From Candidatus Magasanikiibacteriota bacterium (GTDB lineage: Bacteria; Patescibacteriota; Patescibacteriia; Magasanikbacterales; GWA2-37-8): a stretch of 64,000 bases of DNA. The notes beneath the pieces were generated by a model. The model made no database searches. It was not told the DNA's origin and saw only the letters and a program-made list of their open reading frames with translations. Below are positions 1 through 64,000 of this stretch, one piece after another. The number at the start of each line of letters is the position of its first letter. Within the stretch, counting starts at the first letter, position 1. The stretch spans positions 9,428-73,427 of the forward strand of contig JAUSEN010000016.1 in assembly GCA_030650025.1 (NCBI GenBank). Reading direction: 5' to 3'. The translations under genes were made by a program, and so were the position numbers.

Positions 1-315
1 TGGCAGGCCATTGACCGCGATCATGCCGTCATAAACATGGGTGCCGCGCGCGCCATGGAAAGGAGTGTCATCGGTTTGGTCAGGGGTCGAGGTATAAGCG
101 GTGATAACGCCTTTATAGATAGCGTCTGGCTTTGGCTCCACATTTAAAAGCCTGGCGCCGGGGTCTTCAGAGATAGTAGTTTCAGTAGTAGAGATATAGT
201 TTACGCTAGAATTAGCCAAACTATAGCCATGATCAGCGGCAATAACAAGCCCGGGCGCTAAAACCTCTAATATTAGCGTAAATATGGTAAAGTATTGAGA
301 TATTTTTTTGGTCAT
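1..315 (-). CDS. 3D-domain (MltA/YocH-like) cell-wall protein, 5'-partial at window edge
   Basis: Minus-strand ORF starting at ATG 315-313 and running off the window. Translation has a signal peptide and the ...GVITAYTSTPDQTDDTPFHGARGTHVYDGMIAVNGLP 3D-domain-like signature. Confidence 0.5.
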   Translation of the reverse strand, partial: MTKKISQYFTIFTLILEVLAPGLVIAADHGYSLANSSVNYISTTETTISEDPGARLLNVEPKPDAIYKGVITAYTSTPDQTDDTPFHGARGTHVYDGMIAVNGLP

Positions 316-481
316 ATTTTTGGTCTTTTTCACCTGCCTGCCGGTAGGCAGGCCTGAATAAAGCGGTGGTTGCAAACTAAAAAGATACTCGACTAGAGTA
401 TCTATTAAATTCGCAACGCATAAGTATACCATAAACAGCCCTTTTTGTCAAGAGTCCGCTGGTGCGTTATAATAGCGTTCT

Positions 482-3352
482 ATGAGATGGCTAGGATTAA
501 AAAGGCGTCCGGCGCGCCGTGTTTATGGCGCTATTGGCACGGGTGTTCCCCAATACAAACGCCGGTTTAAGGCGCCGCGTTTTAAAATTCCGTGGCGGCG
601 GCTTTTGGTTTTGGCTTCGGTGGCCGCGGCCTTTTGTTTTGTGTTTGGCACGGGCGTGGTTTTGTGGGTGAGCCGCGATTTGCCTGACCCTAATAAACTT
701 AAAGAGCGTCAAGTAGCGGAAAGCACTAAGATTTATGACCGCACGGGCACGCATCTTTTATATGAAGTTTACCAAGATCAAAAAAGAACGATTGTGCCGC
801 TCGACCAGATTTCGCCTTTGGTAGTGAAGGCGACAATCGCGGTGGAAGACAAATATTTTTACGAACACAGAGGAATTCGCTTGGTAAGCATCGCGCGGGC
901 GGCGTTTAATAATTTAATCGGCCGTAAGCAGGGCGCGGGCGGAGCCTCCACCATGACACAACAGCTGATTAAGAAAACCGTGGTAGGTGACGAACGCCGC
1001 GGGCTCTCGGGACTGGGCCGTAAAATTAAAGAAGCCATTTTAGCGATTCGTTTGGAACGTAAATATACTAAAGATCAAATTGTTCAGCTTTATTTGAACG
1101 AGATTCCATATGGCTCCACTAACTACGGCGTGGAAGCGGCGGCGCAAACCTATTTTCGCAAAAGCGCCAAAGACGTGACACTAGCGGAAGCCGCCACGCT
1201 CGCCGCCATGATTAACCGCCCGAGTTTTTATTTAAATAATCGAAATGCTTTACGCAATCGCCGCGATGTGGTTTTGCGGCTGATGCAAGAACAGGGGTAT
1301 ATAACTCTTGAGGAGAAAACCAGCGCGCAAAACGAGGCCTTGCGTTTATATAGCGGCGCTAATTTGAAAGATGCTCCGCACTTTGTTTTATATGTTAAAC
1401 AGCTGTTGGCCGACCAGTTTGGCGAAAGCGCGATTGACACCGGCGGCCTACGAGTAATTACCACGCTGGATTATGATAAGCAGAAATTAGCCGAGCAAAT
1501 TATTAAAGAACAAGGCGATAAGTACGCGAAAGAGTCTAACGCGGACAACGCGGCCTTAGTGGCGATAGACCCCCAGAGTGGGCAAATTCTGGCTTTAGTC
1601 GGCTCGCGCGATTATAACGACGATAAGATCGACGGCCAATTTAACGTGGCGGTGTCGGGGCGGCGCCAGCCGGGTTCAAGCTTTAAGCCTTTTGTTTATA
1701 CCTTGGCTTTTCAAAAAGGATATACGCCCGCGACCGTGGTGTATGATGTTCAGACTGACTTTGATTTACGGGATGGGAACCAGGTGTATAGCCCTAAAAA
1801 TTATGATGGGAAGGAACACGGCCTCGTGACATTTCGCTCGGCTTTGCAAGGGTCGCTTAATATTCCCGCGGTAAAAGTGCTGTATTTGGTGGGGCCGACC
1901 ACCACTATTGAGTTTGCCAAAAATTTTGGCTACACCACATTTGGTGATAGTAATTTGTATGGTTTGAGCTTGGTTTTGGGAGGAGCGGAAGTCAATTTAT
2001 TAGAACACACTAATGCTTACGCGACGCTCGCTAATAACGGCGGCCACTTCGCGCCCGAAGTAATTCTAAAAGTCACTAATGTTAAGGGCGAAGTTTTAAA
2101 AGAGTGGCAGGAGAGTGAACCGAGCATCGTAGTGGCGCCCGAGATCGCGGCCACGATTACTAATGTTTTAAGCGATGACGCGGCGCGGGGGTCTCTTTTT
2201 GGCACGCGCGGTAATTTAACTTTGCCAGATCGCGCTGTGGCCGCTAAAACCGGCACGACCAATGATAACAAAGACGCTTGGACGCTGGGGTATGTGCCGA
2301 GTTTGGCGGCGGGCGTTTGGGTTGGGAATACGGCTCCGAAGCCAATGAAAGGCGGAGGCAATGCTTTGGCTGGGAAGATTTGGAATTTATTTATGCGGGG
2401 GGCTTTGGCTTCCACGACGCCAGATCAATTTTTGGCGCCGCCAAGCAACGACGCGACTAAGCCAGCCTTGCGCGGGTATGTGGGCGGAATTAGGCTCCCG
2501 ATTAATAAAATCACAGGTAAGATTGCTATTTCTTCAACACCCGAGGCGCTTATTGAGGCGCGGATATATTTGCCCCAACATGATATTTTGCATTATGTGA
2601 ATAAAGATGACCCGCGTGGCCCGGTGCCGAGCGACCCATACCAGGATGGCCAATACCAGAATTGGGAGAATGCTTTGATTGATTGGGTGAGTCGAGAGGC
2701 GGGGAAGGGACGGCTTATGAGCCTGCAAGATCCGCCTACCGAGTATGATGACAGCACGGCCAATGAATTTTCGCCGACCATAAAAATTTTAGCGCCAACT
2801 AGTAACCAGGTGTTTAACAGCCGCCAGCTTAATATCAGTGTCGCGGCCGGGGCGCCGCGCGGAGTGGCGAGCGTAATTTATTCGCTTGATAGCCAAACCA
2901 TCGGCGAGTCTAAGCAGTACCCATTTAACTTGGATTATTACATGACGGCGTTGCCACCGGGCGAGCATGTGCTTAAAGCGGTCGCGACTGACGAAGAGGG
3001 CGCGGCCGGGAGCGACCAATTGAATTTTTATCTGCGCGCGGATTATGACACGCCGAACTTCGATTGGCTAGACCAGTCGCCGCTTAATTTGACAGCCGAG
3101 GATTTCCCTCGAGCGATGCTTTTGAAGCCATATCAGTGGGATAATATTAAAGATATTCAAATTTATTTAAAAACTGATATAACCGAGAGAGCTATTTTTA
3201 ATTTTAATCATGCCGAGGACAAGGTAGTGAATGGCCAGCTGATGTTTACTTGGCGCAAGAGCCCGGGGTTCGGGAGCCACACTTTGCGGGCGGTTTTGAC
3301 AGATAAAGACGGACGTAAGATTGAAAAGGTGCTCAATATTGAAGTGAAATAA
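482..3352 (+). CDS. class A penicillin-binding protein (transglycosylase/transpeptidase) with long C-terminal extension
   Basis: N-terminal TM segment; glycosyltransferase motifs (EDKYFYEHRGI, RKQGAGGASTMTQQL); transpeptidase SxxK (GSSFKPF) and KTG(T) motifs. About 250 aa of extra C-terminal Ig-like sequence. Confidence 0.9.
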   Translation: MRWLGLKRRPARRVYGAIGTGVPQYKRRFKAPRFKIPWRRLLVLASVAAAFCFVFGTGVVLWVSRDLPDPNKLKERQVAESTKIYDRTGTHLLYEVYQDQKRTIVPLDQISPLVVKATIAVEDKYFYEHRGIRLVSIARAAFNNLIGRKQGAGGASTMTQQLIKKTVVGDERRGLSGLGRKIKEAILAIRLERKYTKDQIVQLYLNEIPYGSTNYGVEAAAQTYFRKSAKDVTLAEAATLAAMINRPSFYLNNRNALRNRRDVVLRLMQEQGYITLEEKTSAQNEALRLYSGANLKDAPHFVLYVKQLLADQFGESAIDTGGLRVITTLDYDKQKLAEQIIKEQGDKYAKESNADNAALVAIDPQSGQILALVGSRDYNDDKIDGQFNVAVSGRRQPGSSFKPFVYTLAFQKGYTPATVVYDVQTDFDLRDGNQVYSPKNYDGKEHGLVTFRSALQGSLNIPAVKVLYLVGPTTTIEFAKNFGYTTFGDSNLYGLSLVLGGAEVNLLEHTNAYATLANNGGHFAPEVILKVTNVKGEVLKEWQESEPSIVVAPEIAATITNVLSDDAARGSLFGTRGNLTLPDRAVAAKTGTTNDNKDAWTLGYVPSLAAGVWVGNTAPKPMKGGGNALAGKIWNLFMRGALASTTPDQFLAPPSNDATKPALRGYVGGIRLPINKITGKIAISSTPEALIEARIYLPQHDILHYVNKDDPRGPVPSDPYQDGQYQNWENALIDWVSREAGKGRLMSLQDPPTEYDDSTANEFSPTIKILAPTSNQVFNSRQLNISVAAGAPRGVASVIYSLDSQTIGESKQYPFNLDYYMTALPPGEHVLKAVATDEEGAAGSDQLNFYLRADYDTPNFDWLDQSPLNLTAEDFPRAMLLKPYQWDNIKDIQIYLKTDITERAIFNFNHAEDKVVNGQLMFTWRKSPGFGSHTLRAVLTDKDGRKIEKVLNIEVK

Positions 3353-3595
3353 GAAATCGTTGGGTTTGGTAACGATCCATTGACAAAATGGGTATTTTAT
3401 GGTATGATAATGCGTTCGAAGGGTTGTTTTTAAGCCTTTCGAATGAAGCTGTAGTTCTTTACAATTTAGACAATTTGACCATTGAAATTAGCAGTTTTCC
3501 TACCGGGAACAAAGTTTTGTAATCATACAAATCTTTTTCCCCGGTAGGACTCGTCTTGAGTTCTCCGTGCGGCTTCCAGCAGGAGGAAGAACGTC

Positions 3596-4510
3596 ATGAC
3601 CAAGACCTGGTTTGAGGGATTCAGCAAGGCGGCCATCTTGGCCGCGACCCTGCTCGTGGGGTTCACGAGCGCGGGGTGCGAGGAGAGGAAGGCTTCTCTC
3701 CTCATCACCATGACCTTCGATCCGTCGGTCTCCGAGGAGACGAGGGTCGAGGTCCGGCAGGTTGGAACGGTTCTCCGCCTCGCCGTGTCCGGCGTCGAGG
3801 AGTTGGCCGGCGATGGCAAGCTCGAGAGCCAGTCGCTCGACACGGACAAGCAGACCCTCCGGTATCGCCCGCTCGTCCAGAGCGGTCGTCTCAACTTCCA
3901 TATGGTGTTTTACAGTGGAAGGGATGTCGCGGTCCCGCTGATCTTCGGGCGGGGAGCGGGCGACATCCAGGCCGGCATCGAAGTGCCGGTCGCGGTCGTC
4001 CTCTTCCCCTGTGCAGGGGATCAAACAAACTGCCCGGGGAAGATTCCGGACAAGAAGTGCACTCGTGACGACGAGTGCAACCCGGGCTTCTCCTGCGATG
4101 TGCCGAGCGGTCGGTGCCTGCAGAAGCAGGACCAGCCGGACGCGGCCGCGCCCGTCGACATGGCCACGCCGCCGGATCTCACCCCGATCCCGGATCTCCA
4201 GATCGAGATCGAGAAGGTCTTCCGGGTGATCAAGGCCGGATCCGCAGTATGTTGCGAGATCCGCGATGTCCGGGGCAATTGGCTCGAGGACATCAAGATC
4301 GCGGACGGAACCGAGATCAAAAACCCTAAGGCGAAGTACTGTTTTCCCTTCGCCAAGGGGCTCGACATCACCGGCCGGTGCAACTTGCCGGAGGCGGTCA
4401 TCGCCCTCGGCCAGGGGCGTGACGGGTGCGTCAAGAAGGGAGGTCGCATCGACACCCCCAGCTTCAACTGGACGGAGGGGGGGATCGCGGACGACTGCAG
4501 TCAGAAGTAG
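3596..4510 (+). CDS. Cys-rich lipoprotein, hypothetical, encoded in a high-GC island
   Basis: Lipobox LVGFTSAGC after a signal peptide; strong SD (caggaggaag) 6 nt upstream. GC of about 65% and GC3-rich codons, unlike the flanking genes. Confidence 0.55.
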   Translation: MTKTWFEGFSKAAILAATLLVGFTSAGCEERKASLLITMTFDPSVSEETRVEVRQVGTVLRLAVSGVEELAGDGKLESQSLDTDKQTLRYRPLVQSGRLNFHMVFYSGRDVAVPLIFGRGAGDIQAGIEVPVAVVLFPCAGDQTNCPGKIPDKKCTRDDECNPGFSCDVPSGRCLQKQDQPDAAAPVDMATPPDLTPIPDLQIEIEKVFRVIKAGSAVCCEIRDVRGNWLEDIKIADGTEIKNPKAKYCFPFAKGLDITGRCNLPEAVIALGQGRDGCVKKGGRIDTPSFNWTEGGIADDCSQK

Positions 4511-4654
4511 CTGGCCCGAACCGCCGCGGGCCGGTCGTAGTAGCCTTCTCGCCTAGTACGTACGAAGAGCGAGAAGACCCCCAAACCTCCTCGCTCCTTA
4601 TGCCCGCAAATATTGTGGTTATAAGGAGTGAGGTTTGGGTGGTAAATTCTAATA

Positions 4655-4690
4655 TTAAAATAACCCGCCTCATCGGCGGGTTATTTTAAT
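4655..4690. terminator. bidirectional intrinsic terminator (aacccgcc-tcat-cggcgggtt + T tract) after ruvB
   Basis: Perfect GC hairpin at 4662-4682 flanked by A and T tracts, lying between convergent genes. Confidence 0.55.
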
Positions 4691-4692
4691 AG

Positions 4693-5736
4693 TTATAATA
4701 GAGTTTGGGCTTGGGGAGCAGGAAAGCCGAGGTGCCGATACGCGGCCGGGGTAGCTTTGCGGCCGCGGGCCGTGCGCTCTAAAAAGCCCATTTGTAATAA
4801 AAATGGTTCGTAGACTGTTTCAATTGTGTCCATTTCTTCGCCAATGGCCGCGGCTAAGGTATTAAGGCCGACCGGGCCGCCCTGAAATTTTTCGATTAAG
4901 GTAGTAAGAAGGCGGCGGTCAATTTCGTCTAAACCAAATTCGTCCACGCCCAGCATACCAAAGGCCTCGCTGGCAATATTTTTAGTAATAGCTCCGGTGC
5001 CTTTAATATCCGCTACGTCACGAATACGTTTAAGAAGGCGGTTAGCAATCCGCGGAGTGCGGCGCGCGCGCGAGGCAATGGCGGCGGCCGCGTCCGGCTC
5101 CAGCGGGGATTGTAAAATTTGCGCGTTGCGGTGAATGATTTTTTCAATGTCAGGGGTTTCGTAAAAATTTAGGTGGTAAGTGTGGCCAAACCGATCGCGC
5201 AGAGGCCCGGAGAGGAGGGAGAGCTTCGTGGTAGCGCCAATAAGCGTAAAACGATTTAGGGGCATGCGGATTGTTCGGGCGGCCGGGCCTTTGCCTAAAA
5301 TAATATCAAGCGAATAATCTTCGAGCGCGGGGTATAGTATTTCTTCGATAGTTTTATTCAAACGGTGGATTTCGTCGATAAACAAAACCTCGCCTTCTTG
5401 GAGGTTAGAGAGAATGGCCGCGAGGTCGCCAATTTTTTCTAGGGCTGGCCCCGAGGTTACTTTAATTCCGGCTTGCATCTCGCGGGCAATAATGTGGGCG
5501 AGCGTGGTTTTGCCAAGGCCCGGGTTGCCGTAGAGAAGAACATGTTCCAGCGGTTCGGACCGTTTTTGGGCGGCGGCAATACTAATACCCAGATTTTGTT
5601 TAATCTGTTCTTGGCCCACAAAATCTTGGAGTTCGCGAGGGCGGAGGGTGACGTCTAAAATTAGCTCGTCAGATTGCTCGGCGGGTTCCACCACACGCTC
5701 CTCATTACTTTCTGGATTTTGATTTTCTTCAGTCAT
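4693..5736 (-). CDS. ruvB: Holliday junction branch migration helicase RuvB
   Basis: Walker A LLYGNPGLGKTTLAHIIA and RuvB-typical N and C domains across the full-length translation. Confidence 0.9.
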   Translation of the reverse strand: MTEENQNPESNEERVVEPAEQSDELILDVTLRPRELQDFVGQEQIKQNLGISIAAAQKRSEPLEHVLLYGNPGLGKTTLAHIIAREMQAGIKVTSGPALEKIGDLAAILSNLQEGEVLFIDEIHRLNKTIEEILYPALEDYSLDIILGKGPAARTIRMPLNRFTLIGATTKLSLLSGPLRDRFGHTYHLNFYETPDIEKIIHRNAQILQSPLEPDAAAAIASRARRTPRIANRLLKRIRDVADIKGTGAITKNIASEAFGMLGVDEFGLDEIDRRLLTTLIEKFQGGPVGLNTLAAAIGEEMDTIETVYEPFLLQMGFLERTARGRKATPAAYRHLGFPAPQAQTLL

Positions 5737-5834
5737 AAATGATATAGTAGTATCAGCTTAACAATAAAATGGTCTTTAGTAAAGATTCACAAGTGAGGCA
5801 GGCAATCGGTATTTGTTAATAAAAAAAAGAAAGT

Positions 5835-6311
5835 ATGAATTTATTTGAACAGCGTGACAACGAATACAGCCAATCGATTAATGCGGAAGGGAGGGAAAGG
5901 CAGGAAGAGCAAAAAGAAAAGCAGGCCGAAGAGGTCGAGAAAAAGATGGCCGCGCGCGAGCGCTTCGAGGTTACTGGCAAGGAAATCAAAAATACCAAAC
6001 AGCAAATCCAAAATATTATTGCCAATATGCAGCAGGTAGTTAAGGCGGTGGCAGCTATCCGGGCCCAGCTTAATATTGCCCACGACGAAGACGATATTCC
6101 CTCGGTCAAGCGCGACCAAGTGGCGCTTAAGGCCTTAGAAAAGAAATTATCGGGTTTGCGTAGCGAGCTGATTGGTTTACGCTCCGCGCTCTTGGCCGAG
6201 GAGTCTAAGGCCATAGCCGCTGCCCACCCGGCCCTTGAGGCCAGCGAGGTTATGCGCATAGCCGAGGGCCGTGTTACCGAGTTGTTTGCCCAGTTTGGTT
6301 TGGTGGAGTAA
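5835..6311 (+). CDS. hypothetical coiled-coil protein
   Basis: Charged, heptad-like composition in the 158-aa ORF; no recognizable catalytic motif. Confidence 0.4.
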   Translation: MNLFEQRDNEYSQSINAEGRERQEEQKEKQAEEVEKKMAARERFEVTGKEIKNTKQQIQNIIANMQQVVKAVAAIRAQLNIAHDEDDIPSVKRDQVALKALEKKLSGLRSELIGLRSALLAEESKAIAAAHPALEASEVMRIAEGRVTELFAQFGLVE

Positions 6312-6323
6312 AATATCAGTATT

Positions 6324-6515
6324 ATGAACCCTAATACTATTTATCATTGTGATGGCGGTTGCGCGGCGCTTGCGGCTGCGCCCACCACGTGTGCCTCGCC
6401 TGGCTGCCCGGGTTATGGCGAAGCACTTGGTGCGTATATACAATGCAGTCGGTGTGTAGCGGCCCACGAACGGGATCAAAAAATGCACTGGTGCGAACAG
6501 TGCGAACAAGTTTAA
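6324..6515 (+). CDS. small Cys-rich (zinc-ribbon-like) protein
   Basis: 63 aa with about 10 Cys arranged as CxxGC ... CxxC ... CxxC pairs. Confidence 0.35.
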   Translation: MNPNTIYHCDGGCAALAAAPTTCASPGCPGYGEALGAYIQCSRCVAAHERDQKMHWCEQCEQV

Positions 6516-6540
6516 TTTATACACTATCTTTGAGAAAAAT

Positions 6541-6579
6541 AAAAATTGGTCCCGACGTTGCATCGGGACCAATTTTTTG
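6541..6579. terminator. bidirectional intrinsic terminator
   Basis: aaaaattggtcccga-cgttgca-tcgggaccaatttttt: a 15-bp perfect stem with A tract 5' and T tract 3', sitting between the small ORF and the tRNA-Leu. Confidence 0.65.
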
Positions 6580-6581
6580 TG

Positions 6582-6663
6582 TGCCCAGAGCGGGGGTCGA
6601 ACCCGCATGCCTTACGGCACAGGATTTTAAGTCCTGCGTGTATACCAGTTTCACCACCTGGGC
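6582..6663 (-). tRNA. tRNA-Leu(UAA), type II
   Basis: Manual fold of the reverse complement: acceptor gcccagg/cctgggc, anticodon stem cagga/tcctg, loop cTTAAaa, long variable arm, T arm gggttcgacccc; CCA not encoded. Confidence 0.8.
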
Positions 6664-6672
6664 AAGTTTTAT

Positions 6673-7062
6673 TTAATTCAAATCGGGCCGACGTTTAATG
6701 GCCTTAGCGAGTTTTTTATCAAAGGTAATTACTGGATAGAAACTAGAGAGAAATAATAGGGCCGCGTCTACAAAGGATAAGCCCGGGTGGGGGGATTGAT
6801 AGTAGAATTTTACGAGTTTTGTGAATATTTCTTCATCCGCGCTCCAGAGACGCGCCCCCGTTGCATTCAACCCGCGCTCAATAAACAGATTAGCGGTGGC
6901 CTTGCCACGATTTTGCGTAAGCACGGTGCACACTTCCGCGATTACGAATTGAGGGAGAAATATATCGTCTTTTATATCAGCCACCGTAATTTCCGCGGCG
7001 CGGTGTTGTGAGTCTTCTTCGTTGAAGAGCGCTACCCAGACACTGGAATCAAGGATCGTCAT
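6673..7062 (-). CDS. vapC: PIN-domain toxin VapC
   Basis: 129 aa. N-terminal MTILDSSVWVA... is typical of PIN domains; acidic residues are spaced as in VapC; the ORF overlaps the upstream antitoxin gene by 4 bp. Confidence 0.75.
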   Translation of the reverse strand: MTILDSSVWVALFNEEDSQHRAAEITVADIKDDIFLPQFVIAEVCTVLTQNRGKATANLFIERGLNATGARLWSADEEIFTKLVKFYYQSPHPGLSFVDAALLFLSSFYPVITFDKKLAKAIKRRPDLN

Positions 7063-7298
7063 ACGCCGTAAACGATTTTATCTATATTTTTGCTCAAGTT
7101 TGGGTCGCCGCCCTTAAAACGGATGGCGAATAAATCGTTTAGGGTGTATTTTTTGCGGTTAGGCGTCGCCACTGGCTCAATGCGAAAAATCGGTTTGGAG
7201 TATTTTACAACCGTAAAAGATTGGCCGCGCGCCGTTGCCCGAGCAATGCCGTGCAGATCGCGATATAATTTTTTGACGCCGATGATGGTTGGTTCCAT
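7059..7298 (-). CDS. Phd/YefM-type antitoxin
   Basis: 79 aa; the pattern KKLYRDLHGIARATARGQSFTVVKYSKPIFRIEPV resembles Phd/YefM; it is translationally coupled to the PIN toxin. Confidence 0.6.
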   Translation of the reverse strand: MEPTIIGVKKLYRDLHGIARATARGQSFTVVKYSKPIFRIEPVATPNRKKYTLNDLFAIRFKGGDPNLSKNIDKIVYGV

Positions 7299-7478
7299 AA
7301 TAAGTAAGCTTGAAATTATAAAAAGGTTAAATTTAAGTCTAACTTTAGTTTAACTTATTATGTTATTATTGTCAACCCCCTCGATTTTGCTCGGGGTTGA
7401 CCTTGAGTGGAATCGAAAGGTCAAGGCCGAGCCTCTGGCTAATAGCCAGGCCGCGCTCCAATATGGTATACTGCTGGT

Positions 7479-9275
7479 ATGCATAATAGGGGGCAGAATG
7501 GTTTTAGCTTAGTTGAAGTCATCGTGGCGGTGGCCGTGTTTGTGCTGTTTGCTCTTGGGGTTTACGGCGCGATAAATAGTATTTTGGTGATAGCGCGCGA
7601 GTCGCGCCTTAAAGTTGCTGTGGCTGGCGTGTTAAGCCAGCAAATGGAAATAATTCGTAGCGTGCCATATGACAGCGTCGGGACAATTAATGGCCTACCG
7701 AGCGGGGTGCTTTCAGCTACTTCTACGATTACCGATGGCGGCTTGGTTTTTAATGTCATTACTACAGTTAGTTTTACGGATGATGCCTTTGATGGAACCG
7801 CGACCAGTACACCCGCTGACACCAACCCGGCGGATTATAAAGTGGTGACCGTGGCAGTTAGGTGCGCCTTTTGCGTAAGCCAACAGCCAGCGGTGGGGCG
7901 CACGTTCGTGGCTCCTCCGGTTTTCGAGGGAGCGCCCGAGACCGGGTCGCTCTTTATTCATGTGGTGGACGCGGAAGGCTGGCCAGTACCTGGCGCCAGC
8001 ATCAGTATCAGAAATGATTTTGTTAATCCGCCAGTCGCTGTTGACGCGGTGACGGACATGGACGGCTGGTATACGCTATTAAGCGCTCCGACCAGCACTC
8101 TTGGCTATAATATTACTACCACTAAAAGTGGTTATTCGCTGGATTATACAGCGGCCTCTTCTACAAACAACCCCGCGCCCACCAAATTGCCGGCCAGCGT
8201 TAGTGTGGGGGCGGCCACGACCATCAGTTTCGCGATTGATTTAACAGCGACTCTAAATGTTAAGACAGTGGACAATGTCTGCGCGGGGGTTAGCGCCGTG
8301 CCTTTTGCGCTCTCTGGCCAGAAGTTGATTGGTTCTTTGCCAATGGTTTATAAATTTTATCAAGATTTTACTACTGATGGCGGTGGCGACAAAACTTTCA
8401 GCGCGCTCGAGTGGGATAATTATTCCATAATGTTAAATAGCGCTAATTATGACGTGGCGGGCACGGTGCCGCTTCTGCCTTTCCCACTTTTACCGGGGGC
8501 AGCGCAGAACGCTACGGTCGTAGTGGCTCCGCATTCTAATAATTCTTTATTGGTAATTGTTAAGGACGCGGTAACGGGGTTGCCGTTGGCGGACGCCACG
8601 GCCAGGCTAACTAAGTCTGGTTACGACCAATCCCTAGTGACTGGCCTTGGGTTTGTGGGGCAAACGGATTGGTCGCTCGGGAGCGGGCAAGAAAGTTTTG
8701 CCAACGCGCAAAAATATTTTTCGGATAGCGGCAGCTTGAATGTGGCCGGATCACCGGGCGATGTGGTGCTTAAATCGAGCGGAAATAATTCTTTTTTATC
8801 GTCCGGGTGGCTCGAATCCTCTACGTTTGACGCGCATACCAGCGACATTGCTTACGCTCATTTATATATAACGCCCACGGCGCAACCGCATAAAGCGGGA
8901 GCGACCCCGCTTCAGTTTCAGCTGGCCACGAGCAATTCGAGCTCGCCGGCGGTGTGGAATTTTTTGGGTTCAGATGGTTCAGCCAATACTTTTTATACCG
9001 CTACGAATACGGTGATAACATCGCTCCACAACGACCAACGTTATTTGCGTTACCGCGCCTTTTTGTCCACTGTTGATAATAAGTATACGCCCATACTCTC
9101 GGATTTTTATTATACATTCACGAGCAGTTGTACGCCTCCGGGCCAGGCATTTTTTACTAATTTAGCGGCCGCCACCTACACTTTGACTGTTTCTAAAACC
9201 GGGTATCAAACTAACAGCGGCTCTTTGAATATAGTGGGCAATGGGCAGGCGGTAGTTAATTTATCGCCCAGCTAG
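7479..9275 (+). CDS. large type IV pilin-like protein (prepilin leader MHNRGQNG|FSLVEV)
   Basis: Class III signal peptide with G|FSLVEV and a hydrophobic alpha-1 helix, followed by about 560 aa of Thr/Ser-rich beta-rich sequence. An extended -10 (tggtatact) lies at about 7455-7463. Confidence 0.75.
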   Translation: MHNRGQNGFSLVEVIVAVAVFVLFALGVYGAINSILVIARESRLKVAVAGVLSQQMEIIRSVPYDSVGTINGLPSGVLSATSTITDGGLVFNVITTVSFTDDAFDGTATSTPADTNPADYKVVTVAVRCAFCVSQQPAVGRTFVAPPVFEGAPETGSLFIHVVDAEGWPVPGASISIRNDFVNPPVAVDAVTDMDGWYTLLSAPTSTLGYNITTTKSGYSLDYTAASSTNNPAPTKLPASVSVGAATTISFAIDLTATLNVKTVDNVCAGVSAVPFALSGQKLIGSLPMVYKFYQDFTTDGGGDKTFSALEWDNYSIMLNSANYDVAGTVPLLPFPLLPGAAQNATVVVAPHSNNSLLVIVKDAVTGLPLADATARLTKSGYDQSLVTGLGFVGQTDWSLGSGQESFANAQKYFSDSGSLNVAGSPGDVVLKSSGNNSFLSSGWLESSTFDAHTSDIAYAHLYITPTAQPHKAGATPLQFQLATSNSSSPAVWNFLGSDGSANTFYTATNTVITSLHNDQRYLRYRAFLSTVDNKYTPILSDFYYTFTSSCTPPGQAFFTNLAAATYTLTVSKTGYQTNSGSLNIVGNGQAVVNLSPS

Positions 9276-9343
9276 CAGCCGCGCTTCAAAGGTCGTTCGC
9301 GACATCGCGAGAGACACTGCGCGGCATGATTTTGTCAAATCAT

Positions 9344-9940
9344 ATGAAATCGAATCAGAGTGTCAGAGGATTTACTTTAATTGAGGTCATGGTGGCCGTG
9401 GCGATATCGGCTTTGTTTTTTAGCGCGGTGGCGGAGATTTTTTTGACAAGCTTTAAAACCGCCGGGCTGGTGAGCGATGAGCTCGAAGGCCAGAGTGGCG
9501 CGCGGCGCGCGGTGAATGATTTTGTGAGCCAATTTAGGCTGGCTTCATACTCGAGCGCGGGTGACTACCCCCTGAAGACAGCCAATATTAATGAAATTGT
9601 TTTTTACGCCAATATTGATAAAGATAACTTAATTGAAAAAGTGCGTTATTATTTAACGGACACTACTTTATACCGAGGGGTAACTAAACCGATTGGCAAT
9701 CCCTTGTCGTATGGGTCAGCGAGTGAAACAGCGGAGACATTGCTCGAGGGGGTGCGGCTGAATGGGAACCCTTTATTTACTTATTACCCGGCGGGTATTG
9801 CCGAGGCGCTAGTCCAGCCAGTTGATATCACGACCGTGCGCTTGGCGGGCATTTATTTGCGCGTGGATAAGAAGCCAACGGCGTCGCCGACAGCTTGGAG
9901 CGTGGCGGCCCGGGCGCAGATGCGGAATCTTAAAAATTAA
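9344..9940 (+). CDS. type IV prepilin/pseudopilin (start moved to ATG 9344: MKSNQSVRG|FTLIEV)
   Basis: A classical prepilin leader appears only if the start is taken at the CATATG ATG (9344). The track's upstream ATG at 9326 lies inside the conserved leader palindrome. Confidence 0.75.
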   Translation: MKSNQSVRGFTLIEVMVAVAISALFFSAVAEIFLTSFKTAGLVSDELEGQSGARRAVNDFVSQFRLASYSSAGDYPLKTANINEIVFYANIDKDNLIEKVRYYLTDTTLYRGVTKPIGNPLSYGSASETAETLLEGVRLNGNPLFTYYPAGIAEALVQPVDITTVRLAGIYLRVDKKPTASPTAWSVAARAQMRNLKN

Positions 9941-9950
9941 TGCTTGCTTT

Positions 9951-11339
9951 ATGAAATCAAGATTGGTTTTAAAAAATTTTATGAAGACAGCTCCCGGGAG
10001 CATTTTGTTGTACGTAATTGTTTTTGGAGCGTTGTCTTTTTCTTTTATTGTGATTGGCGTCGCGGGCTACGCGATTGGAGAGCACCGGGCGGGAGCGTAT
10101 CGGCAAAATAGCGAACTGGCCTTCCAAATCGCGGAAGCGGGGATAGAATATTATCGCTGGCATCTTAATCATGACCCCGAAGATTTTCAGGATGGTACTG
10201 GCGTAGCTGGGCCATATGTCCACGAATTTAAGAGCGGTGACGAGGTAATCGGCTACTACTCGCTTAATATTATTCCGCCCCAAGCGACTTCGTCAGTCAC
10301 GGTAGTGGAGTCCACGGGCTGGCTCGCGAGCCAGCCGCAAAGCAAACGCACTATTAGGGTTAAGCTCGGCAGTTCCAGTTTCACAGATCTGGCTAATTAC
10401 GCGTTTGTCGGCAACACGGATATTTGGGTCGGCAATGATACTATTATTAACGGGAGGATTCATTCAAATAACGGCATCCGTTTTGACGGCGTGGCCACGG
10501 CGCCGGTAACCAGCGCGGTCGCGAGCTACCAGTGCCAGCCAATCCACGGCGAAGGATGCCAAAACCAAACCAAGCCGGGCATCTGGGGGCAGGGCGGGCC
10601 ACAGTCGTTTTGGAAATTTCCCGTGGCGGCGAAAGATTTTAGCACCATCGCGTCGGACTTGGCCAATATTAAAAGTTTGGCTCAAGAGAGCGGCCTGTAC
10701 TTTTCCGCCTCGGGGCAACAAGGGTGGTATCTGCACTTTTTAACTAATGGGACATTCACCGCCGCCAAGGTGACAGCGACCGACTGTTACGCTGGCCAAG
10801 ATTTAGATGAGGAAATTGACTCGTGGTATTGCATTGACATTAAAACTACTGACACGGCCACCACTTATATTATACCTACCAGCAGTTATATTTTTGTGGA
10901 AGACACTGTTTTTGTAGATGGAGTGGTAAAGGGGCGAGTGACGATTGGGAGCGGGGCGGAGAAGTCTATTATTATAAACGATGATTTGACTTATGACGCT
11001 AAAGATGGAACCAACGCTATTGGGCTGATCGCTGATCAGCACGTGCTTTTGCCGCACGATAGCCCGGAAGATTTAGAAGTTAACGCGGTAATTTACGCGA
11101 AAAATGGGGCGGCGCGCCGCTATTATTACGCGGGCGATTTTAAGGATTCATTGCTTTTGTATGGTTCAGTAATTTCGGCTGGCACCTGGACCTGGAGCTG
11201 GATATCCAATGGCGGCGCGGTGGTGTCGGGGTACCGTTCCACCACGATAATTTATGACAGTAATTTGACCTATAATCCGCCGGGAGGGTTTTCTTTTGGC
11301 AAGGTCTATACGCCGCTATTCTGGGAAGAAGTGCGTTAA
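9951..11339 (+). CDS. PilX-like minor pilin / pilus-associated protein with N-terminal TM anchor
   Basis: The start is likely MKSRLVLKNFMKTAPGSILLYVIVFGALSF; the track ORF extends upstream into the preceding gene. Membership in the pilin cluster is the main argument. Confidence 0.5.
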   Translation: MKSRLVLKNFMKTAPGSILLYVIVFGALSFSFIVIGVAGYAIGEHRAGAYRQNSELAFQIAEAGIEYYRWHLNHDPEDFQDGTGVAGPYVHEFKSGDEVIGYYSLNIIPPQATSSVTVVESTGWLASQPQSKRTIRVKLGSSSFTDLANYAFVGNTDIWVGNDTIINGRIHSNNGIRFDGVATAPVTSAVASYQCQPIHGEGCQNQTKPGIWGQGGPQSFWKFPVAAKDFSTIASDLANIKSLAQESGLYFSASGQQGWYLHFLTNGTFTAAKVTATDCYAGQDLDEEIDSWYCIDIKTTDTATTYIIPTSSYIFVEDTVFVDGVVKGRVTIGSGAEKSIIINDDLTYDAKDGTNAIGLIADQHVLLPHDSPEDLEVNAVIYAKNGAARRYYYAGDFKDSLLLYGSVISAGTWTWSWISNGGAVVSGYRSTTIIYDSNLTYNPPGGFSFGKVYTPLFWEEVR

Positions 11340-12508
11340 ATGAGAGCGTTTAAAAATTTGTCTACGCTCATAACGCGCACATTTTTTTCTTGCCAGTCTA
11401 CATTTGGTGTTTCCACAATTTGATACAGAAAAGGAATTTTGAGACGTTGTTCAAAATAGTTCAAATTTTTAGATGGAGTGGTGTCGGATAATTTTACTTC
11501 TACCGCAAACCAGGGCTCACGATGGTGCGTAATTAAAAAATCAATTTCACGTCCGGCAACATCGCGCAAGAAAAATAATTCAACATTGTGGCCGTCGGCA
11601 TCTTTTAAATAATGTACGAATTTCAACAAATGCGAAGCGACAATATTTTCTAGCCGCGCCGCGCTGTTTTCTAAAACCGACCAATCCCATAAATATAGTT
11701 TAGGTTCTTTACGCAGACTTTTTATGGCGGTTGCTTGGTATGGATAAATGCGATAATGGTAGTAAAAACGTTCTAAAATTTCCACCCAGTGGGCGATAGT
11801 TTTGTGTGTTACCCCCAGATCTTCGCGCAAACTGTTAAGAGAAAAAAGCGCTCCTACTTTAGAAGGCAACAATTCGTTAAGAACCTGTAAGCTAGATAAA
11901 TCGCGAACTAATTCCACGTCGCGAATGTCATCTTCGATCAGACGATCCAAGCGTTCGTTCTGCCAACGCCGCAAATGGCGCTCATCTTTGGTAAATAAAG
12001 GTTCGGGGAATCCGCCCCATTTAAATAAACTATCATAAGCCGATCGAGAGTTGAGAGACGAAAAGCTAAGGCTCTTTCCGACAATGATGTTGGGAGTTAA
12101 ATTGAGCAGTTCGGCAATGGAAAAAGGGTGTAAGCGAAAATAATGGTAACGACCCATTAAGGAGTCGCCCCCGTGACGATACAAATCTAGGCGGGCGCTG
12201 CCGGTAATAAGTAAGGCATATTTTTGGTTGTTTGTGTCATACAGACCTTTTAAGTAATTTTTCCATTGGCGATATTTATGAAGTTCATCAAAAATAACGA
12301 GACGGGAATCGCCCATAAATTGTTGTTTTAATATTCTTTGACGGTCAGCACGGTTGTCCCAATTTAGATAATCGCTTGGTGTTAGGGCGTTGTTGCCAAT
12401 AGAATGGGCAAGCGTAGTTTTACCTACTTGTCGGGGGCCGCCCACAAATACCATTTTTTTGTCTAAATCATTGGCGATTATTTTTTCCAGATAGCGTTTT
12501 ATATGCAT
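11336..12508 (-). CDS. AAA+ ATPase (DUF4143-type)
   Basis: Walker A VFVGGPRQVGKTTLAH and overall architecture typical of the ATPase_AAA + DUF4143 family. Confidence 0.75.
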   Translation of the reverse strand: MHIKRYLEKIIANDLDKKMVFVGGPRQVGKTTLAHSIGNNALTPSDYLNWDNRADRQRILKQQFMGDSRLVIFDELHKYRQWKNYLKGLYDTNNQKYALLITGSARLDLYRHGGDSLMGRYHYFRLHPFSIAELLNLTPNIIVGKSLSFSSLNSRSAYDSLFKWGGFPEPLFTKDERHLRRWQNERLDRLIEDDIRDVELVRDLSSLQVLNELLPSKVGALFSLNSLREDLGVTHKTIAHWVEILERFYYHYRIYPYQATAIKSLRKEPKLYLWDWSVLENSAARLENIVASHLLKFVHYLKDADGHNVELFFLRDVAGREIDFLITHHREPWFAVEVKLSDTTPSKNLNYFEQRLKIPFLYQIVETPNVDWQEKNVRVMSVDKFLNALI

Positions 12509-12703
12509 AAGTTAGCGGAAATTTAGTTAAATACAAAGATATTATACCGAAGTATAAAAAGTTTGTCAAGTTTTTGTACTTTGGTAGAAAATGTTGATTC
12601 CATAATTCAGGTATAAAAATTGGTTGCTGACATTCCGGAATTTTGTTATACTAGTCTAAGAGGAACGGTATTTAAGTTTCGCCAATTTTTAAAAAAATGA
12701 GGT

Positions 12704-12742
12704 GGCTCCGCGCGAGCGGAGTGAATTTTTGACAAAATTCAT
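12704..12742 (+). promoter_or_regulatory. leader module: GC hairpin (ctccgc-GCGA-gcggag) + palindrome TGAATTTT-tgac-AAAATTCA abutting the galU start codon
   Basis: Seen in sequence; same architecture at five other start codons (findings). Confidence 0.6.
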
Positions 12743-13609
12743 ATGCAAATAGTCCGTAAAGCCGTGATTCCGGTGGCGGGGTTTGGTACCAGGTTCTTGC
12801 CGGTGACTAAAGCCAGCCCTAAAGAAATGCTCCCGGTGGTGGACAAGCCCGTGGTGCAATATGTGGTGGAGGAGCTGGTCGCGTCCGGAATTACGGATAT
12901 TATTTTGGTTACCGGCGCGAGTAAAAGGGCGGTGGAGGACCACTTTGATTATAATTTTGAACTGCAAGCCTGGTTAAAAAAACAAGGCAAGTTAAAAGAA
13001 GAGCAAGAAGTGCGCCACATTGCCGAGATGGCGAATTTTATTTATATCCGCCAAAAAGGGAACTATGGCAATGGCACGCCGTTAATTTGCGCGAAAGATG
13101 TGGTGGGGAACGAGCCGTTTGTTTATATTTGGGGAGATGAGTTTGTGGGAGCGAATCCGCCGAGAGTGAAACAATGCTTGGACGTTTTTTATAAATATGG
13201 CGACCCGGTGGTGGCGGGCGTGCGCGTGCCCAAAAAAGACGTTAGCAAATATGGAATTGTTGAGGTGACAAAATTGGAAAAGAATATATATCAAATTTTT
13301 TCTTTTATTGAAAAACCCACTCCGCGCGAGGCGCCCTCAAATTTGGCGGCTCTCGGCTGTTATATTTTAACGCCCGATGTTTTTGATAATATTAAAAATA
13401 TTAAACCTGGCAAAAGTGGCGAGGTGTGGATTGTGGATTTGGTCAGCCGGCTCATGAAAAAGCGTCCGTTTTACGCCTGCGAAATTGCCAACGGCACTTA
13501 CTATGACACAGGTTCTAAACTTGGTTGGTTAAAAGCGAACGTGGATTTTGCTTTGCGCGACCCGCAGTTAAAGACAGAGTTTAAAAAATATTTGCGAAGC
13601 GTGGTATGA
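12743..13609 (+). CDS. galU: UTP--glucose-1-phosphate uridylyltransferase
   Basis: N-terminal AVIPVAGFGTRFLPVTKASPKEMLPVVDKPVVQYVVEE is the GalU signature. Confidence 0.9.
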   Translation: MQIVRKAVIPVAGFGTRFLPVTKASPKEMLPVVDKPVVQYVVEELVASGITDIILVTGASKRAVEDHFDYNFELQAWLKKQGKLKEEQEVRHIAEMANFIYIRQKGNYGNGTPLICAKDVVGNEPFVYIWGDEFVGANPPRVKQCLDVFYKYGDPVVAGVRVPKKDVSKYGIVEVTKLEKNIYQIFSFIEKPTPREAPSNLAALGCYILTPDVFDNIKNIKPGKSGEVWIVDLVSRLMKKRPFYACEIANGTYYDTGSKLGWLKANVDFALRDPQLKTEFKKYLRSVV

Positions 13610-14997
13610 AAATGGGGAATCGATTTTTAGCGATATTTTTAATAGCAAGCATTTTCTTGACTCTCGGTTTTGGTTGTAAAGGTTTATCGACGGCCGAGGT
13701 CGCCGCGACTAAGCCGGTAACTTTGGAAATGTGGACGTCCTACGATGATGTGGACGCGCTCCAAGGTATTCTTACTAAATATAGAGCGCTCCGGCCTTAT
13801 TTAAAAGTCAACATTCGGCAAATGTCGCCGAGCGATATGTATACCCGTTTGGTAGAAGAGTTGGCCGAGGATCGCGGGCCGGATATAATCTCGATTAATA
13901 GCCGCACGCTCGGCCTATATGTAAGCAAGCTTTCGGCTCTGCCGCCTACCGCCAAGGACATAACGGTTTTAGTAGAAAAGGGAACGCTCGGAACCAACAC
14001 CACGGTGTCGGAACATACGGTGAATTTGCCAACCGCGGCCCAGATTGATGATAACTTTGTGCAGGCGGTGGGCAAAAGCGTGGTTCGGGGCGGGAGCGCT
14101 TACGGCCTGCCATTGTCTTTGGATACGATGGCGATTTATTATAATAAGGACTTGTTGGACCGCTCGGGCGTGCCCGAGCCGCCGAAGACTTGGGACGATT
14201 TCCAAGTGGCGGCCAAGAAAATTACTAAATATAACCGCGCCGACAACAGCATTATTCAGGCCGGAGCGGCCCTCGGCACTGGCAATAATGTCCCGAATAG
14301 CGATGATTTGCTTTATATTTTATTAAAACAGAGTGATATAGATTTTACCAGCCGCTCGGGCCAGGCGGTATTTAACATGCCGCCCTCTGGCAACCGCCGC
14401 GAAGAGCCGCCGGCAGTTTCGGTGATTAATTTCTACACGGATTTTGCCAACCCAGGGCGCGACACTTATAGCTGGAGCGAGAATATGCCGAACGCTCTCG
14501 ATGCCTTTGTAAACGGGCAGGTTGGCTTTTTCTTTGGGTTTAGCTATTATAACAGTATTATTCGGGGGCGGGCGCCACAGCTTAACTACCGAATTTTGCC
14601 GCTTTTGCAGTTGAACCCGGACAAACCAGTGAACGCGGCTAATTTCTCGATGCTCTCGGTGGTAAACAAGAGCAAAAATAAGGACGCGGCCTTTGCCTTG
14701 ATCCAGTACCTTACTTATTCCGAAGCCACTAAAGATTATTTAGCCGCTACCAAGCGGCCAACCGCCGTGCGCTCTTTAATCGCCGCCCAAAAAGAAGACG
14801 CTAGTTTGGAGCCGTTTGTGAGCCAGGTTTTGGTGGCCGAAAGCTGGTACACGGGCAGTAATTATTCGGCCGCGACCAAAGCGCTGGTTGATATGTTTCA
14901 CGAATGGCTCTTGCCGCCGCCCGATCCGAACCGCCCCGAGCAATGGCGGGGCGATGTCTTGAACCGCGCGGCCGCGAAAATTAACCAGACAATTTAA
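13606..14997 (+). CDS. ABC transporter extracellular solute-binding protein (family 1, sugar-type)
   Basis: Signal peptide/lipobox (LGFGCKG); size and composition fit family 1 SBPs. Confidence 0.65.
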   Translation: MKMGNRFLAIFLIASIFLTLGFGCKGLSTAEVAATKPVTLEMWTSYDDVDALQGILTKYRALRPYLKVNIRQMSPSDMYTRLVEELAEDRGPDIISINSRTLGLYVSKLSALPPTAKDITVLVEKGTLGTNTTVSEHTVNLPTAAQIDDNFVQAVGKSVVRGGSAYGLPLSLDTMAIYYNKDLLDRSGVPEPPKTWDDFQVAAKKITKYNRADNSIIQAGAALGTGNNVPNSDDLLYILLKQSDIDFTSRSGQAVFNMPPSGNRREEPPAVSVINFYTDFANPGRDTYSWSENMPNALDAFVNGQVGFFFGFSYYNSIIRGRAPQLNYRILPLLQLNPDKPVNAANFSMLSVVNKSKNKDAAFALIQYLTYSEATKDYLAATKRPTAVRSLIAAQKEDASLEPFVSQVLVAESWYTGSNYSAATKALVDMFHEWLLPPPDPNRPEQWRGDVLNRAAAKINQTI

Positions 14998-15012
14998 ATG
15001 CCATTAATTATA

Positions 15013-15136
15013 GATTCGTTGTCATTCCGACGACGAAGCCTGCCCGACACGCTGACGCGAGTCATGCGGGCGAGGAGGAATCTCTGTCATCATGACCGGA
15101 GAGAGATCTCTCCTGCGACGTCGAGATGACAAAATG
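15013..15136. repeat. structured ~115-bp intergenic repeat, copy 1
   Basis: A 69-nt stretch (tgtcattccgacgacgaagcctgcccgacacgctgacgcgagtcatgcgggcgaggaggaatctctgtc) is identical to 24433-24546, and the 3' arm ...gagagagatctctcctgcg.cgtcgagatgacaa is conserved; outer arms (gtcattccgacgacg / cgtcgtcgagatgac) are complementary. Confidence 0.65.
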
Positions 15137-15181
15137 GGTTAAATGTAATGCGGGATGATTTATTAAATTTTTCTTGGTGGT

Positions 15182-15871
15182 ATGAGTTTGAAAAAATTAT
15201 TACTAGGGGCGAGCCTCGGAATGATGGTGTTAAGTTTGGCAATGCCAACCGCTCCGGCTCTAGCTGATAACAAGTTTTGTTTTTGCGGAACTGATTTAAA
15301 AAAATTTCCGGAGACGGGCGATTTGAATGATTCGCAAAAATATAATTCTTGGTGCTTTCCTAACCAGATCCCCGAAGAAAAGTGCACGGCTACAATTTAT
15401 AAAGCCGAGGCACGGGCCCAGGCGCAGTTAGTGAAGTGCGACGTTTTTACGACGCAACAACAATGCAAACAGGCGGAAACAGACTGGAATACGGCATTTA
15501 CCATACTCTATAATTCGCGCCAGAACGAGGTTTTTAAAAATACGATGCAGGGGTCGGGCGGGCGAGCCTTGCCGGATTGCGTTTTGAAGGACGATTTGAC
15601 CGAAGACTGCCGCGATATCACGGTCTTGGTCGCTTTGGTAGTTAATTATGGGCGGGTAAGCCTTGGCATTATTGGGGCGTTTGCTTTGTGCTTTTTTATT
15701 TACGGCGGGTTTATTTTAATAATGTCGAGCGGCAACCCGGAAAAGGTTAAGAAAGGCACGGACACGATGCTGGCCGCGCTAATCGGCCTTTTTATCGCCT
15801 TTGTGGCTTACTTATTTATCCGCTTTTTGGGCACGGCCATTGGCATCAAAGAGCAATTTAGGTTGTTTTAG
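15182..15871 (+). CDS. VirB2/TrbC-like pilin-module protein, paralog 1 (signal peptide + Cys-containing ectodomain + 2-TM C-terminal module)
   Basis: C-terminal ...FIYGGFILIMSSGNPEKVKKGTDTMLAALIGLFIAFVAYLF matches the module shared by 11 paralogs in this window. Confidence 0.6.
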   Translation: MSLKKLLLGASLGMMVLSLAMPTAPALADNKFCFCGTDLKKFPETGDLNDSQKYNSWCFPNQIPEEKCTATIYKAEARAQAQLVKCDVFTTQQQCKQAETDWNTAFTILYNSRQNEVFKNTMQGSGGRALPDCVLKDDLTEDCRDITVLVALVVNYGRVSLGIIGAFALCFFIYGGFILIMSSGNPEKVKKGTDTMLAALIGLFIAFVAYLFIRFLGTAIGIKEQFRLF

Positions 15872-15875
15872 TTTT

Positions 15876-16868
15876 ATGATGAAGAAGTTTTTGATTTTAT
15901 TAGCGGTGCTAGGAGCTTTTTTATTATACCGGCCTTCTCCGGCGCAGGCGGCGGCGTGTGTTTGCGACCAAGGGGTACAAGAAGGAGTTCCAACAAATAA
16001 CTCTTGCCTTACCTTGACCCAGAAAGGCAATTTGACTGGTTGCAAATGGGTAGAGCAGGAGACAAATTATTGCGTTTGTAAAACCGTCATTGCCTCGCCA
16101 GACGGCCTTAATGATGCGTCGTGCACGCAAAAACTGTATTATGCAAGCGCATTTTACCAGGGGAGATTACTAGGAATAGCTTGCGACGCTGACTTTAACC
16201 CCGCCCTGCAAGTTGGCTGTGATGATTTTTGCGAATCCTTGGGGCCCAATTCTAAAAAAATATATTGCGGCAACGAAGCGGGGAAAGATGAAGTCGATAA
16301 TACGCCGATTAACCAAGCCAAGGGCTGTGCGCCCATTCACTGCTGGTGTGGCAACCCGGCTGGGTATTGCACGCACGATACCGTAAAGCCCAATGGCGGC
16401 AGTTTTTACGACAGACCTTCTTGCAATAAATATTGCGATGATAAAAATGTGAATGGCGAGACGGGGTGGAAGTCCACTCACTGGGATGATAAGTATACTA
16501 ATTATTATAAAATTCCGGTGTCTAATAACGGCTGTTTGTACGAGATCCCCCGGCCAAAAATTAGTCCTTATGATTTTACCGGTAATATAAAGCTGAACGC
16601 CATAAACTTAAACCCGCTTACCAAATTTCGCGGACCCCAGGATTTTCTCGGCAATGCTATTCGCGTAATTCTGTCTCTCATTGGCGCCTTGGTGTTGGTC
16701 ATGTATATTTATGGCGGGCTCCTCTGGATGACAGCGGCGGGCAATAGCGAACAAACCGGCAAAGCCAAACAGATTTTGGTGTGGTCCACGCTCGGGGTGG
16801 CGGTCATGCTCTCGAGCTATGTCTTGGTAACATTCTTGTTTAGAGACGTGCTTAAGTTAACGATTTAA
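15876..16868 (+). CDS. pilin-module paralog 2 with ~280-aa Cys-rich ectodomain
   Basis: Start reassigned to MMKKFLILLAVLG (15876). About 26 Cys in the ectodomain; C-terminal IYGGLLWMTAAGNSEQTGKAKQIL... module. Confidence 0.6.
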   Translation: MMKKFLILLAVLGAFLLYRPSPAQAAACVCDQGVQEGVPTNNSCLTLTQKGNLTGCKWVEQETNYCVCKTVIASPDGLNDASCTQKLYYASAFYQGRLLGIACDADFNPALQVGCDDFCESLGPNSKKIYCGNEAGKDEVDNTPINQAKGCAPIHCWCGNPAGYCTHDTVKPNGGSFYDRPSCNKYCDDKNVNGETGWKSTHWDDKYTNYYKIPVSNNGCLYEIPRPKISPYDFTGNIKLNAINLNPLTKFRGPQDFLGNAIRVILSLIGALVLVMYIYGGLLWMTAAGNSEQTGKAKQILVWSTLGVAVMLSSYVLVTFLFRDVLKLTI

Positions 16869-16870
16869 TT

Positions 16871-17785
16871 ATGAAGAAATTTTTGGTAGTAGCGGTGATG
16901 GCACTCGGCATAGCCGGAATTTGGGGCGTAGCGACTGCCCGCGCGCAAGTAGGCTGCGCGGATAACCGCGGGTGCGCGCCAGGCGATGTTTGTATTAATA
17001 ATGTTTGCAAACCGGCAGTGGCCGATGGCCAGGTGTGTGTTAACAGCCAAGAGTGTTTGTCGGGGCGGTGCGTGAGTGGAATTTGCAAATCACCGGGCCA
17101 AGTGGGCGAGGCCTGTACCGAGGATGGCGAGTGTGTTACGAACAATTGTTTTGACGGTTTGTGCGGCCAGAAAGCCGAATGCAACGCGGATGGTGATTGC
17201 GGCGCGGGGAGGACGTGCACGCAGAATAAGTGCGTGGAAACATTTTCGACCGAGCCGCCGGCTCCGCCTCCGTCAGGGGATAGTGGCGGGCTAAGCCAGT
17301 GCCAAGATGAAAAAGGCTGCCCGGCTGGGCAAGTCTGTGTTGACCATGTCTGCCGCGTGCCTGTGGGGACTTCTGATTCTGGCAAACCGGTAGTAAATAG
17401 GTATTGTTTAAAAGACGACATGTGCCAGCCGATGGATCCGGTGAACGGCTGCCCGGCTGGCTGGGCGCCTAAACCCAAGTGCCCCTGCCCGAATAGCGAC
17501 AGCGGCGCGGAGTGCATTCCGCTCGAGAATCCGCTCGCCGGCAACACCGTGGATATTTTTGGAATCTTCGGCCGGATCTTGCGCGTGGCGCTTGGCTTAA
17601 TTGGTTCCCTTACGCTTTTAATGCTGGTGTGGGGAGGGTTCCAATGGATGATGTCGGGCGGGAGCCCGGAGCGCATCAAGAAGGGTACGGACACGATGCT
17701 CTGGGCCGCGATTGGAGTGGTACTAGTATTCGCCAGCTATTTCATTTTGAGTAATTTTGTAGACTATTTAACTGGCGTTCAATAG
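16871..17785 (+). CDS. pilin-module paralog 3 with five tandem 4-Cys modules
   Basis: Repeats such as CADNRGCAPGDVCINNVC, CVNSQECLSGRCVSGIC and CTEDGECVTNNCFDGLC; C-terminal VWGGFQWMMSGGSPERIKKGTDTML module. Confidence 0.6.
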   Translation: MKKFLVVAVMALGIAGIWGVATARAQVGCADNRGCAPGDVCINNVCKPAVADGQVCVNSQECLSGRCVSGICKSPGQVGEACTEDGECVTNNCFDGLCGQKAECNADGDCGAGRTCTQNKCVETFSTEPPAPPPSGDSGGLSQCQDEKGCPAGQVCVDHVCRVPVGTSDSGKPVVNRYCLKDDMCQPMDPVNGCPAGWAPKPKCPCPNSDSGAECIPLENPLAGNTVDIFGIFGRILRVALGLIGSLTLLMLVWGGFQWMMSGGSPERIKKGTDTMLWAAIGVVLVFASYFILSNFVDYLTGVQ

Positions 17786-17790
17786 GAATT

Positions 17791-17801
17791 TGTGGTATAA
17801 T
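17791..17801 (+). promoter_or_regulatory. extended -10 promoter (tgtggtataat) for paralog 4
   Basis: TGnTATAAT lies about 55 nt upstream of the strong SD gggaggtga and ATG 17854. Confidence 0.4.
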
Positions 17802-17853
17802 AGATTTTAGCTATGTTGACGTTATTATTAAACATAGGAAGGGAGGTGACACT

Positions 17854-18252
17854 ATGATTAAAATGCAGAAATTTCTCGCTCCAATCATGATGTCTTTAAC
17901 ACTCGTTAGCGCCATGCCAGCGATCGCGGCGACAGACACTCTTAAGGATACGGATCTCTTACCGCCGAAGATAGGAGAAACGACCGGCCTTGGCACTGGT
18001 GATATCCGTTTGACCGTCGCGAAAATTATTCGCGTCGCTATGGGCCTCCTTGGTATCGTGGCCGTGGTTATTATCTTGATTGGCGGCTTTACTTGGATGA
18101 CCGCGGGCGGCAACGAAGAAAAGGTAGGCGAAGCCAAGAAATGGATTTTCGCCGGTATTATTGGTCTCGCGATTATTCTTTCCGCTTACGCGATTGCCAG
18201 CTTCGTTATTACGCAATTGGTGGACGCGACTACGCAAGCCGGAGTCATTTAG
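17854..18252 (+). CDS. pilin-module paralog 4 (short form)
   Basis: Signal peptide, short ectodomain, ILIGGFTWMTAGGNEEKVGEAKKWIFAGIIGLAIILSAYAIASFV. Confidence 0.65.
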   Translation: MIKMQKFLAPIMMSLTLVSAMPAIAATDTLKDTDLLPPKIGETTGLGTGDIRLTVAKIIRVAMGLLGIVAVVIILIGGFTWMTAGGNEEKVGEAKKWIFAGIIGLAIILSAYAIASFVITQLVDATTQAGVI

Positions 18253-18413
18253 TAGTCTCCAATTTATTAAGTTTCCATTGGTTAGCAGGGGGAGAAGAGA
18301 AACGACTAACTTGGTCAGCTTGCCAAGCCGAGCGCAGATAGAGATATATGCACTTCGCTTGGTAAGCTACCACCCCCTGCTCTGCCAATAAATTATTTTG
18401 AATTACGAACAGT

Positions 18414-18833
18414 ATGGCGAAAATATTTTTTAAAAAATCTGCTTGGGCGGGTATAGCGGCGGGCATCGCACTGCTCACAGCTTTAGTGGTTCCAGCAGAT
18501 TCAGCCAGGGCAATTTCGGATTTGGAATTGGGGCTGGATTATGGCACGTTTACCGGCTTAAGCTATAGCGACCCGAGAGCCGTGGCCGCGGCCATTATTC
18601 GGGTGGCTCTCGGGCTCCTCGGCACCGTGGCGTTAATAATTATTTTGATTGGCGGATATACTTGGATGACCGCGGGCGGCAACGAAGAAAAAGTAGAAGA
18701 AGCCAAAAAATGGATTAAAGCGGGCGTGATTGGCCTCGCGATTATACTTTCGGCTTTCGCGATTACCAGTTTTGTGGTGCAACAGTTGGTGCGAGCCACG
18801 CAAGAGGCGAGTAACGTAAATTTGGCGCAATAA
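18414..18833 (+). CDS. pilin-module paralog 5 (short form)
   Basis: ILIGGYTWMTAGGNEEKVEEAKKWIKAGVIGLAIILSAFAI; closely related to paralog 4. Confidence 0.65.
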   Translation: MAKIFFKKSAWAGIAAGIALLTALVVPADSARAISDLELGLDYGTFTGLSYSDPRAVAAAIIRVALGLLGTVALIIILIGGYTWMTAGGNEEKVEEAKKWIKAGVIGLAIILSAFAITSFVVQQLVRATQEASNVNLAQ

Positions 18834-18839
18834 TTTTTT

Positions 18840-19463
18840 ATGTTTAAAGTTAAAGCGTTAAGCGGAATTAGTGCCTTAATTTTAAGCTGGTCATTTTTAG
18901 TTCCCCTCCCGGCCTTGGCTGACAGCTATGGCATTAGCCAAACGGCAGACCAAGTAAACATTGAGAACCCAAATTTATTGCCAAAAACCGTGGCGGGAGA
19001 GTCCACGGTTCCAGAAGTTATTGGCGCGATTATTGGGTACGCACTGTCCCTCGTTGGCATAGTTTTTTTCGGCCTGATGCTTTACGCGGGCGTGCGCTGG
19101 ATGATTGCCATGGGCAACACGGAGGACGTGGAAAAGGCCAAGCAAACTTTGGAAGCGGCCGCCATTGGTTTAGTAATAGTTTTGGCGGCTTATGTTTTGA
19201 CTAGCGAGATATTTAAGGTTTTGAGCCCAGCCACCGCGCCGACGGATTCGGCGCAGTTAGACGCCAAGTTAGGGCAGAAATTAGGCGAGCCAGTCGATTG
19301 CACTAACGGCCAGAAGGAATTACTAGAGTCCGATGTGGATTGCGGGGGAATTTGCTCTAAGAAATGCGAAGCCGGAAAGCATTGTTCCGAAGGCAAGGAT
19401 TGCCTGTCCGGAGCTTGCCTCGCGTCTCGAGATCCAAACAATCCCGGTTTTATTTGCCAATAA
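18840..19463 (+). CDS. pilin-module paralog 6 with Cys-rich domain C-terminal to the TM hairpin
   Basis: [40 protein letters not shown] followed by [40 protein letters not shown]. Confidence 0.6.
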
Positions 19464-19481
19464 TTGTGAGTAGCGCTTTAT

Positions 19482-19886
19482 ATGATTATGATAAGAAAAG
19501 TTTTAAATAATATTTTTTTAACCGGGACGCTTTTGCTCTCTGGTTTAATTTTTACTAATTTTGTTTTTACTAATTTTGTTAGCGCGGTTGGTTTGTATGA
19601 CGCCGGCGGGAAGTTGGAACAGGCGGTCGGGGCGGATTCGCAGGTAGGTTTGCGCGGTGATTTAACCTCCACTATTACCACGGTAGTAACGGCAGTGTTA
19701 GCCGTTGTGGGCACAGTTTTTTTGCTTCTCACGATTTACGCTGGCATTCTTTGGATGACCGCGGCGGGTGCGGAAGACCAAATAGAAAAGGCGCAAAATA
19801 TAATTAAAGCCACGGTAATTGGTTTGTTTATAACCATGGGCGCGTACGCGATTACGGCTTTTGTGGGCGGGCGGTTAAGCGGCTAA
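19482..19886 (+). CDS. pilin-module paralog 7
   Basis: IYAGILWMTAAGAEDQIEKAQNIIKATVIGLFITMGAYAITAFV. Confidence 0.65.
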   Translation: MIMIRKVLNNIFLTGTLLLSGLIFTNFVFTNFVSAVGLYDAGGKLEQAVGADSQVGLRGDLTSTITTVVTAVLAVVGTVFLLLTIYAGILWMTAAGAEDQIEKAQNIIKATVIGLFITMGAYAITAFVGGRLSG

Positions 19887-19888
19887 GT

Positions 19889-20419
19889 ATGAGACGAGCC
19901 CAAGTAATTTTAATGCTGGTGGCGGTAGGCGGTATCACTTTTGGGGCGGTTACTTTTGGACAGGCTTTAGGGTTTCAGGATTCGGTTGGCCTGGTAACGA
20001 ACGCGGTGGGGCCAGCGACTAAGGTTGGTTTGGAAGGAAATTTAACCACGTCAATTGCGACAGCAGTTAAAATAGCGCTCGCCTTAGTCGGAACAATTTT
20101 TTTGGGTCTCACGGTTTACGCCGGGATTCTGTGGATGACGGCATCGGGAGCGGAAGACAAAATCGAAAAAGCGCAAGGCATAATTAAAGCCACGGTGATA
20201 GGCCTCGGCATCACTTTTGGAGCCTACGCGATTACAGCTTTTGTGGGCAGTAAATTAGGGGGCAGTGGCGCCCCTACCCCGAGCCAAGTTATTTCTTGCA
20301 CGGAAGCGCCCAATAATGGCAACTGCGTTACCGACAATGGCGCCCCTTGCCCGGGCGGCACCAAAGAAATCCAGGGGACTGATTGCGCCCCAGGCAAGCT
20401 CTGTTGCGCCCCGCTCTAA
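19889..20419 (+). CDS. pilin-module paralog 8 with short C-terminal Cys-rich tail
   Basis: VYAGILWMTASGAEDKIEKAQGIIKATVIGLGITFGAYAITAFV followed by ...CTEAPNNGNCVTDNGAPCPGG...CAPGKLCCAPL. Confidence 0.6.
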   Translation: MRRAQVILMLVAVGGITFGAVTFGQALGFQDSVGLVTNAVGPATKVGLEGNLTTSIATAVKIALALVGTIFLGLTVYAGILWMTASGAEDKIEKAQGIIKATVIGLGITFGAYAITAFVGSKLGGSGAPTPSQVISCTEAPNNGNCVTDNGAPCPGGTKEIQGTDCAPGKLCCAPL

Positions 20420-20451
20420 AAATGAAAAAATTATTTTAAATAGTAAAGGGT

Positions 20452-20958
20452 ATGATTAAAAATTTTTTAGTAAGTTTTATAATGATATTAGCCCTGATGC
20501 CCGGGGTCGCGTTGGCCGCGCCTAATATTGGTTTGGGTGAAGATGGGTTAGCGACAGGCGTCGCGGCGGGCGCGGGGTATGCCCCAGCCACGGACACGAC
20601 GCTGTCGGAATCGGTGGGTAAGGTCATTCGGGTGATTTTGTCCATGGTGGGAACAATTTTTCTGGCGCTAACGGTTTACGCCGGAATTCTGTGGATGACC
20701 GCGGCGGGAGCGGAAGACCAAATAGAAAAGGCGCAAAATATTATCAAGGCCGCGTCGCTTGGTTTAATAATCGTGATTGCCGCTTATGGCATAACCACTA
20801 TAGTGGTTGCGGCCATGACATTTGCCTCGCAACCAAATACCGGAGCAACTGTCGGGGGCAAGCCCAGCCAATCATTTTGGCAACAGCAAGGGCAGTATTG
20901 GCAAGACTGGGCTAACAATTGGAAAATTTCTACCAAGAGTATGTTTGGAATTAAATAG
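20452..20958 (+). CDS. pilin-module paralog 9
   Basis: VYAGILWMTAAGAEDQIEKAQNIIKAASLGLIIVIAAYGITTIV; about 85-90% nt identity to paralogs 7 and 8 across the module. Confidence 0.6.
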   Translation: MIKNFLVSFIMILALMPGVALAAPNIGLGEDGLATGVAAGAGYAPATDTTLSESVGKVIRVILSMVGTIFLALTVYAGILWMTAAGAEDQIEKAQNIIKAASLGLIIVIAAYGITTIVVAAMTFASQPNTGATVGGKPSQSFWQQQGQYWQDWANNWKISTKSMFGIK

Positions 20959-20962
20959 ATCG

Positions 20963-21052
20963 CGATTGCGCCGCGCTTCAAAGGACCCGCCCGCCTCGCT
21001 ACGCGAAGCGTTGCGGGCAGGCACTGCGCGGCACGATTTTGTTAAATCGCAT
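20963..21052 (+). promoter_or_regulatory. conserved structured 5' leader (variant B) ending in palindrome CGATTTTgttAAATCG + CATATG
   Basis: Shares gccgcgcttcaaagg...cactgcgcggca(c/t)gattt with leaders at 9278-9343 and 22911-22961; contains a nested GC palindrome homologous to 54606-54645. Confidence 0.55.
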
Positions 21053-21526
21053 ATGAAAAAACTTTTTGCGTATCAACTAGTGGCAGTATTCGTAGCGTTC
21101 CTCGCTTTGTCTTTTGTGGTAATAACCCCGGCGCGGGCGGAGGACACCAGCTCTGATATCCGGAAACAACTCGAGGCGGCGGGTGGCACGCAAGGCGCGA
21201 ATTATGGGGAAGCGGTTGACCCGCGAGTCACCGCGGCTTTGATTATTCGGGCGATGCTCGGCATGACTACGATTATTTTGATTATTTTAAATATTTACGC
21301 GGGAATCACTTGGATGACAGCCGGCGGAAACGAGGAAAAGGTGGACAAAGCCAAAACGACAATTAGAAATTCCACTATCGGACTGATTATTGTTTTGTCC
21401 GCTTACTCGATAACTGTTTTTGCCACTTACATCGCGCGGGGCCAGCAGTTTGGCCTCGGCGGCGGGCCTAACGCTTTATCGCGCGGTTTAGGCAATTTCT
21501 TCCAGTCGCGGCAGGGTCCGAATTAA
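21053..21526 (+). CDS. pilin-module paralog 10 (start moved to CATATG ATG 21053: MKKLFAYQLVAVFVAF...)
   Basis: The track ORF begins at 20822 but its first 77 aa are the translated GC-rich leader. A plausible signal peptide begins at 21053. C-terminal IYAGITWMTAGGNEEKVDKAKTTI module. Confidence 0.6.
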   Translation: MKKLFAYQLVAVFVAFLALSFVVITPARAEDTSSDIRKQLEAAGGTQGANYGEAVDPRVTAALIIRAMLGMTTIILIILNIYAGITWMTAGGNEEKVDKAKTTIRNSTIGLIIVLSAYSITVFATYIARGQQFGLGGGPNALSRGLGNFFQSRQGPN

Positions 21527-21554
21527 TTTAAGAAATAGAAAAGAGAGAAATTTT

Positions 21555-21590
21555 GATTTAAAAAAATGGCTCCCGAGAGTGGGAGCTTTT
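21555..21590. terminator. bidirectional intrinsic terminator (gctccc-gagagt-gggagc between A and T tracts)
   Basis: aaaaaaatggctcccgagagtgggagcttttttat. Confidence 0.6.
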
Positions 21591-21607
21591 TTATCAAGAT
21601 AACTAAA

Positions 21608-22315
21608 ATGCAGATTTCAGTAATTATACCAGCCTACAACGAAGAAAAAACTCTAGCCAAAACGCTGGAGTCTTTAATAAAGCAAACCACCGATCGCGCG
21701 TTTGAAGTGATTGTCGTAAATAACGCCTCGACGGATAAAACGAGAGTAGTCGCCGAGTTTTTTTTAGATAAATTAGATTTAAAAATAATAGACGAGCCGA
21801 ATAAAGGGCGCGGGGCGGCGCGAGCCGCCGGGTGCGCGTCTGCCGCCGGAGAAATTTTTTTATCAACGGACGCGGATACGATTTTGCCTAGCAATTGGAT
21901 TGATGTTTTGATAAAGCCAGTTCATTCCGGGGTGGTTGGCGTGACTGGTACCGCGAAAATAGAGGATTGTTCATTTTTTGTTAATATTTTTTTCAAACTT
22001 TTTCAACCGGCGTTAACTAAAATTTCGCGGTGGTTACTTGGCTATTATTGGCTGGCTGGTTTTAGCTCGAGCGTGACGAGGGGTGCGTACGAGAAAGCGG
22101 GCGGTTTTGACAAAGCGCTCAATTCTTTAGAAGATACGGACCTAGCGAGAAGAGTTTCTCGGCAGGGCAAAATTGTGTGTGTTTGGAATTGTCCGGTAGT
22201 CTTTTCTGGCCGGCGATTTAAAAAGGGGGTGTTGCGCGGGCTGTTATCGTACCTGCCGCCGTTTATTATGTTTTTGTTTAAGTCGCGGCGTGTTAATTTA
22301 TCAGATATTCGCTAG
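21608..22315 (+). CDS. family 2 glycosyltransferase
   Basis: MQISVIIPAYNEEKTL...VIVVNNASTDKT...DADT: GT2 signature. Confidence 0.75.
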   Translation: MQISVIIPAYNEEKTLAKTLESLIKQTTDRAFEVIVVNNASTDKTRVVAEFFLDKLDLKIIDEPNKGRGAARAAGCASAAGEIFLSTDADTILPSNWIDVLIKPVHSGVVGVTGTAKIEDCSFFVNIFFKLFQPALTKISRWLLGYYWLAGFSSSVTRGAYEKAGGFDKALNSLEDTDLARRVSRQGKIVCVWNCPVVFSGRRFKKGVLRGLLSYLPPFIMFLFKSRRVNLSDIR

Positions 22316-22506
22316 TATAAACCCTGCACCACAAGGGTGCAGGGCACCCTGAACTCTTGTAGTTCAGGGTGAACCGTAAAATGTAAGTTGATGATTAAAA
22401 TAGTTGGGTGCCCAATGGGAATTGTCTCCCTACGGGAGATCCCCCGTAGGGGGAAACCCATTTTGTACCAACTATAAAAAAAGTCGGATTGTTTATTATT
22501 GAATTG

Positions 22507-22580
22507 GGGTGCCCAATGGGAATTGAACCCATATTGTCGGTACCACAAACCGACGTAATAACCATTATACCATGGGCACC
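22507..22580 (-). tRNA. tRNA-His(GUG)
   Basis: Reverse complement folds as acceptor ggtgccc/gggcacc, anticodon stem tcggt/accga with loop ttGTGgt, T arm gggttcaattccc. Confidence 0.7.
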
Positions 22581-22638
22581 ATGAGTAAAATCCGCTCTAG
22601 TATAGCGCCAAAATTGCTTTTAGTCAATGTGAGGGAGT

Positions 22639-22712
22639 GTCTCCTCGAGAGGAATCGAACCTCTATACTTAGCTTAGAAGGCTAATGCTCTATCCATTGA
22701 GCTACGAGGAGA
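22639..22712 (-). tRNA. tRNA-Arg(UCU)
   Basis: Reverse complement: acceptor tctcctc/gaggaga, D arm gtagctcaatggatagagc, anticodon stem ttagc/gctaa with loop ctTCTaa, T arm gaggttcgattcctc. Confidence 0.75.
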
Positions 22713-22910
22713 AAAAATAGCTTATCCCGCCACAGCGGGACCCCGCCTCGCGGCGGTGGGAAGGCTACTGTTTTATCCGCTCCGACGCCCCGCTTTGCGG
22801 GGGTCGGAGCCCCGACTTTACGTCGGGGTTAAACTATGGGATCAAGTGGCTCTATGGTAATCAATTTGGCCTTAAAAATCAAGTTATGGTATAATTTAAG
22901 AGTAACTAAT

Positions 22911-22961
22911 ATTTGCGCCGCGCTTCAGAGGACGTTGCGCGGCATGATTTCGTCAAATCAT
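22911..22961 (+). promoter_or_regulatory. conserved structured 5' leader (variant C) with palindrome TGATTTcgtcAAATCA + CATATG, preceded by an extended -10 (tggtataat at ~22888)
   Basis: ttgcgccgcgcttcagaggacgttgcgcggcatgatttcgtcaaatcatATG. Confidence 0.55.
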
Positions 22962-23324
22962 ATGTACAAGAAGATAAAAGTACTGTCGACTGTTTTTATA
23001 ACTTTTTTGGTTACTTGGCCAATGACAGCCCTGGCGCAATATGGTTTGAACGAAGCGGCCGGGAAAATGGGGTTTGATAGAAGCAAGAATGTTTACGGAG
23101 TGATTAGCCTCGTGGTGGGGGCAGCGTTGGCGTTTACCGGACTAGTGTTTTTTGGAATGATGATGTACGCTGGTGTGCGCTGGATGACCGCGCGCGGCAA
23201 CGAAGATTTGGCAGAGAAGGCCAAACAAGCCCTCGCGAATTCTACGATTGGTTTTGTAATCGTGGCGCTTTCTTACGCCCTGACGCGGTTTGTGTTTGGA
23301 GCGCTTAATTTGCCGACATTTTAA
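22962..23324 (+). CDS. pilin-module paralog 11 (start moved to ATG 22962: MYKKIKVLSTVFITFLVTWPMTALA)
   Basis: C-terminal MYAGVRWMTARGNEDLAEKAKQALANSTIGFVIVALSYALTRFV; the track ORF starts upstream inside the leader. Confidence 0.6.
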   Translation: MYKKIKVLSTVFITFLVTWPMTALAQYGLNEAAGKMGFDRSKNVYGVISLVVGAALAFTGLVFFGMMMYAGVRWMTARGNEDLAEKAKQALANSTIGFVIVALSYALTRFVFGALNLPTF

Positions 23325-23492
23325 GTAGGGGTATGGTATATCATGCCCCTGGCTGTTGCTTGACAGAAATTCGGATTTAAGGTAGGCTGAAGCTATTATT
23401 TATCCTCGTCTAGACGAGCTTTTAAGCGCCAGACAAGGACCGGACGGCTTTGGGGGCATGCCCTGGGCTCGCTCGGTGAGAAATACGCATGT

Positions 23493-23858
23493 ATGTTAGA
23501 CAACAAAAAGAAGCAGGCAGTTATTAAAAAATATCAGACCCACGCCGGGGACACTGGCAGTAGCGAAGTGCAAATAGCGATTCTGTCCGCTGAAATTGAT
23601 GAATTGATTGGGCACTTAAAATTACATCCTAAAGATCATTCTTCCCGCCGCGGCCTGTTACGCAAAGTCTCTAGCCGCCGCAGTTTACTTCGATTTTTGA
23701 AAAAAGAAGATACCAAGAGTTACGATAATTTAATTAAAAAGTTAAAGCTTAAAGCGGCGCGCAATTTGGTAAAACCCGGCGCGACCGGAGTGGCCGCTGA
23801 AGAAGAGATAGTGGAAGAAGAATTGGCGGAGGAACCCCATGAGGAACATGCCAGTTAA
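23493..23858 (+). CDS. rpsO: 30S ribosomal protein S15 with acidic C-terminal extension
   Basis: [58 protein letters not shown] is the S15 core; about 35 extra acidic residues ([19 protein letters not shown]) at the C-terminus. Confidence 0.85.
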
Positions 23859-24432
23859 AACTACTCACCCCTTAAAACACCCCGACCAACGTGTTGGCGT
23901 GTTTATTGATGTGCAAAATATGTATTATAGCGCGCGGAATTTGTTCCACGCCAAGGTTAATTTTGGAAATATTGTTAAAGAGGCCACGGCGGGCCGCAAA
24001 TTGATTCGCGCGATCGCTTACGTGGTGCGCACCGAGAGCAAAGAAGAACAGCCTTTTTTTGACGCCCTATATAACTTAGGAATAGAAACGCGCGAGAAGC
24101 CGCTCCAGATTTTTTGGGGGGGAGAAAAGAAGGCGGATTGGGATGTGGGGCTCGCGGTAGATGCCATTCGGCTCGCCCCAATGGTGGACGCGATTGTAAT
24201 CGTGTCAGGGGACGGGGACTACGTTCCGTTGATGGAATATTTGCGTAATCAGGGTAAACAAGTAGAAGTGGCGGCGTTTGGCGAGACTACCTCGAGCAAG
24301 CTAATTGAGTCGGTCGATGATTTTATGGATTTGAGCGCCGAAAAAGGCAAATTTTTGATCGGCGATAGAAAACTAGCCACACGTCTATTCCGGCCGAATC
24401 CAAAGATGCCAGCGCCGGTGATTAAAAAATAA
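23839..24432 (+). CDS. NYN/LabA-like domain protein
   Basis: [12 protein letters not shown]...[12 protein letters not shown]...[13 protein letters not shown] matches NYN ribonuclease-like domains. The start overlaps the rpsO 3' end. Confidence 0.7.
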
Positions 24433-24546
24433 CTGTCATTCCGACGACGAAGCCTGCCCGACACGCTGACGCGAGTCATGCGGGCGAGGAGGAATCTCTG
24501 TCCGATTGACGAGAGAGATCTCTCCTGCGTCGTCGAGATGACAACA
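24433..24546. repeat. structured ~115-bp intergenic repeat, copy 2
   Basis: See copy 1 (15013-15136). It begins immediately after the NYN stop codon. Confidence 0.65.
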
Positions 24547-24645
24547 AAATAAAAAATTTATTCACGAAGTTTGGGCAAGGACACAGAGGCCATTCACTAG
24601 AATTGGTCTTCAGCTCTTGCCGGAACTTCGATAAATCAAGAACAT

Positions 24646-26847
24646 ATGGCTATTAGAAATTGGTCGCTTAATTGGGGCGGCCGGGAACTCACTGTTGAAG
24701 TGGGTCGGTTTGCTTTAAACACTAACGCCAGCTGTACGGTACGCTATGGCGATACGGTGATTTTAGCTACGGCCACGATAAGTAAAAAAGTTCGCGCGGG
24801 CTTAGACTTTTTCCCGCTGATGGTAAATTTTGAGGAAAAATTGTACGCCGCTGGCAAGATCAAGGGTTCGCGATTCATCAAACGGGAAGGCCGCCCGACT
24901 GATGAAGCGATTTTGTCCGGGCGTTTAGTGGACCGTTCAATTCGGCCCCTGTTTGACCAAGCAATCAGGAATGACGTGCAGGTTATTTTAACGGCTTTGT
25001 CGTATGACATTGAAAACGATCCGCAAGTGCCCGCTTTAATCGCGGCTTCGATCGCGCTGTCTATTTCTGATATTCCCTGGAACGGACCGATTGCGGGCGC
25101 GCGAATGGGCAAGATTAACGGTGAATGGAAATTTAACCCTGGCGTTACTGAACGGATCGCTGGTGAGGCAGATATAATTGTCGCTGGCACTCCAGAAAAA
25201 TTAATCATGGTGGAAGCTGGTACTAAAGAAATTCCGGATTCGGAAGTAGTTGTGGCCATGAAGCAGGGCGCCAAAGAAATGGCCCCGATGGTTGATTTTA
25301 TCAAGAAAATTGTTAAAGAAATGGGTAAAACTAAAATTGATATTAAAACGAATGGTGGTGAGACTGGTGAGAAAATTTTGGAGGTTGAAAAAGAAATACG
25401 CGCTTTTGTGGCCTCGCATGTGGATGATTGGATGTTTGACAACATCAAGCCTGGCAAACAAGAACGCGTGGCGATGGTAGAAAAATTTAGCAAAGCGATT
25501 GAAGCCATGCTGGCCGCTAAAGAGGGATTAGACGAGACTATTCCGGTGATTGTGCTCGGACGCGTCAAAACGTACGTGGAGGAGTTTATCTCGGCGCGTA
25601 TTTTAAAGAACGAACAGCGACTAGACGGTCGCAAGCTTTCCGATATCCGCCCTCTCACTATTGACGTTGGATTACTGCCTCGGACCCATGGCACGGGCTG
25701 TTTCCAGCGTGGCGACACGCAAGTGCTCTCGGTAGTTACGCTGGGCGCGCCGGGCGACGTGCAAACGATTGATACCATGGAAGAAGACGGCACCAAGCGT
25801 TACATGCACCACTATTCTGACACGCCCGCGACTTATGGCGAAACTGGTCCACTCCGGGGGCCGGGGAACCGCGCTATTGGGCACGGTGCTTTAGCCGAGC
25901 GTGCATTGGAGCCAGTTTTACCAGACGAAAATTCGTTTCCATATGCCATGCGCGTGGTTTCCGAAGTGTTTGGTTCTAATGGTTCGAGTTCAATGGCTTC
26001 GACCTGCGCTTCCACGCTCGCTTTAATGGACGCGGGGGTGCCGATTAAAAAACCGGTGGCGGGTATTGCCATGGGTTTGGCGAGCGGCGAGAATGGTAAA
26101 TTTAAAATTTTAACGGATTTACAAGATATCGAAGACGGACCGGGCGGCATGGACTTTAAAATTACCGGGACGCGGGACGGCGTTACCGCCATCCAAATGG
26201 ATACTAAAACCGCTGGTCTGTCTTGGGAGATTGTGGAAGAGACTTTTAAACAATCGCTGGCCGCGCGTCTCAAGATTTTGGACGCCATGAATGCTGTCTT
26301 GCCAGTGCCCCGAGCCGAACTTAGCAAATACGCCCCGCGTATTGAAACTATTATGATTAACCCGGACAAGATTCGTGACGTGATTGGCCCGGGCGGCAAG
26401 ATGATTAATAAAATTATCGCGGAATGCGGCGTGCAAATCGATATTGAAGACAGTGGGCGCGTTTGCGTTACTTCTACTGACCCGGTTGGCATGCAGAAGG
26501 CGATGCAGTGGGTTAAAGATTTAACTCACGAAATTACCGCGGGCGAGTTGTACGATGGCACGGTAGTACGTTTGGAAGATTTTGGCGCTTTTGTGCAGGT
26601 CTTGCCCGGGCAGGACGGCTTGGTGCATGTTTCGGAAATTGCTTGGGATCGCACTAACAAGCCTTCGGATGTTTTAAAACTTGGTGATAAAGTGAAAGTA
26701 GTGGTGAAAGAAATCGATGGCATGGGTCGCGTTAACCTCTCTATGAAGCAGTTATTACCGAAACCAGCTGGTTATGTGGATAGGCCCGCGTTTGAACGCC
26801 CACCCCGCAGTGGTGGTGGCGGGTTTCGCGGGGGACGCAGGCCGTAA
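24646..26847 (+). CDS. pnp: polyribonucleotide nucleotidyltransferase (PNPase)
   Basis: Two RNase PH-like domains, KH and S1 (GELYDGTVVRLEDFGAFV), Gly-rich C-terminal tail. Confidence 0.9.
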   Translation: MAIRNWSLNWGGRELTVEVGRFALNTNASCTVRYGDTVILATATISKKVRAGLDFFPLMVNFEEKLYAAGKIKGSRFIKREGRPTDEAILSGRLVDRSIRPLFDQAIRNDVQVILTALSYDIENDPQVPALIAASIALSISDIPWNGPIAGARMGKINGEWKFNPGVTERIAGEADIIVAGTPEKLIMVEAGTKEIPDSEVVVAMKQGAKEMAPMVDFIKKIVKEMGKTKIDIKTNGGETGEKILEVEKEIRAFVASHVDDWMFDNIKPGKQERVAMVEKFSKAIEAMLAAKEGLDETIPVIVLGRVKTYVEEFISARILKNEQRLDGRKLSDIRPLTIDVGLLPRTHGTGCFQRGDTQVLSVVTLGAPGDVQTIDTMEEDGTKRYMHHYSDTPATYGETGPLRGPGNRAIGHGALAERALEPVLPDENSFPYAMRVVSEVFGSNGSSSMASTCASTLALMDAGVPIKKPVAGIAMGLASGENGKFKILTDLQDIEDGPGGMDFKITGTRDGVTAIQMDTKTAGLSWEIVEETFKQSLAARLKILDAMNAVLPVPRAELSKYAPRIETIMINPDKIRDVIGPGGKMINKIIAECGVQIDIEDSGRVCVTSTDPVGMQKAMQWVKDLTHEITAGELYDGTVVRLEDFGAFVQVLPGQDGLVHVSEIAWDRTNKPSDVLKLGDKVKVVVKEIDGMGRVNLSMKQLLPKPAGYVDRPAFERPPRSGGGGFRGGRRP

Positions 26848-26965
26848 AAAGATTGATGTTTAATTTGTTGTAGAGATGCCCCAGTAGAGACGCCCCAGCG
26901 GGGCGTCTCTACGTTATCTGGCGGTTGATTTTCTGGTTTAATTATGGTTAAATAGCGCGGCAATT

Positions 26966-27047
26966 GGGCAAGTGGCGGAATTGGCATACGCGCATGGCTT
27001 AGGACCATGTCCCGTAAGGGTTGAGGGTTCGACTCCCTCCTTGCCCA
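26966..27047 (+). tRNA. tRNA-Leu(UAG), type II
   Basis: Acceptor gggcaag/cttgccc, anticodon stem catgg/ccatg with loop ctTAGga, long variable arm, T arm gagggttcgactccctc. Confidence 0.8.
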
Positions 27048-27235
27048 CAAACACACAAGATACGAGTTCGAGTCCCCGCCCGAAACGCCTCCGGCGTAGC
27101 CGGGGCGGGCGGGTCTCCCGCGGCACAAAAGCAATATATTGTCTAAGCACGAATAAATTGCTATAATAGACACAGGGTGCGCCAAGCGCGCTCATGTTAA
27201 TTCGCGATCTCTTTTAGAATATAAACAAATAGAAT

Positions 27236-27805
27236 ATGTACAAACAACTGCTTTTTTTGATGGCGGGAATAATTCTGGCCGGCGCCGGGTGCGGTGGCGG
27301 CGGCGCGCCCAATGTAGCCAGCCCTGGGGCGGAGGATGGGAGCGCGCCAATGGCCAGCAGCGCCGACCCTTGCGCCGCGCTTAAAACGGCCTCCGGGGAG
27401 GCCCTACTTACCCCCCCAGACGCGGCCCTGGCTCTCGGCGGCAATTGGTCGGAGCCGGCGAAATTCAATACTGACATCGGCTGCGCGTTCACTTTATCCA
27501 GCGACGAAATGCCCTCGGCCGCGTATCGTTTTCTGTTTGTCACGGTGAGCGTGGTGGAGTCGTTTATGTATGATGAAATAGTAAATACCAAACAGGGCAA
27601 AGTAGCCAATGTCGCCAATTACGAATATAAAGATGTGCCTAACCTGGGCGCGGAAGCTTTTTTCCAGCTTCCCACCGACAGCACTCGCGAATTTAGCACC
27701 CTGCTCTTCGTAAAAAAAGGCAACCGGATTATTTCCATTGGTAGCCGTTACGCCACCGAAGCGCAGATTATTAAACTCGGCCAAACCGCGACTAACCGGT
27801 GGTGA
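27236..27805 (+). CDS. hypothetical lipoprotein
   Basis: Lipobox LAGAGCGGGG after a signal peptide. Confidence 0.5.
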   Translation: MYKQLLFLMAGIILAGAGCGGGGAPNVASPGAEDGSAPMASSADPCAALKTASGEALLTPPDAALALGGNWSEPAKFNTDIGCAFTLSSDEMPSAAYRFLFVTVSVVESFMYDEIVNTKQGKVANVANYEYKDVPNLGAEAFFQLPTDSTREFSTLLFVKKGNRIISIGSRYATEAQIIKLGQTATNRW

Positions 27806-27849
27806 AGTCGCGGCTGTCTTTTTAAAGTTTTTTAATAAAGTAAAATCGT

Positions 27850-29796
27850 ATGCGGAATTTATTTTTGGTAAATTTTAACCAGTTGGCCCGGGCCATTATA
27901 GCGGCCATGGTGTTATTAGCGCCGATTAGCCCGGCCTTGGCCGTAGCGCCGTTTATGCCGCCGCCCATTAATTTAGCGCTGGTGCCCGGAGTCGGCGTGG
28001 TAACTTTGTCATGGAATCCGGGCGCTAATGGCACTGGAAATGAAGAAGCGTACGATATTCAGCAGTCCACTGATGGACAAAATTTTGTTGATATTGGAGT
28101 TGTTTTTAATACCGGGCAAAATAGTTATTCGCGCGCTGTTTCCGGATTAGCGTACGACACAGAATACTGGTTTAAAGTGGCGGGGTATCAACCACCTGGC
28201 ACTTATTCTGACTGGGTAGTAGCCGGGTCGGTTTCCACATTAATAGAAAATCCGGCGCCGCCAACTGCCAGCGGCCCCACTAATTCCACGCTTAATTTAA
28301 GCTTTTCCGCGCCAGCTAATAATCCGGCGACCGTTAAATATGGATTTTACAACATGACATTAGGATCCTATTTAAAGGAAGATGGTTCCGCCGCGAATCA
28401 GGAGAATGTGTTTTTAGCGGCTCCCAATGATCCGCGTTGGACTAATTTTAAGGCCATTGGTTTGTCACCGAATACGGCTTACCGATTTGAAGTTAAAGCG
28501 CAGGGCGCCAATACCGAGAGCTGGTCTGGCGACAGCGCGGCCGTACGCACTTTGGCCAATCCACCCACTAACCTGCAAGCGACCGCGGCCAGCGCCACTA
28601 GCGTTACGGTAAGCTGGGGGGGCGACGCGGTAACTTCTTACAACGTAAAAAATACCAGCACCGGCGCGGAATCGGGTTGGCGCACGGGCACGTCTTACGC
28701 TTTTACCAACCTCACTTGCAACACTAATTATAACTTTACCGTTCAAAGCCGCAACAGCGACAATGTCGCGGGCGCGGCCGTGGCAGTGTCCGGCACCACC
28801 GCGGCTTGCCCCGCAGAGCCGCCACCGGTCCAACCCACCTTGACCTCGGTCTCGGCCGCGGCCAATAGCAATACCAGTATTACCGTTAGTTGGAATGGCA
28901 CGGCCAGCAATTATTTTGTTCAGAATGCTACCGACGCTACCAATTCCGGCTGGATTAGCGGCAATTCTTATACTTTCAATAATTTAATTTGTAACACTAC
29001 CTATAACTTTACTGTTCAAGGCCGAAATACCGGCGGCACTTTGACAGCGCAGTTGTCGGTAACAGCGCAAACTAAGGCCTGTGGCTCGCCGCCTCCTTCT
29101 GCCACCACCACTACGCCTCCGCGGTTTCCTTTGCCAGCGACTTGCCCGGCCACGTTAGCACCCGGTAGTATGATTAAAGTGCGGGGCAAGCCTCCGATAT
29201 ATGTTTTAAATGCTCAATTTCAAGTGTTGCATTTTCCGAGCGGCGATGAATTTAAGAGCTGGAACGCGGATGATAAATACGGCGGCTATATATTAGTCGA
29301 AGAGAGCTGTTTCGATGATTTGCCACTGCCGTCAATTTTCCCGGTGGGTGTAAATTATCGGCCCGGGAGTTATGTGGTTAAAAAAAGTTCGTCCGACCAG
29401 CTTTACGCGGTATTGCCGAATGATTCTTTAGCTAAAATTACCGAGCGCGCCGCGCGCGATCTTTACGGCGCAAATTTTATCCCTAAAGTAATTGCTGATA
29501 TATCTTGGCTGAACTATATAAAAAGGGGGGTGGATATTACCGAAGCTAAAGCTCACGTGGGTATGCTGGTGCGCCAAAATGCCAAGAATTGGTATATCGA
29601 ACCTCATTTTAGTACGGGTCGCTTATGGTTGCGCGAAGTAACCGCGGCTGGTTTTACGGCCAACCGATTTAAATCCATTTTTATTAGAACAGTCCCGGCA
29701 ATCGCGGTGGCAGATTACCCTGTGGGCGCGCCAATTACCACTGATGAGTCTAGGATTAGTAACAGAATTTATATATACGTCCAGCCTCCCACATGA
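27850..29796 (+). CDS. secreted fibronectin type III repeat protein with unknown C-terminal domain
   Basis: Signal peptide; several FN3-like repeats (SWNPG..., TVSWGGD..., TVSWNGT...) with recurring CNTNYNFTVQ motifs. Confidence 0.6.
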   Translation: MRNLFLVNFNQLARAIIAAMVLLAPISPALAVAPFMPPPINLALVPGVGVVTLSWNPGANGTGNEEAYDIQQSTDGQNFVDIGVVFNTGQNSYSRAVSGLAYDTEYWFKVAGYQPPGTYSDWVVAGSVSTLIENPAPPTASGPTNSTLNLSFSAPANNPATVKYGFYNMTLGSYLKEDGSAANQENVFLAAPNDPRWTNFKAIGLSPNTAYRFEVKAQGANTESWSGDSAAVRTLANPPTNLQATAASATSVTVSWGGDAVTSYNVKNTSTGAESGWRTGTSYAFTNLTCNTNYNFTVQSRNSDNVAGAAVAVSGTTAACPAEPPPVQPTLTSVSAAANSNTSITVSWNGTASNYFVQNATDATNSGWISGNSYTFNNLICNTTYNFTVQGRNTGGTLTAQLSVTAQTKACGSPPPSATTTTPPRFPLPATCPATLAPGSMIKVRGKPPIYVLNAQFQVLHFPSGDEFKSWNADDKYGGYILVEESCFDDLPLPSIFPVGVNYRPGSYVVKKSSSDQLYAVLPNDSLAKITERAARDLYGANFIPKVIADISWLNYIKRGVDITEAKAHVGMLVRQNAKNWYIEPHFSTGRLWLREVTAAGFTANRFKSIFIRTVPAIAVADYPVGAPITTDESRISNRIYIYVQPPT

Positions 29797-30437
29797 AATT
29801 ATTTATAGACTCCGCTGTAATCAATGAAATCAAAACCGCCGTGAGCTGGGGGATGGTTGATGGCGTAACCACCAACCCGACTTTAATTATGCGGGCGGGT
29901 AAAGATTTTAAGACCACTATTTTAGAAATTTGTAAGATGGTTTCGGGCCCCGTGAGCGCAGAAACTATTTCGCCGGATGCTGAAGGCATGATTAGAGAGG
30001 GCCGGGAGTTTGCCAAGTGGCACAAAAATGTTTACGTAAAAGTGCCGTGCACGTCCGAGGGGCTTAAAGCCTGCCATGAATTAACTAAACTTGGAATAAA
30101 AGTAAATGTGACGTTGGTATTTTCGGCGAATCAGGTTTTGCTCGCGGCCAAGGCCGGAGCCGCGCTAATCTCACCCTTTGTGGGGCGTTTGGTAGACGCG
30201 GGTGAAGACGGCATGAAAATGATTCAAGAGGCAATGGCGATAATTAACAACTATCATTTTGCGGCGCGATTACTCGTGGCTTCGGTACGCGACACGCGCA
30301 TGGTAACAGACGCGGCCATACTCGGCGCGCACATTGCCACGGTGCCGTTTAAGGTGCTGGAGGCGATGTATAGACACCCGCTGACTGATAAGGGGATCCA
30401 AACTTTTTTAGAAGATTGGGCTAAAGCTAAGAAGTAA
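29793..30437 (+). CDS. transaldolase / fructose-6-phosphate aldolase family (short form)
   Basis: MKLFIDSAVINEIK...GVTTNPTLI and the KVP Schiff-base lysine region. Confidence 0.8.
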   Translation: MKLFIDSAVINEIKTAVSWGMVDGVTTNPTLIMRAGKDFKTTILEICKMVSGPVSAETISPDAEGMIREGREFAKWHKNVYVKVPCTSEGLKACHELTKLGIKVNVTLVFSANQVLLAAKAGAALISPFVGRLVDAGEDGMKMIQEAMAIINNYHFAARLLVASVRDTRMVTDAAILGAHIATVPFKVLEAMYRHPLTDKGIQTFLEDWAKAKK

Positions 30438-30500
30438 AAGCGCTGCAGGAGTTTAGTTTGAGTTAAGGTTTTTGATAAATGTTATCCCCATTTTACCCCC

Positions 30501-30529
30501 TTGACAGGGGAGTTTGGGTATAGTAAAAT
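30501..30529 (+). promoter_or_regulatory. near-consensus sigma70-type promoter (TTGACA-17-TAAAAT) embedded in a 9-bp inverted repeat, ~560 nt upstream of 23S
   Basis: ttgaca 30501-30506 and taaaat 30524-30529; flanking IR ccattttac (30488-96) / gtaaaatgg (30523-31). Confidence 0.5.
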
Positions 30530-32310
30530 GGTGCGTACCGCAAAAAGGTCGTTTTTTACGACCGCCACGTCCCCTGCACCAGAACGCTTCGCGTCCGGTT
30601 CAGGGCTTCGCAGTCTAGCTCTGGCTACTAGCGAAGCGCCACTCGGGACCTCTAGAAAATTGCGTAGCTTACACAAAAAACGATGTATATTGCTACAAAA
30701 TTTACTCGAGTTACTCCAAGTGGTTAAAAACCCCACCCATTTTATTGGGCCGCTTGGAAAAGCGGCTTTTATTATTTTGGTCGGCTCAGATCGGTGAGAC
30801 AGAGATTTCTCCCCGCTCTAGGCGGGTCGAAATGACAGTGCAGAGTGGACTGGCTGGTACTTTGACAATTCAGGCAAGCACCATGCACCACCATAAACCA
30901 CAAGGGTTTATGGCAAACAAGGGTGCATGGCTAAATAACCATGAACCACAAGGGTTCATGGCAAGATTAATGCTTATTTTAAACATCAAGGTCTGGTGTT
31001 TAAAATAATAAAGGGTAACTTCATAAACATGAATATTGTCATGAAAAATTATGAAGTCAACTCAACGTAAGCACCATTTGGTGTTTTCGTTGTGTGCAAT
31101 TTCAACAAGAGCATATGGTGGATGCCTAGACACTAAAAGATGAAGAAGGACGTTGCAAGGTGCGATAAGCCTCGGGGAGCTCCTAAGCAAGCTGTGATCC
31201 GGGGATTTCCGAATGGGGAAACCCGTTACAAAGAAATTTGTAACATCGTATACTGAATTCATAGGTGTACGAGGAAGACCTGGCGAAGTGAAACATCTCA
31301 GTAGCCAGAGGAAAATAAATCGAAGAGATTCCCTTAGTAGTGGCGAGCGAAAAGGGATCAGCCTAAACCTTATACATGTTGTTGCCGTAACAGATTGATC
31401 GCAAGGTTAATTATGAGCGGCAGTTTAAAGACGCAGGTCGTTGTGTATATGGTGTAATAAGACAATTACGCGTCCGCCCTGCGGCGGACGGTGAAAATGT
31501 GACTTTCCTAGTAGAACGCTCTGGAACGAGCGGCCGCAGAGGGTAAGAGCCCCGTACGCGAAAGGAGTCTATATAATCATGGTAGTTGTTCTTGAGTAGG
31601 GCGGAACTCGTGAAATTCCGTCTGAATTCGGGCCGACTATGGTCTAAGGCTAAATACTTTTAGTGATCGATAGTGGACTAGTACCACGAGGGAAAGGTGA
31701 AAAGTAGCCCGGTGAGGGCGATGAAATAGTATCTGAAACCATATGTTTACAAAGAGCGGAAGACCGGAGTACCCAGAATTATTCCCCCCTACGGGGGGAA
31801 TAATTCTGGGTCCTGGTCGACCGTGTTCCTATTGAAGAATGAGCCTGCGAGTGTGCTGTATGTCGTTGCTTAAACCCTTCTGGGGTGGAGGCATAGCGAA
31901 AGCGAGTCTTAACGGGCGTATATAATGGCATGCACATAACCCGAAACCGGGTGAGCTATCCATGACCAGGATGAACCCTTCCGAAAGGAAGGGGGAGGTC
32001 CGAACACACGAGCCGTGCAACACTCGGTGATGAGTTGTGGATGGGAGAGAAATTCTAATCGAACTCGGTGATAGCTGGTTCTCCTTGAAATAGTTTTAGG
32101 ACTAGCCTCGCGCGTTCCCTTTGGCGGTAGAGCACTGGATGAGACTCGGGTCCTTCGGGATACCAGTTTCAATCAAACTCCGAATGCCGAAGATTAAAAG
32201 CGCGGGAGTCAGACTGTGGGGGCTAAGCTCCATAGTCAAAAGGGAAACAGCCCTGATCGCCAGCTAAGGTCCCTAAATCCATATTAAGTGTGAAAGGTGG
32301 TGTTAACTCT

Positions 32311-32348
<38 letters not shown>

Positions 32349-33172
32349 TAAAGAAAGCGTAACAGCTCACTGGTCAAGAGTTTTCGCGCCGAAAATGTAC
32401 CGGGGCTAAATATGGTACCGAAGCTGCGAATTGGTAGATCCTCCGGGATTTACCTCTGGTAAAGGAGCGTTGGTAGCTGCGCTGAAGCCATAGCCGCGAG
32501 GCGTGGTGGAGTGCTACCAAGTGAGAATGCAGGCATGAGTAACAATAAGGGAAGTGAGAATCTTCCCCGCCGAAAATCCAAGGTTTCCTGGGCAACGAGA
32601 CTCGACCCAGGGTTAGTCGATCCTAAGGCCAGGCCGAAAGGCGTAACCGATGGAAGAGCAGGTTAATATTCCTGCACTTGGTATAGTTTGTTTGTTAGTG
32701 CGCATAGTGAAGCTGACAGCGTGTTTTGAATATACACGTTTCTTTACCCCGACGTGAAGTCGGGGCAGGGACGAAGATGAAGCCTTCGGGTGGAGTCAAC
32801 TGTCGGGGACGCTGTGCCTAGAAAAGCTAATAAACGTTAAGCTATATCAAACCGTACCGTAAACCGACACAGGTAGGTGAGTCGAGAAGACTAAGGCGTA
32901 CGAGAGAACCCTCTTTTAGGAACTCTGCAATACAGCGGCCGTAACTTAGGGATAAGGCCCGCCCCGATGTAAAAATCGGGGTTACAACAAAAGACGCACT
33001 GCGACTGTTTACCAAAAACACAGCTCCCTGCAAAAGCGCAAGCTGAAGTATAGGGAGTGATGCCTGGCCAGTGTCAGAACGTTAAGGCGAGAGGTTATCC
33101 GGTCATCCGACCGGAGAAGCCTTGAACTGAAGCGCTGATGAACGCCGGCGGTAACTATAACCGTCCTAAGGT

Positions 33173-33408
33173 AGCGGACTTGAGAAATCGAGCACGCTAG
33201 GATTGGGACGGATATAGCAAAAAGTAAACAATCATTAAAGATGAGCAGAGTCATCGAAATATTAACAGCCATTCAAAAAATGCTACCTTGCTTTGCAGTA
33301 ATGCAAAGAATAATCCGGTCATAGCTTATGAGAGACTATACGCTATGCTCCTCCGACGAAACTCGGAGGAAGAAGATTTAGTCCTTCGTCATTAAACAGG
33401 AAACGAAG
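33173..33408 (+). mobile_element. group I-like intron (ORF-less), inserted after the U of GGU|AGCG (E. coli ~L1931, helix 69/70 region)
   Basis: The conserved ccgtcctaaggt.agcgaaattccttgtcgg is interrupted by 236 nt; the 5' exon ends in U and the insert ends in G. Confidence 0.6.
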
Positions 33409-33430
33409 AGCGAAATTCCTTGTCGGGTAA

Positions 33431-33682
33431 ACCAAGAACTTGCCCCCTGGTCGAGTAATTGACCTTGAAGCAATAGCTGTATCGGTGGAACCCATAAAAA
33501 ATCGTGCAGATTAATTATGGGCAATACCGAGGGAAGTCCTCCCAAAATGGAGTGACCCCGTAGAGACTACACGCTGTCTCCCGAGTTATTCGGGATGAAG
33601 ATATAGTCCGATCCTGCCGAGTAATTGGCAGCCCTACGAAAATCAAAAATCTAAAATCATAAATCGAAAATTCGTAGATGGA
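33431..33682 (+). mobile_element. second 23S insertion (~252 nt) within GGGUAA|GUUCCGACC (E. coli ~L1951-1953); intron-like, ORF-less
   Basis: Conserved flanks gggtaa and gttccgacctgcacgaatgg are contiguous in E. coli; boundaries are uncertain by 1-2 nt. Confidence 0.55.
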
Positions 33683-34208
33683 GTTCCGACCTGCACGAAT
33701 GGCATAACGATAGTGCGACTGTCTCAAAGAGGGACTCGGTGAAATTGCAAGGAAGGTGAAGATGCCTTCTACCCGCAACTAGACGAAAAGACCCCGTGAA
33801 GCTTTACTACAGCTTGCTATTGGTATACGTGCACGTATGTTGAGCGTAGGTGGGACCCGCAAGGGGCCAATGAGACACCACCCTTATGTATATGTATGCC
33901 TAATCTCTGCCCGTGAATCCGGGGAGGGAGACAGTGGCTGGCGGGTAGTTTATCTGGGGCGGATGCCTCCTAAAATGTAACGGAGGCGTTTACAAAGGTA
34001 GGCTTAGCGCGGATGGAAATCGCGCTGGACGTGCAAACGCAAAAGCCTGCTTTACTGCAAGGGCTACAACCCGCGCAGTTGCGAAAGCAGAAGTTAGTGA
34101 ACCGACCATCCTATATAGGAAGGTGGAAGATCAACGGATAAAAGCTACTCCGGGGATAACAGGCTGATCGCGCCCAATAGTCCACATAGACGGCGCGGTT
34201 TGGCACCT

Positions 34209-34573
34209 TAAATTATCGGGGTGCATACAAAGTGATTTGTTTCCAAGTTTTTTCGTCTAAAACAATTATGTTAAGATAGAAATAGAGATTTAAATCGGCT
34301 TATAACGGTGAACCCGTCATCCCGCCTAAGGCGGGATCGGCAATACCGTGGGAAGTCGCCCATTAACTGTGGGTTGACCCCGTAACGACTGACCCGAAAG
34401 GGGAGACTCGGTTACAGTTAGTAATCGGGTAATACGCCGACTCTTATATTAATCAAACTGAGATCATGCGACTCACGCCCCGAGCAAGTCCCGAAAGGGA
34501 CAAGTCGAGGGGTCCGCTAACATCCAGTATAAGAAGAAGATATAGTCTGCCCCATACGAAAGTATGGAATCAT
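34209..34573 (+). mobile_element. third 23S insertion (~365 nt) in the peptidyl-transferase-centre strand GGCACC|U(A)CGAUGUCGG (E. coli ~L2500); intron-like, ORF-less
   Basis: tttggcacc ... tacgatgtcggctcatc flanks; no long ORF inside. Confidence 0.55.
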
Positions 34574-34636
34574 GTACGATGTCGGCTCATCGCATCCTGG
34601 GGGTGAAGAAGCTCCCAAGGGTTTGGCTGTTCGCCA

Positions 34637-34688
<52 letters not shown>

Positions 34689-35124
34689 CTATCTGTTGCG
34701 GGCGCAGAATGTTGCAAAGACTCTTCCCTAGTACGAGAGGACCGGGAAGAATAAACCTCTGGTGTGCGAGTTGTTCCGTCAGGAGCATTGCTCGGTAGCT
34801 ACGTTTAGCACGGATAAACGCTGAAAGCATCTAAGCGTGAAGCCGTCTTTAAGATTAACATTCGTTATAGACCCCTTGTAGATTACGAGGTTGATAGGCT
34901 CTACGTGTAAGCACAGTAATGTGTTGAGCGGAGGAGTACTAATCGGTCGAGCGCACAACGAAAGCATTAAGTGGTGCTCACCTCTTCGGTGAGTCTACGA
35001 GTTATGTTTGCCATGTCATTCGACATGGCCTTGCCTGAATTTAGTCATTGTAGTAAACTATTTTGAAAATTCCCCCGCCAAAAGCGGGATCAGCTCGCTA
35101 ACGCGAGCCGAAAAAAGAACTAAT

Positions 35125-35236
35125 GTCTTGGTGGCTTTAAGCGAAGGGGTCACACCCGATCCCATCCCGAACTCGGCAGTTAAGCCCTTCTGCGCTGATG
35201 ATAGCCCAAGTGGCAAAAGTAGGCCGCCGCCAGGAC
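35125..35236 (+). rRNA. 5S rRNA
   Basis: cccgatcccatcccgaactcggcagttaagc matches the 5S loop B/C consensus (cf. E. coli cccacctgaccccatgccgaactcagaagtgaaac); terminal helix gtcttggtggc / gccgccaggac. Confidence 0.8.
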
Positions 35237-35295
35237 ATTGGTTCTTTTTTTATTTGACGCTGGTTTTCTTGTGTGGTAGTGTAGTTTCATAAACT

Positions 35296-35895
35296 TTGCT
35301 TATGGTTATTAAAGAGAATGCTATAATGCCACAGAAGTCCAGAATAATAGTCATTGGAGGCACATATGGAGTAGGAAAAACCAGCGCCGCCCACCAGTTA
35401 TCGGCTGATTTAGATATTCGTCAGCGCGGCGGTCTTGATGTTATCACCGACACCATGAAGGCTTTTTTAAAAAATTCTAAGTTGGTAGCCAACCTTTCTC
35501 GGTTTGAGGACGTATCAAAACAGGCTTTAAAAAATAAATTACATCGGGAGAGCAAATTTATTAGCAAAGCGATTAATACGATTATAGGTATCGCTGACAA
35601 GACAGGCGAAAGTTTTATAATAGAAGGCGTCCAAATTTTGCCGGAGTTTTTGCCGCTAGATCGTGTCCAATACTGTGTATTGAAGGTTTCCGACAGTCGT
35701 GAGCATCAACAGCGGTTCGAGTCGCCGTCTTTAATGCGCTTCCGGCATTATAATAATGCTAACTTTGGAGTGGTAAAAAAGTTGGAAGAGGTAATTTTGA
35801 GCGCGGTTGAACAGTATAAAGCGCCGATATTCGATAATGTGGTTCCTCTTGAGCAAACAGTATTAAATATTCGTAAATATTTTAGTTTAGTTTAA
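35296..35895 (+). CDS. P-loop NTPase / small kinase-like protein
   Basis: Walker A IVIGGTYGVGKTSAAH; no further assignment possible. Confidence 0.45.
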   Translation: MLMVIKENAIMPQKSRIIVIGGTYGVGKTSAAHQLSADLDIRQRGGLDVITDTMKAFLKNSKLVANLSRFEDVSKQALKNKLHRESKFISKAINTIIGIADKTGESFIIEGVQILPEFLPLDRVQYCVLKVSDSREHQQRFESPSLMRFRHYNNANFGVVKKLEEVILSAVEQYKAPIFDNVVPLEQTVLNIRKYFSLV

Positions 35896-35928
35896 AAAAA
35901 GAGGACAAAATTTTTTTCTATTCAAGTT

Positions 35929-36585
35929 ATGTCTTCGGCCTTGGTGCAAAAAACAGCAGAATACGTAAAATTAAAACTTCATCATGAGCCATCCGGACAT
36001 GATTGGTATCATGTGAGGCGAGTTTGGCAAATGTCTCGTTTGCTACAAAAAGAAGAAGGTGGCGATTTAGAGCTAGTGGAACTGTCGGCGTTGTTACATA
36101 ATTTACGCGAACATGGCAACACGGCTTTTTATGAAGAAAAAGGGTCGCTCGCGCTTTTTGGCATGATGGATGTTTTAGGAATTGAGGAAGAGCTGAAACA
36201 AAAAATTTTACATGTGGTAGAGGATGGCAAATATCAGGGTGATGATACCAAAAAACCAATGACGATTGAGGGCATGATTCTGCAAGACGCCAACTGGCTC
36301 GATGCCTTGGGAGCGGTGGGAATTGCCCGGGCGTTCGCATCGGGCGGGTTTATTGGGAGGCCAATTTATGATCCTGATATTAAAGTTCGTAAACGAATGA
36401 ATAAGCAGTTATATCAACAAAAAAAGAAGGATACCACGAGTTTTAATTATCTATATGAAAAAGCTTTCCGAGTAGCGGAGATATTGAATACCACGACAGC
36501 CAAAAGGATAGGCGCGACCCGCATCGCATTTATGAAGAATTTTATAGAAGAATTTGTTAAAGAGTGGGAAGAAAAAGATCAGTAA
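35929..36585 (+). CDS. HD-domain phosphohydrolase
   Basis: H..HDWYHV... and downstream D residues typical of HD domains. Confidence 0.6.
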   Translation: MSSALVQKTAEYVKLKLHHEPSGHDWYHVRRVWQMSRLLQKEEGGDLELVELSALLHNLREHGNTAFYEEKGSLALFGMMDVLGIEEELKQKILHVVEDGKYQGDDTKKPMTIEGMILQDANWLDALGAVGIARAFASGGFIGRPIYDPDIKVRKRMNKQLYQQKKKDTTSFNYLYEKAFRVAEILNTTTAKRIGATRIAFMKNFIEEFVKEWEEKDQ

Positions 36586-36692
36586 AATTATATATTTCAC
36601 GCGGCTGGTCTCTTGACAAGCCGTATTTTTTTTGATACGTTCAGAATAGACGAACGGGACGTCAACCACAACCAACAACCCGGGAGGGCCAG

Positions 36693-37343
36693 ATGCGCAA
36701 AAAGCATAAAAAGCCCGAGCGGGGGCTGGTTCTGTGTTTTGACGGCCCTTCCGCCGCCGGGAAGGACCATGTGGTGAGGTACCTGCTTCGCCGCCACCCC
36801 GAATGGGTGTTCGTGCCGCGCTACACCACGCGGCCGCTGAAGCCCGGGGAGCGGAATGGGGTGGATTATCACTTCGTAGCGCCTGCCGAGTTCGCTCGTC
36901 TCAAAAAGACGGGCAGGCTCAAGGGCGTGCACCACTTTGACGGGAATTGGTACGGGGTGGATGTCCGCGAGATTGACCGCCACCTCGGCGCCAAGAAGCG
37001 CCGCACGGTGGTCGGGATCTTCGGCCGGTGCTCTCCGGCCGTACGCGAGGAGTTTGGCAAACGCGTTGGCAAACGCGCGGTGCTATTTTTCATCACCGCG
37101 TCGCCGGCAGTACTCGCCGAGCGCTTGCGTGAGCGAGGGGAGCTCACCGAGGGGCAGTTCCACACGCGCCTCGGAAATGCCGCGCGTCACATCAGTGAGG
37201 CGCAGGGGAAGTTCGACTACGTCGTGTCGACCGACCCTGATGCTCGCCCCCCGCCGCTCTTCATCGAGGCGGTGCTCCACAGCCTCGAAATCAAGCTCGG
37301 AATCAAGGTGGCGGGCCTTGATTTCAACAACAACGACGACTGA
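36693..37343 (+). CDS. gmk: guanylate kinase-like protein, compositionally foreign (high GC)
   Basis: GPSAAGKDHV (P-loop) ... TTRPLKPGERNGVDYHFV ... YGV: guanylate-kinase signature blocks. GC of about 62% against a background of about 45-50%. Confidence 0.65.
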   Translation: MRKKHKKPERGLVLCFDGPSAAGKDHVVRYLLRRHPEWVFVPRYTTRPLKPGERNGVDYHFVAPAEFARLKKTGRLKGVHHFDGNWYGVDVREIDRHLGAKKRRTVVGIFGRCSPAVREEFGKRVGKRAVLFFITASPAVLAERLRERGELTEGQFHTRLGNAARHISEAQGKFDYVVSTDPDARPPPLFIEAVLHSLEIKLGIKVAGLDFNNNDD

Positions 37344-37396
37344 TGCGTTCAGTCGTTAAGCAAGGAGGAGAACAACAGGCCGTCCTGCTGGTGTTG

Positions 37397-38008
37397 CTAA
37401 GGCAACTCCAGCAGGGAAGTACTGAATCCAGCAATAATATTTTTGATTGCCGGGTTGAGCATTTTTTCGGCTAGGATTTCTTCCCAAGAATACTCTTTAA
37501 AGTAGGCTACTTCTTGTAAATCCGGAGTCGGGGTGCCTTGGAATTCGCTATAAAATATATACCAATAGTGGTGGGGGGCGCCGCGGCGGCAAAGGTCATT
37601 TTCGGAAAGTCCTTCCCATAGTAGTTTATATTTTTCTAAAGTAAAACCAGTTTCTTGGGCAGTTTCTCGAAGCAAAGTCTGTTCGGGAGTTTCGTCTATA
37701 GTAACGTGGCCGGCAACATTGTCGATTACTTGAGGGAAGGTGCGTTTTTTCATGAGTAAAAATTTTCTGGTGGCGACATTGCGCAGTAAAACGCCAATGG
37801 TAAAATGCTGCATTTGCTCGCGATGCCAAACAGTTTTGGTGCGGTTGTCCAGGCGCAACTTTAGCCCATCGGTTTTATTGCATTGCAAACAATGAAATTG
37901 TATTTGGTCTGGCGTAATAATTTTGCGAGGGTTTGGCGCCAGGCAAAAATAGCAATAATCGCCATCGGCTAATTTGGCTAGATCTTTTTTTAGATGAATA
38001 GGATACAT
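37397..38008 (-). CDS. NUDIX hydrolase with N-terminal zinc-ribbon
   Basis: CYFC...CLQC zinc ribbon; Nudix box GHVTIDETPEQTLLRETAQETGF. Confidence 0.75.
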   Translation of the reverse strand: MYPIHLKKDLAKLADGDYCYFCLAPNPRKIITPDQIQFHCLQCNKTDGLKLRLDNRTKTVWHREQMQHFTIGVLLRNVATRKFLLMKKRTFPQVIDNVAGHVTIDETPEQTLLRETAQETGFTLEKYKLLWEGLSENDLCRRGAPHHYWYIFYSEFQGTPTPDLQEVAYFKEYSWEEILAEKMLNPAIKNIIAGFSTSLLELP

Positions 38009-38139
38009 AAGTAATTATACGTTACTCTTATTAGTTAAATAGATCAAGACTTGGCAATTTCGTAAGTTTGCGTTATAATGAATCGTCGATAGGTTTAATG
38101 GGTTTAATTGAAGCCTATTTTTTAATAAGTTGAGAATTT

Positions 38140-38676
38140 ATGAAGCAAGCTATTGCCAAAATTTACGCAAAAAACAAGCGCGAAGTTAAGATAAGTTGGG
38201 AAGAGGTGGAGAGGGCGACTTTGCGCATTGTGCATGCCATGCAGAGAGATAATTATAAGCCTGATATAATAATTTCCTTGGCGCGCTCAGGCTTAATCCC
38301 GGCCGCGATGATTAGTTATACGCTCGGCAATAAACAGTTGTATTTTATTAAAGCAGAATTAACCAAAACGCAACGCTCGGGGAAAGATCAGGATTTTTTA
38401 AGCCGTCCGGTATTAACGCAACGCATTAAGCGCAGTTTAAAAAACCATCGTCTGCTGGTGGTGGACGAAATGACAGTCTCGGGCGCGACCCTTGAACTTG
38501 TGAGCGAATATTTAAAAACTAAAAAACCAAAACAGGTAAAATACGCCGTGCTGTTTAAACAGCCCTGGTCGCATTTTAAGCCAGATTATTTTGGAAAGGT
38601 TTTGAAAGATTGGCCTCTCTACCCCTGGAAGGATTTGCGTAATAATATAAGAGATCCGCGGAGTTTGATTAAATAA
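38140..38676 (+). CDS. purine phosphoribosyltransferase-like protein
   Basis: PRPP-binding motif LLVVDEMTVSGATL. Confidence 0.65.
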   Translation: MKQAIAKIYAKNKREVKISWEEVERATLRIVHAMQRDNYKPDIIISLARSGLIPAAMISYTLGNKQLYFIKAELTKTQRSGKDQDFLSRPVLTQRIKRSLKNHRLLVVDEMTVSGATLELVSEYLKTKKPKQVKYAVLFKQPWSHFKPDYFGKVLKDWPLYPWKDLRNNIRDPRSLIK

Positions 38677-38735
38677 AAATAAAATGATATTGTATCTGTA
38701 GGGGCGGGGTTACCCCGCCCCTACGTTGTATATTT

Positions 38736-39686
38736 ATGGACCGAAATTTGGCTTTAGAATTCGTGCGGGTTACCGAAGCCGCCGCGATTGCCGCGGCTGG
38801 TTGGATTGGCCGTGGTGATGCCAAGGCCGCGGACCAAGCCGCCGTGGACGAAATGCGGGACCGGTTTAAATATGTGCCATTTCAGGGCGTTGTCGTGATT
38901 GGCGAAGGCGCTAAAGACGAAGCACCCGAGTTGTATGTTGGCGAAAAATTGGGAGACGGCACTGGTCCAGAGCTTGATATTGCCGTAGATCCGCTTGAAT
39001 GTACCGACAGTGTCGCTAATGGCCGGCCGAATGCTATGGCCGTGATCGCGACTGGCAAAAAAGGATCGTTGTTTCATGCGCCCGATACATACATGAATAA
39101 AATTGCCTGCGGCCCTCAAGCCCGCGGAGTTATTGATTTAGACGCGAGCGTGGAAGAAAATATTGGCCGCGTGGCCGAAAAATTAGAAAAATCCATCTCG
39201 GATATGGTATTAATTGCTTTGGACAGGCCTTATAATCAAGAAATAATTGAAGAAGTGCGGCGACTAGGCGCGCGTATACGATTGATTCCGGATGGCGATG
39301 TAGCGGGGGCGATTGCCACCTGCCTGCCAGATTCGGGTATTGATTTATTAATCCAAAAAGGCGCTTCAGCCGAAGGGGTACTCGCGGCCGTGGCGATTAA
39401 AGCTCTCGGTGGAGATTTCCAGGGCCGCTTGGCGCCTAAAAACGACGAGCACCTGGCGCGCGTCAAGGCCATGGGCATAACCGATGTTAATAAAAAATTA
39501 CTGCTCGAAGATTTAGCCGCGGGCGACGACCTGACATTTACCGCCACGGGCGTTATCGATGGCCCGCTTTTGAAGGGCGTGCGGTATACAAGCAATTATT
39601 GCCTAACCCATTCTGTGGTTATCCGGGCTAAAAGCGGAACCGTGCGATTTTTAGAAACGCAACATCGTTTAAAAAATAATTTTTGA
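38736..39686 (+). CDS. glpX: fructose-1,6-bisphosphatase class II
   Basis: MDRNLALEFVRVTEAAAIAAAGWIGRGDAKAADQAAVDEMR is the GlpX N-terminal signature. Confidence 0.85.
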   Translation: MDRNLALEFVRVTEAAAIAAAGWIGRGDAKAADQAAVDEMRDRFKYVPFQGVVVIGEGAKDEAPELYVGEKLGDGTGPELDIAVDPLECTDSVANGRPNAMAVIATGKKGSLFHAPDTYMNKIACGPQARGVIDLDASVEENIGRVAEKLEKSISDMVLIALDRPYNQEIIEEVRRLGARIRLIPDGDVAGAIATCLPDSGIDLLIQKGASAEGVLAAVAIKALGGDFQGRLAPKNDEHLARVKAMGITDVNKKLLLEDLAAGDDLTFTATGVIDGPLLKGVRYTSNYCLTHSVVIRAKSGTVRFLETQHRLKNNF

Positions 39687-40429
39687 TGAGTATGGCAGGT
39701 GAAAGAGACGATGTTTATCCGTTTCCACAGACAGCAGAATTTGAGATGGCGAAAAGAAAGTTTTTTTCTGATTTTGCTCTAGCGCACTTGTCTCAATTTA
39801 GAATTCATCAGAGCGGGGGAATTTTAGGAAAAGAAAATAGAGATTGGCGAAATATTTCCGAGCACTGTTTGGTAGAGGCTGTAGCGGCTGATACTATCGC
39901 CGCGGCAACTGGCGCGAATCGAGAAATTTTGGTTGCCGCGGCTCTCCTACACGACTGGTTCAAACGAAGAGAAATAGAACGGACGTGCGCTACTAATCCA
40001 GCACAAATGGGGGCGAGTTTGGCGGACATAGAAAAAGCCGATCGGGTAGCGTTAGAGAAATTTGGGGTGGCCCCGGTGGTAATTGATTTGGCCCATGCTA
40101 ACATCTTAGCGGCAGGGGACGCAGAATATCTCGGAAGCCGAACACTTGAAGAAAAAATAATGCACTGGATAGATTTGTCGACCCAAGATACTTTAGTAGT
40201 TGATTTTCGAGAACGGGTGCAAGCGGCCGAGCAAAAAGATGCTTACCGGGCATGGTCCGAGTCACTGCGTCCCCAATACGGCGGAAAAAGTCTTTCCGAA
40301 ATTGATATTGCAGTGGCTGCCCAAGAACAAGCAGAAATAGAACGTCTTTTAAATATCCCAGACGGGGCTCTCGTTACTTGGATTCGTAGTCAAATTGAAA
40401 ATAAAATTGCCAATAAATTAAAAAAATAA
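39683..40429 (+). CDS. HD-domain protein
   Basis: LLHDWFKR HD motif. Confidence 0.5.
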   Translation: MMSMAGERDDVYPFPQTAEFEMAKRKFFSDFALAHLSQFRIHQSGGILGKENRDWRNISEHCLVEAVAADTIAAATGANREILVAAALLHDWFKRREIERTCATNPAQMGASLADIEKADRVALEKFGVAPVVIDLAHANILAAGDAEYLGSRTLEEKIMHWIDLSTQDTLVVDFRERVQAAEQKDAYRAWSESLRPQYGGKSLSEIDIAVAAQEQAEIERLLNIPDGALVTWIRSQIENKIANKLKK

Positions 40430-40433
40430 AAAT

Positions 40434-40928
40434 ATGTCCGAAAAGAAAGGCCCAAGAGGTAAAATACCAGTTGAAGATAACCCTCGCAAAAAGGTAATAA
40501 ATTACTCGGTTCATGAGGGAGGAACGATAGAAGTTTCACAGATAGATTTTTCTAATCCCGCAGAAATTTTAAAATTAAAACCTAAAAATTCAGTATTACC
40601 TGACCAAACGTGGATTTTATTGGTCGGATTTAAAGGAATTGTCGGCGCCTGGGTTAAGGATTTTCGCGCCTACGCCACGGCACAAGAGCGCACCAGTTCA
40701 AAATTACCTGGCGGGGTAGTTGATCTAGGGGAAGTCGGTCAGCAATTTTTCGATCAGGCTGGCCGTGACTATAAAGTGTATGTTCGCTTAGTAAGAGATA
40801 GTGTGGTAAAAGATAGTAGTTTTTTTGATGATGTTACTAAGCTTGGACTATTCGGCCAATGGTTTGTCGGATCGGGGGTTAGCCCTAGTCGGATGAAAGA
40901 AATACTTATTGAACATGTAAACTCTTAA
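40434..40928 (+). CDS. hypothetical protein
   Basis: ORF only; sits in an operon-like run with neighbours. Confidence 0.4.
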
Positions 40929-40933
40929 TTTTT

Positions 40934-42013
40934 ATGTCAAAAATCTACACAACAATTCAAGATCAACTCGGCGTTGACGCGGAAAATTTGCTTGGCTTTA
41001 CCAATCCCAAAATTTCTAAAAGTCGGCTTTCTCTGCCCAGCCCGCAGTTTATAGAAAAAGTTTTTAGTGAGTCTGATCGATCGGCAAAAGTCGCGGCCAA
41101 TCTTAAAAAAATGCGTAACCATGGCCGGCTTAAGGGTACTGGCTATGTTTCTATTTTGCCGGTGGACCAGGGCATCGAGCATTCGGCCGGCGCGAGTTTT
41201 GCTAAAAATCCTGACTATTTTGACCCGGAAAATATTGTAAAGTTAGCAGTAGAGGGTGGGTGTAATGCGATGGCCTCAACGCTCGGTGTTTTAGGCATGG
41301 TGAGCAAAAAATATGCTGCGAAGATTCCATTTATCGTAAAATTAAATCACAACGATTTTTTGCGCTACCCAAACGACTACGATCAAACCATGTTTGGCTC
41401 GGTACAACAAGCGTATGACATGGGGGCCGTGGGTGTCGGTGCCACTATATATTTTGGTTCGCTCGAATCAAAACGCCAAATTCAAGAAGTAAGCGTGGCT
41501 TTTGCCGAAGCGCATAAAAAAGGCATGTTTACAGTACTGTGGTGCTATTTGCGTAATAATGGTTTTAAGGTTAATAGCGTGGATTACCACGATTCCGCAG
41601 ATTTAACCGGCCAAGCTAATCATATCGGCGCCACGATTGAAGCTGATATTGTAAAACAAAAATTGCCAGTAAAAAATGGCGGATACAAAGCTTTGAACGA
41701 AGGCGACAAAAAGTTTGGAAAATTTAGTGAAAAAATGTATACGGATTTATGCTCCGACCACCCAATTGATCTCTGTCGCTATCAGGTTATTAATGGTTTT
41801 GCTGGCCGCGTGGGGCTGATTAATTCAGGCGGCGAGAGCGGCGGGGCATCGGACTTGGCCGAAGCGGTTAAAACCGCGGTTATTAACAAGCGCGCCGGCG
41901 GTATGGGACTTATTGTGGGGCGCAAGTCGTTCCAAAAATCTCTCAAAGAAGGTATCCAAATTTTAAATGCCGTACAAGATGTGTATTTATGTAAAGAAGT
42001 GACGGTCGCTTAA
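40934..42013 (+). CDS. class I fructose-bisphosphate aldolase, archaeal-type (DhnA family)
   Basis: [13 protein letters not shown]...FIVKLNHND...Schiff-base lysine context, typical of DhnA/FbaB. Confidence 0.7.
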
Positions 42014-42014
42014 T

Positions 42015-43037
42015 ATGAAACCAATCCGTCTCGCCATCAATGGATTCGGCCGCATGGGGCGTATTTTAACCCGCGTGATTTGGAATAATTCTAATTTTGA
42101 GTTAGTGGCCGTTAATAGCCGTTCGGATGCGGATATTTATGCTCATCTTTTAAAATACGACTCTATTTATGGGCCGTGGGAACACGAAGTTGGTTTTAAA
42201 GAGAATGACGCTTTAACTGTGGATGGAAAAAAAATTAAACTATTTCATGAACAAGAGATTGGCGGATCTCTGTGGAGAGAAAGTAATGTTGATGTGGTGA
42301 TAGAATCTACTGGAGTTTTTCGCGATCGGGCTTCGAGCGAGCAGCACCTCGCGGCCGGAGCCAAGTATGTGGTGATTTCGGCCCCAGCCAAAGACGAAGA
42401 TATCACCATGATTTATGGTATTAACCACGAATTGTTTAACCCGAGCAAACATAAAATAATCTCGGCGGCCTCGTGCACCACCACTTGCTTAGCGCCAGTG
42501 GTAAAGATTTTGCATGAGAATTTTAAAATTAAACACGGCACAGTTATCACCACTCACGCCTATACCAACGACCAGCATTTGGTAGATAACCCGCACAAAG
42601 ACAAAAGTTTTCGGCGTTCTCGCGCGGCCGCGATTTCAATCGTTCCAACTTCTACCGGAGCGGCCAAAGCGATTGGCAAAGTTATCCCGGAATTAAATCA
42701 CAAATTAGATGGCAATGCTTTGCGTGTGCCGGTGACCGTGCCGTCGATTTTAAGTTTTGTAGCCGAAGTCGAGAAGCCAACCACGATGGAAGAGGTGAAT
42801 AAGGTTTTTACAGCCGCCGCGCAGAACGCTCCGGATCGGTTGGCAGTTTCGGATATTGGTCTTGTTTCGGTGGACTATATCCGCTCGCCATTTGGCGCCA
42901 CGGTGGATACGCTCTCTACCCTTGTCACTAATGGCACCCAAGTGTTCGTGCAAGCCTGGTATGACAATGAGTGGGGGTATGTAACACAGCTCGCGAAACT
43001 TGTAGAATATATGGGCAAGGAGATTATTAAAAGCTAA
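42015..43037 (+). CDS. gap: glyceraldehyde-3-phosphate dehydrogenase
   Basis: NGFGRMGR NAD-binding fold and ASCTTTCLAP active-site Cys motif. Confidence 0.9.
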   Translation: MKPIRLAINGFGRMGRILTRVIWNNSNFELVAVNSRSDADIYAHLLKYDSIYGPWEHEVGFKENDALTVDGKKIKLFHEQEIGGSLWRESNVDVVIESTGVFRDRASSEQHLAAGAKYVVISAPAKDEDITMIYGINHELFNPSKHKIISAASCTTTCLAPVVKILHENFKIKHGTVITTHAYTNDQHLVDNPHKDKSFRRSRAAAISIVPTSTGAAKAIGKVIPELNHKLDGNALRVPVTVPSILSFVAEVEKPTTMEEVNKVFTAAAQNAPDRLAVSDIGLVSVDYIRSPFGATVDTLSTLVTNGTQVFVQAWYDNEWGYVTQLAKLVEYMGKEIIKS

Positions 43038-43148
43038 TTTGTAGTAAAAAAGGCTAAGTAAAGCCAGAACAGTGGTTTATCCACAGGTAGCTGTCAGAAA
43101 AAAATTGACAGCTATTTTGTTCTATGTTATGCTTAAATTAGCAAAAAT

Positions 43149-43883
43149 ATGGATATTTCTTTTTTTAAGAAATTGGGATTTTCTGACAAAGATGCCATGG
43201 TTTATATGGCACTTTTGGCGCTGGGGCCGTCGTCAGTGCGCAATTTGGCTAAAAAGGTGGAATTAAATCGCGGAACGGTTTATGAAATTTTGAAGAGCCT
43301 TAAAGAGCAGAAGCTGGTAACTTATTACGAAAAAGAAGCTAAACAATTTTTTGTAGCCGAGGATCCTATTAAACTGGAAGAATTGCTAGCTAGGCAGGAA
43401 GGAGAGCTGAATGATGTAAAGTCTAAGCTAAAAGGCGTGGTGTCCGAATTAAAGGCGGTTTATGACAAAGGCGGAGCGCGACCGGTGGCTCGCTATTATG
43501 AAAAAGGGGAAATCAAGAAAATTTTGGAGCATGTATTAGATATTTGCGAGGTGACAGAAGAGACGCAGTACCGGGTGTATTCGGATTCGAATATAACTGA
43601 ATATTTATATGAAGGGTTTCAAAGTTTTAGTGACGCGCGCGTCGCCAAGGGTATCGCGGTAAAGGCGATCGCCAGTGGGAGCGGCGGGGCGCTCCGCGGT
43701 TTAGATGAGCGCAAGTTTTTTACTGTTAAAAGCCAGAAGCCAACGTACATATTAATTTATCCAGGGCACACGGCCTATATTTCGCTCGACTCGGCCAACG
43801 AACTGGTTGGAGTGGTGATTGAGAATGACGGTATTTTTGAAATGCAGAAAAGTATTTTTGATGAGCTTTGGAAGAATTTGTAA
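43149..43883 (+). CDS. TrmB-family transcriptional regulator
   Basis: N-terminal wHTH LGFSDKDAMVYMALLALGPSSVRNLAKKVELNRGTVYEILKSLKEQKLV plus a coiled-coil and sugar-binding-like C-terminal domain. Confidence 0.75.
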   Translation: MDISFFKKLGFSDKDAMVYMALLALGPSSVRNLAKKVELNRGTVYEILKSLKEQKLVTYYEKEAKQFFVAEDPIKLEELLARQEGELNDVKSKLKGVVSELKAVYDKGGARPVARYYEKGEIKKILEHVLDICEVTEETQYRVYSDSNITEYLYEGFQSFSDARVAKGIAVKAIASGSGGALRGLDERKFFTVKSQKPTYILIYPGHTAYISLDSANELVGVVIENDGIFEMQKSIFDELWKNL

Positions 43884-43896
43884 CATAGATTACGCA

Positions 43897-44532
43897 GATT
43901 TTATGTTTATTATAGATTTCGATGATACGTTGTTTGATACACGCCCAAAGTTTATAGAGGCGAGGTTTGCGGCGGTAGCGACGCTTGGAGTAACTCGAGA
44001 ACAATACGATATTGCGCGCAACGGATTAAATAAAAATGGCAATTATACAACTAGGCGGCATGCCTACGAAATCGCGAAATTTGATTTTGATGAAGAAAAA
44101 GTTTGTTTAGCCCTCGATTCGGTTTTGGATTCAGAAAAATTACGCAGTTTTTTATTTGCTGATGCATCATATTTTTTAGAAAGCTTAAAAAAGTTAGAGC
44201 AACCGTTAGTTCTGTTAAGCCTGGGAGACGAGGAATTTCAAGCCTGTAAAGTACAGGGGGCAGGAATAGAGAAATATTTCGATAGAATATTTTATGTAAA
44301 TGATACGAAAAAACACGTAGTGCGAGAATTGCTTAGAGCCATCTCGGACGCAAAAGTATGGTTTGTGAATGACAGAGTAGAACAAACCAAAGAGTTGGCA
44401 GAAATGTTTCCGCGCTTAGTGCCGGTACTAAAACAGTCGGCGCGAGATAGTGAGGAGGATTATAAGTTAAGTGGTATTCCATATTTTAAGACTCTGACTG
44501 AAATTTATGACTATATTAAAGCGCAATCCTAG
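43897..44532 (+). CDS. HAD-superfamily hydrolase
   Basis: Motif I FIIDFDDTLFDT. The start was chosen at the first ATG that does not overlap the upstream gene; the track ORF starts at 43819. Confidence 0.55.
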   Translation, partial: DFMFIIDFDDTLFDTRPKFIEARFAAVATLGVTREQYDIARNGLNKNGNYTTRRHAYEIAKFDFDEEKVCLALDSVLDSEKLRSFLFADASYFLESLKKLEQPLVLLSLGDEEFQACKVQGAGIEKYFDRIFYVNDTKKHVVRELLRAISDAKVWFVNDRVEQTKELAEMFPRLVPVLKQSARDSEEDYKLSGIPYFKTLTEIYDYIKAQS

Positions 44533-45280
44533 TAATGTCGCGACGGTAATATTGGCCGCAGGGGAAGGCAGGCGGATGCAAAGCGCTTTGCCCAAAGTTA
44601 TGCATGAGCTTAGTAGGAAGCCGTTGATTGAATATGTGGTAAAGGCGGCAGAAGATTCTGGCGTGGCCGGGAGTTTAGTAGTAGTAGCGAGCGCAACAGG
44701 GCAGGCAGTGCAGGATTATTTAGGAGAGCGGGTAAGTTATGTGGTGCAGTCGCAGCAGCTTGGTACCGGGCACGCGGTAGCGGCTACGGAAGATTTTTTT
44801 AAAGAGCAATCAGACGAAATAGAAAGTATGGTGGTGCTTTATGGCGACATGCCATTTATCTCGCCCCAGTCGATTAAGCGTTTGACGGGAGAGCATATTG
44901 CTAAGCGCAATGTGCTAACCGTGATGACTGCCACGGTGCCAAATTTTGAGGGTACTAACAGCCAGTTTAAAGATTTTGGTAGGATCGTAAGGAATAGTAG
45001 GGGAGAGATTGAGAAGATTGTTGAGTATAAAGACGCGAGCGTGGCAGAAAAAAATATTGGTGAGGTAAATACTGGATTTTTCTGTTTTGACGCGCCGTGG
45101 CTTTGGTCGCATCTAAAGTTAATTAGGAACTCCAATGACCAGGGCGAATATTATTTGACGGATTTAGTGGGGCTCGCGATTCAAGGCGGGTATCCCATTA
45201 GCACAGTTTTGGTGGAAGTTAGCGAAGCGATTGGGGTTAATACCAAAGAGCAGTTAGAAAGATTGCATGTTATTAATTAA
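44507..45280 (+). CDS. sugar-1-phosphate nucleotidyltransferase (GlmU N-terminal-domain-like, no acetyltransferase domain)
   Basis: VILAAGEGRRMQSALPKVMHEL... nucleotidyltransferase fold; the left-handed beta-helix is absent. Confidence 0.7.
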   Translation: MTILKRNPSNVATVILAAGEGRRMQSALPKVMHELSRKPLIEYVVKAAEDSGVAGSLVVVASATGQAVQDYLGERVSYVVQSQQLGTGHAVAATEDFFKEQSDEIESMVVLYGDMPFISPQSIKRLTGEHIAKRNVLTVMTATVPNFEGTNSQFKDFGRIVRNSRGEIEKIVEYKDASVAEKNIGEVNTGFFCFDAPWLWSHLKLIRNSNDQGEYYLTDLVGLAIQGGYPISTVLVEVSEAIGVNTKEQLERLHVIN

Positions 45281-45287
45281 GTAAATT

Positions 45288-45326
45288 CGCTCCACGCGAG
45301 TGGAGTGATTTTCTGAGGAAAATCAT
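45288..45326 (+). promoter_or_regulatory. leader module: hairpin ctccac-GCGA-gtggag + palindrome TGATTTT-ctgagg-AAAATCA abutting the glmS start codon
   Basis: It begins 8 nt after the upstream stop codon and ends at CATATG. Confidence 0.6.
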
Positions 45327-47168
45327 ATGTGTGGAATTGTTGGGTACATTGGAAAAAAACAGGCGTTACCGATTTTGCTTAATGGCTTGAAGCGTTTGGA
45401 ATACCGAGGGTATGATTCCGCGGGCGTGGCAGTATTAAATGAGGGGTTGTTTCAGACTACGCGATCGGTCGGTAAGATCGATAATTTGGTGGCAAAAATG
45501 CAAGATGAAAAAATAGGTGGGGCGAGCGGAATAAACGGGACGATGGGAATCGCTCACACCCGCTGGGCTACGCATGGCGGTGTTACCGAGGAAAATGCCC
45601 ATCCGCATAAGGATTGCACGGGTAATTTGATGATTGTGCATAATGGTATTATAGAAAATTATCGCGAACTTAAAGAAGATCTTGGTAAAAAACATGAATT
45701 TAAATCGCAGACTGATACGGAAGTGCTGGCGCATTTAATTGAGTCTTTATATAAAGGCGATTTACGGCTGGCAGTGGAAGCCGCTCTGGCTAAGGTGCGC
45801 GGGACATATGGATTGGTAGCTATGCATGCCAGCGAGCCCACAAAAATAGTAGCGGCGCGTTTGGGGAGCCCGCTCGTGGTGGGAGTGGGCGATAAAGAAT
45901 ACTATGTAGCTTCCGACACTTCGCCAATGCTGGCGCACACGCAGCAAGTGATTTTTTTAGATGATGGCGAAATCGCGGAAATTAGCGAACACGGGGTGCA
46001 GATTTATAATTTGGCTGATGAGAGGCTGAATAAACCAAGTGAAAAAATTGATTGGGACGAAACTACGGCCGAGCGGCAAGGGCATGACCACTTTATGCTT
46101 AAAGAAATTTTGGACCAGCCCACGGTTATTAAAGATGCTTTGCGCGGCCGTTTGGTAGAGAGCGATGGCACGGCTCGTCTCGGCGGCCTCAACATGACCG
46201 AGGAAGAAATGCACAAGATTAAGAGGGTGATATTGATCGCGTGTGGGACAGCGAGTTATGCCGCTCTCGTCGGTAAATATGCCTTTGAACGTTTAGCGGG
46301 GTTACCGACTACCGTAGAAATTGCCAGTGAATTTCGCTACAGCGACCCGGTGATAGATAATCACACTTTGGTTTTTGGCATCTCACAGTCTGGGGAAACC
46401 GCTGATACGCTCGCGGCCTTGCGCGAAGCCAAACGCAAGGGCGCGTTTGTGCGTGGTATTGTTAATGTGGTAGGTTCGACAATCGCTCGCGAAACTGATG
46501 GCGGCACCTATATTCACGCGGGGCCAGAATTGGCGGTCGCTTCGACAAAAGCGTTTATGAATATGATAGGCGTTTTGCTGATGTACGCGTTGCAGTTTGG
46601 GCGAGTAAATCGCCTGGCTGTGGCCACGGGCCAGCGTTTAGTTAAAGCCATGCTCCAGATTTCGGGAAAGATGAAGCAGACGCTCGAGTTAAGCGATCAA
46701 ATTAAAATTCTCGCCAAAAAATATTCTGGTTATAAAAATTATTTTTTCTTGGGGCGAGGAGTTAATTACCCGGTAGCTTTGGAAGGGTCTCTGAAACTTA
46801 AAGAATGTTCATATATTCATAGCGAAGCTTACCCGGGAGGGGAAATGAAGCATGGGCCAATCGCGCTTTTGTCGCCGGATTTCCCGGTGATGGCGATTAT
46901 GACCAAAAACCAGCTCTACGATAAAATGCGCAGCAATGTTGAAGAGATTAAGGCGCGTCAGGCGCCGCTGATAATTATAGCGACCGAGGGGGATGATAAG
47001 GCCAAAGAGCTCTCTGAAGATGTAATATATGTTCCTGCCACGATGGAGCTTTTAGAGCCGTTAATTAATACGATCCCGCTCCAGCTGTTTGCTTACCACA
47101 CCGCAGTAATGCTCGGGCGCGATGTTGACCGCCCGCGCAATTTAGCAAAGAGCGTGACTGTTGAGTAA
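45327..47168 (+). CDS. glmS: glutamine--fructose-6-phosphate aminotransferase
   Basis: MCGIVGY N-terminal nucleophile and two SIS domains; the C-terminus ends ...SVTVE. Confidence 0.9.
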   Translation: MCGIVGYIGKKQALPILLNGLKRLEYRGYDSAGVAVLNEGLFQTTRSVGKIDNLVAKMQDEKIGGASGINGTMGIAHTRWATHGGVTEENAHPHKDCTGNLMIVHNGIIENYRELKEDLGKKHEFKSQTDTEVLAHLIESLYKGDLRLAVEAALAKVRGTYGLVAMHASEPTKIVAARLGSPLVVGVGDKEYYVASDTSPMLAHTQQVIFLDDGEIAEISEHGVQIYNLADERLNKPSEKIDWDETTAERQGHDHFMLKEILDQPTVIKDALRGRLVESDGTARLGGLNMTEEEMHKIKRVILIACGTASYAALVGKYAFERLAGLPTTVEIASEFRYSDPVIDNHTLVFGISQSGETADTLAALREAKRKGAFVRGIVNVVGSTIARETDGGTYIHAGPELAVASTKAFMNMIGVLLMYALQFGRVNRLAVATGQRLVKAMLQISGKMKQTLELSDQIKILAKKYSGYKNYFFLGRGVNYPVALEGSLKLKECSYIHSEAYPGGEMKHGPIALLSPDFPVMAIMTKNQLYDKMRSNVEEIKARQAPLIIIATEGDDKAKELSEDVIYVPATMELLEPLINTIPLQLFAYHTAVMLGRDVDRPRNLAKSVTVE

Positions 47169-47194
47169 TTAATTATTATGAGTGAGCTTTTTTT

Positions 47195-47848
47195 ATGAAA
47201 TTTTCGGCAGTAATTTTTGACCTCGACGGCGTTTTGATTGACAGTGAATTGCACTGGTTTCGCGAGGAGATGAAATTTTTGAAACAGTTTAATATCCAGC
47301 TTAAGCCGGCGGACGCGTTTAAACTAAGCGGCAAAAGTTTGTATGAGGTGGCTGGCATTTTAAAAGCAGAGCATGGATTACTCGCGCCGATTGATGATTT
47401 GCTGGGGCAAAAAAAAGCTATGGCTGACAAAATTTACCGCTTTAATGCCAGAAAAATGCGCGGAGTGGATAAGTTACTAAAGGTTTTAGAGAAAAATGAA
47501 TATAAAATAGCGATTGCGTCGGGCTCGGCGTTAAAACGCGTTAAAATGATTGTGGAGAGATTTGGTTGGAAAAAGTATTTTGACAAATTAGTGTCCACGG
47601 AGCAAGTTAACTTGCTGGGGAAACCGGATCCGGCCATATATCGTTACGCGGCTATGAGTTTAAAAGTTAAGCCAGAAAATTGTTTGGTATTTGAAGATTC
47701 TTTAAATGGAGTATATGCGGCTCATGGCGCTGGCATGCAATGTGTGGGAGTGCCAGATGCCAGGTGGAGCTGGGGCGATTTTTCAGAGGCCGATTTGGTA
47801 ATAGATTCGTTAGCCGATAAAAAGTTGTTTAATTTTTTGGGGTTATGA
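47195..47848 (+). CDS. HAD hydrolase (beta-phosphoglucomutase-like)
   Basis: AVIFDLDGVLIDSE motif I. Confidence 0.65.
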   Translation: MKFSAVIFDLDGVLIDSELHWFREEMKFLKQFNIQLKPADAFKLSGKSLYEVAGILKAEHGLLAPIDDLLGQKKAMADKIYRFNARKMRGVDKLLKVLEKNEYKIAIASGSALKRVKMIVERFGWKKYFDKLVSTEQVNLLGKPDPAIYRYAAMSLKVKPENCLVFEDSLNGVYAAHGAGMQCVGVPDARWSWGDFSEADLVIDSLADKKLFNFLGL

Positions 47849-48837
47849 AAAAAAATAAATTAAAAGTCGTGGCGGTGGGGGGAGGAAATGGCAGTGCGAT
47901 TGTGCTTGAGGCCTTAAAAAATTACGCTGATCGTTTGGAAATTTCGGCGGTGATTTCGGTAAGCGACTCGGGCGGCTCGAGCGGAGAATTACGGCGCCAG
48001 TTTAAATTGCCGCCGCCGGGCGATATTTTGCGCGCGGTTTTGGGTTTGTCACCTTATGATTACCGCTTATTAAAAAAGATTTTTTATGGCAATCGTTTTG
48101 AACACTTGAAAAAATTTAAAGTCAAAGGCGCCGTGCGCGGTTTAAAAGGGCATAATTTAGGCAACTTATTTTTGATGATGTTAGCAAATGCCGAAGGGGA
48201 CTACTTAAACGCTATTAGAGCTTTGGAAAAAGCGGTAGCAGCGCAAGGTCATGTTTACCCTGTATCCCTAGAATTAACTGATTTAGGAGTAGAATTAGCA
48301 AACGGCAGAGCGGTTATTGGCGAAGGCAATATTGATCGGCCGAACTATAGTAGAAAATTAAAAATTGAAAAAGCATTTTTAAAGCCACTTGTTAAAGTTT
48401 ATAAACAAGCGGAGCAGGTACTTAAGAGTGCGGATGTAATTATTTTTTGCCCGGGCAGTTTATACTGCAGTGTAATCGCCGCGCTTTTGCCCAGAGGTGT
48501 TAAAGAGGCGATAGCGAGAAATGGGAGAGCGAAGTTAGTCTATATTCCGGGCGATGCTTATGAGATTAATGGCGAGACGGGCCCAGAGAAATTGAGCGAA
48601 TTTGTTAGCCAAATTGAACAGTATTTACCGCGCGCCCTTGATGTAGTAATGTACAATGACTGCGAATTAAGTGGACGCCTAAAAAAACGTTATAAAGAAA
48701 AGAAATGGGCGCAGTTTAAGAAAGATCCTGAGGATATAAAAGGCAAAAAGTTGGTGAGCGGAGATTTTGAGAAAGAAGCAGGTGGCTTGAGCAGTGCCAA
48801 GCTCGCACCTATGCTTAAAAAAATAATTTTTGTATGA
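47845..48837 (+). CDS. CofD/YvcK-family (UPF0052, gluconeogenesis-factor-like) protein
   Basis: VVAVGGGNGSAIVL...VSDSGGSSGELRR signature. Confidence 0.7.
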   Translation: MKKNKLKVVAVGGGNGSAIVLEALKNYADRLEISAVISVSDSGGSSGELRRQFKLPPPGDILRAVLGLSPYDYRLLKKIFYGNRFEHLKKFKVKGAVRGLKGHNLGNLFLMMLANAEGDYLNAIRALEKAVAAQGHVYPVSLELTDLGVELANGRAVIGEGNIDRPNYSRKLKIEKAFLKPLVKVYKQAEQVLKSADVIIFCPGSLYCSVIAALLPRGVKEAIARNGRAKLVYIPGDAYEINGETGPEKLSEFVSQIEQYLPRALDVVMYNDCELSGRLKKRYKEKKWAQFKKDPEDIKGKKLVSGDFEKEAGGLSSAKLAPMLKKIIFV

Positions 48838-49196
48838 ATATTAAGAAAGACATAATAAAAGACAGTTTGATGGTAAAGATAACAGTGACAGAAGAGGGCC
48901 AAGAAGCGGGGCGGTGCTTTGTATATATTTTGCATAATGATTTGCACGCCGAGCCGTTTGCGTATTTAGAGGATGTATTTGTTGCCGAGAAATTTAGAGG
49001 CCAAAAAATTGGGACTAAATTGGTGGAACTGGCTGTGGAAGAGGCGAAAAGCCGGGGGTGTTATAAAATGATTTTTACAACTCGCCATGCTAAGCCCGAA
49101 GTGCAGGAGTGGTATAAAAAATTGGGATTTAAAGATTGGGGAACAGAATTTAGGATGGATTTAAAATCAGACTCGAAAATATTGACGAAAGATTAA
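48834..49196 (+). CDS. GNAT-family N-acetyltransferase
   Basis: VAEKFRGQKIGTKLV acetyl-CoA-binding motif. Confidence 0.6.
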   Translation: MNIKKDIIKDSLMVKITVTEEGQEAGRCFVYILHNDLHAEPFAYLEDVFVAEKFRGQKIGTKLVELAVEEAKSRGCYKMIFTTRHAKPEVQEWYKKLGFKDWGTEFRMDLKSDSKILTKD

Positions 49197-49197
49197 T

Positions 49198-50397
49198 ATG
49201 AATCTGTACGAATTTGAGGGAAAAAATTTATTGGCTAAACATGGAATTAAAACGCCGCGAGGCGTGGTGGTTCGGCGTGGGGATGATTTTGTTAGTAAGT
49301 ATAATGAATTAGTGAAATTGGGAATTAAAGACGTGGTGGTGAAGGCCCAAGTTTTGAGCGGTAAGCGTGGTAAAAATAATGGGATTAAATTTTGTGATAA
49401 TGGCGAGGAGGTAAAAAAGGCATGTGAGGAATTATTTACTTTAAATATTCGAGGGCAGTATGTGGCGGCTATATTAATTGAAGAAAAATTAGCCATTGCG
49501 GAAGAACATTATATTTCGATTGTTTATGATACTAACAAAAAACAGCCGTGTTTAATTTATAGTAAACAGGGAGGGATGGATATTGAGGATGTGGCAGAGG
49601 AGAAGATTGAGAAAGTGTGGTTGGATATTAGGGAAGAAAATGTCGTTGGCGTAGAGACGTTGCACGCAACGTCTCTACCGATTGATGAATTATGGAAATT
49701 ATTTTTAAACGAAGATACCCGGCAAGTAGAAATTAATCCGCTCGTGAAAACCAAATCTGGCGAATGGGTCGCGGCGGACGCAAAAATCGCGATTGATGAT
49801 GATGCTTTTTTTAGACACCCCTCGGCAAGCTCGGGGCCTTCGGTAACTGATTGGACCAAATTTGAGCCGCGGACAATGCTGGGGCGCCTGCCGACAAGCC
49901 GGGAAATTGCCGTCAAGAAAATTGATGAAGGCGAAAAATATTACCAAGGCACAGCCGGGAAGTATATTGAGCTCGACGGTGATATCGCGATGATTTTAAA
50001 CGGGGGTGGAGCGAGTATCGCCAATATGGACGCCCTAGCTCAAGTGGGACTCAAAGCTGCTAATTACACGGAATATTCCGGTAATCCACCGAGAGAAAAA
50101 GTCGCGGCGTTGGCGCGCATTGTACTATCTAAACCTGGTCTCAAGGGCCTTTGGATGTGTGGGGTAGTAGCCAATTTTACTAACATTAAAGAAACGTTTT
50201 TAGGGATTTGCGATGCCCTCGATGAAATTAAGCCGACTTACCCAATTGTCGTCCGGCGCGACGGCACGGAGAGTGCCGCGGGGTTCGCATTATTAGAAGA
50301 ATGCGCCAAGCGTAATAATTTGAATATTAAAATGTTTAAAAAGGAAACCGGCATGAGTGCCACGGCGCAAATTTTGGCGGAGATGATAGAAAAATAA
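49198..50397 (+). CDS. SucC-like ATP-grasp subunit (succinyl-CoA synthetase beta / citryl-CoA synthetase large subunit-like)
   Basis: MNLYEFEGKNLLAKHGI... ATP-grasp N-domain and the ...DGDIAMILNGGGASIANMD ligase-CoA motif. Confidence 0.7.
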   Translation: MNLYEFEGKNLLAKHGIKTPRGVVVRRGDDFVSKYNELVKLGIKDVVVKAQVLSGKRGKNNGIKFCDNGEEVKKACEELFTLNIRGQYVAAILIEEKLAIAEEHYISIVYDTNKKQPCLIYSKQGGMDIEDVAEEKIEKVWLDIREENVVGVETLHATSLPIDELWKLFLNEDTRQVEINPLVKTKSGEWVAADAKIAIDDDAFFRHPSASSGPSVTDWTKFEPRTMLGRLPTSREIAVKKIDEGEKYYQGTAGKYIELDGDIAMILNGGGASIANMDALAQVGLKAANYTEYSGNPPREKVAALARIVLSKPGLKGLWMCGVVANFTNIKETFLGICDALDEIKPTYPIVVRRDGTESAAGFALLEECAKRNNLNIKMFKKETGMSATAQILAEMIEK

Positions 50398-50406
50398 TAA
50401 TCAACT

Positions 50407-51297
50407 ATGTCTATCTTGATAGATAAAAACACAAAAGTAGTAGTCCAAGGCATGACTGGCAAAGAAGGCCAGAAAGGCGCCAAAGCCATGCTGGATTATA
50501 ATACCACTGTTTTATGCGGAGTAACGCCGAACAAAGGTGGGCAAGAAGTGGAAGGAAAGCCGATTTTTAATTCAGTAGGAGAAGCTAAAGCGCAGTGGCC
50601 GGATTTAAATACCAGCGTTATTTATGTGCCGCCGTTTGCGGCTAAAGCCGCGATTTTGGAAGCGATTGAAGCGGGGGTAGCGTTAATAAATGTGTTTACC
50701 GAGAGAATTCCCATTAAAGACACGGCGTATTGTTTGGCGGCGTCTCAGGAGAAGGGGGCGAGAGTGCTCGGACCAAGTTCGTTAGGCGTGATTAACCCAG
50801 GAATTGGGAGATTAGGAGTGGTCGGAGGGCCATTAGTTAATGAAATTTTTCAGCCTGGGAGTATTGGCGTGGTCTCGCGTTCGGGCGGAATGACCAATGA
50901 ACTCTCTTGGAGTTTGAGGCAGGCAGGTTTAGGGCAGAGTGCGGCGGTGCACGTGGGCGGCGATTTGCTTATGGGCACAACGTATGCGGATGTTTTGCGC
51001 CTGTTTGAGAAAGATGCCAACACCAAGGGCGTGATTATTTTTGGAGAACACGGCGGCAGTTATGAATTTGAAATTGTGGAGGCGATACAAAAGAAAGAAT
51101 ACACCAAGCCGCTCGCCATTTTTATCGGCGGTAAATTTGCCAGCAGCCTCCCGGAAGGCATGAATATTGGCCACGCCGGCGCGATTGTGGAGCGCGGCAA
51201 GGGCGCGGCGGAAAAGGCCGCTGCTTTGGCTACAGTGGGAGTAATGATCGCGGAGCAATACGAAGATTTGGTTAATTTGATTAAACCTTATGCCTGA
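50407..51297 (+). CDS. SucD-like CoA-binding subunit (alpha)
   Basis: VVVQGMTGKEGQKGA CoA-binding Rossmann fold; SRSGGMTNE and GHAGAI (phospho-His) regions. Confidence 0.7.
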   Translation: MSILIDKNTKVVVQGMTGKEGQKGAKAMLDYNTTVLCGVTPNKGGQEVEGKPIFNSVGEAKAQWPDLNTSVIYVPPFAAKAAILEAIEAGVALINVFTERIPIKDTAYCLAASQEKGARVLGPSSLGVINPGIGRLGVVGGPLVNEIFQPGSIGVVSRSGGMTNELSWSLRQAGLGQSAAVHVGGDLLMGTTYADVLRLFEKDANTKGVIIFGEHGGSYEFEIVEAIQKKEYTKPLAIFIGGKFASSLPEGMNIGHAGAIVERGKGAAEKAAALATVGVMIAEQYEDLVNLIKPYA

Positions 51298-51631
51298 TTT
51301 AAACCAAATGACGAGCACAATTCAACAGGCGGAAGAGGCCATTGCTAAAGTTTCTAGTACAGCTGGGGCGATAAATGATGCTTATGTAAAAACCAAAAAT
51401 GTGATAGAGCAGGGTAGGCGTTATTATGATGTGTTTAAGAGTTGGGTGGAAAAATTTCAGGAGTGGTTGGAAAAACTTGAGCCCTATATTACGCCGGTAA
51501 AAAATTTCTGGCTAAAAATTAGCAATAATAACGAACCGAAACGGGTACTAGTCATCGTTTTGGTGGTAGTGGTGGTAATTGTTTTATGGAAATTGCGTAA
51601 TTTACGCGCGGGGCAAAAATTTGACCGATAG
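51290..51631 (+). CDS. hypothetical protein with C-terminal TM helix
   Basis: ORF with a hydrophobic C-terminal segment (VLVIVLVVVVVIVLW). Confidence 0.4.
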   Translation: MPDLNQMTSTIQQAEEAIAKVSSTAGAINDAYVKTKNVIEQGRRYYDVFKSWVEKFQEWLEKLEPYITPVKNFWLKISNNNEPKRVLVIVLVVVVVIVLWKLRNLRAGQKFDR

Positions 51632-51634
51632 TTT

Positions 51635-52462
51635 ATGAAGAAAAACCAAATGAAAAAATTTAGAAAAGGTGAACGAAACGCGCTCGGAATGACAGCTGAC
51701 CAGAGCTCTGTAATACGTAATACGGCTTGGGAAAAATCCAGCCGCTGGTACGATAAGCTGGTGGGTGAGGGCGGGCATTATTACCATGAGCATGTAATAC
51801 TCCCGGCAGTTTTAGCTATTTTTAAACTCCAGAACGGCGACAGTGTTTTAGATATTGGCTCGGGCCAGGGGGTGCTCGCCCGTATTCTGCCAAGAGGCAT
51901 TTCGTATGTTGGGGTGGACGCGTCGCTCTCTCTCACTAAAGTGGCGTCGGCAAAAAATAAAAACCCAGAGCACCGGTACGTGTGTGCCGACGCTGGCAAG
52001 ACTCTTCCGGTAGCGAAAAAAGATTTTACGCACGCGGCGATTATTTTGGCTTTACAGAATATGGAGAACCCGGGTAGTGTGCTCAAAAACACTGCCGTGC
52101 ATCTTAAAGGCGGAGCAAAATTAGTGATTGTTCTTAATCACCCGGCCTTTCGGATTCCGCGCCAGAGCGGGTGGGATGTTAACCCCAAGAATAATATCCA
52201 ATACCGCTGGATAAATCGTTATTTAAGTCCCATGAAAATTCCGCTCAATATGCACCCGGGGAAAAGTAATACCGAGTTAACCTGGAGTTTCCACGAGCCG
52301 ATTTCGGCATACGCGAAATTTTTGAAAGAAGCCGGGTTTGTGATTGAAAATATTGAAGAGTGGAGCTCGGATAAAACCAGTACGAGCCGCGAAAAAAAAC
52401 GCGAGGACCGGGCGCGGGCGGAAATCCCGCTGTTTATGTGCGTGGTGGCTATCAAAAAATAA
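51635..52462 (+). CDS. class I SAM-dependent methyltransferase
   Basis: Motif I VLDIGSGQGVLA. Confidence 0.6.
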   Translation: MKKNQMKKFRKGERNALGMTADQSSVIRNTAWEKSSRWYDKLVGEGGHYYHEHVILPAVLAIFKLQNGDSVLDIGSGQGVLARILPRGISYVGVDASLSLTKVASAKNKNPEHRYVCADAGKTLPVAKKDFTHAAIILALQNMENPGSVLKNTAVHLKGGAKLVIVLNHPAFRIPRQSGWDVNPKNNIQYRWINRYLSPMKIPLNMHPGKSNTELTWSFHEPISAYAKFLKEAGFVIENIEEWSSDKTSTSREKKREDRARAEIPLFMCVVAIKK

Positions 52463-52484
52463 TTATTTATTATAACTTTTCGAT

Positions 52485-53219
52485 ATGACGATAAAATTTA
52501 AAACAGCTATTTCTAATGTTAACGCCGGCGATGAGGTGGTGCGGGGAGAAAATTTAAAAAATTTAATAGTAGCCAAAACATTTACCGAAGTTATTTTTTT
52601 GATTTTACGGGGTGTGATGCCAACGTCAGAAGAAGTTCAGATGCTGAACGCGGTATTAGTAAGTATGATTGACCATGGGCCCGGGGTGAGCTCGGCTTTA
52701 ACGGCGCGGGTGGTTCAGTCCGCGGGGAATGATTTGCATACGGGGGTGGCCGCGGGAATGCTAGCTTTGGGAGGGAATAGGCATGGCGGAGCGCTCGGCG
52801 GCGCGGCTAAATTTTTTCAGGAAAATTTTGAGACTCAAGACTTGCCTGGGTTATTAAAAAATTTAAAAGACAAGAAAATTCGTGTGCCGGGGTATGGGCA
52901 TAAAGTTTTGGCGCATGATAACAGAACCGACGTGCTTTTTGGAGTAGCCAAAGAAACAGGTTTTTTTGGAAAATATTCTGAATTTGCTAATACAGTGCAT
53001 GAAGAAATTAATAAAATAGCTTCGAAAAAATTGCCGTTGAATATGGACGGGGCGAACGCGGCGATTCTGTCTGACATGGGTTTTGATTGGCGTTTAATAA
53101 CGGGATTTTTCTTAATTGGCCGCACCCCAGGCCTCGTGGCGCAAGTCTACGAGGAAATGCAGAGCGGGGAGGGTATCAGACGGTTAGAAGAGAGTGAGAT
53201 AGAGTATTTGGGAAGTTAG
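52485..53219 (+). CDS. citrate-synthase-like catalytic-domain protein (citryl-CoA lyase-like, short form)
   Basis: VPGYGHKVLAHDNRTDVLF resembles the citrate synthase GxGHxVY(K)xxDPR active-site block; the whole protein is only 244 aa. Confidence 0.55.
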   Translation: MTIKFKTAISNVNAGDEVVRGENLKNLIVAKTFTEVIFLILRGVMPTSEEVQMLNAVLVSMIDHGPGVSSALTARVVQSAGNDLHTGVAAGMLALGGNRHGGALGGAAKFFQENFETQDLPGLLKNLKDKKIRVPGYGHKVLAHDNRTDVLFGVAKETGFFGKYSEFANTVHEEINKIASKKLPLNMDGANAAILSDMGFDWRLITGFFLIGRTPGLVAQVYEEMQSGEGIRRLEESEIEYLGS

Positions 53220-53253
53220 GCTTTTGCAGGCAACGCGTAATTTAAATAGAGCA

Positions 53254-54090
53254 TTATTCTTTTTCGGCGTATATTACCGCGTAGCGTGAGAGAAATTTTA
53301 AAAAGGGAAAAATTTTGAGAAGTTTTTCGTCCCCGCGCTGCAAGGCGCGGTTCATTTTTTGTTTGCCAGTTTCTAAGTCTGGTTCGCGCTTAAAAAAAAT
53401 CTTGGTTAAAAACAAAAATAGCGGTTTTATTTTGTAAATAAAGGGGCTAAAGATTCGGTAGGGAATAAAAATGGTGTGAGTAAAGATTGTTGCGATTAGC
53501 CGCAAGTCGTCAATTAGTAAAATTCTTTCGGTGGGGGTTTCCTGCCTAATAGGGTAGAGCTTAGTAAAAAGTTTGGAGACGCGAATATTTTGGATGGTTT
53601 TGGAAAAGGCCAAAGGTTCGATAGCGATTAATTTTCCGCCTGGTTTTAACACACGTTTAAATTCGTTGAGGGCCAGGTCTACTTCCAGGTGGTGGAGCGA
53701 AACATTAATGAATACAATGTCAAAAAAGTTATCCTCAAACGGGGTGTGTTCAGCAGGGCAGGCATAAAAATGTGTTTGGGCAGTGGTATTATTGGTACGG
53801 GATCTAGCCTCGGCAATTTTGATGCTTTCGTCGCTGATGTCAAGGCCATAAACTTCAGCGCCGTTTTTGGCCAGCCAAACGCTTAGTTCGCCATTGCCAC
53901 AGCCAATTTCCAAAATCTTTTTGCCGTTAACATTTTACAAAAATTTTTTAGCGCCGTCCAACAAGTCTCCGCTGTAAGTGCCAAAGGGCGGCACGTTTTT
54001 GTCGACCAACAGAGGTTTACCGTCCCATTTTTCGTGGACAATAGCGTTGAAACAGTCGCGTTCGATATTTTGTTTTGAGCTGTAAGACAT
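53254..54090 (-). pseudogene. class I SAM methyltransferase (UbiE/SmtA-like) interrupted by an in-frame TAA (53935-53937)
   Basis: MSYSSKQN...GAKKFL - TAA - NVNGKKILEIGCGNGELS... are in one frame; motif I spans the junction. The track calls only the part downstream of the stop (53254-53913). Confidence 0.55.
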
Positions 54091-54191
54091 ATCTTAGCCA
54101 GTTTAGCATATTTGAGGCGGTTGGCAAAGCCAGCGCGATTAGGGCCGAGCCCCTTCATTTTTATTTATAAAAATGATAGTATCTAGGTATT

Positions 54192-55277
54192 ATGCAATAC
54201 CAAATTTTAGAAGTAAACCCAGTTTCCGGTTATGAATTGTTAGATTCGGGTGATGGCGAAAAATTAGAGCGCTATGGCGATGTTGTAGTTGTACGGCCAG
54301 ACCCACAGGCCTTATGGCGCAAGAAGCTGCCGGAGAGCGAGTGGCAAAAAGCCAACGCTTATTTTAAACCCCGCATCACCATAAACCACAAGGGTTTATG
54401 GCAAACAAGGGTGCAGGGCGAGCGTGATAGTAAGAGCGCAGAGTGGCAGACGCGCAGCGAGATTCCAGCACGGTGGCCAATTGAATTTGGGGGTTTAAAG
54501 TTTTGGATTAAACTTTCGGCTTTTAAGCATACGGGGTTATTTCCGGAACAGCTTCCGAATTGGGTTTGGCTGCAAGAAAAAATACGATTGGCGAGACCCC
54601 ACCCCCGCCCGACTTCGCTACGGCGAAGCCGTTGCGGGCGGGCTGCCCTCCCCTTTGCGAAGGGGATGGGAAGCGATACCCCCTCTGTCGCAACGGAGGG
54701 GGAAGGGGGAGGACTGGCGCGCGTTTTAAATTTATTTGGCTATACCGGTGGGGCGACGCTCGCTTGCGCGCAGGCTGGCGCCAGTGTTGTCCATGTGGAT
54801 GCTAGCAAGTCCGCCATTGGATGGGGGAGGGATAACGCGGTGCTTTCCGGCTTAGATAAAAAACCAATTCGTTGGATACTAGACGATGCCGCGACGTTTG
54901 TGCGTCGCGAAATTAAGCGCGGCAACAAATATGATGGCATCATTATGGATCCGCCGGCTTTTGGACACGGACCTAACCGAGAACTTTGGAAAATAGAAGA
55001 TCATTTTTTACCGCTTCTTGAGGATTGTAAAAAAATATTAAGCAGAGAGCCTCTGTTTTTTTTGGTGAATGGCTATGCCTCGGGGTATTCGGCCGTGGCT
55101 TATGAAAATAGTTTAGGTGATTTGTTAAAACACACCCCCCGGCCCCCTCTTGTTAGAGGGGGAGGCGAAAAAGATAATCTAGGAAATATAGAAATTGGTG
55201 AATTGACGATTGCCGAGAGCGGGAGTGGCAGAATTTTGCCAGCTGGTATTTTCGCGCGCTGGAGCGCCCCGCAGTAA
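54192..55277 (+). CDS. RlmI/RlmK-like SAM-dependent rRNA methyltransferase carrying in-frame palindromic insertions
   Basis: NLFGYTGGATLACAQAGA...VDASKSAI (motif I) and DPPAFG (motif IV). GC-rich low-complexity inserts at 54377-54418, 54593-54718 and 55131-55168. Confidence 0.65.
   Translation: MQYQILEVNPVSGYELLDSGDGEKLERYGDVVVVRPDPQALWRKKLPESEWQKANAYFKPRITINHKGLWQTRVQGERDSKSAEWQTRSEIPARWPIEFGGLKFWIKLSAFKHTGLFPEQLPNWVWLQEKIRLARPHPRPTSLRRSRCGRAALPFAKGMGSDTPSVATEGEGGGLARVLNLFGYTGGATLACAQAGASVVHVDASKSAIGWGRDNAVLSGLDKKPIRWILDDAATFVRREIKRGNKYDGIIMDPPAFGHGPNRELWKIEDHFLPLLEDCKKILSREPLFFLVNGYASGYSAVAYENSLGDLLKHTPRPPLVRGGGEKDNLGNIEIGELTIAESGSGRILPAGIFARWSAPQ
54593..54718. repeat. nested GC-rich palindromic mini-element (in-frame inside CDS)
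   Basis: gagaccccaccc...ccctcccctttgcgaagggga.gggaa...ccccctc.gtcgcaacggagggggaagggggagg; related to 61947-62033 and 20985-21020. Confidence 0.65.
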
Positions 55278-55298
55278 GTTTGTTTCGAACAGAGATTT

Positions 55299-56369
55299 AT
55301 GGAGATGGTTATCCAAGAGCGATTAGTGAGCCGCGAGCACAATAATTTTAACATCTTGCGCCTGTTGGCCGCGGTGGGTGTTATTATTACGCACGCCTAC
55401 GCGCTCCTTGGGCTACCTCAATTCGATTGGCTTAAACGCACGAGCCTGGGGCTAATTTCATTTAGCAAATTGGGCGTGTACGTGTTTTTTGTTATCAGCG
55501 GGTTTTTAGTTACCCGCAGCCTTGAAAACAGCGCTACAATTAAGTCATTTTTTTGGAAACGATTTTTGCGAATTTTTCCGGCCATGGTAGTAGTAATTGG
55601 TTTGGCCGTGTTTGTGTTAGGCCCGCTGGTCACCGAGGCACCGCTGGGGGATTATTTTACGAGTCTTGAGACGTATCGGTATTTGGGGGGGTCGTTCCTG
55701 TATTTTATAACCTATTCGCTTCCCGGTGTTTTTTTAAATAACCCATATCCGGGGGCAGTTAACGGGTCGCTGTGGACTTTGCCGTATGAATGGGCGTGCT
55801 ATTGTTTGCTCGCGTGCCTCGCCCCGCTTATTAGAAAGCGCAGTTTTATATGGCTCGCCGGTATTGCCGCGGCGTGTATGGCAACGCGCACGCTCCTGGG
55901 GCACTACCAGGTGTTTTTGGTAGTTCCATTTGTAAGCATCGACACGCGCGAGCTCCTTTTATTTGCTTTTTTATTTTTTTGGGGCGCGGCCGCTGGATAC
56001 GTGGCTTCATATATTCGATATAATTTTTTGGCTGTTTGCCTCGCGCTTGTAGCCTTGGGTGGGTTGTTATTTTTTCACAAGAAACTCGCTTCGTATTGGC
56101 TCCTTATTATTTTGCCCTTTATTACTGTTTGGCTCGCGGCCATTCCCCTGCCCGCGGTCATCCGCCGCTGGTTTAACCAGGCCGATTTTTCTTATGGCAT
56201 GTATATCTACGCCTTTCCAGTGGCGCAGCTTTTGGTATATAGCTACCGCGGCTTTACGGTTACCACTTTTGCTCTTGCTACTATTTTTGCCACGTTGCCG
56301 TTGGCCATGCTGTCGTGGTACTTGGTCGAAAAACCCGCGCTGGCTTTAAAAAAATTTCCCCCCATATAG
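55299..56369 (+). CDS. acyltransferase family 3 (OafA-like) membrane protein
   Basis: NILRLLAAVGVIITHAY and about 10 TM helices. Confidence 0.75.
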   Translation: MEMVIQERLVSREHNNFNILRLLAAVGVIITHAYALLGLPQFDWLKRTSLGLISFSKLGVYVFFVISGFLVTRSLENSATIKSFFWKRFLRIFPAMVVVIGLAVFVLGPLVTEAPLGDYFTSLETYRYLGGSFLYFITYSLPGVFLNNPYPGAVNGSLWTLPYEWACYCLLACLAPLIRKRSFIWLAGIAAACMATRTLLGHYQVFLVVPFVSIDTRELLLFAFLFFWGAAAGYVASYIRYNFLAVCLALVALGGLLFFHKKLASYWLLIILPFITVWLAAIPLPAVIRRWFNQADFSYGMYIYAFPVAQLLVYSYRGFTVTTFALATIFATLPLAMLSWYLVEKPALALKKFPPI

Positions 56370-56370
56370 T

Positions 56371-57063
56371 ATGGCGCTAACGGTTTTATACGAAGATAAC
56401 CATTTAATCGCGGTTTTTAAACCGGCGGGGGTTTTAGTGCAGGGAGATAAAACTGGAGATGCCACCTTGATGGACGAAGTCAAGTATTATTTAAAACAAA
56501 AATACCATAAAACCGGCAAAGTTTTTTTGGGGCTCATTCACCGGCTCGATCGGCCGGTCGCGGGCGTAGTGTTATTTGCTAAAACCAGTAAAGGGGCCAG
56601 CCGCCTTAGCGAGCAATTCAGAAATCATACCGTAGAAAAAATATACGAAGCCTTAGTTGAGGGAGTGCCACCTCAAGGACAAGGGCAGTTAGTGCATTTT
56701 TTAAAAAAAGATAAAGAGGGGAACGTTACCACGGTTTATGATAATTTTGTGCCTGGTAGCCAACGGGCGGAATTGCAGTATGAAGTTTTAGATGAAAAAA
56801 TGGTTGGGCCAGTAGGGAACACGCCCCAGGCGCGTTCCCTACTGCGAATTAAATTAGGTACGGGCCGAAGCCACCAGATTCGCGCGCAACTCGCCAAAAT
56901 TGGCTGTCCGATTGTCGGCGATGTTAAGTATGGTGCAAGTTCGGCTTTAGAGGATAAAGCCATTGCCCTGACTGCCGCGTCTCTGATATTTGATACGGCC
57001 ACCGGAGAGAAAAGGGTTACCGTGCGTGTGGATAGTTTTCTAGACAAAGCCTTCACACCGTGA
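56371..57063 (+). CDS. RluA-family pseudouridine synthase
   Basis: HRLDRPVAGVVLFAKT catalytic Asp motif. Confidence 0.8.
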   Translation: MALTVLYEDNHLIAVFKPAGVLVQGDKTGDATLMDEVKYYLKQKYHKTGKVFLGLIHRLDRPVAGVVLFAKTSKGASRLSEQFRNHTVEKIYEALVEGVPPQGQGQLVHFLKKDKEGNVTTVYDNFVPGSQRAELQYEVLDEKMVGPVGNTPQARSLLRIKLGTGRSHQIRAQLAKIGCPIVGDVKYGASSALEDKAIALTAASLIFDTATGEKRVTVRVDSFLDKAFTP

Positions 57064-57116
57064 TAACCTGACAAAGTATTCAATTTTACTTATTTTTTTA
57101 ACTCATTTTTAATTAA

Positions 57117-57155
57117 CGTCCCGACGTACGTCGGGACATGATTTCGTAAAATCAT
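57117..57155 (+). promoter_or_regulatory. leader module: hairpin gtcccgac-gta-cgtcgggac + palindrome TGATTTcgtaAAATCA abutting the start codon
   Basis: Ends at CATATG 57153-57158. Confidence 0.55.
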
Positions 57156-58304
57156 ATGCGAAAGCTTAAGTTTTTGGGGGCAATGGCAGCAGGTTTGGCG
57201 CTTTTCGGCGCCGGGTGTTCTTTTACTCCGCCAGGAGAGAAGTCTGTTACAGAGGGTAGCTATGTCCCTAAAACAGCTGATACTAGCCCAATTAAAATTG
57301 GTTGGGTGGGGCCTTTGACAGGGGACGCGGCGAGTGTTGGTAAAGACGCGTTGACAGCGGCGCAGTTGGCAGTGGAGGAAGTGAATGCCGCGGGCGGCAT
57401 TAACGGGCGAATGCTTGAACTTGTGGCCGAAGACGGCAAATGTAATCCTAAAGACGCGGCTACGGCAGGGAATAAGCTTATTAATGTAGACAAAGTCCCG
57501 GCGATTGTGGGGACGGCGTGTTCAGGCGAGATGATGGCAATTGCGCCAACTGCCGAACAGAATAAAACAATTATGGTGGGTTACTGCGCTTCGGCTCCGA
57601 CGGTCAGCGCGGCGGGTGATTATATCTTTCGCACGTATCCGTCCGATGTTCTGCAATCCAAATTTGTCGCTGAATATGTTTATAATACTCTTGGCAAGAA
57701 GAAAGTGGCCACGCTTGCCGTCCTCGGCGATTGGGGGACTGGCCTTAAGAACGGCTTTGAACAGCGCTTTAAAGAATTAGGCGGAGAAGTTGTTTCTTCT
57801 CAAGACTATGTGCAGGAAAGTCGCGATTTACGCACACAGTTGACTAAAGCCAAGGACAGCCAGCCCGAGATTTTATTTTTTGTCGGATACACAGAAGCTT
57901 CGATTGCTGGTTTAAAACAAGCTAAAGAGCTCGGCCTTAATGTATCGATAATTGGCGGCGATGCCTGGGATGACACCAAGATTCATGCTAATTCTTTTGC
58001 CGAGGGCATTATGTACAGTGTCGGGGCCGCGCCCCAGTATGACCTGGCCTGGGTAGAAAAATTAAAACAGAAGGGCGCTACCACCAATGTCTGCGTGCCT
58101 CGTTCGTATGACAACGTCAAACTCCTGGCAGAAATTATGAAACGGACTGGGACGGACACTGCTAAAATTAAAGACGAGCTGTACAAGGTGCAAGGTTATC
58201 AAGGAATTGGTGGCATAGTAAATATGGACAGCAACGGTGACAATACTTCTGCCCAGTTCCAAATTAAAGTAGTTAAGAACGGCAAAGCCGAAGCGGCAAA
58301 ATAA
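57156..58304 (+). CDS. branched-chain amino acid ABC transporter substrate-binding lipoprotein (LivJ/LivK family)
   Basis: Lipobox FGAGCS; IKIGWVGPLTGDAASVGKD...INGRMLELVAEDGKC. Confidence 0.8.
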   Translation: MRKLKFLGAMAAGLALFGAGCSFTPPGEKSVTEGSYVPKTADTSPIKIGWVGPLTGDAASVGKDALTAAQLAVEEVNAAGGINGRMLELVAEDGKCNPKDAATAGNKLINVDKVPAIVGTACSGEMMAIAPTAEQNKTIMVGYCASAPTVSAAGDYIFRTYPSDVLQSKFVAEYVYNTLGKKKVATLAVLGDWGTGLKNGFEQRFKELGGEVVSSQDYVQESRDLRTQLTKAKDSQPEILFFVGYTEASIAGLKQAKELGLNVSIIGGDAWDDTKIHANSFAEGIMYSVGAAPQYDLAWVEKLKQKGATTNVCVPRSYDNVKLLAEIMKRTGTDTAKIKDELYKVQGYQGIGGIVNMDSNGDNTSAQFQIKVVKNGKAEAAK

Positions 58305-58381
58305 AAATTGCTTAATCAGAGTCTTCAAGCGGGCGCCCCGCGCCACAGGCACGGGGCGCCCGTTCTGTAAATTGGCGTAAT

Positions 58382-59287
58382 ATGGAAATCGCCAGTGCCG
58401 CAATTTTGCCCCAGCTCATAGTCAACGGCCTGATAGCCGGGGCAATGTATTCTCTTACGGCCGCAGGGTTCTCGCTGGTGTACGCGACGAATCGTTTTTT
58501 GAATTTGGCACACGGTGGCATAATGATGGTGGGGGCGTACCTCGTGTATACGTTTTTTAATCTGGCTGGTTTAAATTTTTACGCGGCGAGCTTTTTGGCA
58601 GTGATTTGCACCAGCCTGTTTGGGGGATTTTTGTTTGTAAGCGTTTATCGGCCGCTCCGCCAGAAAAAAGCGGCCAATATGGTAATGCTTATCGCCGCCG
58701 CTGGCTTAGCAATACTCTTAGAAGCGCTCGTTACCTTAATTTTTGGCACTGACGTTAAACAGCTGAATTTTATCAGCGTGCAAGAGGGGTGGCATATCGC
58801 CGGGGCGATTATTACTCCGCTCCAGCTTGTCGTGATGGCAGTATCGGCCGTTCTTTTGGTGAGTTTCGCGGTTTTTATGAAGTATAGCTCTTGGGGCAAA
58901 TTAATCCGCGCTGTTGCCGATAATGCTGATTTAGCGCGCACCACCGGTATTAACCCTTACGCTGTGCAATTATGGAGTTTTGTGATCGCGTGCGCCATCG
59001 CGAGCGTAGCCGGAATTTTAATCGGCCTGGAGCGCAATATCGAGCCGCGCATGGGCTTGGGCTTCGCGCTGGTTAGTTTTGCTAGCACGGTAGTAGGCGG
59101 CATGGGTTCGCTCCCCGGGGCAATACTCGGGAGTTATTTGATAGGGCTAGCAGAAAATGTCGGTCAGTGGATTCTGCCTTCTGGCTATAAAGAAGCTATT
59201 TGGCTTGTGATGCTGTTTTTGTTTTTACTTATCCGCCCGAGCGGAATTTTTGGCACGGAGCAAGGGGTGCGGCAAACAAAATTATGA
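58382..59287 (+). CDS. livH: branched-chain amino acid ABC permease
   Basis: LivH-like TM protein in operon context. Confidence 0.7.
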   Translation: MEIASAAILPQLIVNGLIAGAMYSLTAAGFSLVYATNRFLNLAHGGIMMVGAYLVYTFFNLAGLNFYAASFLAVICTSLFGGFLFVSVYRPLRQKKAANMVMLIAAAGLAILLEALVTLIFGTDVKQLNFISVQEGWHIAGAIITPLQLVVMAVSAVLLVSFAVFMKYSSWGKLIRAVADNADLARTTGINPYAVQLWSFVIACAIASVAGILIGLERNIEPRMGLGFALVSFASTVVGGMGSLPGAILGSYLIGLAENVGQWILPSGYKEAIWLVMLFLFLLIRPSGIFGTEQGVRQTKL

Positions 59288-60156
59288 GCGCGTATTTTTC
59301 TCAAATTTTGATACTCATTTGTATTTATGCGATTGTCGCTGGCAGTTTGAATTTGGCGTTTGGCTATACCGGCCTTGTAAACTTGGGGCACATCGCATTT
59401 TTTGGGTTGGGAGCCTATACCTCGGCGATTTTGACCGTTGAGTATCAGGTGCCGTTTATGGCAGCTTTTTTTGCCGCGGGGGCAGTGGCCGGTGTCTTTG
59501 GCTGGGTTATTACTGCCATCACGAGCCGCCTCAAGGGTGATTATTTTGCGCTGGCCGCGCTGGCCTTTAATTTTTTAGCGGTGGCTGTTTTTTTGAATTG
59601 GATTTCGTTCACTCACGGCCCCTTGGGAATCGCGGGAGTTCCGCGCCCCCAGATTTTCGGCTTAAAAATTTTAAGCCCCGAGGGCTATGCCGCGTTCGCA
59701 TTTTTGGTGATGGCGGCCGTGTTTCTTTTTATGCGTCGGCTTACCGCTTCGCGCTACGGCCGAGTTTTGGAGGCAGTGCGCGATGACGCTTTAGGCGCCG
59801 AAGCGCTCGGCAAAAATGTTTTTCGCCTCAAGTGCCAGTGCTTGGTAGCTTCCACGTTTTGCGCCGGATTGGCCGGGTCATTGTTCGCTCACTTTATTCA
59901 ATTTATCGATCCGTACTCGTTTTATCTGCCAGACCTTATCGTGGCGCTTACCATTTTGATTGTCGGCGGCCTGGCTTCGCTTAAGGGCTCACTAGCTGGA
60001 GCACTCATTATTATAATTATCCCGGAATTGCTCCGATTCTTGCCGATCCCAGATCATGTGGTCGGACCCTTGCGGCAAGCCGTATACAGCGCTATCTTAA
60101 TCGGAATTTTGCTCGTGCGGCCACGTGGGATTTTTGGCAAAGTTGACTTGGAATAG
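59284..60156 (+). CDS. livM: branched-chain amino acid ABC permease
   Basis: Start moved to ATG 59284 (MSAYFSQIL...), overlapping the livH stop by 4 nt. Confidence 0.65.
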   Translation: MSAYFSQILILICIYAIVAGSLNLAFGYTGLVNLGHIAFFGLGAYTSAILTVEYQVPFMAAFFAAGAVAGVFGWVITAITSRLKGDYFALAALAFNFLAVAVFLNWISFTHGPLGIAGVPRPQIFGLKILSPEGYAAFAFLVMAAVFLFMRRLTASRYGRVLEAVRDDALGAEALGKNVFRLKCQCLVASTFCAGLAGSLFAHFIQFIDPYSFYLPDLIVALTILIVGGLASLKGSLAGALIIIIIPELLRFLPIPDHVVGPLRQAVYSAILIGILLVRPRGIFGKVDLE

Positions 60157-60228
60157 CACAGATTACCTGCCCGCAATGCTTCGCATAGCGAGGCGGGCGG
60201 GCGCAGATTCATTTGGATTAAACAGATT

Positions 60229-60957
60229 ATGTTACAGATTGAAAATATCACTAAGAATTTTGGCGGCGTGGAGGCTATCAAAGGTTCTGATTTTAGCGTA
60301 GTCGAAGGACGCACCACGGCGTTGATTGGCCCAAACGGTGCCGGTAAAACAACTTTATTTGATATTATCAGCGGGTTTGTGAGGCCAGACACTGGCCGGG
60401 TGATTTTCGCTGGCGAGGAGTTAAATAAATTACAACCATTTCAGAGAGCGAACCTTGGCATCAGCCGTACGTTTCAGCAGGTAAGATTATTTCGTTATTT
60501 GACTATCATGGATCATCTCATAATGTCCGAAGATAGTTTTGACACTAAGTTTTGGCGCAATATTTTTAAGCGGCCGCGCGTGGAGCGCAGTAAATATGAG
60601 GCGGTGCTTGAGCAGTTTGGCATCGAACGGACGTTAGATACAGTCGTTTCTGATCTTAGTTATGGCCAACGTAAACTTCTTCAGATCGCTATGGCGCTCC
60701 GCCGGCCGCACAAGCTTTTAATGCTCGATGAGCCGGTAGCGGGTGTTAATAGCGTGGTCCAAGCCAAAATTGAAAATTTGTTGCTTGATTTAAAATCTAA
60801 GGGCGAGACAATTTTATTGATTGACCATGATATGAATTTTGTACGGCGATTGGCTGATCATGTCATTGCCCTAGATGCGGGGGTAGTGATTGTCGACGGG
60901 ACTCCGGAACAAGTGCTAAATGACTCGCGAGTTTTAGAAGCTTATTTGGGAGTATGA
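60229..60957 (+). CDS. livG: ABC transporter ATP-binding protein
   Basis: Walker A GPNGAGKTT, signature LSYGQRKLL, Walker B LLMLDEP. Confidence 0.8.
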   Translation: MLQIENITKNFGGVEAIKGSDFSVVEGRTTALIGPNGAGKTTLFDIISGFVRPDTGRVIFAGEELNKLQPFQRANLGISRTFQQVRLFRYLTIMDHLIMSEDSFDTKFWRNIFKRPRVERSKYEAVLEQFGIERTLDTVVSDLSYGQRKLLQIAMALRRPHKLLMLDEPVAGVNSVVQAKIENLLLDLKSKGETILLIDHDMNFVRRLADHVIALDAGVVIVDGTPEQVLNDSRVLEAYLGV

Positions 60958-60993
60958 TGTTTATTTACGGAACAACAATTTTCTCGCTAACTG

Positions 60994-61725
60994 TTGTTCC
61001 GTAAATTATATATGCTAAAAATAACAAATTTAAATGCCGGCTATGCGGATTTACCTGTTTTAAAAGAGGTAAATTTGGAATTACAACCCGCTACCATGTC
61101 AGTGTTGATGGGTCCGAATGGCGCTGGGAAGTCCACGCTTTTGAAGTCGGTTTTTAATTTGACCAATATTACCAGCGGGCAAATTTATTTTGAAGGCGTT
61201 GAGATTACTGGTTGGCCGGCGCACAAGTTGCTATCATTAGGAATCGCGTATGTAGCCCAAGGAAAGATTAATTTTAGTTCCATGACCGTGCGCGAAAATT
61301 TGATGCTCGGCGCGCATTTTATAAAAAATAAAATGGAATGTCAGGAACGCTTGGTAAAAATTTATGAACAGTTCCCAATGCTTTTAGAAAAAGAAGGCGC
61401 TTTGGCCTTTACGCTTTCGGGCGGGCAGCAGCAGATGCTTGCGATCGGCCGGGCGTTGATGAGCGCCCCGCGGTTGCTTTTGCTCGACGAGCCTTCGCTT
61501 GGGCTCGCGCCTAAATTGGTGAAAGAAGTGTTTGCTAAAGTCAGAGCCATTAAAGATATTTTTGGCGCGACAGTTTTAATCGTGGAGCATAACTTAAAAA
61601 GTTTAATGGAAGTGGCGGATTATGGGTATATTTTGGTGCAGGGTCAAATTGTCGCTCATGATAAATGTAGTATTTTAAAAAATCTGCCTATCATGAAAGA
61701 TGTGTTTGTGGGTAAATTAGATTAG
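60994..61725 (+). CDS. livF: ABC transporter ATP-binding protein
   Basis: GPNGAGKST, LSGGQQQML, LLLLDEP. Confidence 0.8.
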   Translation: MFRKLYMLKITNLNAGYADLPVLKEVNLELQPATMSVLMGPNGAGKSTLLKSVFNLTNITSGQIYFEGVEITGWPAHKLLSLGIAYVAQGKINFSSMTVRENLMLGAHFIKNKMECQERLVKIYEQFPMLLEKEGALAFTLSGGQQQMLAIGRALMSAPRLLLLDEPSLGLAPKLVKEVFAKVRAIKDIFGATVLIVEHNLKSLMEVADYGYILVQGQIVAHDKCSILKNLPIMKDVFVGKLD

Positions 61726-61744
61726 AAGTCGGATAAGTTTTTTT

Positions 61745-63085
61745 ATGCTTAAACAAATTGTTGACTTACACGTACACTCAAAATACTCGCGCGCTTGTTC
61801 GCCGCAGTTGGATCTGCCGAATATCGCCGCGGCTTGTAATAAGAAAGGGATAGATATTATCGCGACGGGCGATTTTACGCACCCGGCCTGGTTTAAACGC
61901 CTCGAAGAAAATTTGGAAGAAACGAGTGAAGGGGTGTATGAATTGCGAGACCCCACCCTCGCCCTCCCCTTTGCGAAGGGGAGGGAAATTGTCGCCCCCC
62001 TCCTTAGCAAAGGAGGGGGTAGGGGGAGGTCTCACGTACGTTTTGTGCTCGGGACGGAAATTTCTTGCATTTATTCTCATAAAGACAAGACCCGCCGCCT
62101 GCATTTGTTAATTTTTGCGCCTAATTTAGAGGCAGTAAGAAAATTTAATGCCGAGTTAGAGAAGAGAGGGGTGAATTTAAAGGCTGATGGGCGGCCGATA
62201 ATGGGTTTGAGCGGTAAAGAGATTGTGCAGATTTGTTTAGATATAGATAAAAATATGTGGGTGGTGCCGGCCCATGCCTGGACACCGTGGTTTGCGGTAT
62301 TTGGGTCTAAATCTGGGTATGATTCGCTGGAAGAATGTTTTGAAGAGTTAACGCCACATATTACCGCCATTGAAACTGGCTTGTCGAGCGATCCTACTAT
62401 GAATCGCCGGTTGTCTAGGCTTGATAATATTACTCTCATTTCTAATTCGGACGCTCATAGTTTGGAAAAGTTAGGCCGAGAGGCGAATATTTTGCAGTTT
62501 AATGATGAGGAGAGTCTCACGTATGCAGAATTAAAGAGAATTATTACCACCGGGGACAGAAAAAAATTTTTAAACACGATAGAATTTTATCCGGAAGAGG
62601 GAAAATATTATGCTGATGGCCATGCGGATTGCAAAATTAGCCTGACACCAGAAGAGGCCATAACCAATAAATTAAAATGCCCTAAGTGCCAGCGCCCACT
62701 AACAGTAGGCGTCTTGCACCGTGTAGTAGCGCTCGCCGATAGAGATGAGAAGGAAATACCCAAAAACAAGTTTATTCCGCACCAATACGCGGTGCCATTA
62801 CTCGAAATTATCGCGGGAGCGTTTAGGGTGGGAGTGGCCAGTAAAAAAGTAAGAGCGGAATATGAGAGTTTAATAAAAAAATTGGGCGCAGAATTTGATA
62901 TCTTGTTGAATATTCCGATTGATAAGATTGAGGGGGCGGTAAGTAATAAAAACATCGCGTTCGGCATACAGAATATGCGGGCGGGGAAGGTAGCGGTAAA
63001 ACCAGGGTACGATGGTATTTTTGGCGTGGTTGACGTGTTCTCTGACAAAAAATATCATCGGCCGGTGCAGACTAGCCTGCTTTAG
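61745..63085 (+). CDS. PHP-domain protein (TIGR00375-like; possibly endonuclease-Q-like) with 29-codon in-frame palindromic insertion
   Basis: VDLHVHSKYS...GDFTHP PHP motifs and CPKC zinc-finger-like motif; insert PTLALPFAKGREIVAPLLSKGGGRGRSHV encoded by 61947-62033. Confidence 0.6.
   Translation: MLKQIVDLHVHSKYSRACSPQLDLPNIAAACNKKGIDIIATGDFTHPAWFKRLEENLEETSEGVYELRDPTLALPFAKGREIVAPLLSKGGGRGRSHVRFVLGTEISCIYSHKDKTRRLHLLIFAPNLEAVRKFNAELEKRGVNLKADGRPIMGLSGKEIVQICLDIDKNMWVVPAHAWTPWFAVFGSKSGYDSLEECFEELTPHITAIETGLSSDPTMNRRLSRLDNITLISNSDAHSLEKLGREANILQFNDEESLTYAELKRIITTGDRKKFLNTIEFYPEEGKYYADGHADCKISLTPEEAITNKLKCPKCQRPLTVGVLHRVVALADRDEKEIPKNKFIPHQYAVPLLEIIAGAFRVGVASKKVRAEYESLIKKLGAEFDILLNIPIDKIEGAVSNKNIAFGIQNMRAGKVAVKPGYDGIFGVVDVFSDKKYHRPVQTSLL
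61947..62033. repeat. GC-rich palindromic mini-element with terminal inverted repeats gagacc/ggtctc, 87 bp, in-frame in CDS
   Basis: gagaccccaccctcgccctcccctttgcgaaggggagggaaattgtcgcccccctccttagcaaaggagggggtagggggaggtctc. Confidence 0.7.
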
Positions 63086-63099
63086 CAGAGCGATTGCTT

Positions 63100-63150
63100 C
63101 GTAATTTTTTTTCATAAAAAAACCCTGAACCACATAGGATTCAGGGTTAG
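63100..63150. terminator. bidirectional intrinsic terminator (ccctgaa...ttcaggg hairpin between T and A tracts)
   Basis: ttttttttcataaaaaaaccctgaaccacataggattcagggtt. Confidence 0.55.
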
Positions 63151-63164
63151 TTTAAGAGAGAAGT

Positions 63165-63227
63165 TTATTTCTTCTTCTTTTTTCCAGCCTTCTTCTTGCC
63201 CTTCTTGGCGGCTTTTTTCTTGGCCAT
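63165..63227 (-). CDS. 20-aa polylysine micro-ORF MAKKKAAKKGKKKAGKKKKK with strong SD
   Basis: aagggaggtg lies 5 nt upstream of the ATG (minus strand) and the terminator hairpin is immediately downstream; not in the ORF track because it is under the length cutoff. Confidence 0.45.
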   Translation of the reverse strand: MAKKKAAKKGKKKAGKKKKK

Positions 63228-63465
63228 ATGTGGCACCTCCCTTCGAACTTGTTTTATGAGAAACAAGCTTGATTAAATTTTTTTTCTACTCGCGAGTGAG
63301 AGAAAAAATTTTAAAAAAGAATTTTTCCCGACAAGCATCGAGGATAAATTCTTTTCACGACCCTTAGATATAGTATATATGGTGCACGTAAAATGTAAAT
63401 AGAAAAGAGGAGAGTTATGCACACCCCTACGCTAAAGCTTCGGGATGCAAGCAGCTCAAGAATTT

Positions 63466-63538
63466 GTGTCTCCATGAGGAATTGAACCTCAATTACAGGC
63501 TTCGGAGGCCTGTGTTTTATCCGTTAAACTATGGAGAC
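63466..63538 (-). tRNA. tRNA-Arg(CCG)
   Basis: Reverse complement: acceptor gtctcca/tggagac, D stem gttt/aaac, anticodon stem caggc/gcctg with loop ctCCGaa, T arm tgaggttcaattcctca. Confidence 0.8.
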
Positions 63539-63784
63539 CTTATTTAAAAAATCCCTAATCTGTTGTCGCAGTAATCTTTTGCCTTCTGTCGTTTTTAAAA
63601 ATTTTTCTCTCCTTTCTGCATCGGATTTTTCTAGGTAGCATTCATAATGAACTAACATTGGCATTTTATTTTTAGTCGAAGCAACTCTATCCTGTTTATG
63701 TTGGTTCACACGTTTAGCCAAGTCAGCAGTTGACCCTTTGTATAAATCGCCATTTTTTAATAATAGAATATATGTATAATACAT
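63524..63784 (-). CDS. GIY-YIG nuclease-family small protein
   Basis: YYTYILLLKNGDLYKGSTADLAKRVNQH matches GIY-x10-YIG. The 3' end overlaps tRNA-Arg by ~15 nt, so the true C-terminus may be shorter. Confidence 0.7.
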   Translation of the reverse strand: MYYTYILLLKNGDLYKGSTADLAKRVNQHKQDRVASTKNKMPMLVHYECYLEKSDAERREKFLKTTEGKRLLRQQIRDFLNKVSIV

Positions 63785-64000
63785 ATTGTGGTTAACTTCG
63801 CCCAGTCATTCGACTGGGCGCCCGGTCGTATGACCGGGCGGAGGCCGGTATCCTATCCGTTGAACGACGAGGACTAAACTAAACGCCGCACAGCGCGCAG
63901 CGCCTCGTATATCCTATACTGGAGAGGGGAAATAATCAAGTCAAAAGTCCCGGGCTTTTCTGCTGTATAGCCACCAAAATTAATTTTAAACCGGGTCACA

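What the first reader, a model, noticed from the sequence alone, without database searches (positions are those of the whole stretch)
36693..37343. Guanylate-kinase-like gene with foreign (high-GC) composition among AT-richer housekeeping genes
A 216-aa P-loop protein with the GMP-kinase blocks (GPSAAGKDHV; TTRPLKPGERNGVDYHFV; ...YGV) is encoded at ~62% GC with GC3-rich codons and its own SD (cccgggagggccagATG). It sits between an HD hydrolase and a convergent NUDIX gene, ending at a shared terminator hairpin (cctgctgg...ccagcagg). This may be a xenologous replacement of an essential nucleotide kinase, or an acquired accessory kinase. It is the second high-GC patch in the window, after 3500-4560.
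Basis: partly seen in the sequence, partly recalled or inferred. Interest (0 to 1): 0.5.

Follow-up and report, generated by a model that had tools for sequence, protein, structure and literature searches.

The report
Non-canonical guanylate-kinase-like gene paired with NUDIX
The GC-rich gene is real, but it is not an ordinary guanylate kinase: it belongs to a rare, undescribed branch of that enzyme fold that has lost the guanine-reading residues, usually sits tail-to-tail with a NUDIX hydrolase gene, comes and goes among related genomes, and was already GC-rich before this genome split from its nearest sampled relative.

Summary
ORF 36693-37343 (216 aa) has GC 0.63 and GC3 0.79, against gene means of 0.475 and 0.50. 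Amino-acid content does not explain this (z=5.5).

- **Protein:** it has the guanylate-kinase fold with intact ATP, phosphoryl-transfer and acceptor-phosphate residues. All four guanine-reading positions are replaced (human S37/E72/T83/D103 become R43/G78/V89/F110). It scores far below the Gmk and PhnN equivalog cut-offs.
- **Family:** it groups, as the most divergent member, with a rare subfamily of about 17 clusters among billions of proteins. In 8 of 10 distinct lineages that subfamily lies convergent with a NUDIX hydrolase gene; 0 of 15 canonical gmk loci do (p=4e-5).
- **Distribution:** related genomes with the orthologous NUDIX either have this gene (L043, L013) or lack it (L044, L046, L048), so at this locus it looks accessory.
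- **Age of the GC excess:** the nearest relative (L043) has an 81%-identical copy at 66% GC beside an 80%-identical NUDIX at 43% GC. The GC excess therefore predates that split and is not a recent transfer.
- **Function (inferred):** an ATP-dependent kinase for a non-GMP phosphomonoester, coupled to the NUDIX enzyme. Ribose 1,5-bisphosphate to PRPP is the leading but weak candidate.

The parts
36693..37343 (+). GKL: 216-aa guanylate-kinase-fold P-loop kinase of a non-Gmk subfamily. It forms a single-gene GC-rich island (GC 0.63, GC3 0.79). It has a basic N-terminal extension (MRKKHKKPER) and a C-terminal tail shared with the L013 and L043 copies.
36682..36688 (+). Shine-Dalgarno-like GGGAGGG, 4 nt upstream of the ATG
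   Evidence: read directly from the sequence
36603..36637 (+). Terminator-like hairpin after the HD gene: GGCTGGTC / GACAAGCC stem with one mismatch, then a T8 run. It separates the HD gene from GKL transcriptionally (inferred).
   Evidence: read directly from the sequence; not called by the scan, presumably because of the stem mismatch
37384..37415 (.). Stable stem-loop between the convergent genes. Its right arm and loop overlap the last codons and stop codon of the NUDIX gene, and it has no U-tract. A comparable hairpin sits at the same junction in L013, and its left arm is conserved in L043.
37397..38008 (-). Type-B NUDIX hydrolase, 203 aa, with an N-terminal CxxC...CxxC zinc-ribbon-like segment and native composition (GC 0.43). 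It is the convergent partner of GKL, and its orthologues recur in sugar-phosphate gene clusters of related genomes.
35929..36585 (+). HD-domain phosphohydrolase (YedJ/PRK10119-like), a conserved member of the surrounding cluster
38140..38676 (+). Purine-type phosphoribosyltransferase (a PRPP-using enzyme). It directly follows the HD gene in relatives that lack the GKL-NUDIX pair at this position.

Best explanation
SHOWN. The gene encodes a protein with the guanylate-kinase fold. The P-loop (G18-K24), the lid arginines (R148, R159) and the residues that hold the acceptor's phosphate in Gmk (R47, K50, Y59, Y87) are all kept. The four residues that read the guanine base are replaced: S37 to R43, E72 to G78, T83 to V89, D103 to F110 (human GMPK numbering first).

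The protein belongs, as its most divergent member, to a rare discrete subfamily that I call GKL. The subfamily signature is (V/I)PRxTTR, YG(V/I) and (V/I)GxFG. In most lineages the GKL gene lies tail-to-tail, 15-65 bp apart, with a NUDIX hydrolase gene. Among relatives that carry the orthologous NUDIX, GKL is present in some and absent in others, which suggests it is dispensable; whole genomes were not examined.

Its GC-rich composition is shared by the copy in the nearest sampled relative. That copy has diverged exactly as much as the neighbouring NUDIX, so the gene and its odd composition were inherited vertically at least since that split.

INFERRED. GKL is an active ATP-dependent phosphotransferase that adds a second phosphate to a phosphomonoester other than GMP. 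It works on the same metabolite pool as its NUDIX partner, a diphosphate-cleaving enzyme. Together the pair would set a monophosphate/diphosphate balance within the sugar-phosphate and nucleotide-salvage cluster where it sits.

The invariant Arg that replaces the guanine-binding Ser is also found in PhnN (ribose 1,5-bisphosphate phosphokinase). So are the P-loop Asp, the small residue at the E72 position and the Val at the T83 position. This points to an acceptor with an extra negative charge. Ribose 1,5-bisphosphate to PRPP is my leading specific guess, at roughly 15-20%.

The gene originally came from a GC-richer donor, or its GC content is actively maintained. The data lean slightly towards maintenance but do not settle it.
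For: Fold: AlphaFold model pLDDT 88, pTM 0.83. Best PDB matches are all guanylate kinases, TM about 0.8, rmsd 2.0-2.5 A, 22-29% identity.

Family scores: Pfam Guanylate_kin 60 bits (cut-off 25.2). TIGR03263 gives 91.5 bits against a 160.45 cut-off, and PhnN TIGR02322 gives 50.8 against 156. The same pattern holds for P0061, P0062, P0067 and P0073.

Residue map against 262 canonical Gmks, 17 subfamily members, E. coli Gmk and PhnN: K17, R41, Y53, Y81, R137 and R148 are conserved everywhere. At S37, canonical proteins have S/T in 252 of 262, the subfamily has R in 17 of 17, and PhnN has R. At E72, canonical proteins have E in 253 of 262 and the subfamily has A/G/L/V. At T83 the subfamily has I/V. 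At D103 the query has F. Residue roles and mutant effects come from PMC12297293.

Discrete subfamily: with a profile search, 16 clusters score 175-286 bits, then the scores drop to about 125 bits for canonical Gmk. In a leave-one-out test the query scores 152 bits against the subfamily and 115 against canonical Gmk.

NUDIX pairing: seen in L008, L009/L017, L010, L018, L019, L020, L013 and the window (with L043), that is 8 of 10 distinct lineages. None of 15 informative canonical gmk loci has it; Fisher p=4e-5.

Presence/absence: L013 reads FBA-I | GKL | NUDIX | TrmB, and L048 reads FBA-I | NUDIX | TrmB. L044/L045 and L046/L047 have the NUDIX without GKL.

Vertical sharing of the GC excess: between the window and L043, GKL is 81.1% identical in protein with GC 0.633/0.662 and 4-fold-site GC 0.83/0.88, while 37% of 4-fold sites differ. 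NUDIX is 79.8% identical with GC 0.43/0.43. L013 GKL has GC3 0.70 against 0.36 for its NUDIX.

Amelioration model: pure decay since the split would need an ancestral 4-fold GC of 1.04 (95% range 0.92-1.27).

Context: the cluster holds PRTase, glpX, aldolase, GAPDH, TrmB, NTP-transferase and GlmS. A wider-clade member, P0099, lies in an NTP-transferase-GKL-ROK operon.
Against: No biochemical data exist for any member, so the substrate is a guess.

The query's attachment to the subfamily is weak in a crude NJ tree: 32% bootstrap, against 79% for the subfamily without it. It is only 30-41% identical to the other members.

The window's NUDIX (type B) is only distantly related to the type-A partners (27-30% identity), so the pairing may have arisen twice. 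Two subfamily lineages, and P0099 in the wider clade, have no NUDIX neighbour.

The PhnN model scores the query no better than it scores genuine E. coli Gmk (50.8 vs 59.8 bits). PhnN lacks the R44/E47/Y53 equivalents that GKL keeps. No ribose-1,5-bisphosphate pathway gene (RuBisCO, AMP phosphorylase, R15P isomerase) was seen in the parts of the window I annotated.

Convergent genes are not co-transcribed, so adjacency is weaker evidence of shared function than an operon would be. A divergent mode of guanine recognition cannot be formally excluded.
Confidence: 0.55

Rival explanations
1. It is the genome's genuine, essential guanylate kinase: a divergent xenologue that replaced the native gmk. 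On this view guanine is recognised by a different set of residues.
For: It has the Gmk fold and passes Pfam Guanylate_kin. The Gmk-type TTRPxxPGExxGxDYxF phosphate-binding motif is kept. No other Gmk-like ORF exists in the 64-kb window.
Against: All four guanine-contacting positions are replaced, and E72A and S37P abolish activity in human GMPK. The score is 91.5 bits against a 160-bit equivalog cut-off. The gene is absent from the syntenic position in three related lineages that keep the NUDIX. The subfamily is extremely rare, about 17 clusters among 5.8 billion proteins, whereas gmk is near-universal. The window covers only a small part of the genome, so the absence of a second gmk within it says little.
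Confidence: 0.1
2. It is a recent horizontal acquisition into this particular genome from a high-GC donor, and the GC excess is an un-ameliorated scar of that event.
For: The compositional deviation is gene-sized, and codon usage is foreign: Leu is CTC/CTG in 14 of 18 codons, whereas the native preference is TTA/TTG at 56%. Distribution among relatives is patchy. A second GC-rich single-gene island with similar codon bias lies at 3596-4510. An ISL3 transposase sits next to the pair in L043.
Against: L043 carries an orthologue that is 81% identical in protein and 78% in DNA. It is equally GC-rich, sits at the same junction, and has diverged as much as the flanking NUDIX. The acquisition, if any, therefore predates a split deep enough to change 37-50% of 4-fold sites. 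No donor-like homologue above about 40% identity was found in about 15 billion proteins, apart from the truncated L043 copy, which is not in the protein databases. There are no phage or plasmid-like relatives. An older transfer remains possible and is part of the best explanation.
Confidence: 0.1
3. It is a catalytically dead guanylate-kinase-like binding module, analogous to the GK domains of MAGUK proteins, that binds a ligand or protein and regulates the NUDIX enzyme or another partner.
For: Guanine recognition is lost, and the Asp equivalent to D101 (Mg2+/K+ coordination in human GMPK) is replaced by Gly. GK domains are known to have become binding modules in animals (established knowledge).
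Against: The P-loop Lys and both lid arginines are invariant or nearly so across the subfamily. So are all acceptor-phosphate ligands, with R44 conservatively Lys in the query. That pattern is expected under selection for catalysis. MAGUK GK domains have degenerate P-loops (established knowledge, not tested here). A P-loop Asp (GKD), shared with the active enzyme PhnN, could take over the D101 role (inference).
Confidence: 0.1
4. It is a nucleoside-monophosphate kinase for a different or modified base (for example a damaged, modified or non-guanine NMP). It would recycle the NMP released when the NUDIX enzyme cleaves an NDP-X compound such as an NDP-sugar, ADP-ribose or NAD.
For: The Gmk-like NMP-binding scaffold is kept while the base pocket is remodelled to be more hydrophobic and to carry an Arg. 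NUDIX enzymes release NMPs (established knowledge). NTP-transferase genes for sugar-nucleotide synthesis lie in the same clusters. The type-B NUDIX has a zinc-ribbon-like N-terminus, as NAD-cleaving NudC enzymes do (from memory, not tested).
Against: No specificity motif of any known NUDIX class was recognised, and the NCBIfam hits are all far below their cut-offs. Nothing distinguishes this reading from the bisphosphate-sugar hypothesis with the available data.
Confidence: 0.15

Closest known systems
Guanylate kinase Gmk (EC 2.7.4.8; Pfam PF00625, NCBIfam TIGR03263)
   Same: Same fold (TM about 0.8, rmsd about 2 A). Same P-loop, lid arginines and acceptor-phosphate ligands, and the same TTRPxRPGE..G.DY.F motif.
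   Different: The guanine-reading residues S37, E72, T83 and D103, and the metal-bridging D101, are all replaced. The P-loop has Asp after the Lys. It scores 91.5 bits against a 160-bit equivalog cut-off. It is rare and present or absent among close relatives rather than universal. It is linked to a NUDIX gene, which canonical gmk is not.
PhnN, ribose 1,5-bisphosphate phosphokinase (PRPP-forming; NCBIfam TIGR02322 / PRK10078)
   Same: It is another GK-fold enzyme that phosphorylates a phosphate group on a non-nucleotide acceptor. It shares four of the positions that set GKL apart from Gmk: the P-loop GKD, Arg at the S37 position, a small residue at E72, and Val at T83.
   Different: The query scores 50.8 bits against a 156-bit cut-off, no better than E. 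coli Gmk itself scores on that model. PhnN lacks the R44, E47 and Y53 equivalents that GKL keeps. There is no phn operon context. No PhnN structure is available for comparing pockets.
GK domains of MAGUK scaffolding proteins (catalytically inactive binding modules)
   Same: A GK fold with altered GMP-site residues at the S37-equivalent hinge position. PDB sequence hits to MAGUK and CASK chains are weak.
   Different: GKL keeps an intact P-loop and lid, so it looks catalytically competent. It is bacterial and a single-domain protein.
Kinase plus NUDIX pairs that cycle a metabolite between mono- and diphosphate forms. Examples: plant isopentenyl-phosphate kinase with Nudix IPP/DMAPP phosphatases, and NUDIX PRPP pyrophosphatase activity that gives ribose 1,5-bisphosphate. 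Both are recalled from memory and are not in the searchable library.
   Same: Conceptually the same logic: a NUDIX enzyme removes a terminal phosphate or splits a diphosphate, and a kinase restores it.
   Different: Those kinases belong to other folds. No shared substrate has been shown here. The resemblance is a lead, not a test.

Membership tests
Guanylate kinase (Gmk, EC 2.7.4.8) | Guanylate-kinase fold (CORE, GMP-binding and LID domains) | tested here: met
   Model pLDDT 88. The top 50 PDB matches are all Gmk, TM 0.65-0.81.
Guanylate kinase (Gmk, EC 2.7.4.8) | P-loop Lys, lid arginines (human R137, R148) and GMP-phosphate ligands (R41, R44, Y53, Y81) | tested here: met
   The equivalents are K24, R148, R159, R47, K50 (a conservative change), Y59 and Y87. 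Roles are from PMC12297293.
Guanylate kinase (Gmk, EC 2.7.4.8) | Guanine-recognition residues (human S37, E72, T83, D103) | tested here: not met
   They are R43, G78 (or a gap), V89 and F110 in the query. Canonical proteins keep S/T in 252 of 262, E in 253 of 262, T in 223 of 262 and D/E in 248 of 262. E72A and S37P are inactive in human GMPK.
Guanylate kinase (Gmk, EC 2.7.4.8) | Score at or above the curated equivalog cut-off (TIGR03263, 160.45 bits) | tested here: not met
   91.5 bits. E. coli Gmk scores 254.9 bits on the same model.
Guanylate kinase (Gmk, EC 2.7.4.8) | GMP kinase activity, and being the genome's only such enzyme | not testable with these tools
   No second Gmk-like ORF lies in the 64-kb window.
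PhnN ribose 1,5-bisphosphate phosphokinase | Score at or above the equivalog cut-off (TIGR02322, 156 bits; PRK10078, 153 bits) | tested here: not met
   50.8 and 41.6 bits.
PhnN ribose 1,5-bisphosphate phosphokinase | Location in a phosphonate (phn) C-P lyase operon | tested here: not met
   The neighbours are HD, NUDIX, PRTase, glpX and aldolase genes. The E. coli reference operon is shown.
PhnN ribose 1,5-bisphosphate phosphokinase | Residues that distinguish PhnN from Gmk in the acceptor pocket (GKD P-loop, Arg at S37, non-acidic residue at E72, Val at T83) | tested here: met
   All four are shared by the query and the subfamily. However, PhnN's S/S/H at the R44/E47/Y53 positions are not shared.
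GKL subfamily (proposed here; no curated model exists) | Signature (V/I)PRxTTR ... YG(V/I) ... (V/I)GxFG, plus a profile score above the gap that separates it from Gmk | tested here: met
   The query has VPRYTTR, YGV and VGIFG. It scores 278 bits on profile A2 (which includes it) and 152 bits leave-one-out, against 115 for canonical Gmk. The NJ tree leaves its exact attachment unresolved, at 32% bootstrap.
GKL subfamily (proposed here; no curated model exists) | Convergent NUDIX gene within about 65 bp of the 3' end | tested here: met
   The window has a 53-bp gap. The pairing holds in 8 of 10 lineages against 0 of 15 canonical loci, p=4e-5. The window's NUDIX is a different (type-B) lineage from the type-A partners.
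Recently transferred genomic island | Atypical composition and codon usage confined to the insert | tested here: met
Recently transferred genomic island | Absent from the closest relatives, or present with a near-identical donor copy elsewhere | tested here: not met
   The closest relative, L043, has the orthologue, and it has diverged as much as the flanking gene. Apart from that truncated L043 copy, the best database hit is about 40% identical.
MAGUK-type inactive GK module | Degenerate P-loop or lid with loss of catalytic residues | tested here: not met
   The P-loop and lid arginines are conserved across the subfamily.

The most novel reading that the evidence does not exclude
GKL and its NUDIX partner would form a previously undescribed two-enzyme switch in Patescibacteria. 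The switch would interconvert ribose 1,5-bisphosphate and PRPP: a PhnN-type kinase reaction one way and NUDIX PRPP pyrophosphatase the other. That would tie nucleotide salvage to the sugar-phosphate cluster without PRPP synthase. In addition, the gene's GC-richness would be actively maintained against the genome's mutational bias rather than being a decaying trace of transfer.
Probability: 0.12. Interest if true: 0.6.

Novelty: new variant of a known kind. Interest (0 to 1): 0.4.

Why it matters
Automated annotation calls members of this subfamily either 'guanylate kinase' (JGI) or 'hypothetical protein' (NCBI). The residue evidence says the first label is probably wrong. Metabolic reconstructions of Patescibacteria that count these genes as Gmk would then be misled.

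A conserved kinase-NUDIX pair with a remodelled acceptor pocket is a tractable target for discovering a new phosphotransfer reaction in organisms whose nucleotide and sugar-phosphate metabolism is still poorly understood.

The case is also a caution for using GC content as a clock for horizontal transfer. Here a single-gene GC island has persisted across a divergence that changed 37-50% of 4-fold sites.

Tried and rejected
- **Word-indexed protein search with the query alone.** It returned only the query itself and canonical Gmks at 38% identity or less, which wrongly suggested an orphan. The exhaustive HMMER scan was needed to reveal the subfamily.
- **Genome-contig scan with the HD neighbour.** It found one useful relative (L002, where HD is followed directly by the PRTase) and otherwise only distant Firmicutes HD proteins.
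- **Metagenome scans.** The scan with the type-B NUDIX alignment found nothing. The scan with the core alignment A5 worked.
- **Defence-system (PADLOC) and phage (PHROGs) libraries.** No defence hit; the only phage hit was the generic phage 'guanylate kinase' family at a Gmk-like score.
- **Phage records and viral contigs.** Only relatives at 39% identity or less, so a phage origin is not supported.
- **PDB search with E. coli PhnN.** There is no PhnN structure, so the pockets could not be compared.
- **Literature searches.** Searches for GK-like/NUDIX/CPR, PhnN/guanylate kinase, and NUDIX/PRPP/ribose-bisphosphate found nothing usable. Only the human GMPK paper was useful.
- **Known NUDIX specificity motifs.** I looked by eye for the ADP-ribose Pro, the NADH SQPWPFPxS motif and the IDI Cys/Glu in both NUDIX types. 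None was recognised; the type-A partners have Ala where IDI has its catalytic Cys (sequences). The motif definitions are from memory.
- **First tree run.** It timed out. The faster NJ/bootstrap run is crude and should not be over-read.
- **Chimeric assembly.** Considered and rejected.
Full report
**1. The observation**

The ORF at 36693-37343 (+) is present as described. It starts with ATG, encodes 216 aa, has GGGAGGG 4 nt upstream, and contains the quoted motifs. Its GC is 0.631 and its GC3 is 0.788. The 57 ORFs of the window average GC 0.475 (sd 0.051) and GC3 0.503 (sd 0.085).

Amino-acid content does not explain the excess. With the window's own synonymous codon usage this protein would have GC3 0.499, which gives z=5.5. 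Leucine is encoded by CTC or CTG in 14 of 18 codons, whereas native genes use TTA or TTG 56% of the time.

In 60-nt windows the GC-rich block begins at about 36,700 and ends at about 37,290, so it coincides with the CDS. The flanking genes are an HD hydrolase and a convergent NUDIX hydrolase. The hairpin at 37384-37415 is real and stable, but it has no U-tract and overlaps the NUDIX stop codon. The other GC-rich patch is a single 304-aa ORF at 3596-4510 with GC3 0.849 and z=6.4.

The window comes from a MAG labelled Candidatus Magasanikbacteria (Patescibacteria/CPR). The protein is MDO8626461.1, annotated 'hypothetical protein'. The arrangement is not an assembly artefact. A Logan assembly of SRR13727527 is identical over 6 kb. 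A related organism from another sample has the same junction.

**2. What the protein is**

Pfam places it in Guanylate_kin at 60 bits. The AlphaFold model is confident (pLDDT 88, pTM 0.83). It superposes on closed GMP-ADP complexes of bacterial guanylate kinases with TM about 0.8 and rmsd about 2 A, at only 22-29% identity.

It nevertheless fails the curated equivalog models. TIGR03263 (Gmk) gives 91.5 bits against a cut-off of 160, and PhnN gives 50.8 against 156.

For human GMPK, PMC12297293 reports the following:
- S37, E72, T83 and D103 hydrogen-bond the guanine.
- R41, R44, R148, Y53 and Y81 hold the phosphate.
- The S37P, R41A, R44A and E72A mutants are inactive.
- D101 takes part in Mg2+/K+ coordination.

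I mapped these positions onto an alignment of 262 canonical Gmks, 17 subfamily members, E. coli Gmk and E. coli PhnN. The query keeps every catalytic and phosphate ligand: K24, R47, K50, Y59, Y87, R148 and R159. It replaces every guanine ligand (R43, G78, V89, F110) and the D101 equivalent (G108). The canonical set keeps S/T, E, T and D/E at these positions in 85-97% of sequences.

I conclude that the protein is very likely an active phosphotransferase whose acceptor carries a phosphate but is not GMP.

**3. It is not an orphan: a rare subfamily**

The word-indexed search found only the query itself and canonical Gmks. The exhaustive HMMER scan of 1.84 billion representatives found a few proteins well above the canonical level. 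These share the query's unusual motifs (V/I)PRxTTR, YG(V/I) and (V/I)GxFGxC.

A profile of five such proteins retrieved 16 clusters at 175-286 bits, followed by a gap down to about 125 bits for ordinary Gmks. All members tested behave like the query on NCBIfam: 84-103 bits on the Gmk model and 27-55 on PhnN.

In a leave-one-out test the query scores 152 bits on the subfamily HMM and 115 on a canonical HMM. A crude NJ tree supports the 17-member subfamily at 79% bootstrap but attaches the query to it in only 32% of replicates. The query is therefore best described as the subfamily's most divergent member.

A wider set of GK-fold proteins with Arg at S37 and no Glu at E72 also exists: P0099, P0111, P0145 and others. 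Four of the five positions that separate GKL from Gmk are shared with PhnN: the P-loop GKD, Arg at S37, a small residue at E72 and Val at T83. PhnN, however, lacks the R44, E47 and Y53 equivalents that GKL retains.

**4. Gene neighbourhood**

In L008, L009/L017, L010, L018, L019 and L020 the outer flanks are unrelated: ArgRS, cell-wall genes, GrpE-DnaK with ribosomal proteins, and others. In each, the GKL gene is followed 15-65 bp later by a convergent NUDIX gene. These 'type-A' partners are 44-52% identical to one another and weakly YfcD/IDI-like. They have a canonical Nudix box and lack the IDI catalytic Cys.

Two lineages lack the partner: P0216 beside tuf, and P0061 beside a cupin gene. 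Counting distinct lineages, 8 of 10 GKL loci have a convergent NUDIX, against 0 of 15 informative canonical gmk loci (Fisher p=4e-5).

The window's NUDIX is a different 'type-B' lineage. It is 203 aa, has an N-terminal CxxC...CxxC segment, and is only 27-30% identical to type A. Both types nonetheless have the same weak best NCBIfam match.

**5. Relatives of this genome**

Thirteen type-B NUDIX orthologues exist. I retrieved contexts for five lineages.

| Locus | NUDIX identity to window | Arrangement | GKL |
|---|---|---|---|
| L043 | 80% | ISL3 transposase, NUDIX, convergent GKL (cut by the contig end) | present; region 65% GC |
| L013 | 59% (TrmB 68%) | FBA-I, GKL, NUDIX, TrmB, HAD | present; 30-37% identical; GC3 0.70 vs 0.36 for its NUDIX |
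| L048 | 55% | FBA-I, NUDIX, TrmB (L013's arrangement minus GKL) | absent; 56 bp between the convergent genes |
| L044/L045 | 56% | NUDIX present | absent |
| L046/L047 | 56% | an IMPase gene sits in the GKL position | absent |

L002 has the HD gene followed directly by the PRTase.

The three type-B GKLs share three features that the type-A proteins lack: a basic N-terminal extension, a C-terminal LE(I/V)xxG(I/V)K(I/V)xG tail, and GC-richness.

GKL is thus present in some and absent in other related lineages at the 3' end of a conserved NUDIX gene, inside a conserved cluster. That cluster holds HD, PRTase, glpX, aldolase, GAPDH, TrmB, HAD, NTP-transferase and GlmS genes.

**6. Age and nature of the GC excess**

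Between the window and L043, GKL is 81.1% identical in protein and 78.3% in DNA. The adjacent NUDIX is 79.8% and 76.2% identical. The two genes have therefore been co-inherited since the split.

At 95 shared 4-fold sites in GKL, 37% differ, yet GC at those sites is 0.83 and 0.88. Fifteen of the 35 differences are C/G exchanges. GC-to-AT and AT-to-GC differences are balanced (7 versus 12, unpolarised).

I used the NUDIX 4-fold sites as a neutral clock (d about 0.84, range 0.53-1.38) and the native 4-fold composition (GC4 0.62) as the equilibrium. Under pure amelioration the ancestral gene would have needed GC4 of 1.04 (95% range 0.92-1.27), and 73% of bootstrap replicates need an impossible value above 1. 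This leans towards GC being maintained, or towards slower synonymous change in this gene. It does not exclude an extremely GC-rich donor.

In most type-A lineages the gene has ambient GC. The exception is L009, at +0.07.

An older transfer from a GC-rich donor remains plausible, but no donor was found.

One point is unexplained. GKL and NUDIX diverged equally between the window and L043, yet between the window and L013 GKL is 30-37% identical while NUDIX is 59% identical. Possible causes are a plateau in NUDIX identity (most orthologues sit at 55-59%), an episode of fast GKL evolution, or replacement by a related xenologue.

**7. Mechanism (inferred)**

The conserved catalytic apparatus, the retained acceptor-phosphate ligands and the remodelled base pocket with an invariant Arg together argue for a kinase that converts some X-phosphate to X-diphosphate.

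NUDIX enzymes cleave diphosphate linkages. A conserved kinase-NUDIX pair is therefore most simply read as two enzymes acting in opposite directions, or in sequence, on one metabolite pool.

Ribose 1,5-bisphosphate to PRPP is the best specific candidate, at about 15-20%. The reasons are the PhnN-like substitutions, the extra positive charge in the pocket, and the neighbouring PRPP-using phosphoribosyltransferase and sugar-phosphate genes. An alternative of similar weight is a kinase for a non-guanine or modified NMP released by the NUDIX enzyme. Neither can be decided computationally.

**8. Novelty and verdict**

No curated family separates these proteins from Gmk. JGI names them 'guanylate kinase' and NCBI names this one 'hypothetical protein'. 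I found no literature on them.

This is a new variant of a known kind: a GK-fold kinase with a changed specificity pocket and a characteristic NUDIX partner. Interest is moderate. It is a clean annotation correction, a testable enzyme-discovery lead, and a caution about reading GC islands as recent transfers. It is not a categorically new system.

Noticed in passing
window 3596-4510 (+): A second single-gene GC island: a 304-aa ORF with GC 0.637 and GC3 0.849 (z=6.4 against native codon usage). Leu codons are CTC-dominated, as in GKL. It has a lipoprotein-like N-terminus (...LLVGFTSAGC) and a Cys-rich C-terminal half. It has no hit in Pfam, NCBIfam, PHROGs or PADLOC.
   Followed up: partly
window 49198-53219 (+): A set of genes resembling a split ATP-citrate lyase or citryl-CoA system: ATP-grasp_2 with Citrate_bind, CoA_binding with Ligase_CoA, and a citrate-synthase C-terminal domain. 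This is unusual for a Patescibacteria genome.
   Followed up: no
window 31093-34959 and 35127-35235: The 23S rRNA is interrupted by a group I intron (33419-33631) and followed by the 5S rRNA. No 16S rRNA gene was detected anywhere in the window.
   Followed up: no
window 35296-35895 (+): A 199-aa P-loop protein weakly similar to 2-phosphoglycerate kinase and mevalonate-3-phosphate 5-kinase models (61 and 37 bits, far below their cut-offs). It lies directly upstream of the HD gene, and an ORF of similar size flanks the HD gene in L048.
   Followed up: partly
L043 640-1866: In the closest relative, an ISL3-family transposase lies immediately upstream of the NUDIX gene of the GKL-NUDIX pair. No transposase is near the pair in the window.
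   Followed up: no
L053 1778-4251 (P0099), plus proteins P0111, P0145, P0110, P0169, P0193 and P0180: A wider, heterogeneous set of GK-fold proteins carries Arg at the S37 position and lacks E72. One of them lies in an apparent NTP-transferase-GKL-ROK operon with overlapping stop and start, and with no NUDIX neighbour.
   Followed up: partly
window vs L013 (482-1078) and L043: Unexplained rate mismatch. GKL and NUDIX diverged equally between the window and L043 (81% vs 80%). Between the window and L013, GKL is 30-37% identical while NUDIX is 59% and TrmB 68% identical.
   Followed up: partly
L002 (contig CAZHNI010000015.1): This contig is labelled 'uncultured Gammaproteobacteria' in its record title. 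It nevertheless carries the same HD-PRTase-MgtC-glpX-aldolase cluster as the Patescibacteria relatives, with an HD protein 56% identical to the window's. The taxonomic label is probably wrong.
   Followed up: no

What the first reader, a model, noticed from the sequence alone, without database searches (positions are those of the whole stretch)
45288..45329. Terminator-like hairpin and palindrome squeezed between the stop of the GlmU-like gene and the glmS start (CATATG)
The sequence gctccac-GCGA-gtggag-TGATTTT-ctgagg-AAAATCA-tATG occupies nearly all of the 46-nt intergenic gap. If the hairpin plus U-run terminates transcription, glmS expression requires read-through, and there is no space for an independent promoter. 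glmS is the classic ribozyme-regulated gene in Firmicutes; here a different compact RNA element occupies the leader.
Basis: seen in the sequence. Interest (0 to 1): 0.5.

Follow-up and report, generated by a model that had tools for sequence, protein, structure and literature searches.

The report
Two-hairpin leader flush with start codon
The hairpin and palindrome in front of glmS are real, but they are one diverged copy of an apparently undescribed two-hairpin RNA element that sits directly against the start codon of many unrelated genes in Parcubacteria (CPR bacteria), so it is a general gene-expression signal, not a glmS-specific switch or a plain terminator.

Summary
Positions 45287-45308 form a 9-bp GC-rich hairpin with a GCGA loop (-15.4 kcal/mol, z -6.0). 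Positions 45305-45326 form an A/U hairpin with GAGG in its loop, one base before the glmS ATG. It is not unique. Five more elements of the same build lie in the window (start codons at 9344, 12743, 21053, 22962, 57156), and a seventh lies about 3 kb outside it. Each is a GC hairpin directly abutting YGA(A)UUU-loop-AAA(U)UCR, followed by AUG. A metagenome scan found 65 or more canonical copies with the consensus GYCGCGC-UUYAAWGGACR-GCGCGRC-AUGAUUU-YGYW-AAAUCAU-AUG. These show compensatory changes in hairpin 1 and a covarying loop-loop pair. They precede tuf, rpsL, rpsI, rpoC, nusA, pilins and others in Kaiser-, Nomura-, Zambryski- and Magasanikbacteria. A relative with the same operon carries a canonical copy before glmS. 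No Rfam family matches, and I found no paper describing it. The glmS copy is a stripped-down variant without the conserved loop or the kissing pair. The most likely role is a cis-acting leader that organises translation initiation, and perhaps stability, of glmS inside the operon. Termination is possible but not favoured. The function is inferred, not shown.

The parts
44507..45280 (+). Upstream gene: GlmU-like uridylyltransferase with the N-terminal domain only. Its TAA stop at 45278-45280 lies 6 nt before hairpin 1.
   Evidence: NCBIfam GlmU models match residues 13-252 to profile positions 2-231 of 447. Pfam gives NTP_transferase.
45287..45308 (+). Hairpin 1 of the glmS element: UCGCUCCAC / GCGA / GUGGAGUGA, 9 bp with a GNRA-type tetraloop.
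   Evidence: -15.4 kcal/mol, z -5.99. Near-identical copy with one compensatory pair at 12705-12721.
45305..45326 (+). Hairpin 2: (G)UGAUUUU / CUGAGG / AAAAUCA(U), ending one base before the ATG. It shares UGA with hairpin 1.
   Evidence: -8.0 kcal/mol, z -4.42. Matches the hairpin 2 part of covariance model R1.
45315..45318 (+). GAGG (Shine-Dalgarno-like) in the loop of hairpin 2, 8 nt before the ATG.
   Evidence: Read from the sequence. Most genes in the window lack such a motif.
45327..47168 (+). glmS (613 aa). The ATG follows the element after one base.
   Evidence: NCBIfam NF001484, 801 bits. NCBI annotates the same 613-aa product.
12705..12742 (+). Sister copy (simple-hairpin variant) before galU: GCUCCGC-GCGA-GCGGAG-UGAAUUUU-UGAC-AAAAUUCA-U-AUG.
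   Evidence: Folds as two abutting hairpins, -16.2 kcal/mol, z -3.28. R1 gives 14.4 bits. It lies in a 5' UTR after TGTTATACT.
9278..9343 (+). Canonical copy, with an extra hairpin inside hairpin 1, before a type IV pilin-like gene (ATG 9344).
   Evidence: R1 49.2 bits, E 4.6e-9. Fold -32.1 kcal/mol, z -4.67. NCBI start = 9344.
20970..21052 (+). Canonical copy with a long insert in hairpin 1 and a compensated hairpin 2 (CGAUUU/AAAUCG), before a 157-aa protein (ATG 21053).
   Evidence: R1 20.5 bits. Fold -43.7 kcal/mol, z -3.68. NCBI start = 21053.
22917..22961 (+). Canonical copy before a 120-aa protein (ATG 22962), in a 5' UTR 21 nt after TGGTATAAT.
   Evidence: R1 75.8 bits (this sequence was one of the 52 used to build the model).
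57118..57155 (+). Copy with a simple 8-bp hairpin 1 (GUCCCGAC-GUAC-GUCGGGAC) and canonical hairpin 2, before an ABC substrate-binding protein (ATG 57156).
   Evidence: R1 50.0 bits, E 3.1e-9. Fold -19.0 kcal/mol, z -3.86. NCBI start = 57156.
43105..43133 (+). Promoter-like site (TTGACA-17-TATGCT with TG) that probably drives the operon TrmB-like / HAD / GlmU-N / glmS / HAD / YvcK / GNAT.
   Evidence: Best promoter match in 40-50 kb. Gene junctions downstream mostly overlap or are short, at most 26 nt, except at glmS (46 nt).

Best explanation
The glmS hairpin and palindrome are a diverged, simplified copy of a Parcubacteria-wide cis-acting mRNA leader module. The module is a stable GC hairpin (hairpin 1) directly abutting a weak A/U hairpin (hairpin 2, YGAUUU...AAAUCR) whose 3' end touches the start codon. 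It works on the RNA. In the polycistronic TrmB-HAD-GlmU'-glmS transcript it gives glmS its own self-contained translation initiation region. Hairpin 1 clamps off the upstream cistron, so it cannot mispair with the glmS start region, and it may also protect the downstream RNA from 5'-end decay. Hairpin 2 displays GAGG in its loop and places the AUG at the foot of the helix. Initiation at glmS therefore does not depend on the overlapping stop/start coupling used at the operon's other junctions. Shown: the structure, the family, RNA-level selection (compensatory changes), the flush position at annotated start codons, and presence in both 5' UTRs and intercistronic gaps. Inferred: that the effect is on translation initiation or stability, and its direction.
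For: Structure. Seven copies of one architecture in a single genome, all on the gene strand and 0-3 nt from an ATG. Five of the six in-window ATGs are the NCBI-annotated starts. Sixty-five copies score 40 bits or more in 613 kb of metagenome loci. In hairpin 1, 5 of 7 pairs show double changes and 97% of cells are paired. The loop-loop pair is GC 41-43 / AU 9-12 and ranks second among all column pairs by mutual information. Hairpin 2 arms change together: CGAUUU/AAAUCG at 21053 and L016, UAAUUU/AAAUUA in L004, and both arms lengthened at galU and L160. A model built almost entirely from other organisms finds the glmS copy at E = 0.0086 in a whole-window search. L154 is a relative (78% glmS identity) with the same gene order, and it has a canonical copy in the same gap before glmS (36.2 bits, E 1.4e-6). 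Downstream genes are unrelated in function (S9, S12, S20, L25, EF-Tu, NusA, RpoC, CarB, DnaG, NrdR, T4SS pilins and others). The copies occur after promoters (-10 box often about 21-36 nt upstream) or within 12 nt of an upstream stop codon. The other junctions in the glmS operon overlap or are short (at most 26 nt); the glmS gap is 46 nt.
Against: There are no transcript or translation data. The glmS copy lacks the conserved hairpin 1 loop (UUYAAWGGACR) and the kissing pair. Its model score (20.8 bits) is below that of chance matches that have a perfect hairpin 2 but no hairpin 1 (25-35 bits), so membership rests on architecture more than on score. The simple-hairpin variant was seen only in this genome. 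Structure covering -1 to -20 is normally inhibitory for initiation. Many leadered genes in these genomes have neither a Shine-Dalgarno motif nor the element, so it is not required for initiation. The closest glmS relative (89% identity, L152) and the closest galU relative (87%, L155) lack it.
Confidence: 0.45

Rival explanations
1. The module is a sensor, either a global translational operator or a riboswitch. A trans factor (a protein, a small molecule, or the ribosome itself) recognises the conserved hairpin 1 loop and the loop-loop contact, and so stabilises or opens hairpin 2. This switches translation of a large set of growth-related genes. The glmS copy would then be a decayed or factor-independent derivative.
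For: Loop nucleotides are conserved (AA, GAC, UU) and one tertiary pair covaries. About 15% of copies carry a second complete module nested inside hairpin 1, as tandem aptamers and cooperative protein sites do. Another variant offers the 5' strand of hairpin 2 an alternative upstream partner, which looks like a switch. The gene set is rich in translation and transcription genes.
Against: No ligand or protein is known. The gene set is too mixed for a pathway-specific metabolite. The glmS, galU, 57156 and L160 copies lack the conserved loop yet keep the architecture.
Confidence: 0.2
2. Hairpin 1 plus UGAUUUU is an intrinsic terminator or attenuator between the GlmU-like gene and glmS, and glmS expression depends on read-through. 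Read-through might be set by how closely the ribosome finishing the upstream gene follows the polymerase, as in the E. coli pyrE attenuator.
For: The hairpin folds at -15.4 kcal/mol and is followed by UUUU. It is the top hit of the terminator scan. The upstream stop codon is only 6 nt before hairpin 1, so a terminating ribosome would cover its 5' strand. The galU copy is crossed by an 11-codon upstream ORF. The L160 copy has a 14-bp hairpin followed by UGAAUUUUCUU.
Against: The U-run is only 4 U. Clear terminators in this genome have long U-runs (about 30752-30785; L160 about 6673-6705). The same architecture stands between promoters and essential genes. Canonical hairpin 1 has a 13-14-nt loop and is followed by AUGAUUU. 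Terminator-like sites are not enriched over shuffles. Termination does not explain the conserved 3' arm of hairpin 2 flush with the ATG.
Confidence: 0.15
3. The module is an RNA processing and stability element. An endonuclease cuts the A/U-rich RNA next to the hairpins. Hairpin 1 then caps the 5' end of the downstream mRNA (or the 3' end of the upstream one), and this sets different half-lives for cistrons of one operon.
For: About a third of copies start within 12 nt of the upstream stop codon. The flanks are A/U-rich. Stable hairpins placed next to the ribosome binding site are known 5' stabilisers (E. coli ompA leader, B. subtilis aprE; from established knowledge).
Against: A stabiliser does not need a conserved loop sequence, a kissing pair, or exact contact with the AUG. 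No processing data exist.
Confidence: 0.12
4. The palindrome TGATTTT-N6-AAAATCA is a DNA operator for a dimeric transcription factor, for example the TrmB-like regulator encoded in the same operon.
For: It is a perfect 7-bp inverted repeat. An HTH regulator gene lies 2 kb upstream. TrmB-like genes also neighbour galU in relatives.
Against: Within one genome the arms change together and even change length, and the spacer varies from 4 to 6 nt. The element is always on the gene strand and flush with the ATG. The abutting hairpin 1 shows RNA-type covariation. The element precedes dozens of unrelated genes.
Confidence: 0.03

Closest known systems
Translational operator hairpins at start codons (MS2/R17 coat-protein operator of the replicase gene; E. 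coli thrS operator; rpsO pseudoknot)
   Same: A small, defined RNA fold lies directly at the start codon and governs access of the 30S subunit. It acts in cis on the mRNA.
   Different: Each of those serves one gene and one known protein. This module precedes roughly one gene in ten of a genome, across several candidate phyla. It has two abutting hairpins with a loop-loop pair, and no partner is known.
Guanidine-II riboswitch (mini-ykkC, RF01068)
   Same: Two small hairpins lie next to the ribosome binding site, and their loops kiss through a C-G/G-C dinucleotide.
   Different: Guanidine-II has ACGR tetraloops on both hairpins and controls guanidine exporters. Here hairpin 1 has a 13-14-nt loop, hairpin 2 has a YGYW loop, and the genes are unrelated. 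Rfam gives no match.
Intrinsic terminators and ribosome-coupled attenuators (E. coli pyrE, pyrBI)
   Same: A GC hairpin is followed by U residues. At glmS the upstream stop codon lies just before the hairpin.
   Different: The U-run is short. A conserved second hairpin is tied to the AUG. The element occurs in 5' UTRs of essential genes. The canonical hairpin 1 loop is too large for a terminator.
Split ribosome binding sites and 5' stabiliser hairpins (phage T4 genes 38 and 25; ompA 5' UTR)
   Same: Hairpins inside the initiation region set the geometry or protect the mRNA without sensing anything.
   Different: Those are single-gene cases with no family-wide sequence conservation or tertiary pair.
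glmS ribozyme (RF00234)
   Same: It occupies the glmS leader.
   Different: There is no sequence or structure match. The element here is about 40 nt, not about 170 nt, and it is not specific to glmS.

Membership tests
Parcubacterial start-codon-flush two-hairpin leader (family defined here, model R1) | GC-rich hairpin 1 directly abutting hairpin 2 (0-nt linker) | tested here: met
   The minimum-energy fold of 45281-45329 puts the two hairpins side by side, as in all other copies.
Parcubacterial start-codon-flush two-hairpin leader (family defined here, model R1) | Hairpin 2 stem YGA(A)UUU / AAA(U)UCR ending 0-3 nt before an AUG start codon | tested here: met
   UGAUUUU/AAAAUCA, then U, then AUG. 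The 613-aa product starting at this ATG is the NCBI-annotated protein.
Parcubacterial start-codon-flush two-hairpin leader (family defined here, model R1) | Conserved hairpin 1 loop UUYAAWGGACR(A)UU and the covarying R:Y pair with the hairpin 2 loop | tested here: not met
   The hairpin 1 loop is GCGA and the hairpin 2 loop is CUGAGG, with no complementarity. The same is true of the galU and L160 copies.
Parcubacterial start-codon-flush two-hairpin leader (family defined here, model R1) | Significant match to the covariance model | tested here: inconclusive
   20.8 bits, E 0.0086 in the full-window search. E-values are rough, and pattern-only chance hits reach 25-35 bits.
Parcubacterial start-codon-flush two-hairpin leader (family defined here, model R1) | Same locus carries a canonical copy in a relative | tested here: met
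   L154 has the same gene order, and a canonical element fills the GlmU'-glmS gap. It is absent in L152, L153 and in the glmS gap of all 20 GTDB relatives.
Intrinsic (Rho-independent) terminator | GC-rich stem with a 3-8-nt loop | tested here: met
   9 bp, 5 G-C pairs, loop of 4.
Intrinsic (Rho-independent) terminator | U-tract of about 6-8 residues directly after the stem | tested here: inconclusive
   UUUUCU: 4 consecutive U, 5 U in 8 nt. Clear terminators of this genome have longer runs.
Intrinsic (Rho-independent) terminator | Lies at the end of a transcription unit and produces transcript 3' ends | not testable with these tools
   No transcript data. By position it is inside an operon, and sister copies lie in 5' UTRs.
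glmS ribozyme (RF00234) | Match to the Rfam covariance model upstream of glmS | tested here: not met
   No hit at E up to 10 in 44800-45800, or at E up to 1 in the whole window.
Metabolite-specific riboswitch | Conserved aptamer associated with functionally coherent genes | tested here: not met
   Downstream genes span ribosomal proteins, RNA polymerase, pilins, carB, dnaG, nrdR, glmS, galU and comM-like.
Guanidine-II riboswitch | ACGR tetraloops on both hairpins; Rfam match | tested here: not met
   Loops are GCGA/CUGAGG here and 13-14 nt/YGYW in canonical copies. No Rfam hit.
Palindromic DNA operator of a dimeric regulator | Fixed half-site sequence and spacing | tested here: not met
   Arm length is 6-11 bp and the spacer 4-6 nt. 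Both arms change together within one genome.

The most novel reading that the evidence does not exclude
The canonical module is a structure-based signal read by the translation machinery of Parcubacteria. It would be either an SD-independent ribosome-loading element (a bacterial analogue of an internal ribosome entry structure, which makes an internal AUG look like the 5' end of a leaderless mRNA) or a genome-wide translational switch that ties about 5-10% of genes, including the ribosome and RNA polymerase genes, to one signal in these host-dependent bacteria. The glmS copy would be a locally simplified version that has acquired a normal Shine-Dalgarno motif in its loop.
Probability: 0.2. Interest if true: 0.9.

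Novelty: new variant of a known kind. Interest (0 to 1): 0.68.

Why it matters
CPR/Patescibacteria make up a large share of bacterial diversity, and almost nothing is known about how they control gene expression. This genome uses Shine-Dalgarno motifs rarely and seems to use many leaderless mRNAs. A 58-nt RNA fold supported by covariation, conserved across Kaiser-, Nomura-, Zambryski- and Magasanikbacteria, and placed against the start codons of tuf, rpsL, rpoC, nusA, pilins and many others, would be a main lever of translation or mRNA stability in these organisms. It would also be a ready-made expression part for the few Patescibacteria that can now be manipulated genetically. For glmS in particular, the result shows that the leader structure is a generic module and not a metabolite-sensing replacement for the glmS ribozyme.

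Tried and rejected
- **Known RNA family.** Rfam 15 at gathering and E-value thresholds on the window, the glmS gap and a canonical copy gave nothing relevant.
- **glmS ribozyme.** Absent.
- **Sugar-nucleotide regulon.** I considered this for the GNRA-capped variant because glmS and galU share hairpin 1. It fell when a third simple-hairpin copy turned up before a ComM/Mg-chelatase-like gene.
- **Conserved N-terminal peptide or upstream ORF.** The in-frame AUG inside hairpin 2 suggested this. It was rejected because the AUG is replaced by GCG, ACG or AUA with compensating changes in the other arm.
- **Codon-anticodon mimic (CAU before AUG).** Rejected because L016 has CGU.
- **Sigma-54 or leaderless promoter inside hairpin 2.** The hexamers do not fit in sequence or spacing (reading).
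- **Shine-Dalgarno motif in the hairpin 1 loop (AAGGA).** GG is not conserved; UGAC, CGAC and AGAC variants occur.
- **Phage origin.** The 10 pattern matches in IMG/VR have no hairpin 1 and no ORF. They serve as a negative control. The variant's hairpin 1 pattern gave 0 hits.
- **Pairing with the 16S rRNA 3' end.** Not testable, because no 16S gene is in the window or in any locus.
- **Conservation at glmS and galU in the nearest relatives.** The element is absent in most.
- **Literature.** Seven full-text searches and two papers read found no description of the motif. One further search call failed on syntax.
- **Weak model hit at 30738-30776 (-).** This is an ordinary terminator on the + strand, not a family member.
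Full report
**1. The observation**

Folded as RNA, hairpin 1 (45287-45308, 9 bp, loop GCGA) has -15.4 kcal/mol, z = -5.99. Hairpin 2 (45305-45326, core UGAUUUU/CUGAGG/AAAAUCA) has -8.0 kcal/mol, z = -4.42. The whole gap folds into the two hairpins side by side at -17.1 kcal/mol, z = -4.17. No shuffle out of 200 did as well in any of the three cases.

The simple terminator scan ranks hairpin 1 plus TTTTCTGAGG first. However, the 10-kb region holds as many terminator-like sites as shuffled sequence does (12 against 11.3), so that pattern carries little weight here. The loop of hairpin 2 contains GAGG 8 nt before the ATG, a normal Shine-Dalgarno position.

**2. Context**

- The window comes from a Candidatus Magasanikbacteria (Parcubacteria/CPR) genome. 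The glmS product is 100% identical to an NCBI MAG protein on a 130,414-bp contig, and the nearest species-level relatives are Magasanikbacteria.
- The 23S rRNA carries group I introns, and no 16S gene is nearby.
- glmS is the fourth gene of a packed operon: TrmB-like regulator, HAD hydrolase, a GlmU-like protein with only the uridylyltransferase domain, glmS, HAD/beta-PGM-like, YvcK/CofD-like, GNAT.
- The best promoter-like site in the region is at 43105-43133.
- The other junctions in this operon overlap or are short (at most 26 nt, before the gene at 47195). The glmS gap is the longest at 46 nt.
- Most genes in the window have no Shine-Dalgarno motif. Several have TATAAT-like boxes 5-9 nt before the ATG, which suggests leaderless mRNAs.

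**3. The element is not unique to glmS**

A search for hairpin 1 found a second copy at 12705-12721 that differs by one compensatory pair (A-U to G-C). It is followed by UGAAUUUU-UGAC-AAAAUUCA-U-AUG, the start of galU. Searching for the hairpin 2 core found four more, ending at the ATGs 9344, 21053, 22962 and 57156.

All six are on the gene strand and fold as two directly abutting hairpins followed by AUG. Five of the six ATGs are the starts annotated by NCBI. A seventh copy lies about 3 kb outside the window in the same genome, before a ComM/Mg-chelatase-like gene. It has a 14-bp hairpin 1, then UGAAUUUUCUU-GCGA-AAGAAAAUUCA-U-AUG.

Two copies (galU and 22962) lie in divergent intergenic regions after good extended -10 boxes, so they are inside 5' UTRs. 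The others follow a co-directional gene.

**4. The family beyond this genome**

About 60% of the matches carry the same hairpin immediately upstream and a real ORF downstream.

- **Consensus:** GYCGCGC-UUYAAWGGACR(A)UU-GCGCGRC-AUGAUUU-YGYW-AAAUCAU-AUG.
- **Hairpin 1, which the search pattern did not constrain:** 97% of cells are paired, and 5 of 7 pairs show changes on both sides.
- **Loop-loop pair:** the R after GAC in the hairpin 1 loop covaries with the first base of the hairpin 2 loop (G:C 41-43, A:U 9-12, others 2). In an unbiased mutual-information ranking it is the second strongest pair of all, so the two loops touch.
- **Covariance model R1:** built from 51 metagenome copies and one window copy, it scores 65 sites at 40 bits or more in 613 kb. 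In a filter-free search of the window it returns all six copies, with glmS at 20.8 bits (E = 0.0086) and galU at 14.4 bits.
- **Hairpin 2 in copies not forced by the pattern:** the arms change together. CGAUUU/AAAUCG occurs at 21053 and in L016, UAAUUU/AAAUUA in L004, and both arms are lengthened at galU and L160.
- **Negative control:** the 10 matches in viral contigs have neither hairpin 1 nor an ORF.
- **Taxa:** named cluster members place element-bearing genes in Kaiser-, Nomura-, Zambryski- and Magasanikbacteria.
- **Downstream genes:** thirty sampled products include S9, S12, S20, L25, EF-Tu, NusA, RpoC, CarB, transketolase, DnaG, ScpB, NrdR, RNase H, a response regulator and several T4SS pilins.
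- **Density:** about one copy per 10-15 kb.
- **Variants:** about 15% of copies hold a second complete module nested inside hairpin 1. A further variant offers the 5' strand of hairpin 2 an alternative upstream partner.

**5. The glmS and galU loci in relatives**

None of 20 species-level relatives carries the two-hairpin element in the glmS gap, though several keep AAAUCAU directly before the ATG. The model finds only two canonical copies in those 341 kb, and one of them lies immediately after glmS in L016.

| Locus | Identity to window gene | Gap before the gene |
|---|---|---|
| L152 (glmS) | 89% | 24-nt A/T spacer, no element |
| L153 (glmS) | 78% | 6 nt, no element |
| L154 (glmS) | 78% | Same gene order (GAPDH, TrmB, HAD, NTP-transferase, glmS, HAD); canonical element fills the 68-nt gap (36.2 bits, E 1.4e-6) |
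| L155 (galU) | 87% | Keeps the TTATACT box but has only 9 nt between it and the ATG |

The window has about 85 nt of galU leader including the element, where L155 has 9 nt. The module is therefore gained and lost on short time scales, and it can stand where relatives have a leaderless-type or minimal start region.

The GNRA-capped simple version of hairpin 1 was found only in this genome among 1.3 Mb of related DNA.

**6. What it is not**

- **Not a known RNA family.** Rfam 15 gives nothing for the glmS gap, the window or a canonical copy, and there is no glmS ribozyme.
- **Not a pathway-specific riboswitch.** The downstream gene set is too mixed.
- **Probably not a DNA operator.** Arm length and spacing vary and the arms covary within one genome.
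- **A pure terminator is unlikely.** The same architecture stands between promoters and essential genes. Canonical hairpin 1 has a 13-14-nt loop. The U-run is short, whereas clear terminators of this genome have long U-runs.
- **Partial termination at the glmS copy stays open.** The upstream stop codon is 6 nt before hairpin 1, so a terminating ribosome would cover its 5' strand. This is a pyrE-like arrangement. The comparison rests on established knowledge of pyrE and was not tested here.

**7. Most likely mechanism**

Shown:
- The element is under selection as a folded single strand on the gene strand.
- Its 3' end touches annotated start codons.
- It occurs both in 5' UTRs and in intercistronic gaps. 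About a third of copies begin within 12 nt of the upstream stop. When a -10 box is present, it often lies about 21-36 nt upstream of hairpin 1.
- It precedes unrelated genes, many of them housekeeping genes.

Inferred:
- It acts on translation initiation and possibly on mRNA stability.
- For the glmS copy, I commit to a self-contained initiation region. Hairpin 1 insulates the start region from the upstream cistron, and perhaps caps the RNA against decay. Hairpin 2 displays GAGG and the AUG. glmS can then be translated independently inside the operon.
- Canonical copies have conserved loops, a kissing pair and nested duplicates. For those, specific recognition by a protein, a ligand or the ribosome is a serious alternative.
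- The direction of the effect, activating or repressing, is unknown.

**8. Comparison with known systems and novelty**

It works most like translational operator structures at start codons (MS2 replicase operator, thrS, rpsO), and it shares the two-base loop-loop kiss of guanidine-II riboswitches. It fails the defining features of each (see the membership table).

Seven literature searches, including searches for the literal sequence, found no description. The searchable library is incomplete, so the claim that the family is undescribed is provisional. The glmS copy itself meets the architectural features of the family but lacks the conserved loop and kissing pair. It is best called a diverged variant.

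**9. Limits**

- There are no expression data.
- The metagenome alignment fixes hairpin 2 by design, so support for that helix comes from about a dozen independent copies.
- E-values from the shortened model calibration are rough.
- Only about 1.3 Mb of related DNA was examined.

Noticed in passing
window 31093-35235: The 23S rRNA gene is 3867 nt long and is interrupted by two group I introns (33419-33631 at 56 bits; 34249-34568 at 40 bits, below the gathering score). 5S follows at 35127-35235. No 16S gene lies anywhere in the window, so the rRNA genes are unlinked, as is typical for CPR.
   Followed up: no
window 482, 7479, 38008(-), 52485 and others: TATAAT/TATACT-like boxes lie only 5-9 nt before the ATG of several genes, which suggests leaderless mRNAs. 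Shine-Dalgarno motifs are rare; clear ones occur at 3596, 17854, 23839 and 36693.
   Followed up: partly
window 12696-12731: An 11-codon upstream ORF (MRWLRASGVNF-stop) in the galU leader runs through hairpin 1 and ends with UGA in the loop of hairpin 2, 10 nt before the galU ATG. It could couple leader translation to opening of the element.
   Followed up: no
window 43085-43133: A 9-bp inverted repeat TAGCTGTCA-N9-TGACAGCTA with a T-run lies after the GAPDH gene and overlaps the -35 box of the promoter-like site before the TrmB-like gene. It may be a terminator, an operator of the TrmB-like regulator, or both. TrmB-like genes also sit next to galU in relatives L156 and L157.
   Followed up: no
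window 43149-49196: The UDP-GlcNAc operon is unusual. The GlmU homologue has only the uridylyltransferase domain. It is accompanied by two HAD/beta-phosphoglucomutase-like genes, a YvcK/CofD-like gene and a GNAT acetyltransferase, which might replace GlmM and the missing GlmU acetyltransferase domain.
   Followed up: no
L007 9880-10003, L008 9880-10003, L014 4794-4917, L020 9850-10003: A/T-rich Magasanikbacteria share a different conserved glmS leader: CAGAGUCUACAGAUCC-[variable hairpin]-UUCAGGAUAAUAAAAAUCAU-AUG. An AUCC/GGAU stem encloses a variable hairpin, and several pairs are compensated. This may be another variant of the leader module.
   Followed up: partly
L001-L020, upstream of glmS: Six relatives that lack the two-hairpin element still have (A)AAUCAU directly before the glmS ATG. 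In those loci ATCATATG occurs at no other gene start. This may be a remnant of an ancestral element or a signal in its own right.
   Followed up: partly
L160 6720-6779 (same genome, about 3 kb before the window start): A seventh element: a 14-bp hairpin 1, then UGAAUUUUCUU-GCGA-AAGAAAAUUCA-U-AUG, before a Mg-chelatase/ComM-like gene (-31.0 kcal/mol, z -6.35).
   Followed up: yes
L028, L035, L040, L042, L046, L068, L071, L079, L104, L115, L133: Nested double modules: a complete inner hairpin 1' plus hairpin 2' (ACGAUUC-YNNN-GAAUCG) is inserted just before the 3' strand of the outer hairpin 1.
   Followed up: partly
L022 341-378, L045, L061, L066, L109: A variant in which hairpin 1 is replaced by AAAAUYAUG-CCYAG, which can pair with the 5' strand of hairpin 2 (CAUGAUUUU). 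This gives two mutually exclusive hairpins and looks like a switch.
   Followed up: no
window about 30752-30785 (+): A textbook intrinsic terminator (GCCGCUUGGAAAAGCGGC followed by UUUUAUUAUUUU) just upstream of the 23S rRNA gene. It is useful as a comparison for what terminators look like in this genome.
   Followed up: no
window 38695-38735 and 58340-58381: Other GC-rich hairpins lie 14-20 nt before start codons (GGGGCGGGG-UUA-CCCCGCCCC before 38736; ACGGGCGCCCGU-like before 58382) with no hairpin 2. Their relation to the element is unclear.
   Followed up: no

What the first reader, a model, noticed from the sequence alone, without database searches (positions are those of the whole stretch)
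49198..53219. SucC-like + SucD-like + stand-alone citrate-synthase-like catalytic protein: possible split ATP-citrate-lyase-type module (citryl-CoA synthetase + citryl-CoA lyase)
An ATP-grasp beta-like subunit (399 aa) and a CoA-binding alpha-like subunit (296 aa) lie close to a 244-aa protein carrying the citrate synthase active-site block (GYGHKVLAHDNRTD). That protein is far too short to be a full citrate synthase; its size fits the Ccl protein or the C-terminal domain of AclA. The genes are separated by a small membrane protein and a methyltransferase. In an organism without a TCA cycle this would be an unusual acetyl-CoA/oxaloacetate interconversion module. It could also be an ordinary succinyl-CoA synthetase beside an unrelated lyase.
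Basis: inference. Interest (0 to 1): 0.5.

Follow-up and report, generated by a model that had tools for sequence, protein, structure and literature searches.

The report
Citrate-splitting enzymes in an amino-sugar operon

Summary
ORFs 49198-50397, 50407-51297 and 52485-53219 encode citryl-CoA synthetase (CcsA and CcsB) and citryl-CoA lyase (Ccl), the split form of ATP-citrate lyase known from Hydrogenobacter. They are not an ordinary succinyl-CoA synthetase. CcsA has the ACL citrate-binding domain and citrate-type residues where SCS differs. It separates from SCS in 100% of bootstraps. Ccl passes a curated citryl-CoA lyase cutoff and keeps all eight citrate synthase active-site residues. CcsB keeps the phosphohistidine.

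This is not new as an annotation. NCBI and JGI already use these names, and a 2022 preprint places CPR sequences with CCS/CCL.

The context is what adds something. In about 90 loci of CPR class ABY1 the three genes follow, on the same strand, a TrmB-like regulator, a GlmU lacking its acetyltransferase half, GlmS, YvcK/GlmR and a ~110-aa mini-GNAT. The small membrane protein and the methyltransferase between ccsB and ccl are rare insertions. In a DPANN archaeon the same mini-GNAT sits in a GlmS-GNAT-NTP-transferase trio.

My best reading, which is an inference, is that citrate is cleaved to supply acetyl-CoA for hexosamine N-acetylation.

The parts
43105..43133 (+). Best sigma-70-like promoter match (TTGACA-17-TATGCT with TG), just upstream of the first gene of the cluster
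   Evidence: The number of promoter-like sites in the region is not above the shuffled expectation, so this is weak evidence.
43149..43883 (+). TrmB-like HTH regulator at the head of the cluster
   Evidence: weak matches to TrmB family models. A TrmB gene occupies the same position in L081, L082 and L089.
43819..44532 (+). HAD-family hydrolase (start codon uncertain)
   Evidence: TIGR02253 HAD at 1.5e-5. Found upstream in 42 of 80 related loci.
44507..45280 (+). GlmU-like sugar-1-phosphate uridylyltransferase that lacks the C-terminal LbH acetyltransferase half
   Evidence: matches GlmU profiles only over positions 2-231 of 447; the E. coli GlmU N-terminal half hits window 44537-45247, and the C-terminal half has no hit in the window. 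Found upstream in 56 of 61 loci with enough flank.
45327..47168 (+). GlmS, glutamine--fructose-6-phosphate aminotransferase
   Evidence: NF001484 at 801 bits against a cutoff of 381. Found in 59 of 61 loci.
47195..47848 (+). Beta-phosphoglucomutase-family HAD protein (possible sugar-phosphate mutase or phosphatase)
   Evidence: TIGR02009 at 113.8 bits, below the cutoff. Found in 30 of 80 loci.
47845..48837 (+). YvcK/GlmR, the UDP-GlcNAc-binding CofD-related protein. Overlaps the genes on both sides by 4 nt.
   Evidence: TIGR01826 at 198.7 bits against a cutoff of 196. CofD at 1.3e-56. Found in 66 of 67 loci. Function in Bacillus and Listeria: PMC7525490, PMC6171935, PMC10128056.
48834..49196 (+). 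Mini-GNAT acetyltransferase (120 aa; the family is about 110 aa), the candidate consumer of the acetyl-CoA. Ends 1 nt before the ccsA start.
   Evidence: Found in 63 of 71 loci. Occurs in a GlmS-miniGNAT-NTase trio in an Aenigmatarchaeota contig.
49198..50397 (+). CcsA, citryl-CoA synthetase large (beta-type) subunit: ATP-grasp domain plus citrate-binding domain. Citrate-type residues are G295, N326, T328 and R354.
50407..51297 (+). CcsB, citryl-CoA synthetase small (alpha-type) subunit: CoA-binding domain, phosphohistidine H256, E214
   Evidence: Found in 69 of 69 loci.
51290..51631 (+). 113-aa coiled-coil, tail-anchored small protein. A lineage-specific insertion and probably not part of the enzyme system.
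   Evidence: No family match. Present in only 10 of 80 loci.
51635..52462 (+). Class I SAM-dependent methyltransferase. A lineage-specific insertion.
   Evidence: Present in only 3 of 80 loci.
52485..53219 (+). Ccl, citryl-CoA lyase (citrate synthase catalytic core). Active-site residues are H64, H100, H139, R147, D188, F209, R213 and R233.
   Evidence: Found in 57 of 58 loci.
53333..53350 (+). Best intrinsic-terminator-like hairpin (7 bp, 6 of them G-C, then a T-run), 114 nt after the ccl stop
   Evidence: This is a consensus scan only, so weak evidence.

Best explanation
The three proteins form the two-step, ATP-dependent citrate cleavage system.

1. CcsA (ATP-grasp plus citrate-binding domain) and CcsB (CoA-binding domain with a phosphohistidine loop) convert citrate + ATP + CoA to citryl-CoA + ADP + Pi through a phospho-His256 intermediate.
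2. Ccl, a citrate synthase catalytic core, cleaves citryl-CoA into acetyl-CoA and oxaloacetate.

This part rests on sequence, profile and residue evidence, and I hold it at about 0.85.

The physiological role is inferred from conserved gene order, and I hold it at about 0.45. The system is not part of a carbon-fixing reverse TCA cycle. It is the last part of one tightly packed operon: TrmB, HAD, a GlmU without its acetyltransferase half, GlmS, HAD, YvcK/GlmR, mini-GNAT, CcsA, CcsB, Ccl. I propose that it turns imported citrate into the acetyl-CoA that the mini-GNAT uses to N-acetylate glucosamine phosphate on the way to UDP-GlcNAc for the cell wall. In role this resembles what cytosolic ACLY plus GNA1 do in eukaryotes. 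The fate of the oxaloacetate and the route of citrate uptake are unknown.
For: Enzyme identity, CcsA:
- It has Pfam Citrate_bind PF16114 (88.8 bits against a cutoff of 26.8), and Ligase_CoA (PF00549) is not among its matches at E <= 0.01.
- It falls below the SucC equivalog cutoff, 237 against 370 bits.
- Its best PDB hit is 6HXQ_B, the CCS large subunit, at 1.2e-54. Its C-terminal domain scores 105-118 bits to CCS against 40-56 bits to SCS.
- ACLY G309, N346, T348 and R379 correspond to G295, N326, T328 and R354. These are invariant in 16 relatives, and SCS has G, R, D and L/V at the same positions.
- It separates from SCS in 100% of 300 NJ bootstraps, and groups with H. thermophilus CcsA in 72%.

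Enzyme identity, Ccl:
- NF004869 citryl-CoA lyase scores 265 bits against a cutoff of 212.
- 6HXP matches at 1.5e-59 over residues 5-244.
- All eight CS active-site residues are conserved (residue list from PMC13147460).

Enzyme identity, CcsB and existing names:
- H256 and E214 correspond to E. coli SucD His246 and Glu208.
- JGI and NCBI already use the CCS and CCL names.

Role, gene order:
- In loci with enough flanking sequence, the same-strand upstream genes are CofD/YvcK in 66 of 67, GlmS in 59 of 61, mini-GNAT in 63 of 71 and NTase in 56 of 61. Downstream, CcsB is present in 69 of 69 and Ccl in 57 of 58.
- The same core is found in Uhrbacteria, Kerfeldbacteria and three further CPR contigs.
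- In the window the genes overlap by 4 nt or are 1-9 nt apart from the second HAD gene (47195-47848) to CcsB.

Role, acetyl-CoA demand:
- The GlmU homologue lacks its acetyltransferase half, and that half gives only two weak hits in 1.57 Mb of related loci.
- The mini-GNAT sits in a GlmS-GNAT-NTase trio in a DPANN archaeon that has no CCS nearby.
- GNA1 structures are among its best structural matches, with TM 0.75-0.76 and rmsd 1.1-1.2 A.
- The window encodes a class A PBP, so peptidoglycan is made.

Role, absence of a cycle:
- No SDH, OGDH or full-length CS homologue appears in the window or in the related loci.
Against: - No activity has been measured for any CPR member, and substrate specificity is inferred from conserved residues only.
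- The alpha subunit is as similar to archaeal SCS alpha (249 bits) as to CcsB (230 bits).
- All the CPR loci belong to one class (ABY1), so part of the conserved gene order could be inherited rather than selected.
- The GNAT-CcsA adjacency is broken by more than 1 kb in 19 of 63 loci.
- The mini-GNAT's substrate is unknown. Its sequence and fold matches to GNA1 are no better than those to aminoglycoside or polyamine acetyltransferases. It also lacks the N-terminal ~40 residues that help bind the acceptor in normal GNATs.
- Whole genomes could not be inspected. Other acetyl-CoA sources (PFOR, ACS), a separate GlmU acetyltransferase and a citrate transporter may or may not exist.
- The overall reaction is close to equilibrium, about -8 kJ/mol, so direction is not fixed by thermodynamics.
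Confidence: 0.6

Rival explanations
1. It is a generic citrate-salvage module. CCS/CCL cleaves citrate to give acetyl-CoA and oxaloacetate for general metabolism (any acetylation, or C4/C3 supply through malic enzyme or an aminotransferase), and its position next to the amino-sugar genes is inherited gene order without a specific functional link.
For: All loci come from one CPR class. rRNA-modification genes (RluA and a SAM methyltransferase) sit between GNAT and CcsA in many loci. A malic enzyme or an aminotransferase lies nearby in some loci. The mini-GNAT occurs without CCS elsewhere.
Against: The linkage survives divergence down to 23-57% identity for CofD and 35-63% for GNAT, and it survives many insertions and local rearrangements. 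The window shows translational-coupling-type overlaps. The cluster contains a GlmU without its acetyltransferase half, which creates a specific need for an acetyl-CoA-using enzyme.
Confidence: 0.25
2. The system runs in reverse. Ccl condenses acetyl-CoA and oxaloacetate to citryl-CoA, and CcsAB then releases citrate while making ATP. That would be a citrate synthase route with substrate-level phosphorylation.
For: Both steps are near equilibrium: CCS -5.9 and CCL -2.1 kJ/mol in the cleavage direction. Ccl keeps the complete citrate synthase catalytic set.
Against: No aconitase, IDH or other citrate-using genes were seen nearby. The reverse direction is uphill by about 8 kJ/mol. The module is linked to an acetyl-CoA consumer (GNAT), not to an acetyl-CoA producer. 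An organism with so little biosynthesis has no obvious use for citrate.
Confidence: 0.08
3. It is an ordinary succinyl-CoA synthetase (SucCD) that happens to lie near an unrelated citrate-synthase-like lyase.
For: The alpha subunit's best PDB hits are archaeal SCS alpha subunits. The N-terminal ATP-grasp half of the beta subunit scores higher to Thermus SCS (119 bits) than to H. thermophilus CCS (69 bits).
Against: Both subunits fall below the curated SucC and SucD cutoffs. The beta C-terminal domain is the ACL citrate-binding type. The specificity positions are N, T and R, not R, D and L. It separates from SCS with 100% bootstrap support. Ccl follows CcsB in 57 of 58 loci.
Confidence: 0.03
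4. It is a citrate-cleavage step of an autotrophic reverse TCA cycle, as in Aquificaceae, or the same enzyme fold acting on a different hydroxy-acid such as malate, citramalate or methylcitrate.
For: CCS/CCL is classically an rTCA marker. Substrate identity is not measured.
Against: No other TCA or rTCA enzyme homologue (SDH/FRD, OGDH, full-length CS) was found in the window or in 1.57 Mb of related loci. From general knowledge, CPR bacteria have minimal metabolism without TCA cycles. All four citrate-contacting residues of ACLY are invariant.
Confidence: 0.04

Closest known systems
Hydrogenobacter thermophilus citryl-CoA synthetase (CcsA/CcsB, PDB 6HXQ) and citryl-CoA lyase (Ccl, PDB 6HXP)
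   Same: It has the same three-polypeptide architecture. These are the best solved-structure matches for the beta subunit (1.2e-54) and for the lyase (1.5e-59, full length). The C-terminal domain groups with Ht CcsA in 72% of bootstraps. The phosphohistidine and the lyase catalytic residues are conserved.
   Different: Identity is only about 41% in the citrate-binding domain. The citrate loop reads ANFTN as in ACL, not ANNTR as in Ht CcsA. CcsB is shorter, 296 aa against the 353-aa PDB chain. The host is a CPR bacterium with no sign of an rTCA cycle. All three genes are co-linear and attached to an amino-sugar operon, which is not the known context in Aquificaceae.
ATP-citrate lyase (bacterial/archaeal AclAB, e.g. 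Chlorobium 6HXJ and Methanosaeta 6HXI; eukaryotic ACLY)
   Same: The overall chemistry is the same. The citrate-binding residues G309, N346, T348 and R379 are identical, as are the motifs GGGAS, ANY-EYSG and ANFTN. The lyase domain is homologous. The proposed role, supplying acetyl-CoA for biosynthetic acetylation including the hexosamine pathway, resembles that of cytosolic ACLY in eukaryotes (general knowledge).
   Different: In ACL the alpha-type subunit is fused to the lyase domain (AclA), and in eukaryotes everything is one chain. Here the alpha subunit and the lyase are separate genes, and in this window 1.2 kb of inserted genes lies between them. PDB scores to ACL are lower than to CCS.
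Succinyl-CoA synthetase SucCD
   Same: It shares the ATP-grasp, CoA-binding and phosphohistidine machinery. The alpha subunit is 44% identical to E. coli SucD, and its best hits are archaeal SCS alpha subunits.
   Different: The beta C-terminal domain is of the citrate-binding type. The specificity residues differ. Both subunits fall below the curated SCS cutoffs. It is separated from SCS with 100% bootstrap support.
Eukaryotic-type hexosamine route using a GNAT (GNA1, GlcN-6-P N-acetyltransferase) instead of the GlmU acetyltransferase domain
   Same: The cluster has GlmS, a GNAT, and a uridylyltransferase without an LbH acetyltransferase domain. GNA1 structures are among the best fold matches of the mini-GNAT.
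   Different: The mini-GNAT is only about 110-120 aa and lacks the N-terminal beta1-alpha1-alpha2 region. Its substrate is untested. A YvcK/GlmR protein is always adjacent. No phosphoacetylglucosamine mutase was identified.

Membership tests
Citryl-CoA synthetase large subunit (CcsA, K15232) | N-terminal ATP-grasp domain followed by the ACL/CCS citrate-binding domain rather than the SucC Ligase_CoA domain | tested here: met
   ATP-grasp_2 at 1.3e-41 and Citrate_bind PF16114 at 88.8 bits against a cutoff of 26.8. Ligase_CoA is not among the matches.
Citryl-CoA synthetase large subunit (CcsA, K15232) | Citrate-contacting residues equivalent to ACLY G309, N346, T348 and R379 (residue list recalled from Sun et al. 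2010, not re-read here) | tested here: met
   G295, N326, T328 and R354. These are invariant in 16 relatives. SCS has G, R, D and L/V at the same positions.
Citryl-CoA synthetase large subunit (CcsA, K15232) | Groups with characterised CCS/ACL and not with SCS in a phylogeny | tested here: met
   SCS is split from the rest in 100% of 300 NJ bootstraps, and the CPR clade groups with Ht CcsA in 72%. The tree uses the C-terminal domain only, with a small reference set and the NJ method.
Citryl-CoA synthetase large subunit (CcsA, K15232) | Citrate-, ATP- and CoA-dependent formation of citryl-CoA | not testable with these tools
   This needs an enzyme assay.
Citryl-CoA synthetase small subunit (CcsB, K15233) | CoA-binding Rossmann domain plus a phosphohistidine loop (GHAGA) | tested here: met
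   CoA_binding and Ligase_CoA. H256 corresponds to SucD His246 and E214 to Glu208.
Citryl-CoA synthetase small subunit (CcsB, K15233) | Closer to CcsB than to SucD | tested here: inconclusive
   archaeal SCS alpha scores 249 and 237 bits, CcsB 230 bits and bacterial SucD about 208 bits. It falls below the SucD equivalog cutoff, 287 against 336 bits. The assignment rests on its invariable pairing with CcsA, 69 of 69 loci.
Citryl-CoA lyase (Ccl, K15234) | About 250-aa protein matching only the catalytic C-terminal part of citrate synthase and passing a curated CCL model | tested here: met
   NF004869 at 265.1 bits against a cutoff of 212. Citrate_synt profile positions 162-355 only; 6HXP at 1.5e-59 over residues 5-244.
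Citryl-CoA lyase (Ccl, K15234) | Citrate synthase catalytic and substrate residues (E. coli H229, H264, H305, R314, D362, F383, R387, R407) | tested here: met
   H64, H100, H139, R147, D188, F209, R213 and R233. The residue list is from PMC13147460.
Citryl-CoA lyase (Ccl, K15234) | Cleavage of citryl-CoA to acetyl-CoA and oxaloacetate | not testable with these tools
   This needs an enzyme assay.
Succinyl-CoA synthetase (SucCD) | Passes the curated SucC/SucD equivalog models and has a Ligase_CoA C-terminal domain in the beta subunit | tested here: not met
   236.7 against 370 bits for beta and 287.4 against 336 bits for alpha; the beta C-terminal domain is Citrate_bind.
ATP-citrate lyase (AclAB / ACLY) | Alpha-type subunit fused to the citryl-CoA lyase domain in one polypeptide | tested here: not met
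   there are separate ORFs at 50407-51297 and 52485-53219, with two genes between them. They are also separate genes in all related loci examined.
Reverse TCA cycle (autotrophic context of CCS/CCL) | Co-occurrence with 2-oxoglutarate:ferredoxin oxidoreductase, fumarate reductase, aconitase and IDH | not testable with these tools
   Only 64 kb of the genome is available.
GNA1-type glucosamine-phosphate N-acetyltransferase (for the adjacent mini-GNAT) | GNAT fold closest to GNA1, with a complete acceptor-binding N-terminal region | tested here: inconclusive
   the GNA1 structures 3T90 and 1I1D have the best TM and rmsd values (0.75-0.76; 1.1-1.2 A), but other GNATs have equal E-values; the family lacks about 40 N-terminal residues. 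The context GlmS-GNAT-NTase supports the assignment.

The most novel reading that the evidence does not exclude
In ABY1-class CPR bacteria the split ATP-citrate lyase has been taken out of any cycle and wired into the UDP-GlcNAc operon as a dedicated acetyl-CoA generator for a new ~110-aa 'mini-GNAT' hexosamine acetyltransferase, a family also found in DPANN archaea. Cell-wall synthesis in these episymbionts would then depend on citrate taken from the host or the surroundings. That would be a prokaryotic counterpart of the eukaryotic ACLY-to-hexosamine link, and a concrete, testable metabolic dependency of CPR cells.
Probability: 0.4. Interest if true: 0.6.

Novelty: new member of a known kind. 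Interest (0 to 1): 0.42.

Why it matters
CCS/CCL and ACL are treated as marker enzymes of autotrophic reverse-TCA carbon fixation in metagenome surveys. Here they occur in a conserved operon in bacteria with very reduced metabolism and no visible cycle. Counting these genes as evidence for rTCA autotrophy would therefore be wrong for this large groundwater lineage.

If the operon logic is right, it names a specific nutrient (citrate) and a specific product (the acetyl group of cell-wall amino sugars) that tie these uncultivated cells to their hosts or surroundings. That could help design media and labelling experiments. It also points to an uncharacterised mini-GNAT, always paired with YvcK/GlmR, as the missing acetyltransferase of a GlmU-independent UDP-GlcNAc route in CPR and DPANN organisms.

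Tried and rejected
- Ordinary SCS plus an unrelated lyase was rejected on domain type, curated cutoffs, specificity residues and bootstrap support.
- I considered that the small membrane protein and the methyltransferase between ccsB and ccl might be functional parts of the module. I rejected this because they are present in only 10 of 80 and 3 of 80 related loci. Insertions at these junctions are common, with gaps over 150 nt in 27 of 57 loci.
- The alpha subunit could not be assigned to CcsB or SucD by similarity. The result was inconclusive.
- I tried to annotate the whole window through the look-up of encoding contigs. It returned only short Logan contigs of the same sample and added little.
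- I could not read Sun et al. 2010 for the citrate-binding residues because the paper is not held. The residue list is from memory, checked only for consistency with native numbering in the 3MWD alignment.
- Promoter and terminator scans gave counts no higher than shuffled sequence, so the operon boundaries are suggestive only.
- NCBIfam and PDB sequence searches for the mini-GNAT gave only generic GNAT hits. The fold search does not discriminate GNA1 from other GNATs.
- The contexts of two other mini-GNAT homologues (L092 and L093) were uninformative.
- I considered the adjacent Liv-type ABC transporter as a possible citrate importer. There is no support for this: the family is amino-acid type and is found next to the module in few loci.
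- Literature searches found no paper linking CCS/CCL to amino-sugar synthesis in CPR.

Full report
**Observation.** Pfam assigns the following:
- ATP-grasp_2 plus the 'ATP citrate lyase citrate-binding' domain PF16114 to the first.
- CoA_binding plus Ligase_CoA to the second.
- Nothing to the third.
- A class I methyltransferase to the fourth.
- Only the C-terminal half of the citrate synthase profile (positions 162-355 of 357) to the fifth.

**Source organism.** The window comes from a Candidatus Magasanikbacteria MAG of the CPR/Patescibacteria, on a 130-kb contig. This fits its 3.9-kb 23S rRNA gene, which carries a group I intron and has no 16S gene beside it.

**Beta-like subunit.**
- It falls below the curated SucC cutoffs (237 against 370 bits), and the alpha-like subunit falls below the SucD cutoff (287 against 336 bits).
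- Its best solved relative is the H. thermophilus citryl-CoA synthetase large subunit (6HXQ_B, 1.2e-54). The signal lies in the C-terminal, substrate-binding domain, which scores 105-118 bits to CCS, 68 to Chlorobium AclB, 52-55 to archaeal and human ACL, and 36-56 to SCS.
- I used the alignment to human ACLY in native numbering (3MWD) together with an E. coli SucC reference. The residues I recall as citrate-contacting in ACLY (G309, N346, T348, R379; Sun et al. 2010, which I could not re-read) correspond to G295, N326, T328 and R354. SCS has G, R, D and L/V at those positions. All four are invariant in 16 relatives.
- In a neighbour-joining tree of this domain, SCS is split from CPR + CCS + ACL in 100% of 300 bootstraps. 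The CPR clade is sister to H. thermophilus CcsA in 72% and sister to ACL in 25%.

**Lyase and alpha subunit.**
- The 244-aa protein passes NCBIfam citryl-CoA lyase NF004869 (265 against 212 bits).
- It aligns over its full length with H. thermophilus Ccl (6HXP, 1.5e-59).
- It keeps all eight E. coli citrate synthase active-site residues listed in PMC13147460: H64, H100, H139, R147, D188, F209, R213 and R233.
- The alpha subunit keeps the phosphohistidine (H256) and its partner glutamate (E214).
- By similarity alone the alpha subunit cannot be told apart from SCS alpha subunits. Its assignment as CcsB rests on its invariable pairing with CcsA.

**Prior knowledge.** The identification is not new. 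NCBI names these exact proteins 'ATP citrate lyase citrate-binding domain-containing protein' and 'citryl-CoA lyase'. JGI names close homologues 'citryl-CoA synthetase large subunit' and 'citryl-CoA lyase'. A 2022 preprint (10.1101/2022.10.25.513756) states that CPR and DPANN sequences annotated as SCS or CS are monophyletic with CCS and CCL. A 2025 survey lists aclAB genes as enriched in another CPR class. I found no paper that explains what the system does in such organisms or that links it to amino-sugar synthesis.

**Context in the window.** The genes upstream on the same strand are as follows:
- A TrmB-like regulator.
- A HAD protein.
- A GlmU homologue that matches only the uridylyltransferase half of GlmU (profile positions 2-231 of 447).
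- GlmS (801 bits).
- A beta-phosphoglucomutase-family HAD protein.
- YvcK/GlmR, the UDP-GlcNAc-binding CofD relative, which passes its curated cutoff.
- A 120-aa GNAT.

From the second HAD gene (47195-47848) to CcsB the genes overlap by 4 nt or are separated by 1-9 nt. The best promoter-like site lies just before the TrmB gene and the best terminator-like hairpin just after ccl. These scans are not above chance.

**Context in relatives.** I fetched 80 genome loci carrying CcsA homologues at 60-76% identity, nearly all from Magasanikbacteria. Among loci with enough flanking sequence, the counts are:

| Gene | Position | Loci |
|---|---|---|
| CofD/YvcK | upstream | 66 of 67 |
| GlmS | upstream | 59 of 61 |
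| mini-GNAT | upstream | 63 of 71 |
| NTase | upstream | 56 of 61 |
| CcsB | downstream | 69 of 69 |
| Ccl | downstream | 57 of 58 |

The 113-aa protein and the 275-aa methyltransferase are found in only 10 of 80 and 3 of 80 loci, so they are local insertions. Such insertions between the three genes are common in this lineage. The same CofD-GNAT-CcsA-CcsB-Ccl core, usually with GlmS and the short NTase, occurs in Uhrbacteria, Kerfeldbacteria and three other long CPR contigs. All of these lineages belong to CPR class ABY1, so the conservation is at class level.

**The mini-GNAT.**
- Its family is about 110 aa and highly conserved. It is found mainly in CPR but also, at 53-57% identity, in DPANN archaea.
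- In an Aenigmatarchaeota contig it lies in a GlmS-miniGNAT-NTP-transferase trio, overlapping GlmS by 4 nt, with no CCS/CCL nearby. This is independent context evidence that it belongs to the hexosamine pathway.
- The GlmU acetyltransferase (LbH) half gives only two weak hits in 1.57 Mb of window plus related loci, whereas the uridylyltransferase half is found in 62 sequences.
- An AlphaFold model of the mini-GNAT is confident (pLDDT 90.5). The best TM and rmsd values are to GlcN-6-P N-acetyltransferases (Arabidopsis 3T90 and yeast GNA1; TM 0.75-0.76, rmsd 1.1-1.2 A). Aminoglycoside and polyamine acetyltransferases have equal E-values, so the fold test is only suggestive.
- The protein lacks the roughly 40 N-terminal residues of ordinary GNATs. 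I have no explanation for that. Its constant pairing with YvcK/GlmR, which binds UDP-GlcNAc and controls GlmS in Bacillus (PMC7525490, PMC6171935) and has uridyltransferase activity in Listeria (PMC10128056), may be relevant.

**Mechanism.** The sequence evidence shows a complete, catalytically intact CCS plus CCL. The rest is inferred.
1. CcsAB forms citryl-CoA from citrate, ATP and CoA through phospho-His256.
2. Ccl splits citryl-CoA into acetyl-CoA and oxaloacetate.
3. The co-transcribed mini-GNAT uses the acetyl-CoA to N-acetylate a glucosamine phosphate made by GlmS.
4. The truncated GlmU then forms UDP-GlcNAc for peptidoglycan. The window encodes a class A PBP.

No SDH, OGDH or full-length citrate synthase homologue is present in the window or in the related loci. 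That is consistent with a role outside any cycle, but whole genomes were not available. The reaction is near equilibrium at about -8 kJ/mol, so the direction is inferred from context and not from thermodynamics. The oxaloacetate fate is open: a malic enzyme or an aminotransferase lies nearby in a minority of loci. The citrate uptake route is also open.

**Rivals.** The main rival is a generic citrate-salvage role in which the gene order is inherited by chance. The other rivals are reverse operation as an ATP-yielding citrate synthase, ordinary SCS, and an rTCA remnant or a different substrate. They are weighed in the rival section.

**Verdict.** The system is a new member of a known kind, and databases and a preprint already recognise it. 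What this analysis adds is the conserved embedding in a GlmU-acetyltransferase-less UDP-GlcNAc operon with a mini-GNAT and YvcK/GlmR. That gives a specific, testable hypothesis for why bacteria thought to lack a TCA cycle keep an ATP-dependent citrate-cleaving system. It also warns against reading these genes as rTCA markers in CPR-rich metagenomes.

Noticed in passing
window 31093-35235: The 23S rRNA gene is 3867 nt against a 2925-nt model. It carries a group I intron (Rfam hit at 33419-33631) and is followed by the 5S gene. No 16S gene lies beside it in the window, so the rRNA genes appear unlinked, as is often seen in CPR.
   Followed up: no
window 48834-49196; L091 10001-10339: A ~110-aa 'mini-GNAT' family lacks the usual N-terminal ~40 residues. 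It is almost always next to YvcK/GlmR in CPR. It is shared at 53-57% identity with DPANN archaea (Aenigmatarchaeota), where it sits between GlmS and an NTP-transferase. This suggests cross-domain transfer of an uncharacterised hexosamine acetyltransferase.
   Followed up: partly
window 61745-63085; L081 10754-12157; L089 15418-16689; L090 13420-14673: A 420-470-aa protein of unknown function (precomputed Pfam 'MJ0043_C'; weak PHP-domain signal) recurs downstream of the ccs-ccl genes in 48 of the ~93 sequences searched. It is 53-56% identical between the window and L089/L090.
   Followed up: partly
window 57156-61725; L089 10808-15411: A LivKHMGF-type ABC transporter (Peripla_BP_6 binding protein, two permeases, two ATPases) lies just downstream of the module in the window and in L089. 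Its substrate is unknown, and there is no evidence that it imports citrate.
   Followed up: partly
L088 6029-8577 and 9505-9957; many loci: The junctions CcsA/CcsB and CcsB/Ccl are hot spots for inserted small genes. L088 has six small ORFs between ccsA and ccsB and an extra 150-aa GNAT before ccl. Gaps over 1 kb occur in 9 of 69 and 14 of 57 loci. The window's 113-aa protein plus methyltransferase insertion is one example.
   Followed up: partly
L002, L003, L006 and many others; L041: Many TPA MAG records titled 'uncultured Gammaproteobacteria bacterium', and one titled 'Candidatus Udaeobacter sp.', carry this CPR-type cluster at 62-75% identity to the Magasanikbacteria protein. The record titles look like taxonomic mislabelling or mis-binning.
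   Followed up: no
window 29793-30437 and 38736-43037: Sugar-phosphate genes lie just upstream of the amino-sugar cluster: a transaldolase/FSA-family protein, GlpX-type fructose-1,6-bisphosphatase, a DeoC/LacD-family aldolase and GAPDH. These could supply fructose-6-phosphate to GlmS.
   Followed up: no
L090 12291-13418; L089 2277-4626: In some relatives a malic enzyme (8 sequences), or an alcohol-dehydrogenase-like protein plus a class I/II aminotransferase (11 sequences), lies within the cluster. These are possible routes for the oxaloacetate made by Ccl. They are absent from the window.
   Followed up: partly
window 482-3352, 6673-7062 and 7479-9275: A class A penicillin-binding protein (transglycosylase plus transpeptidase), a PIN-domain protein and a 598-aa protein with a type IV pilin-like N-terminal methylation motif.
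   Followed up: no
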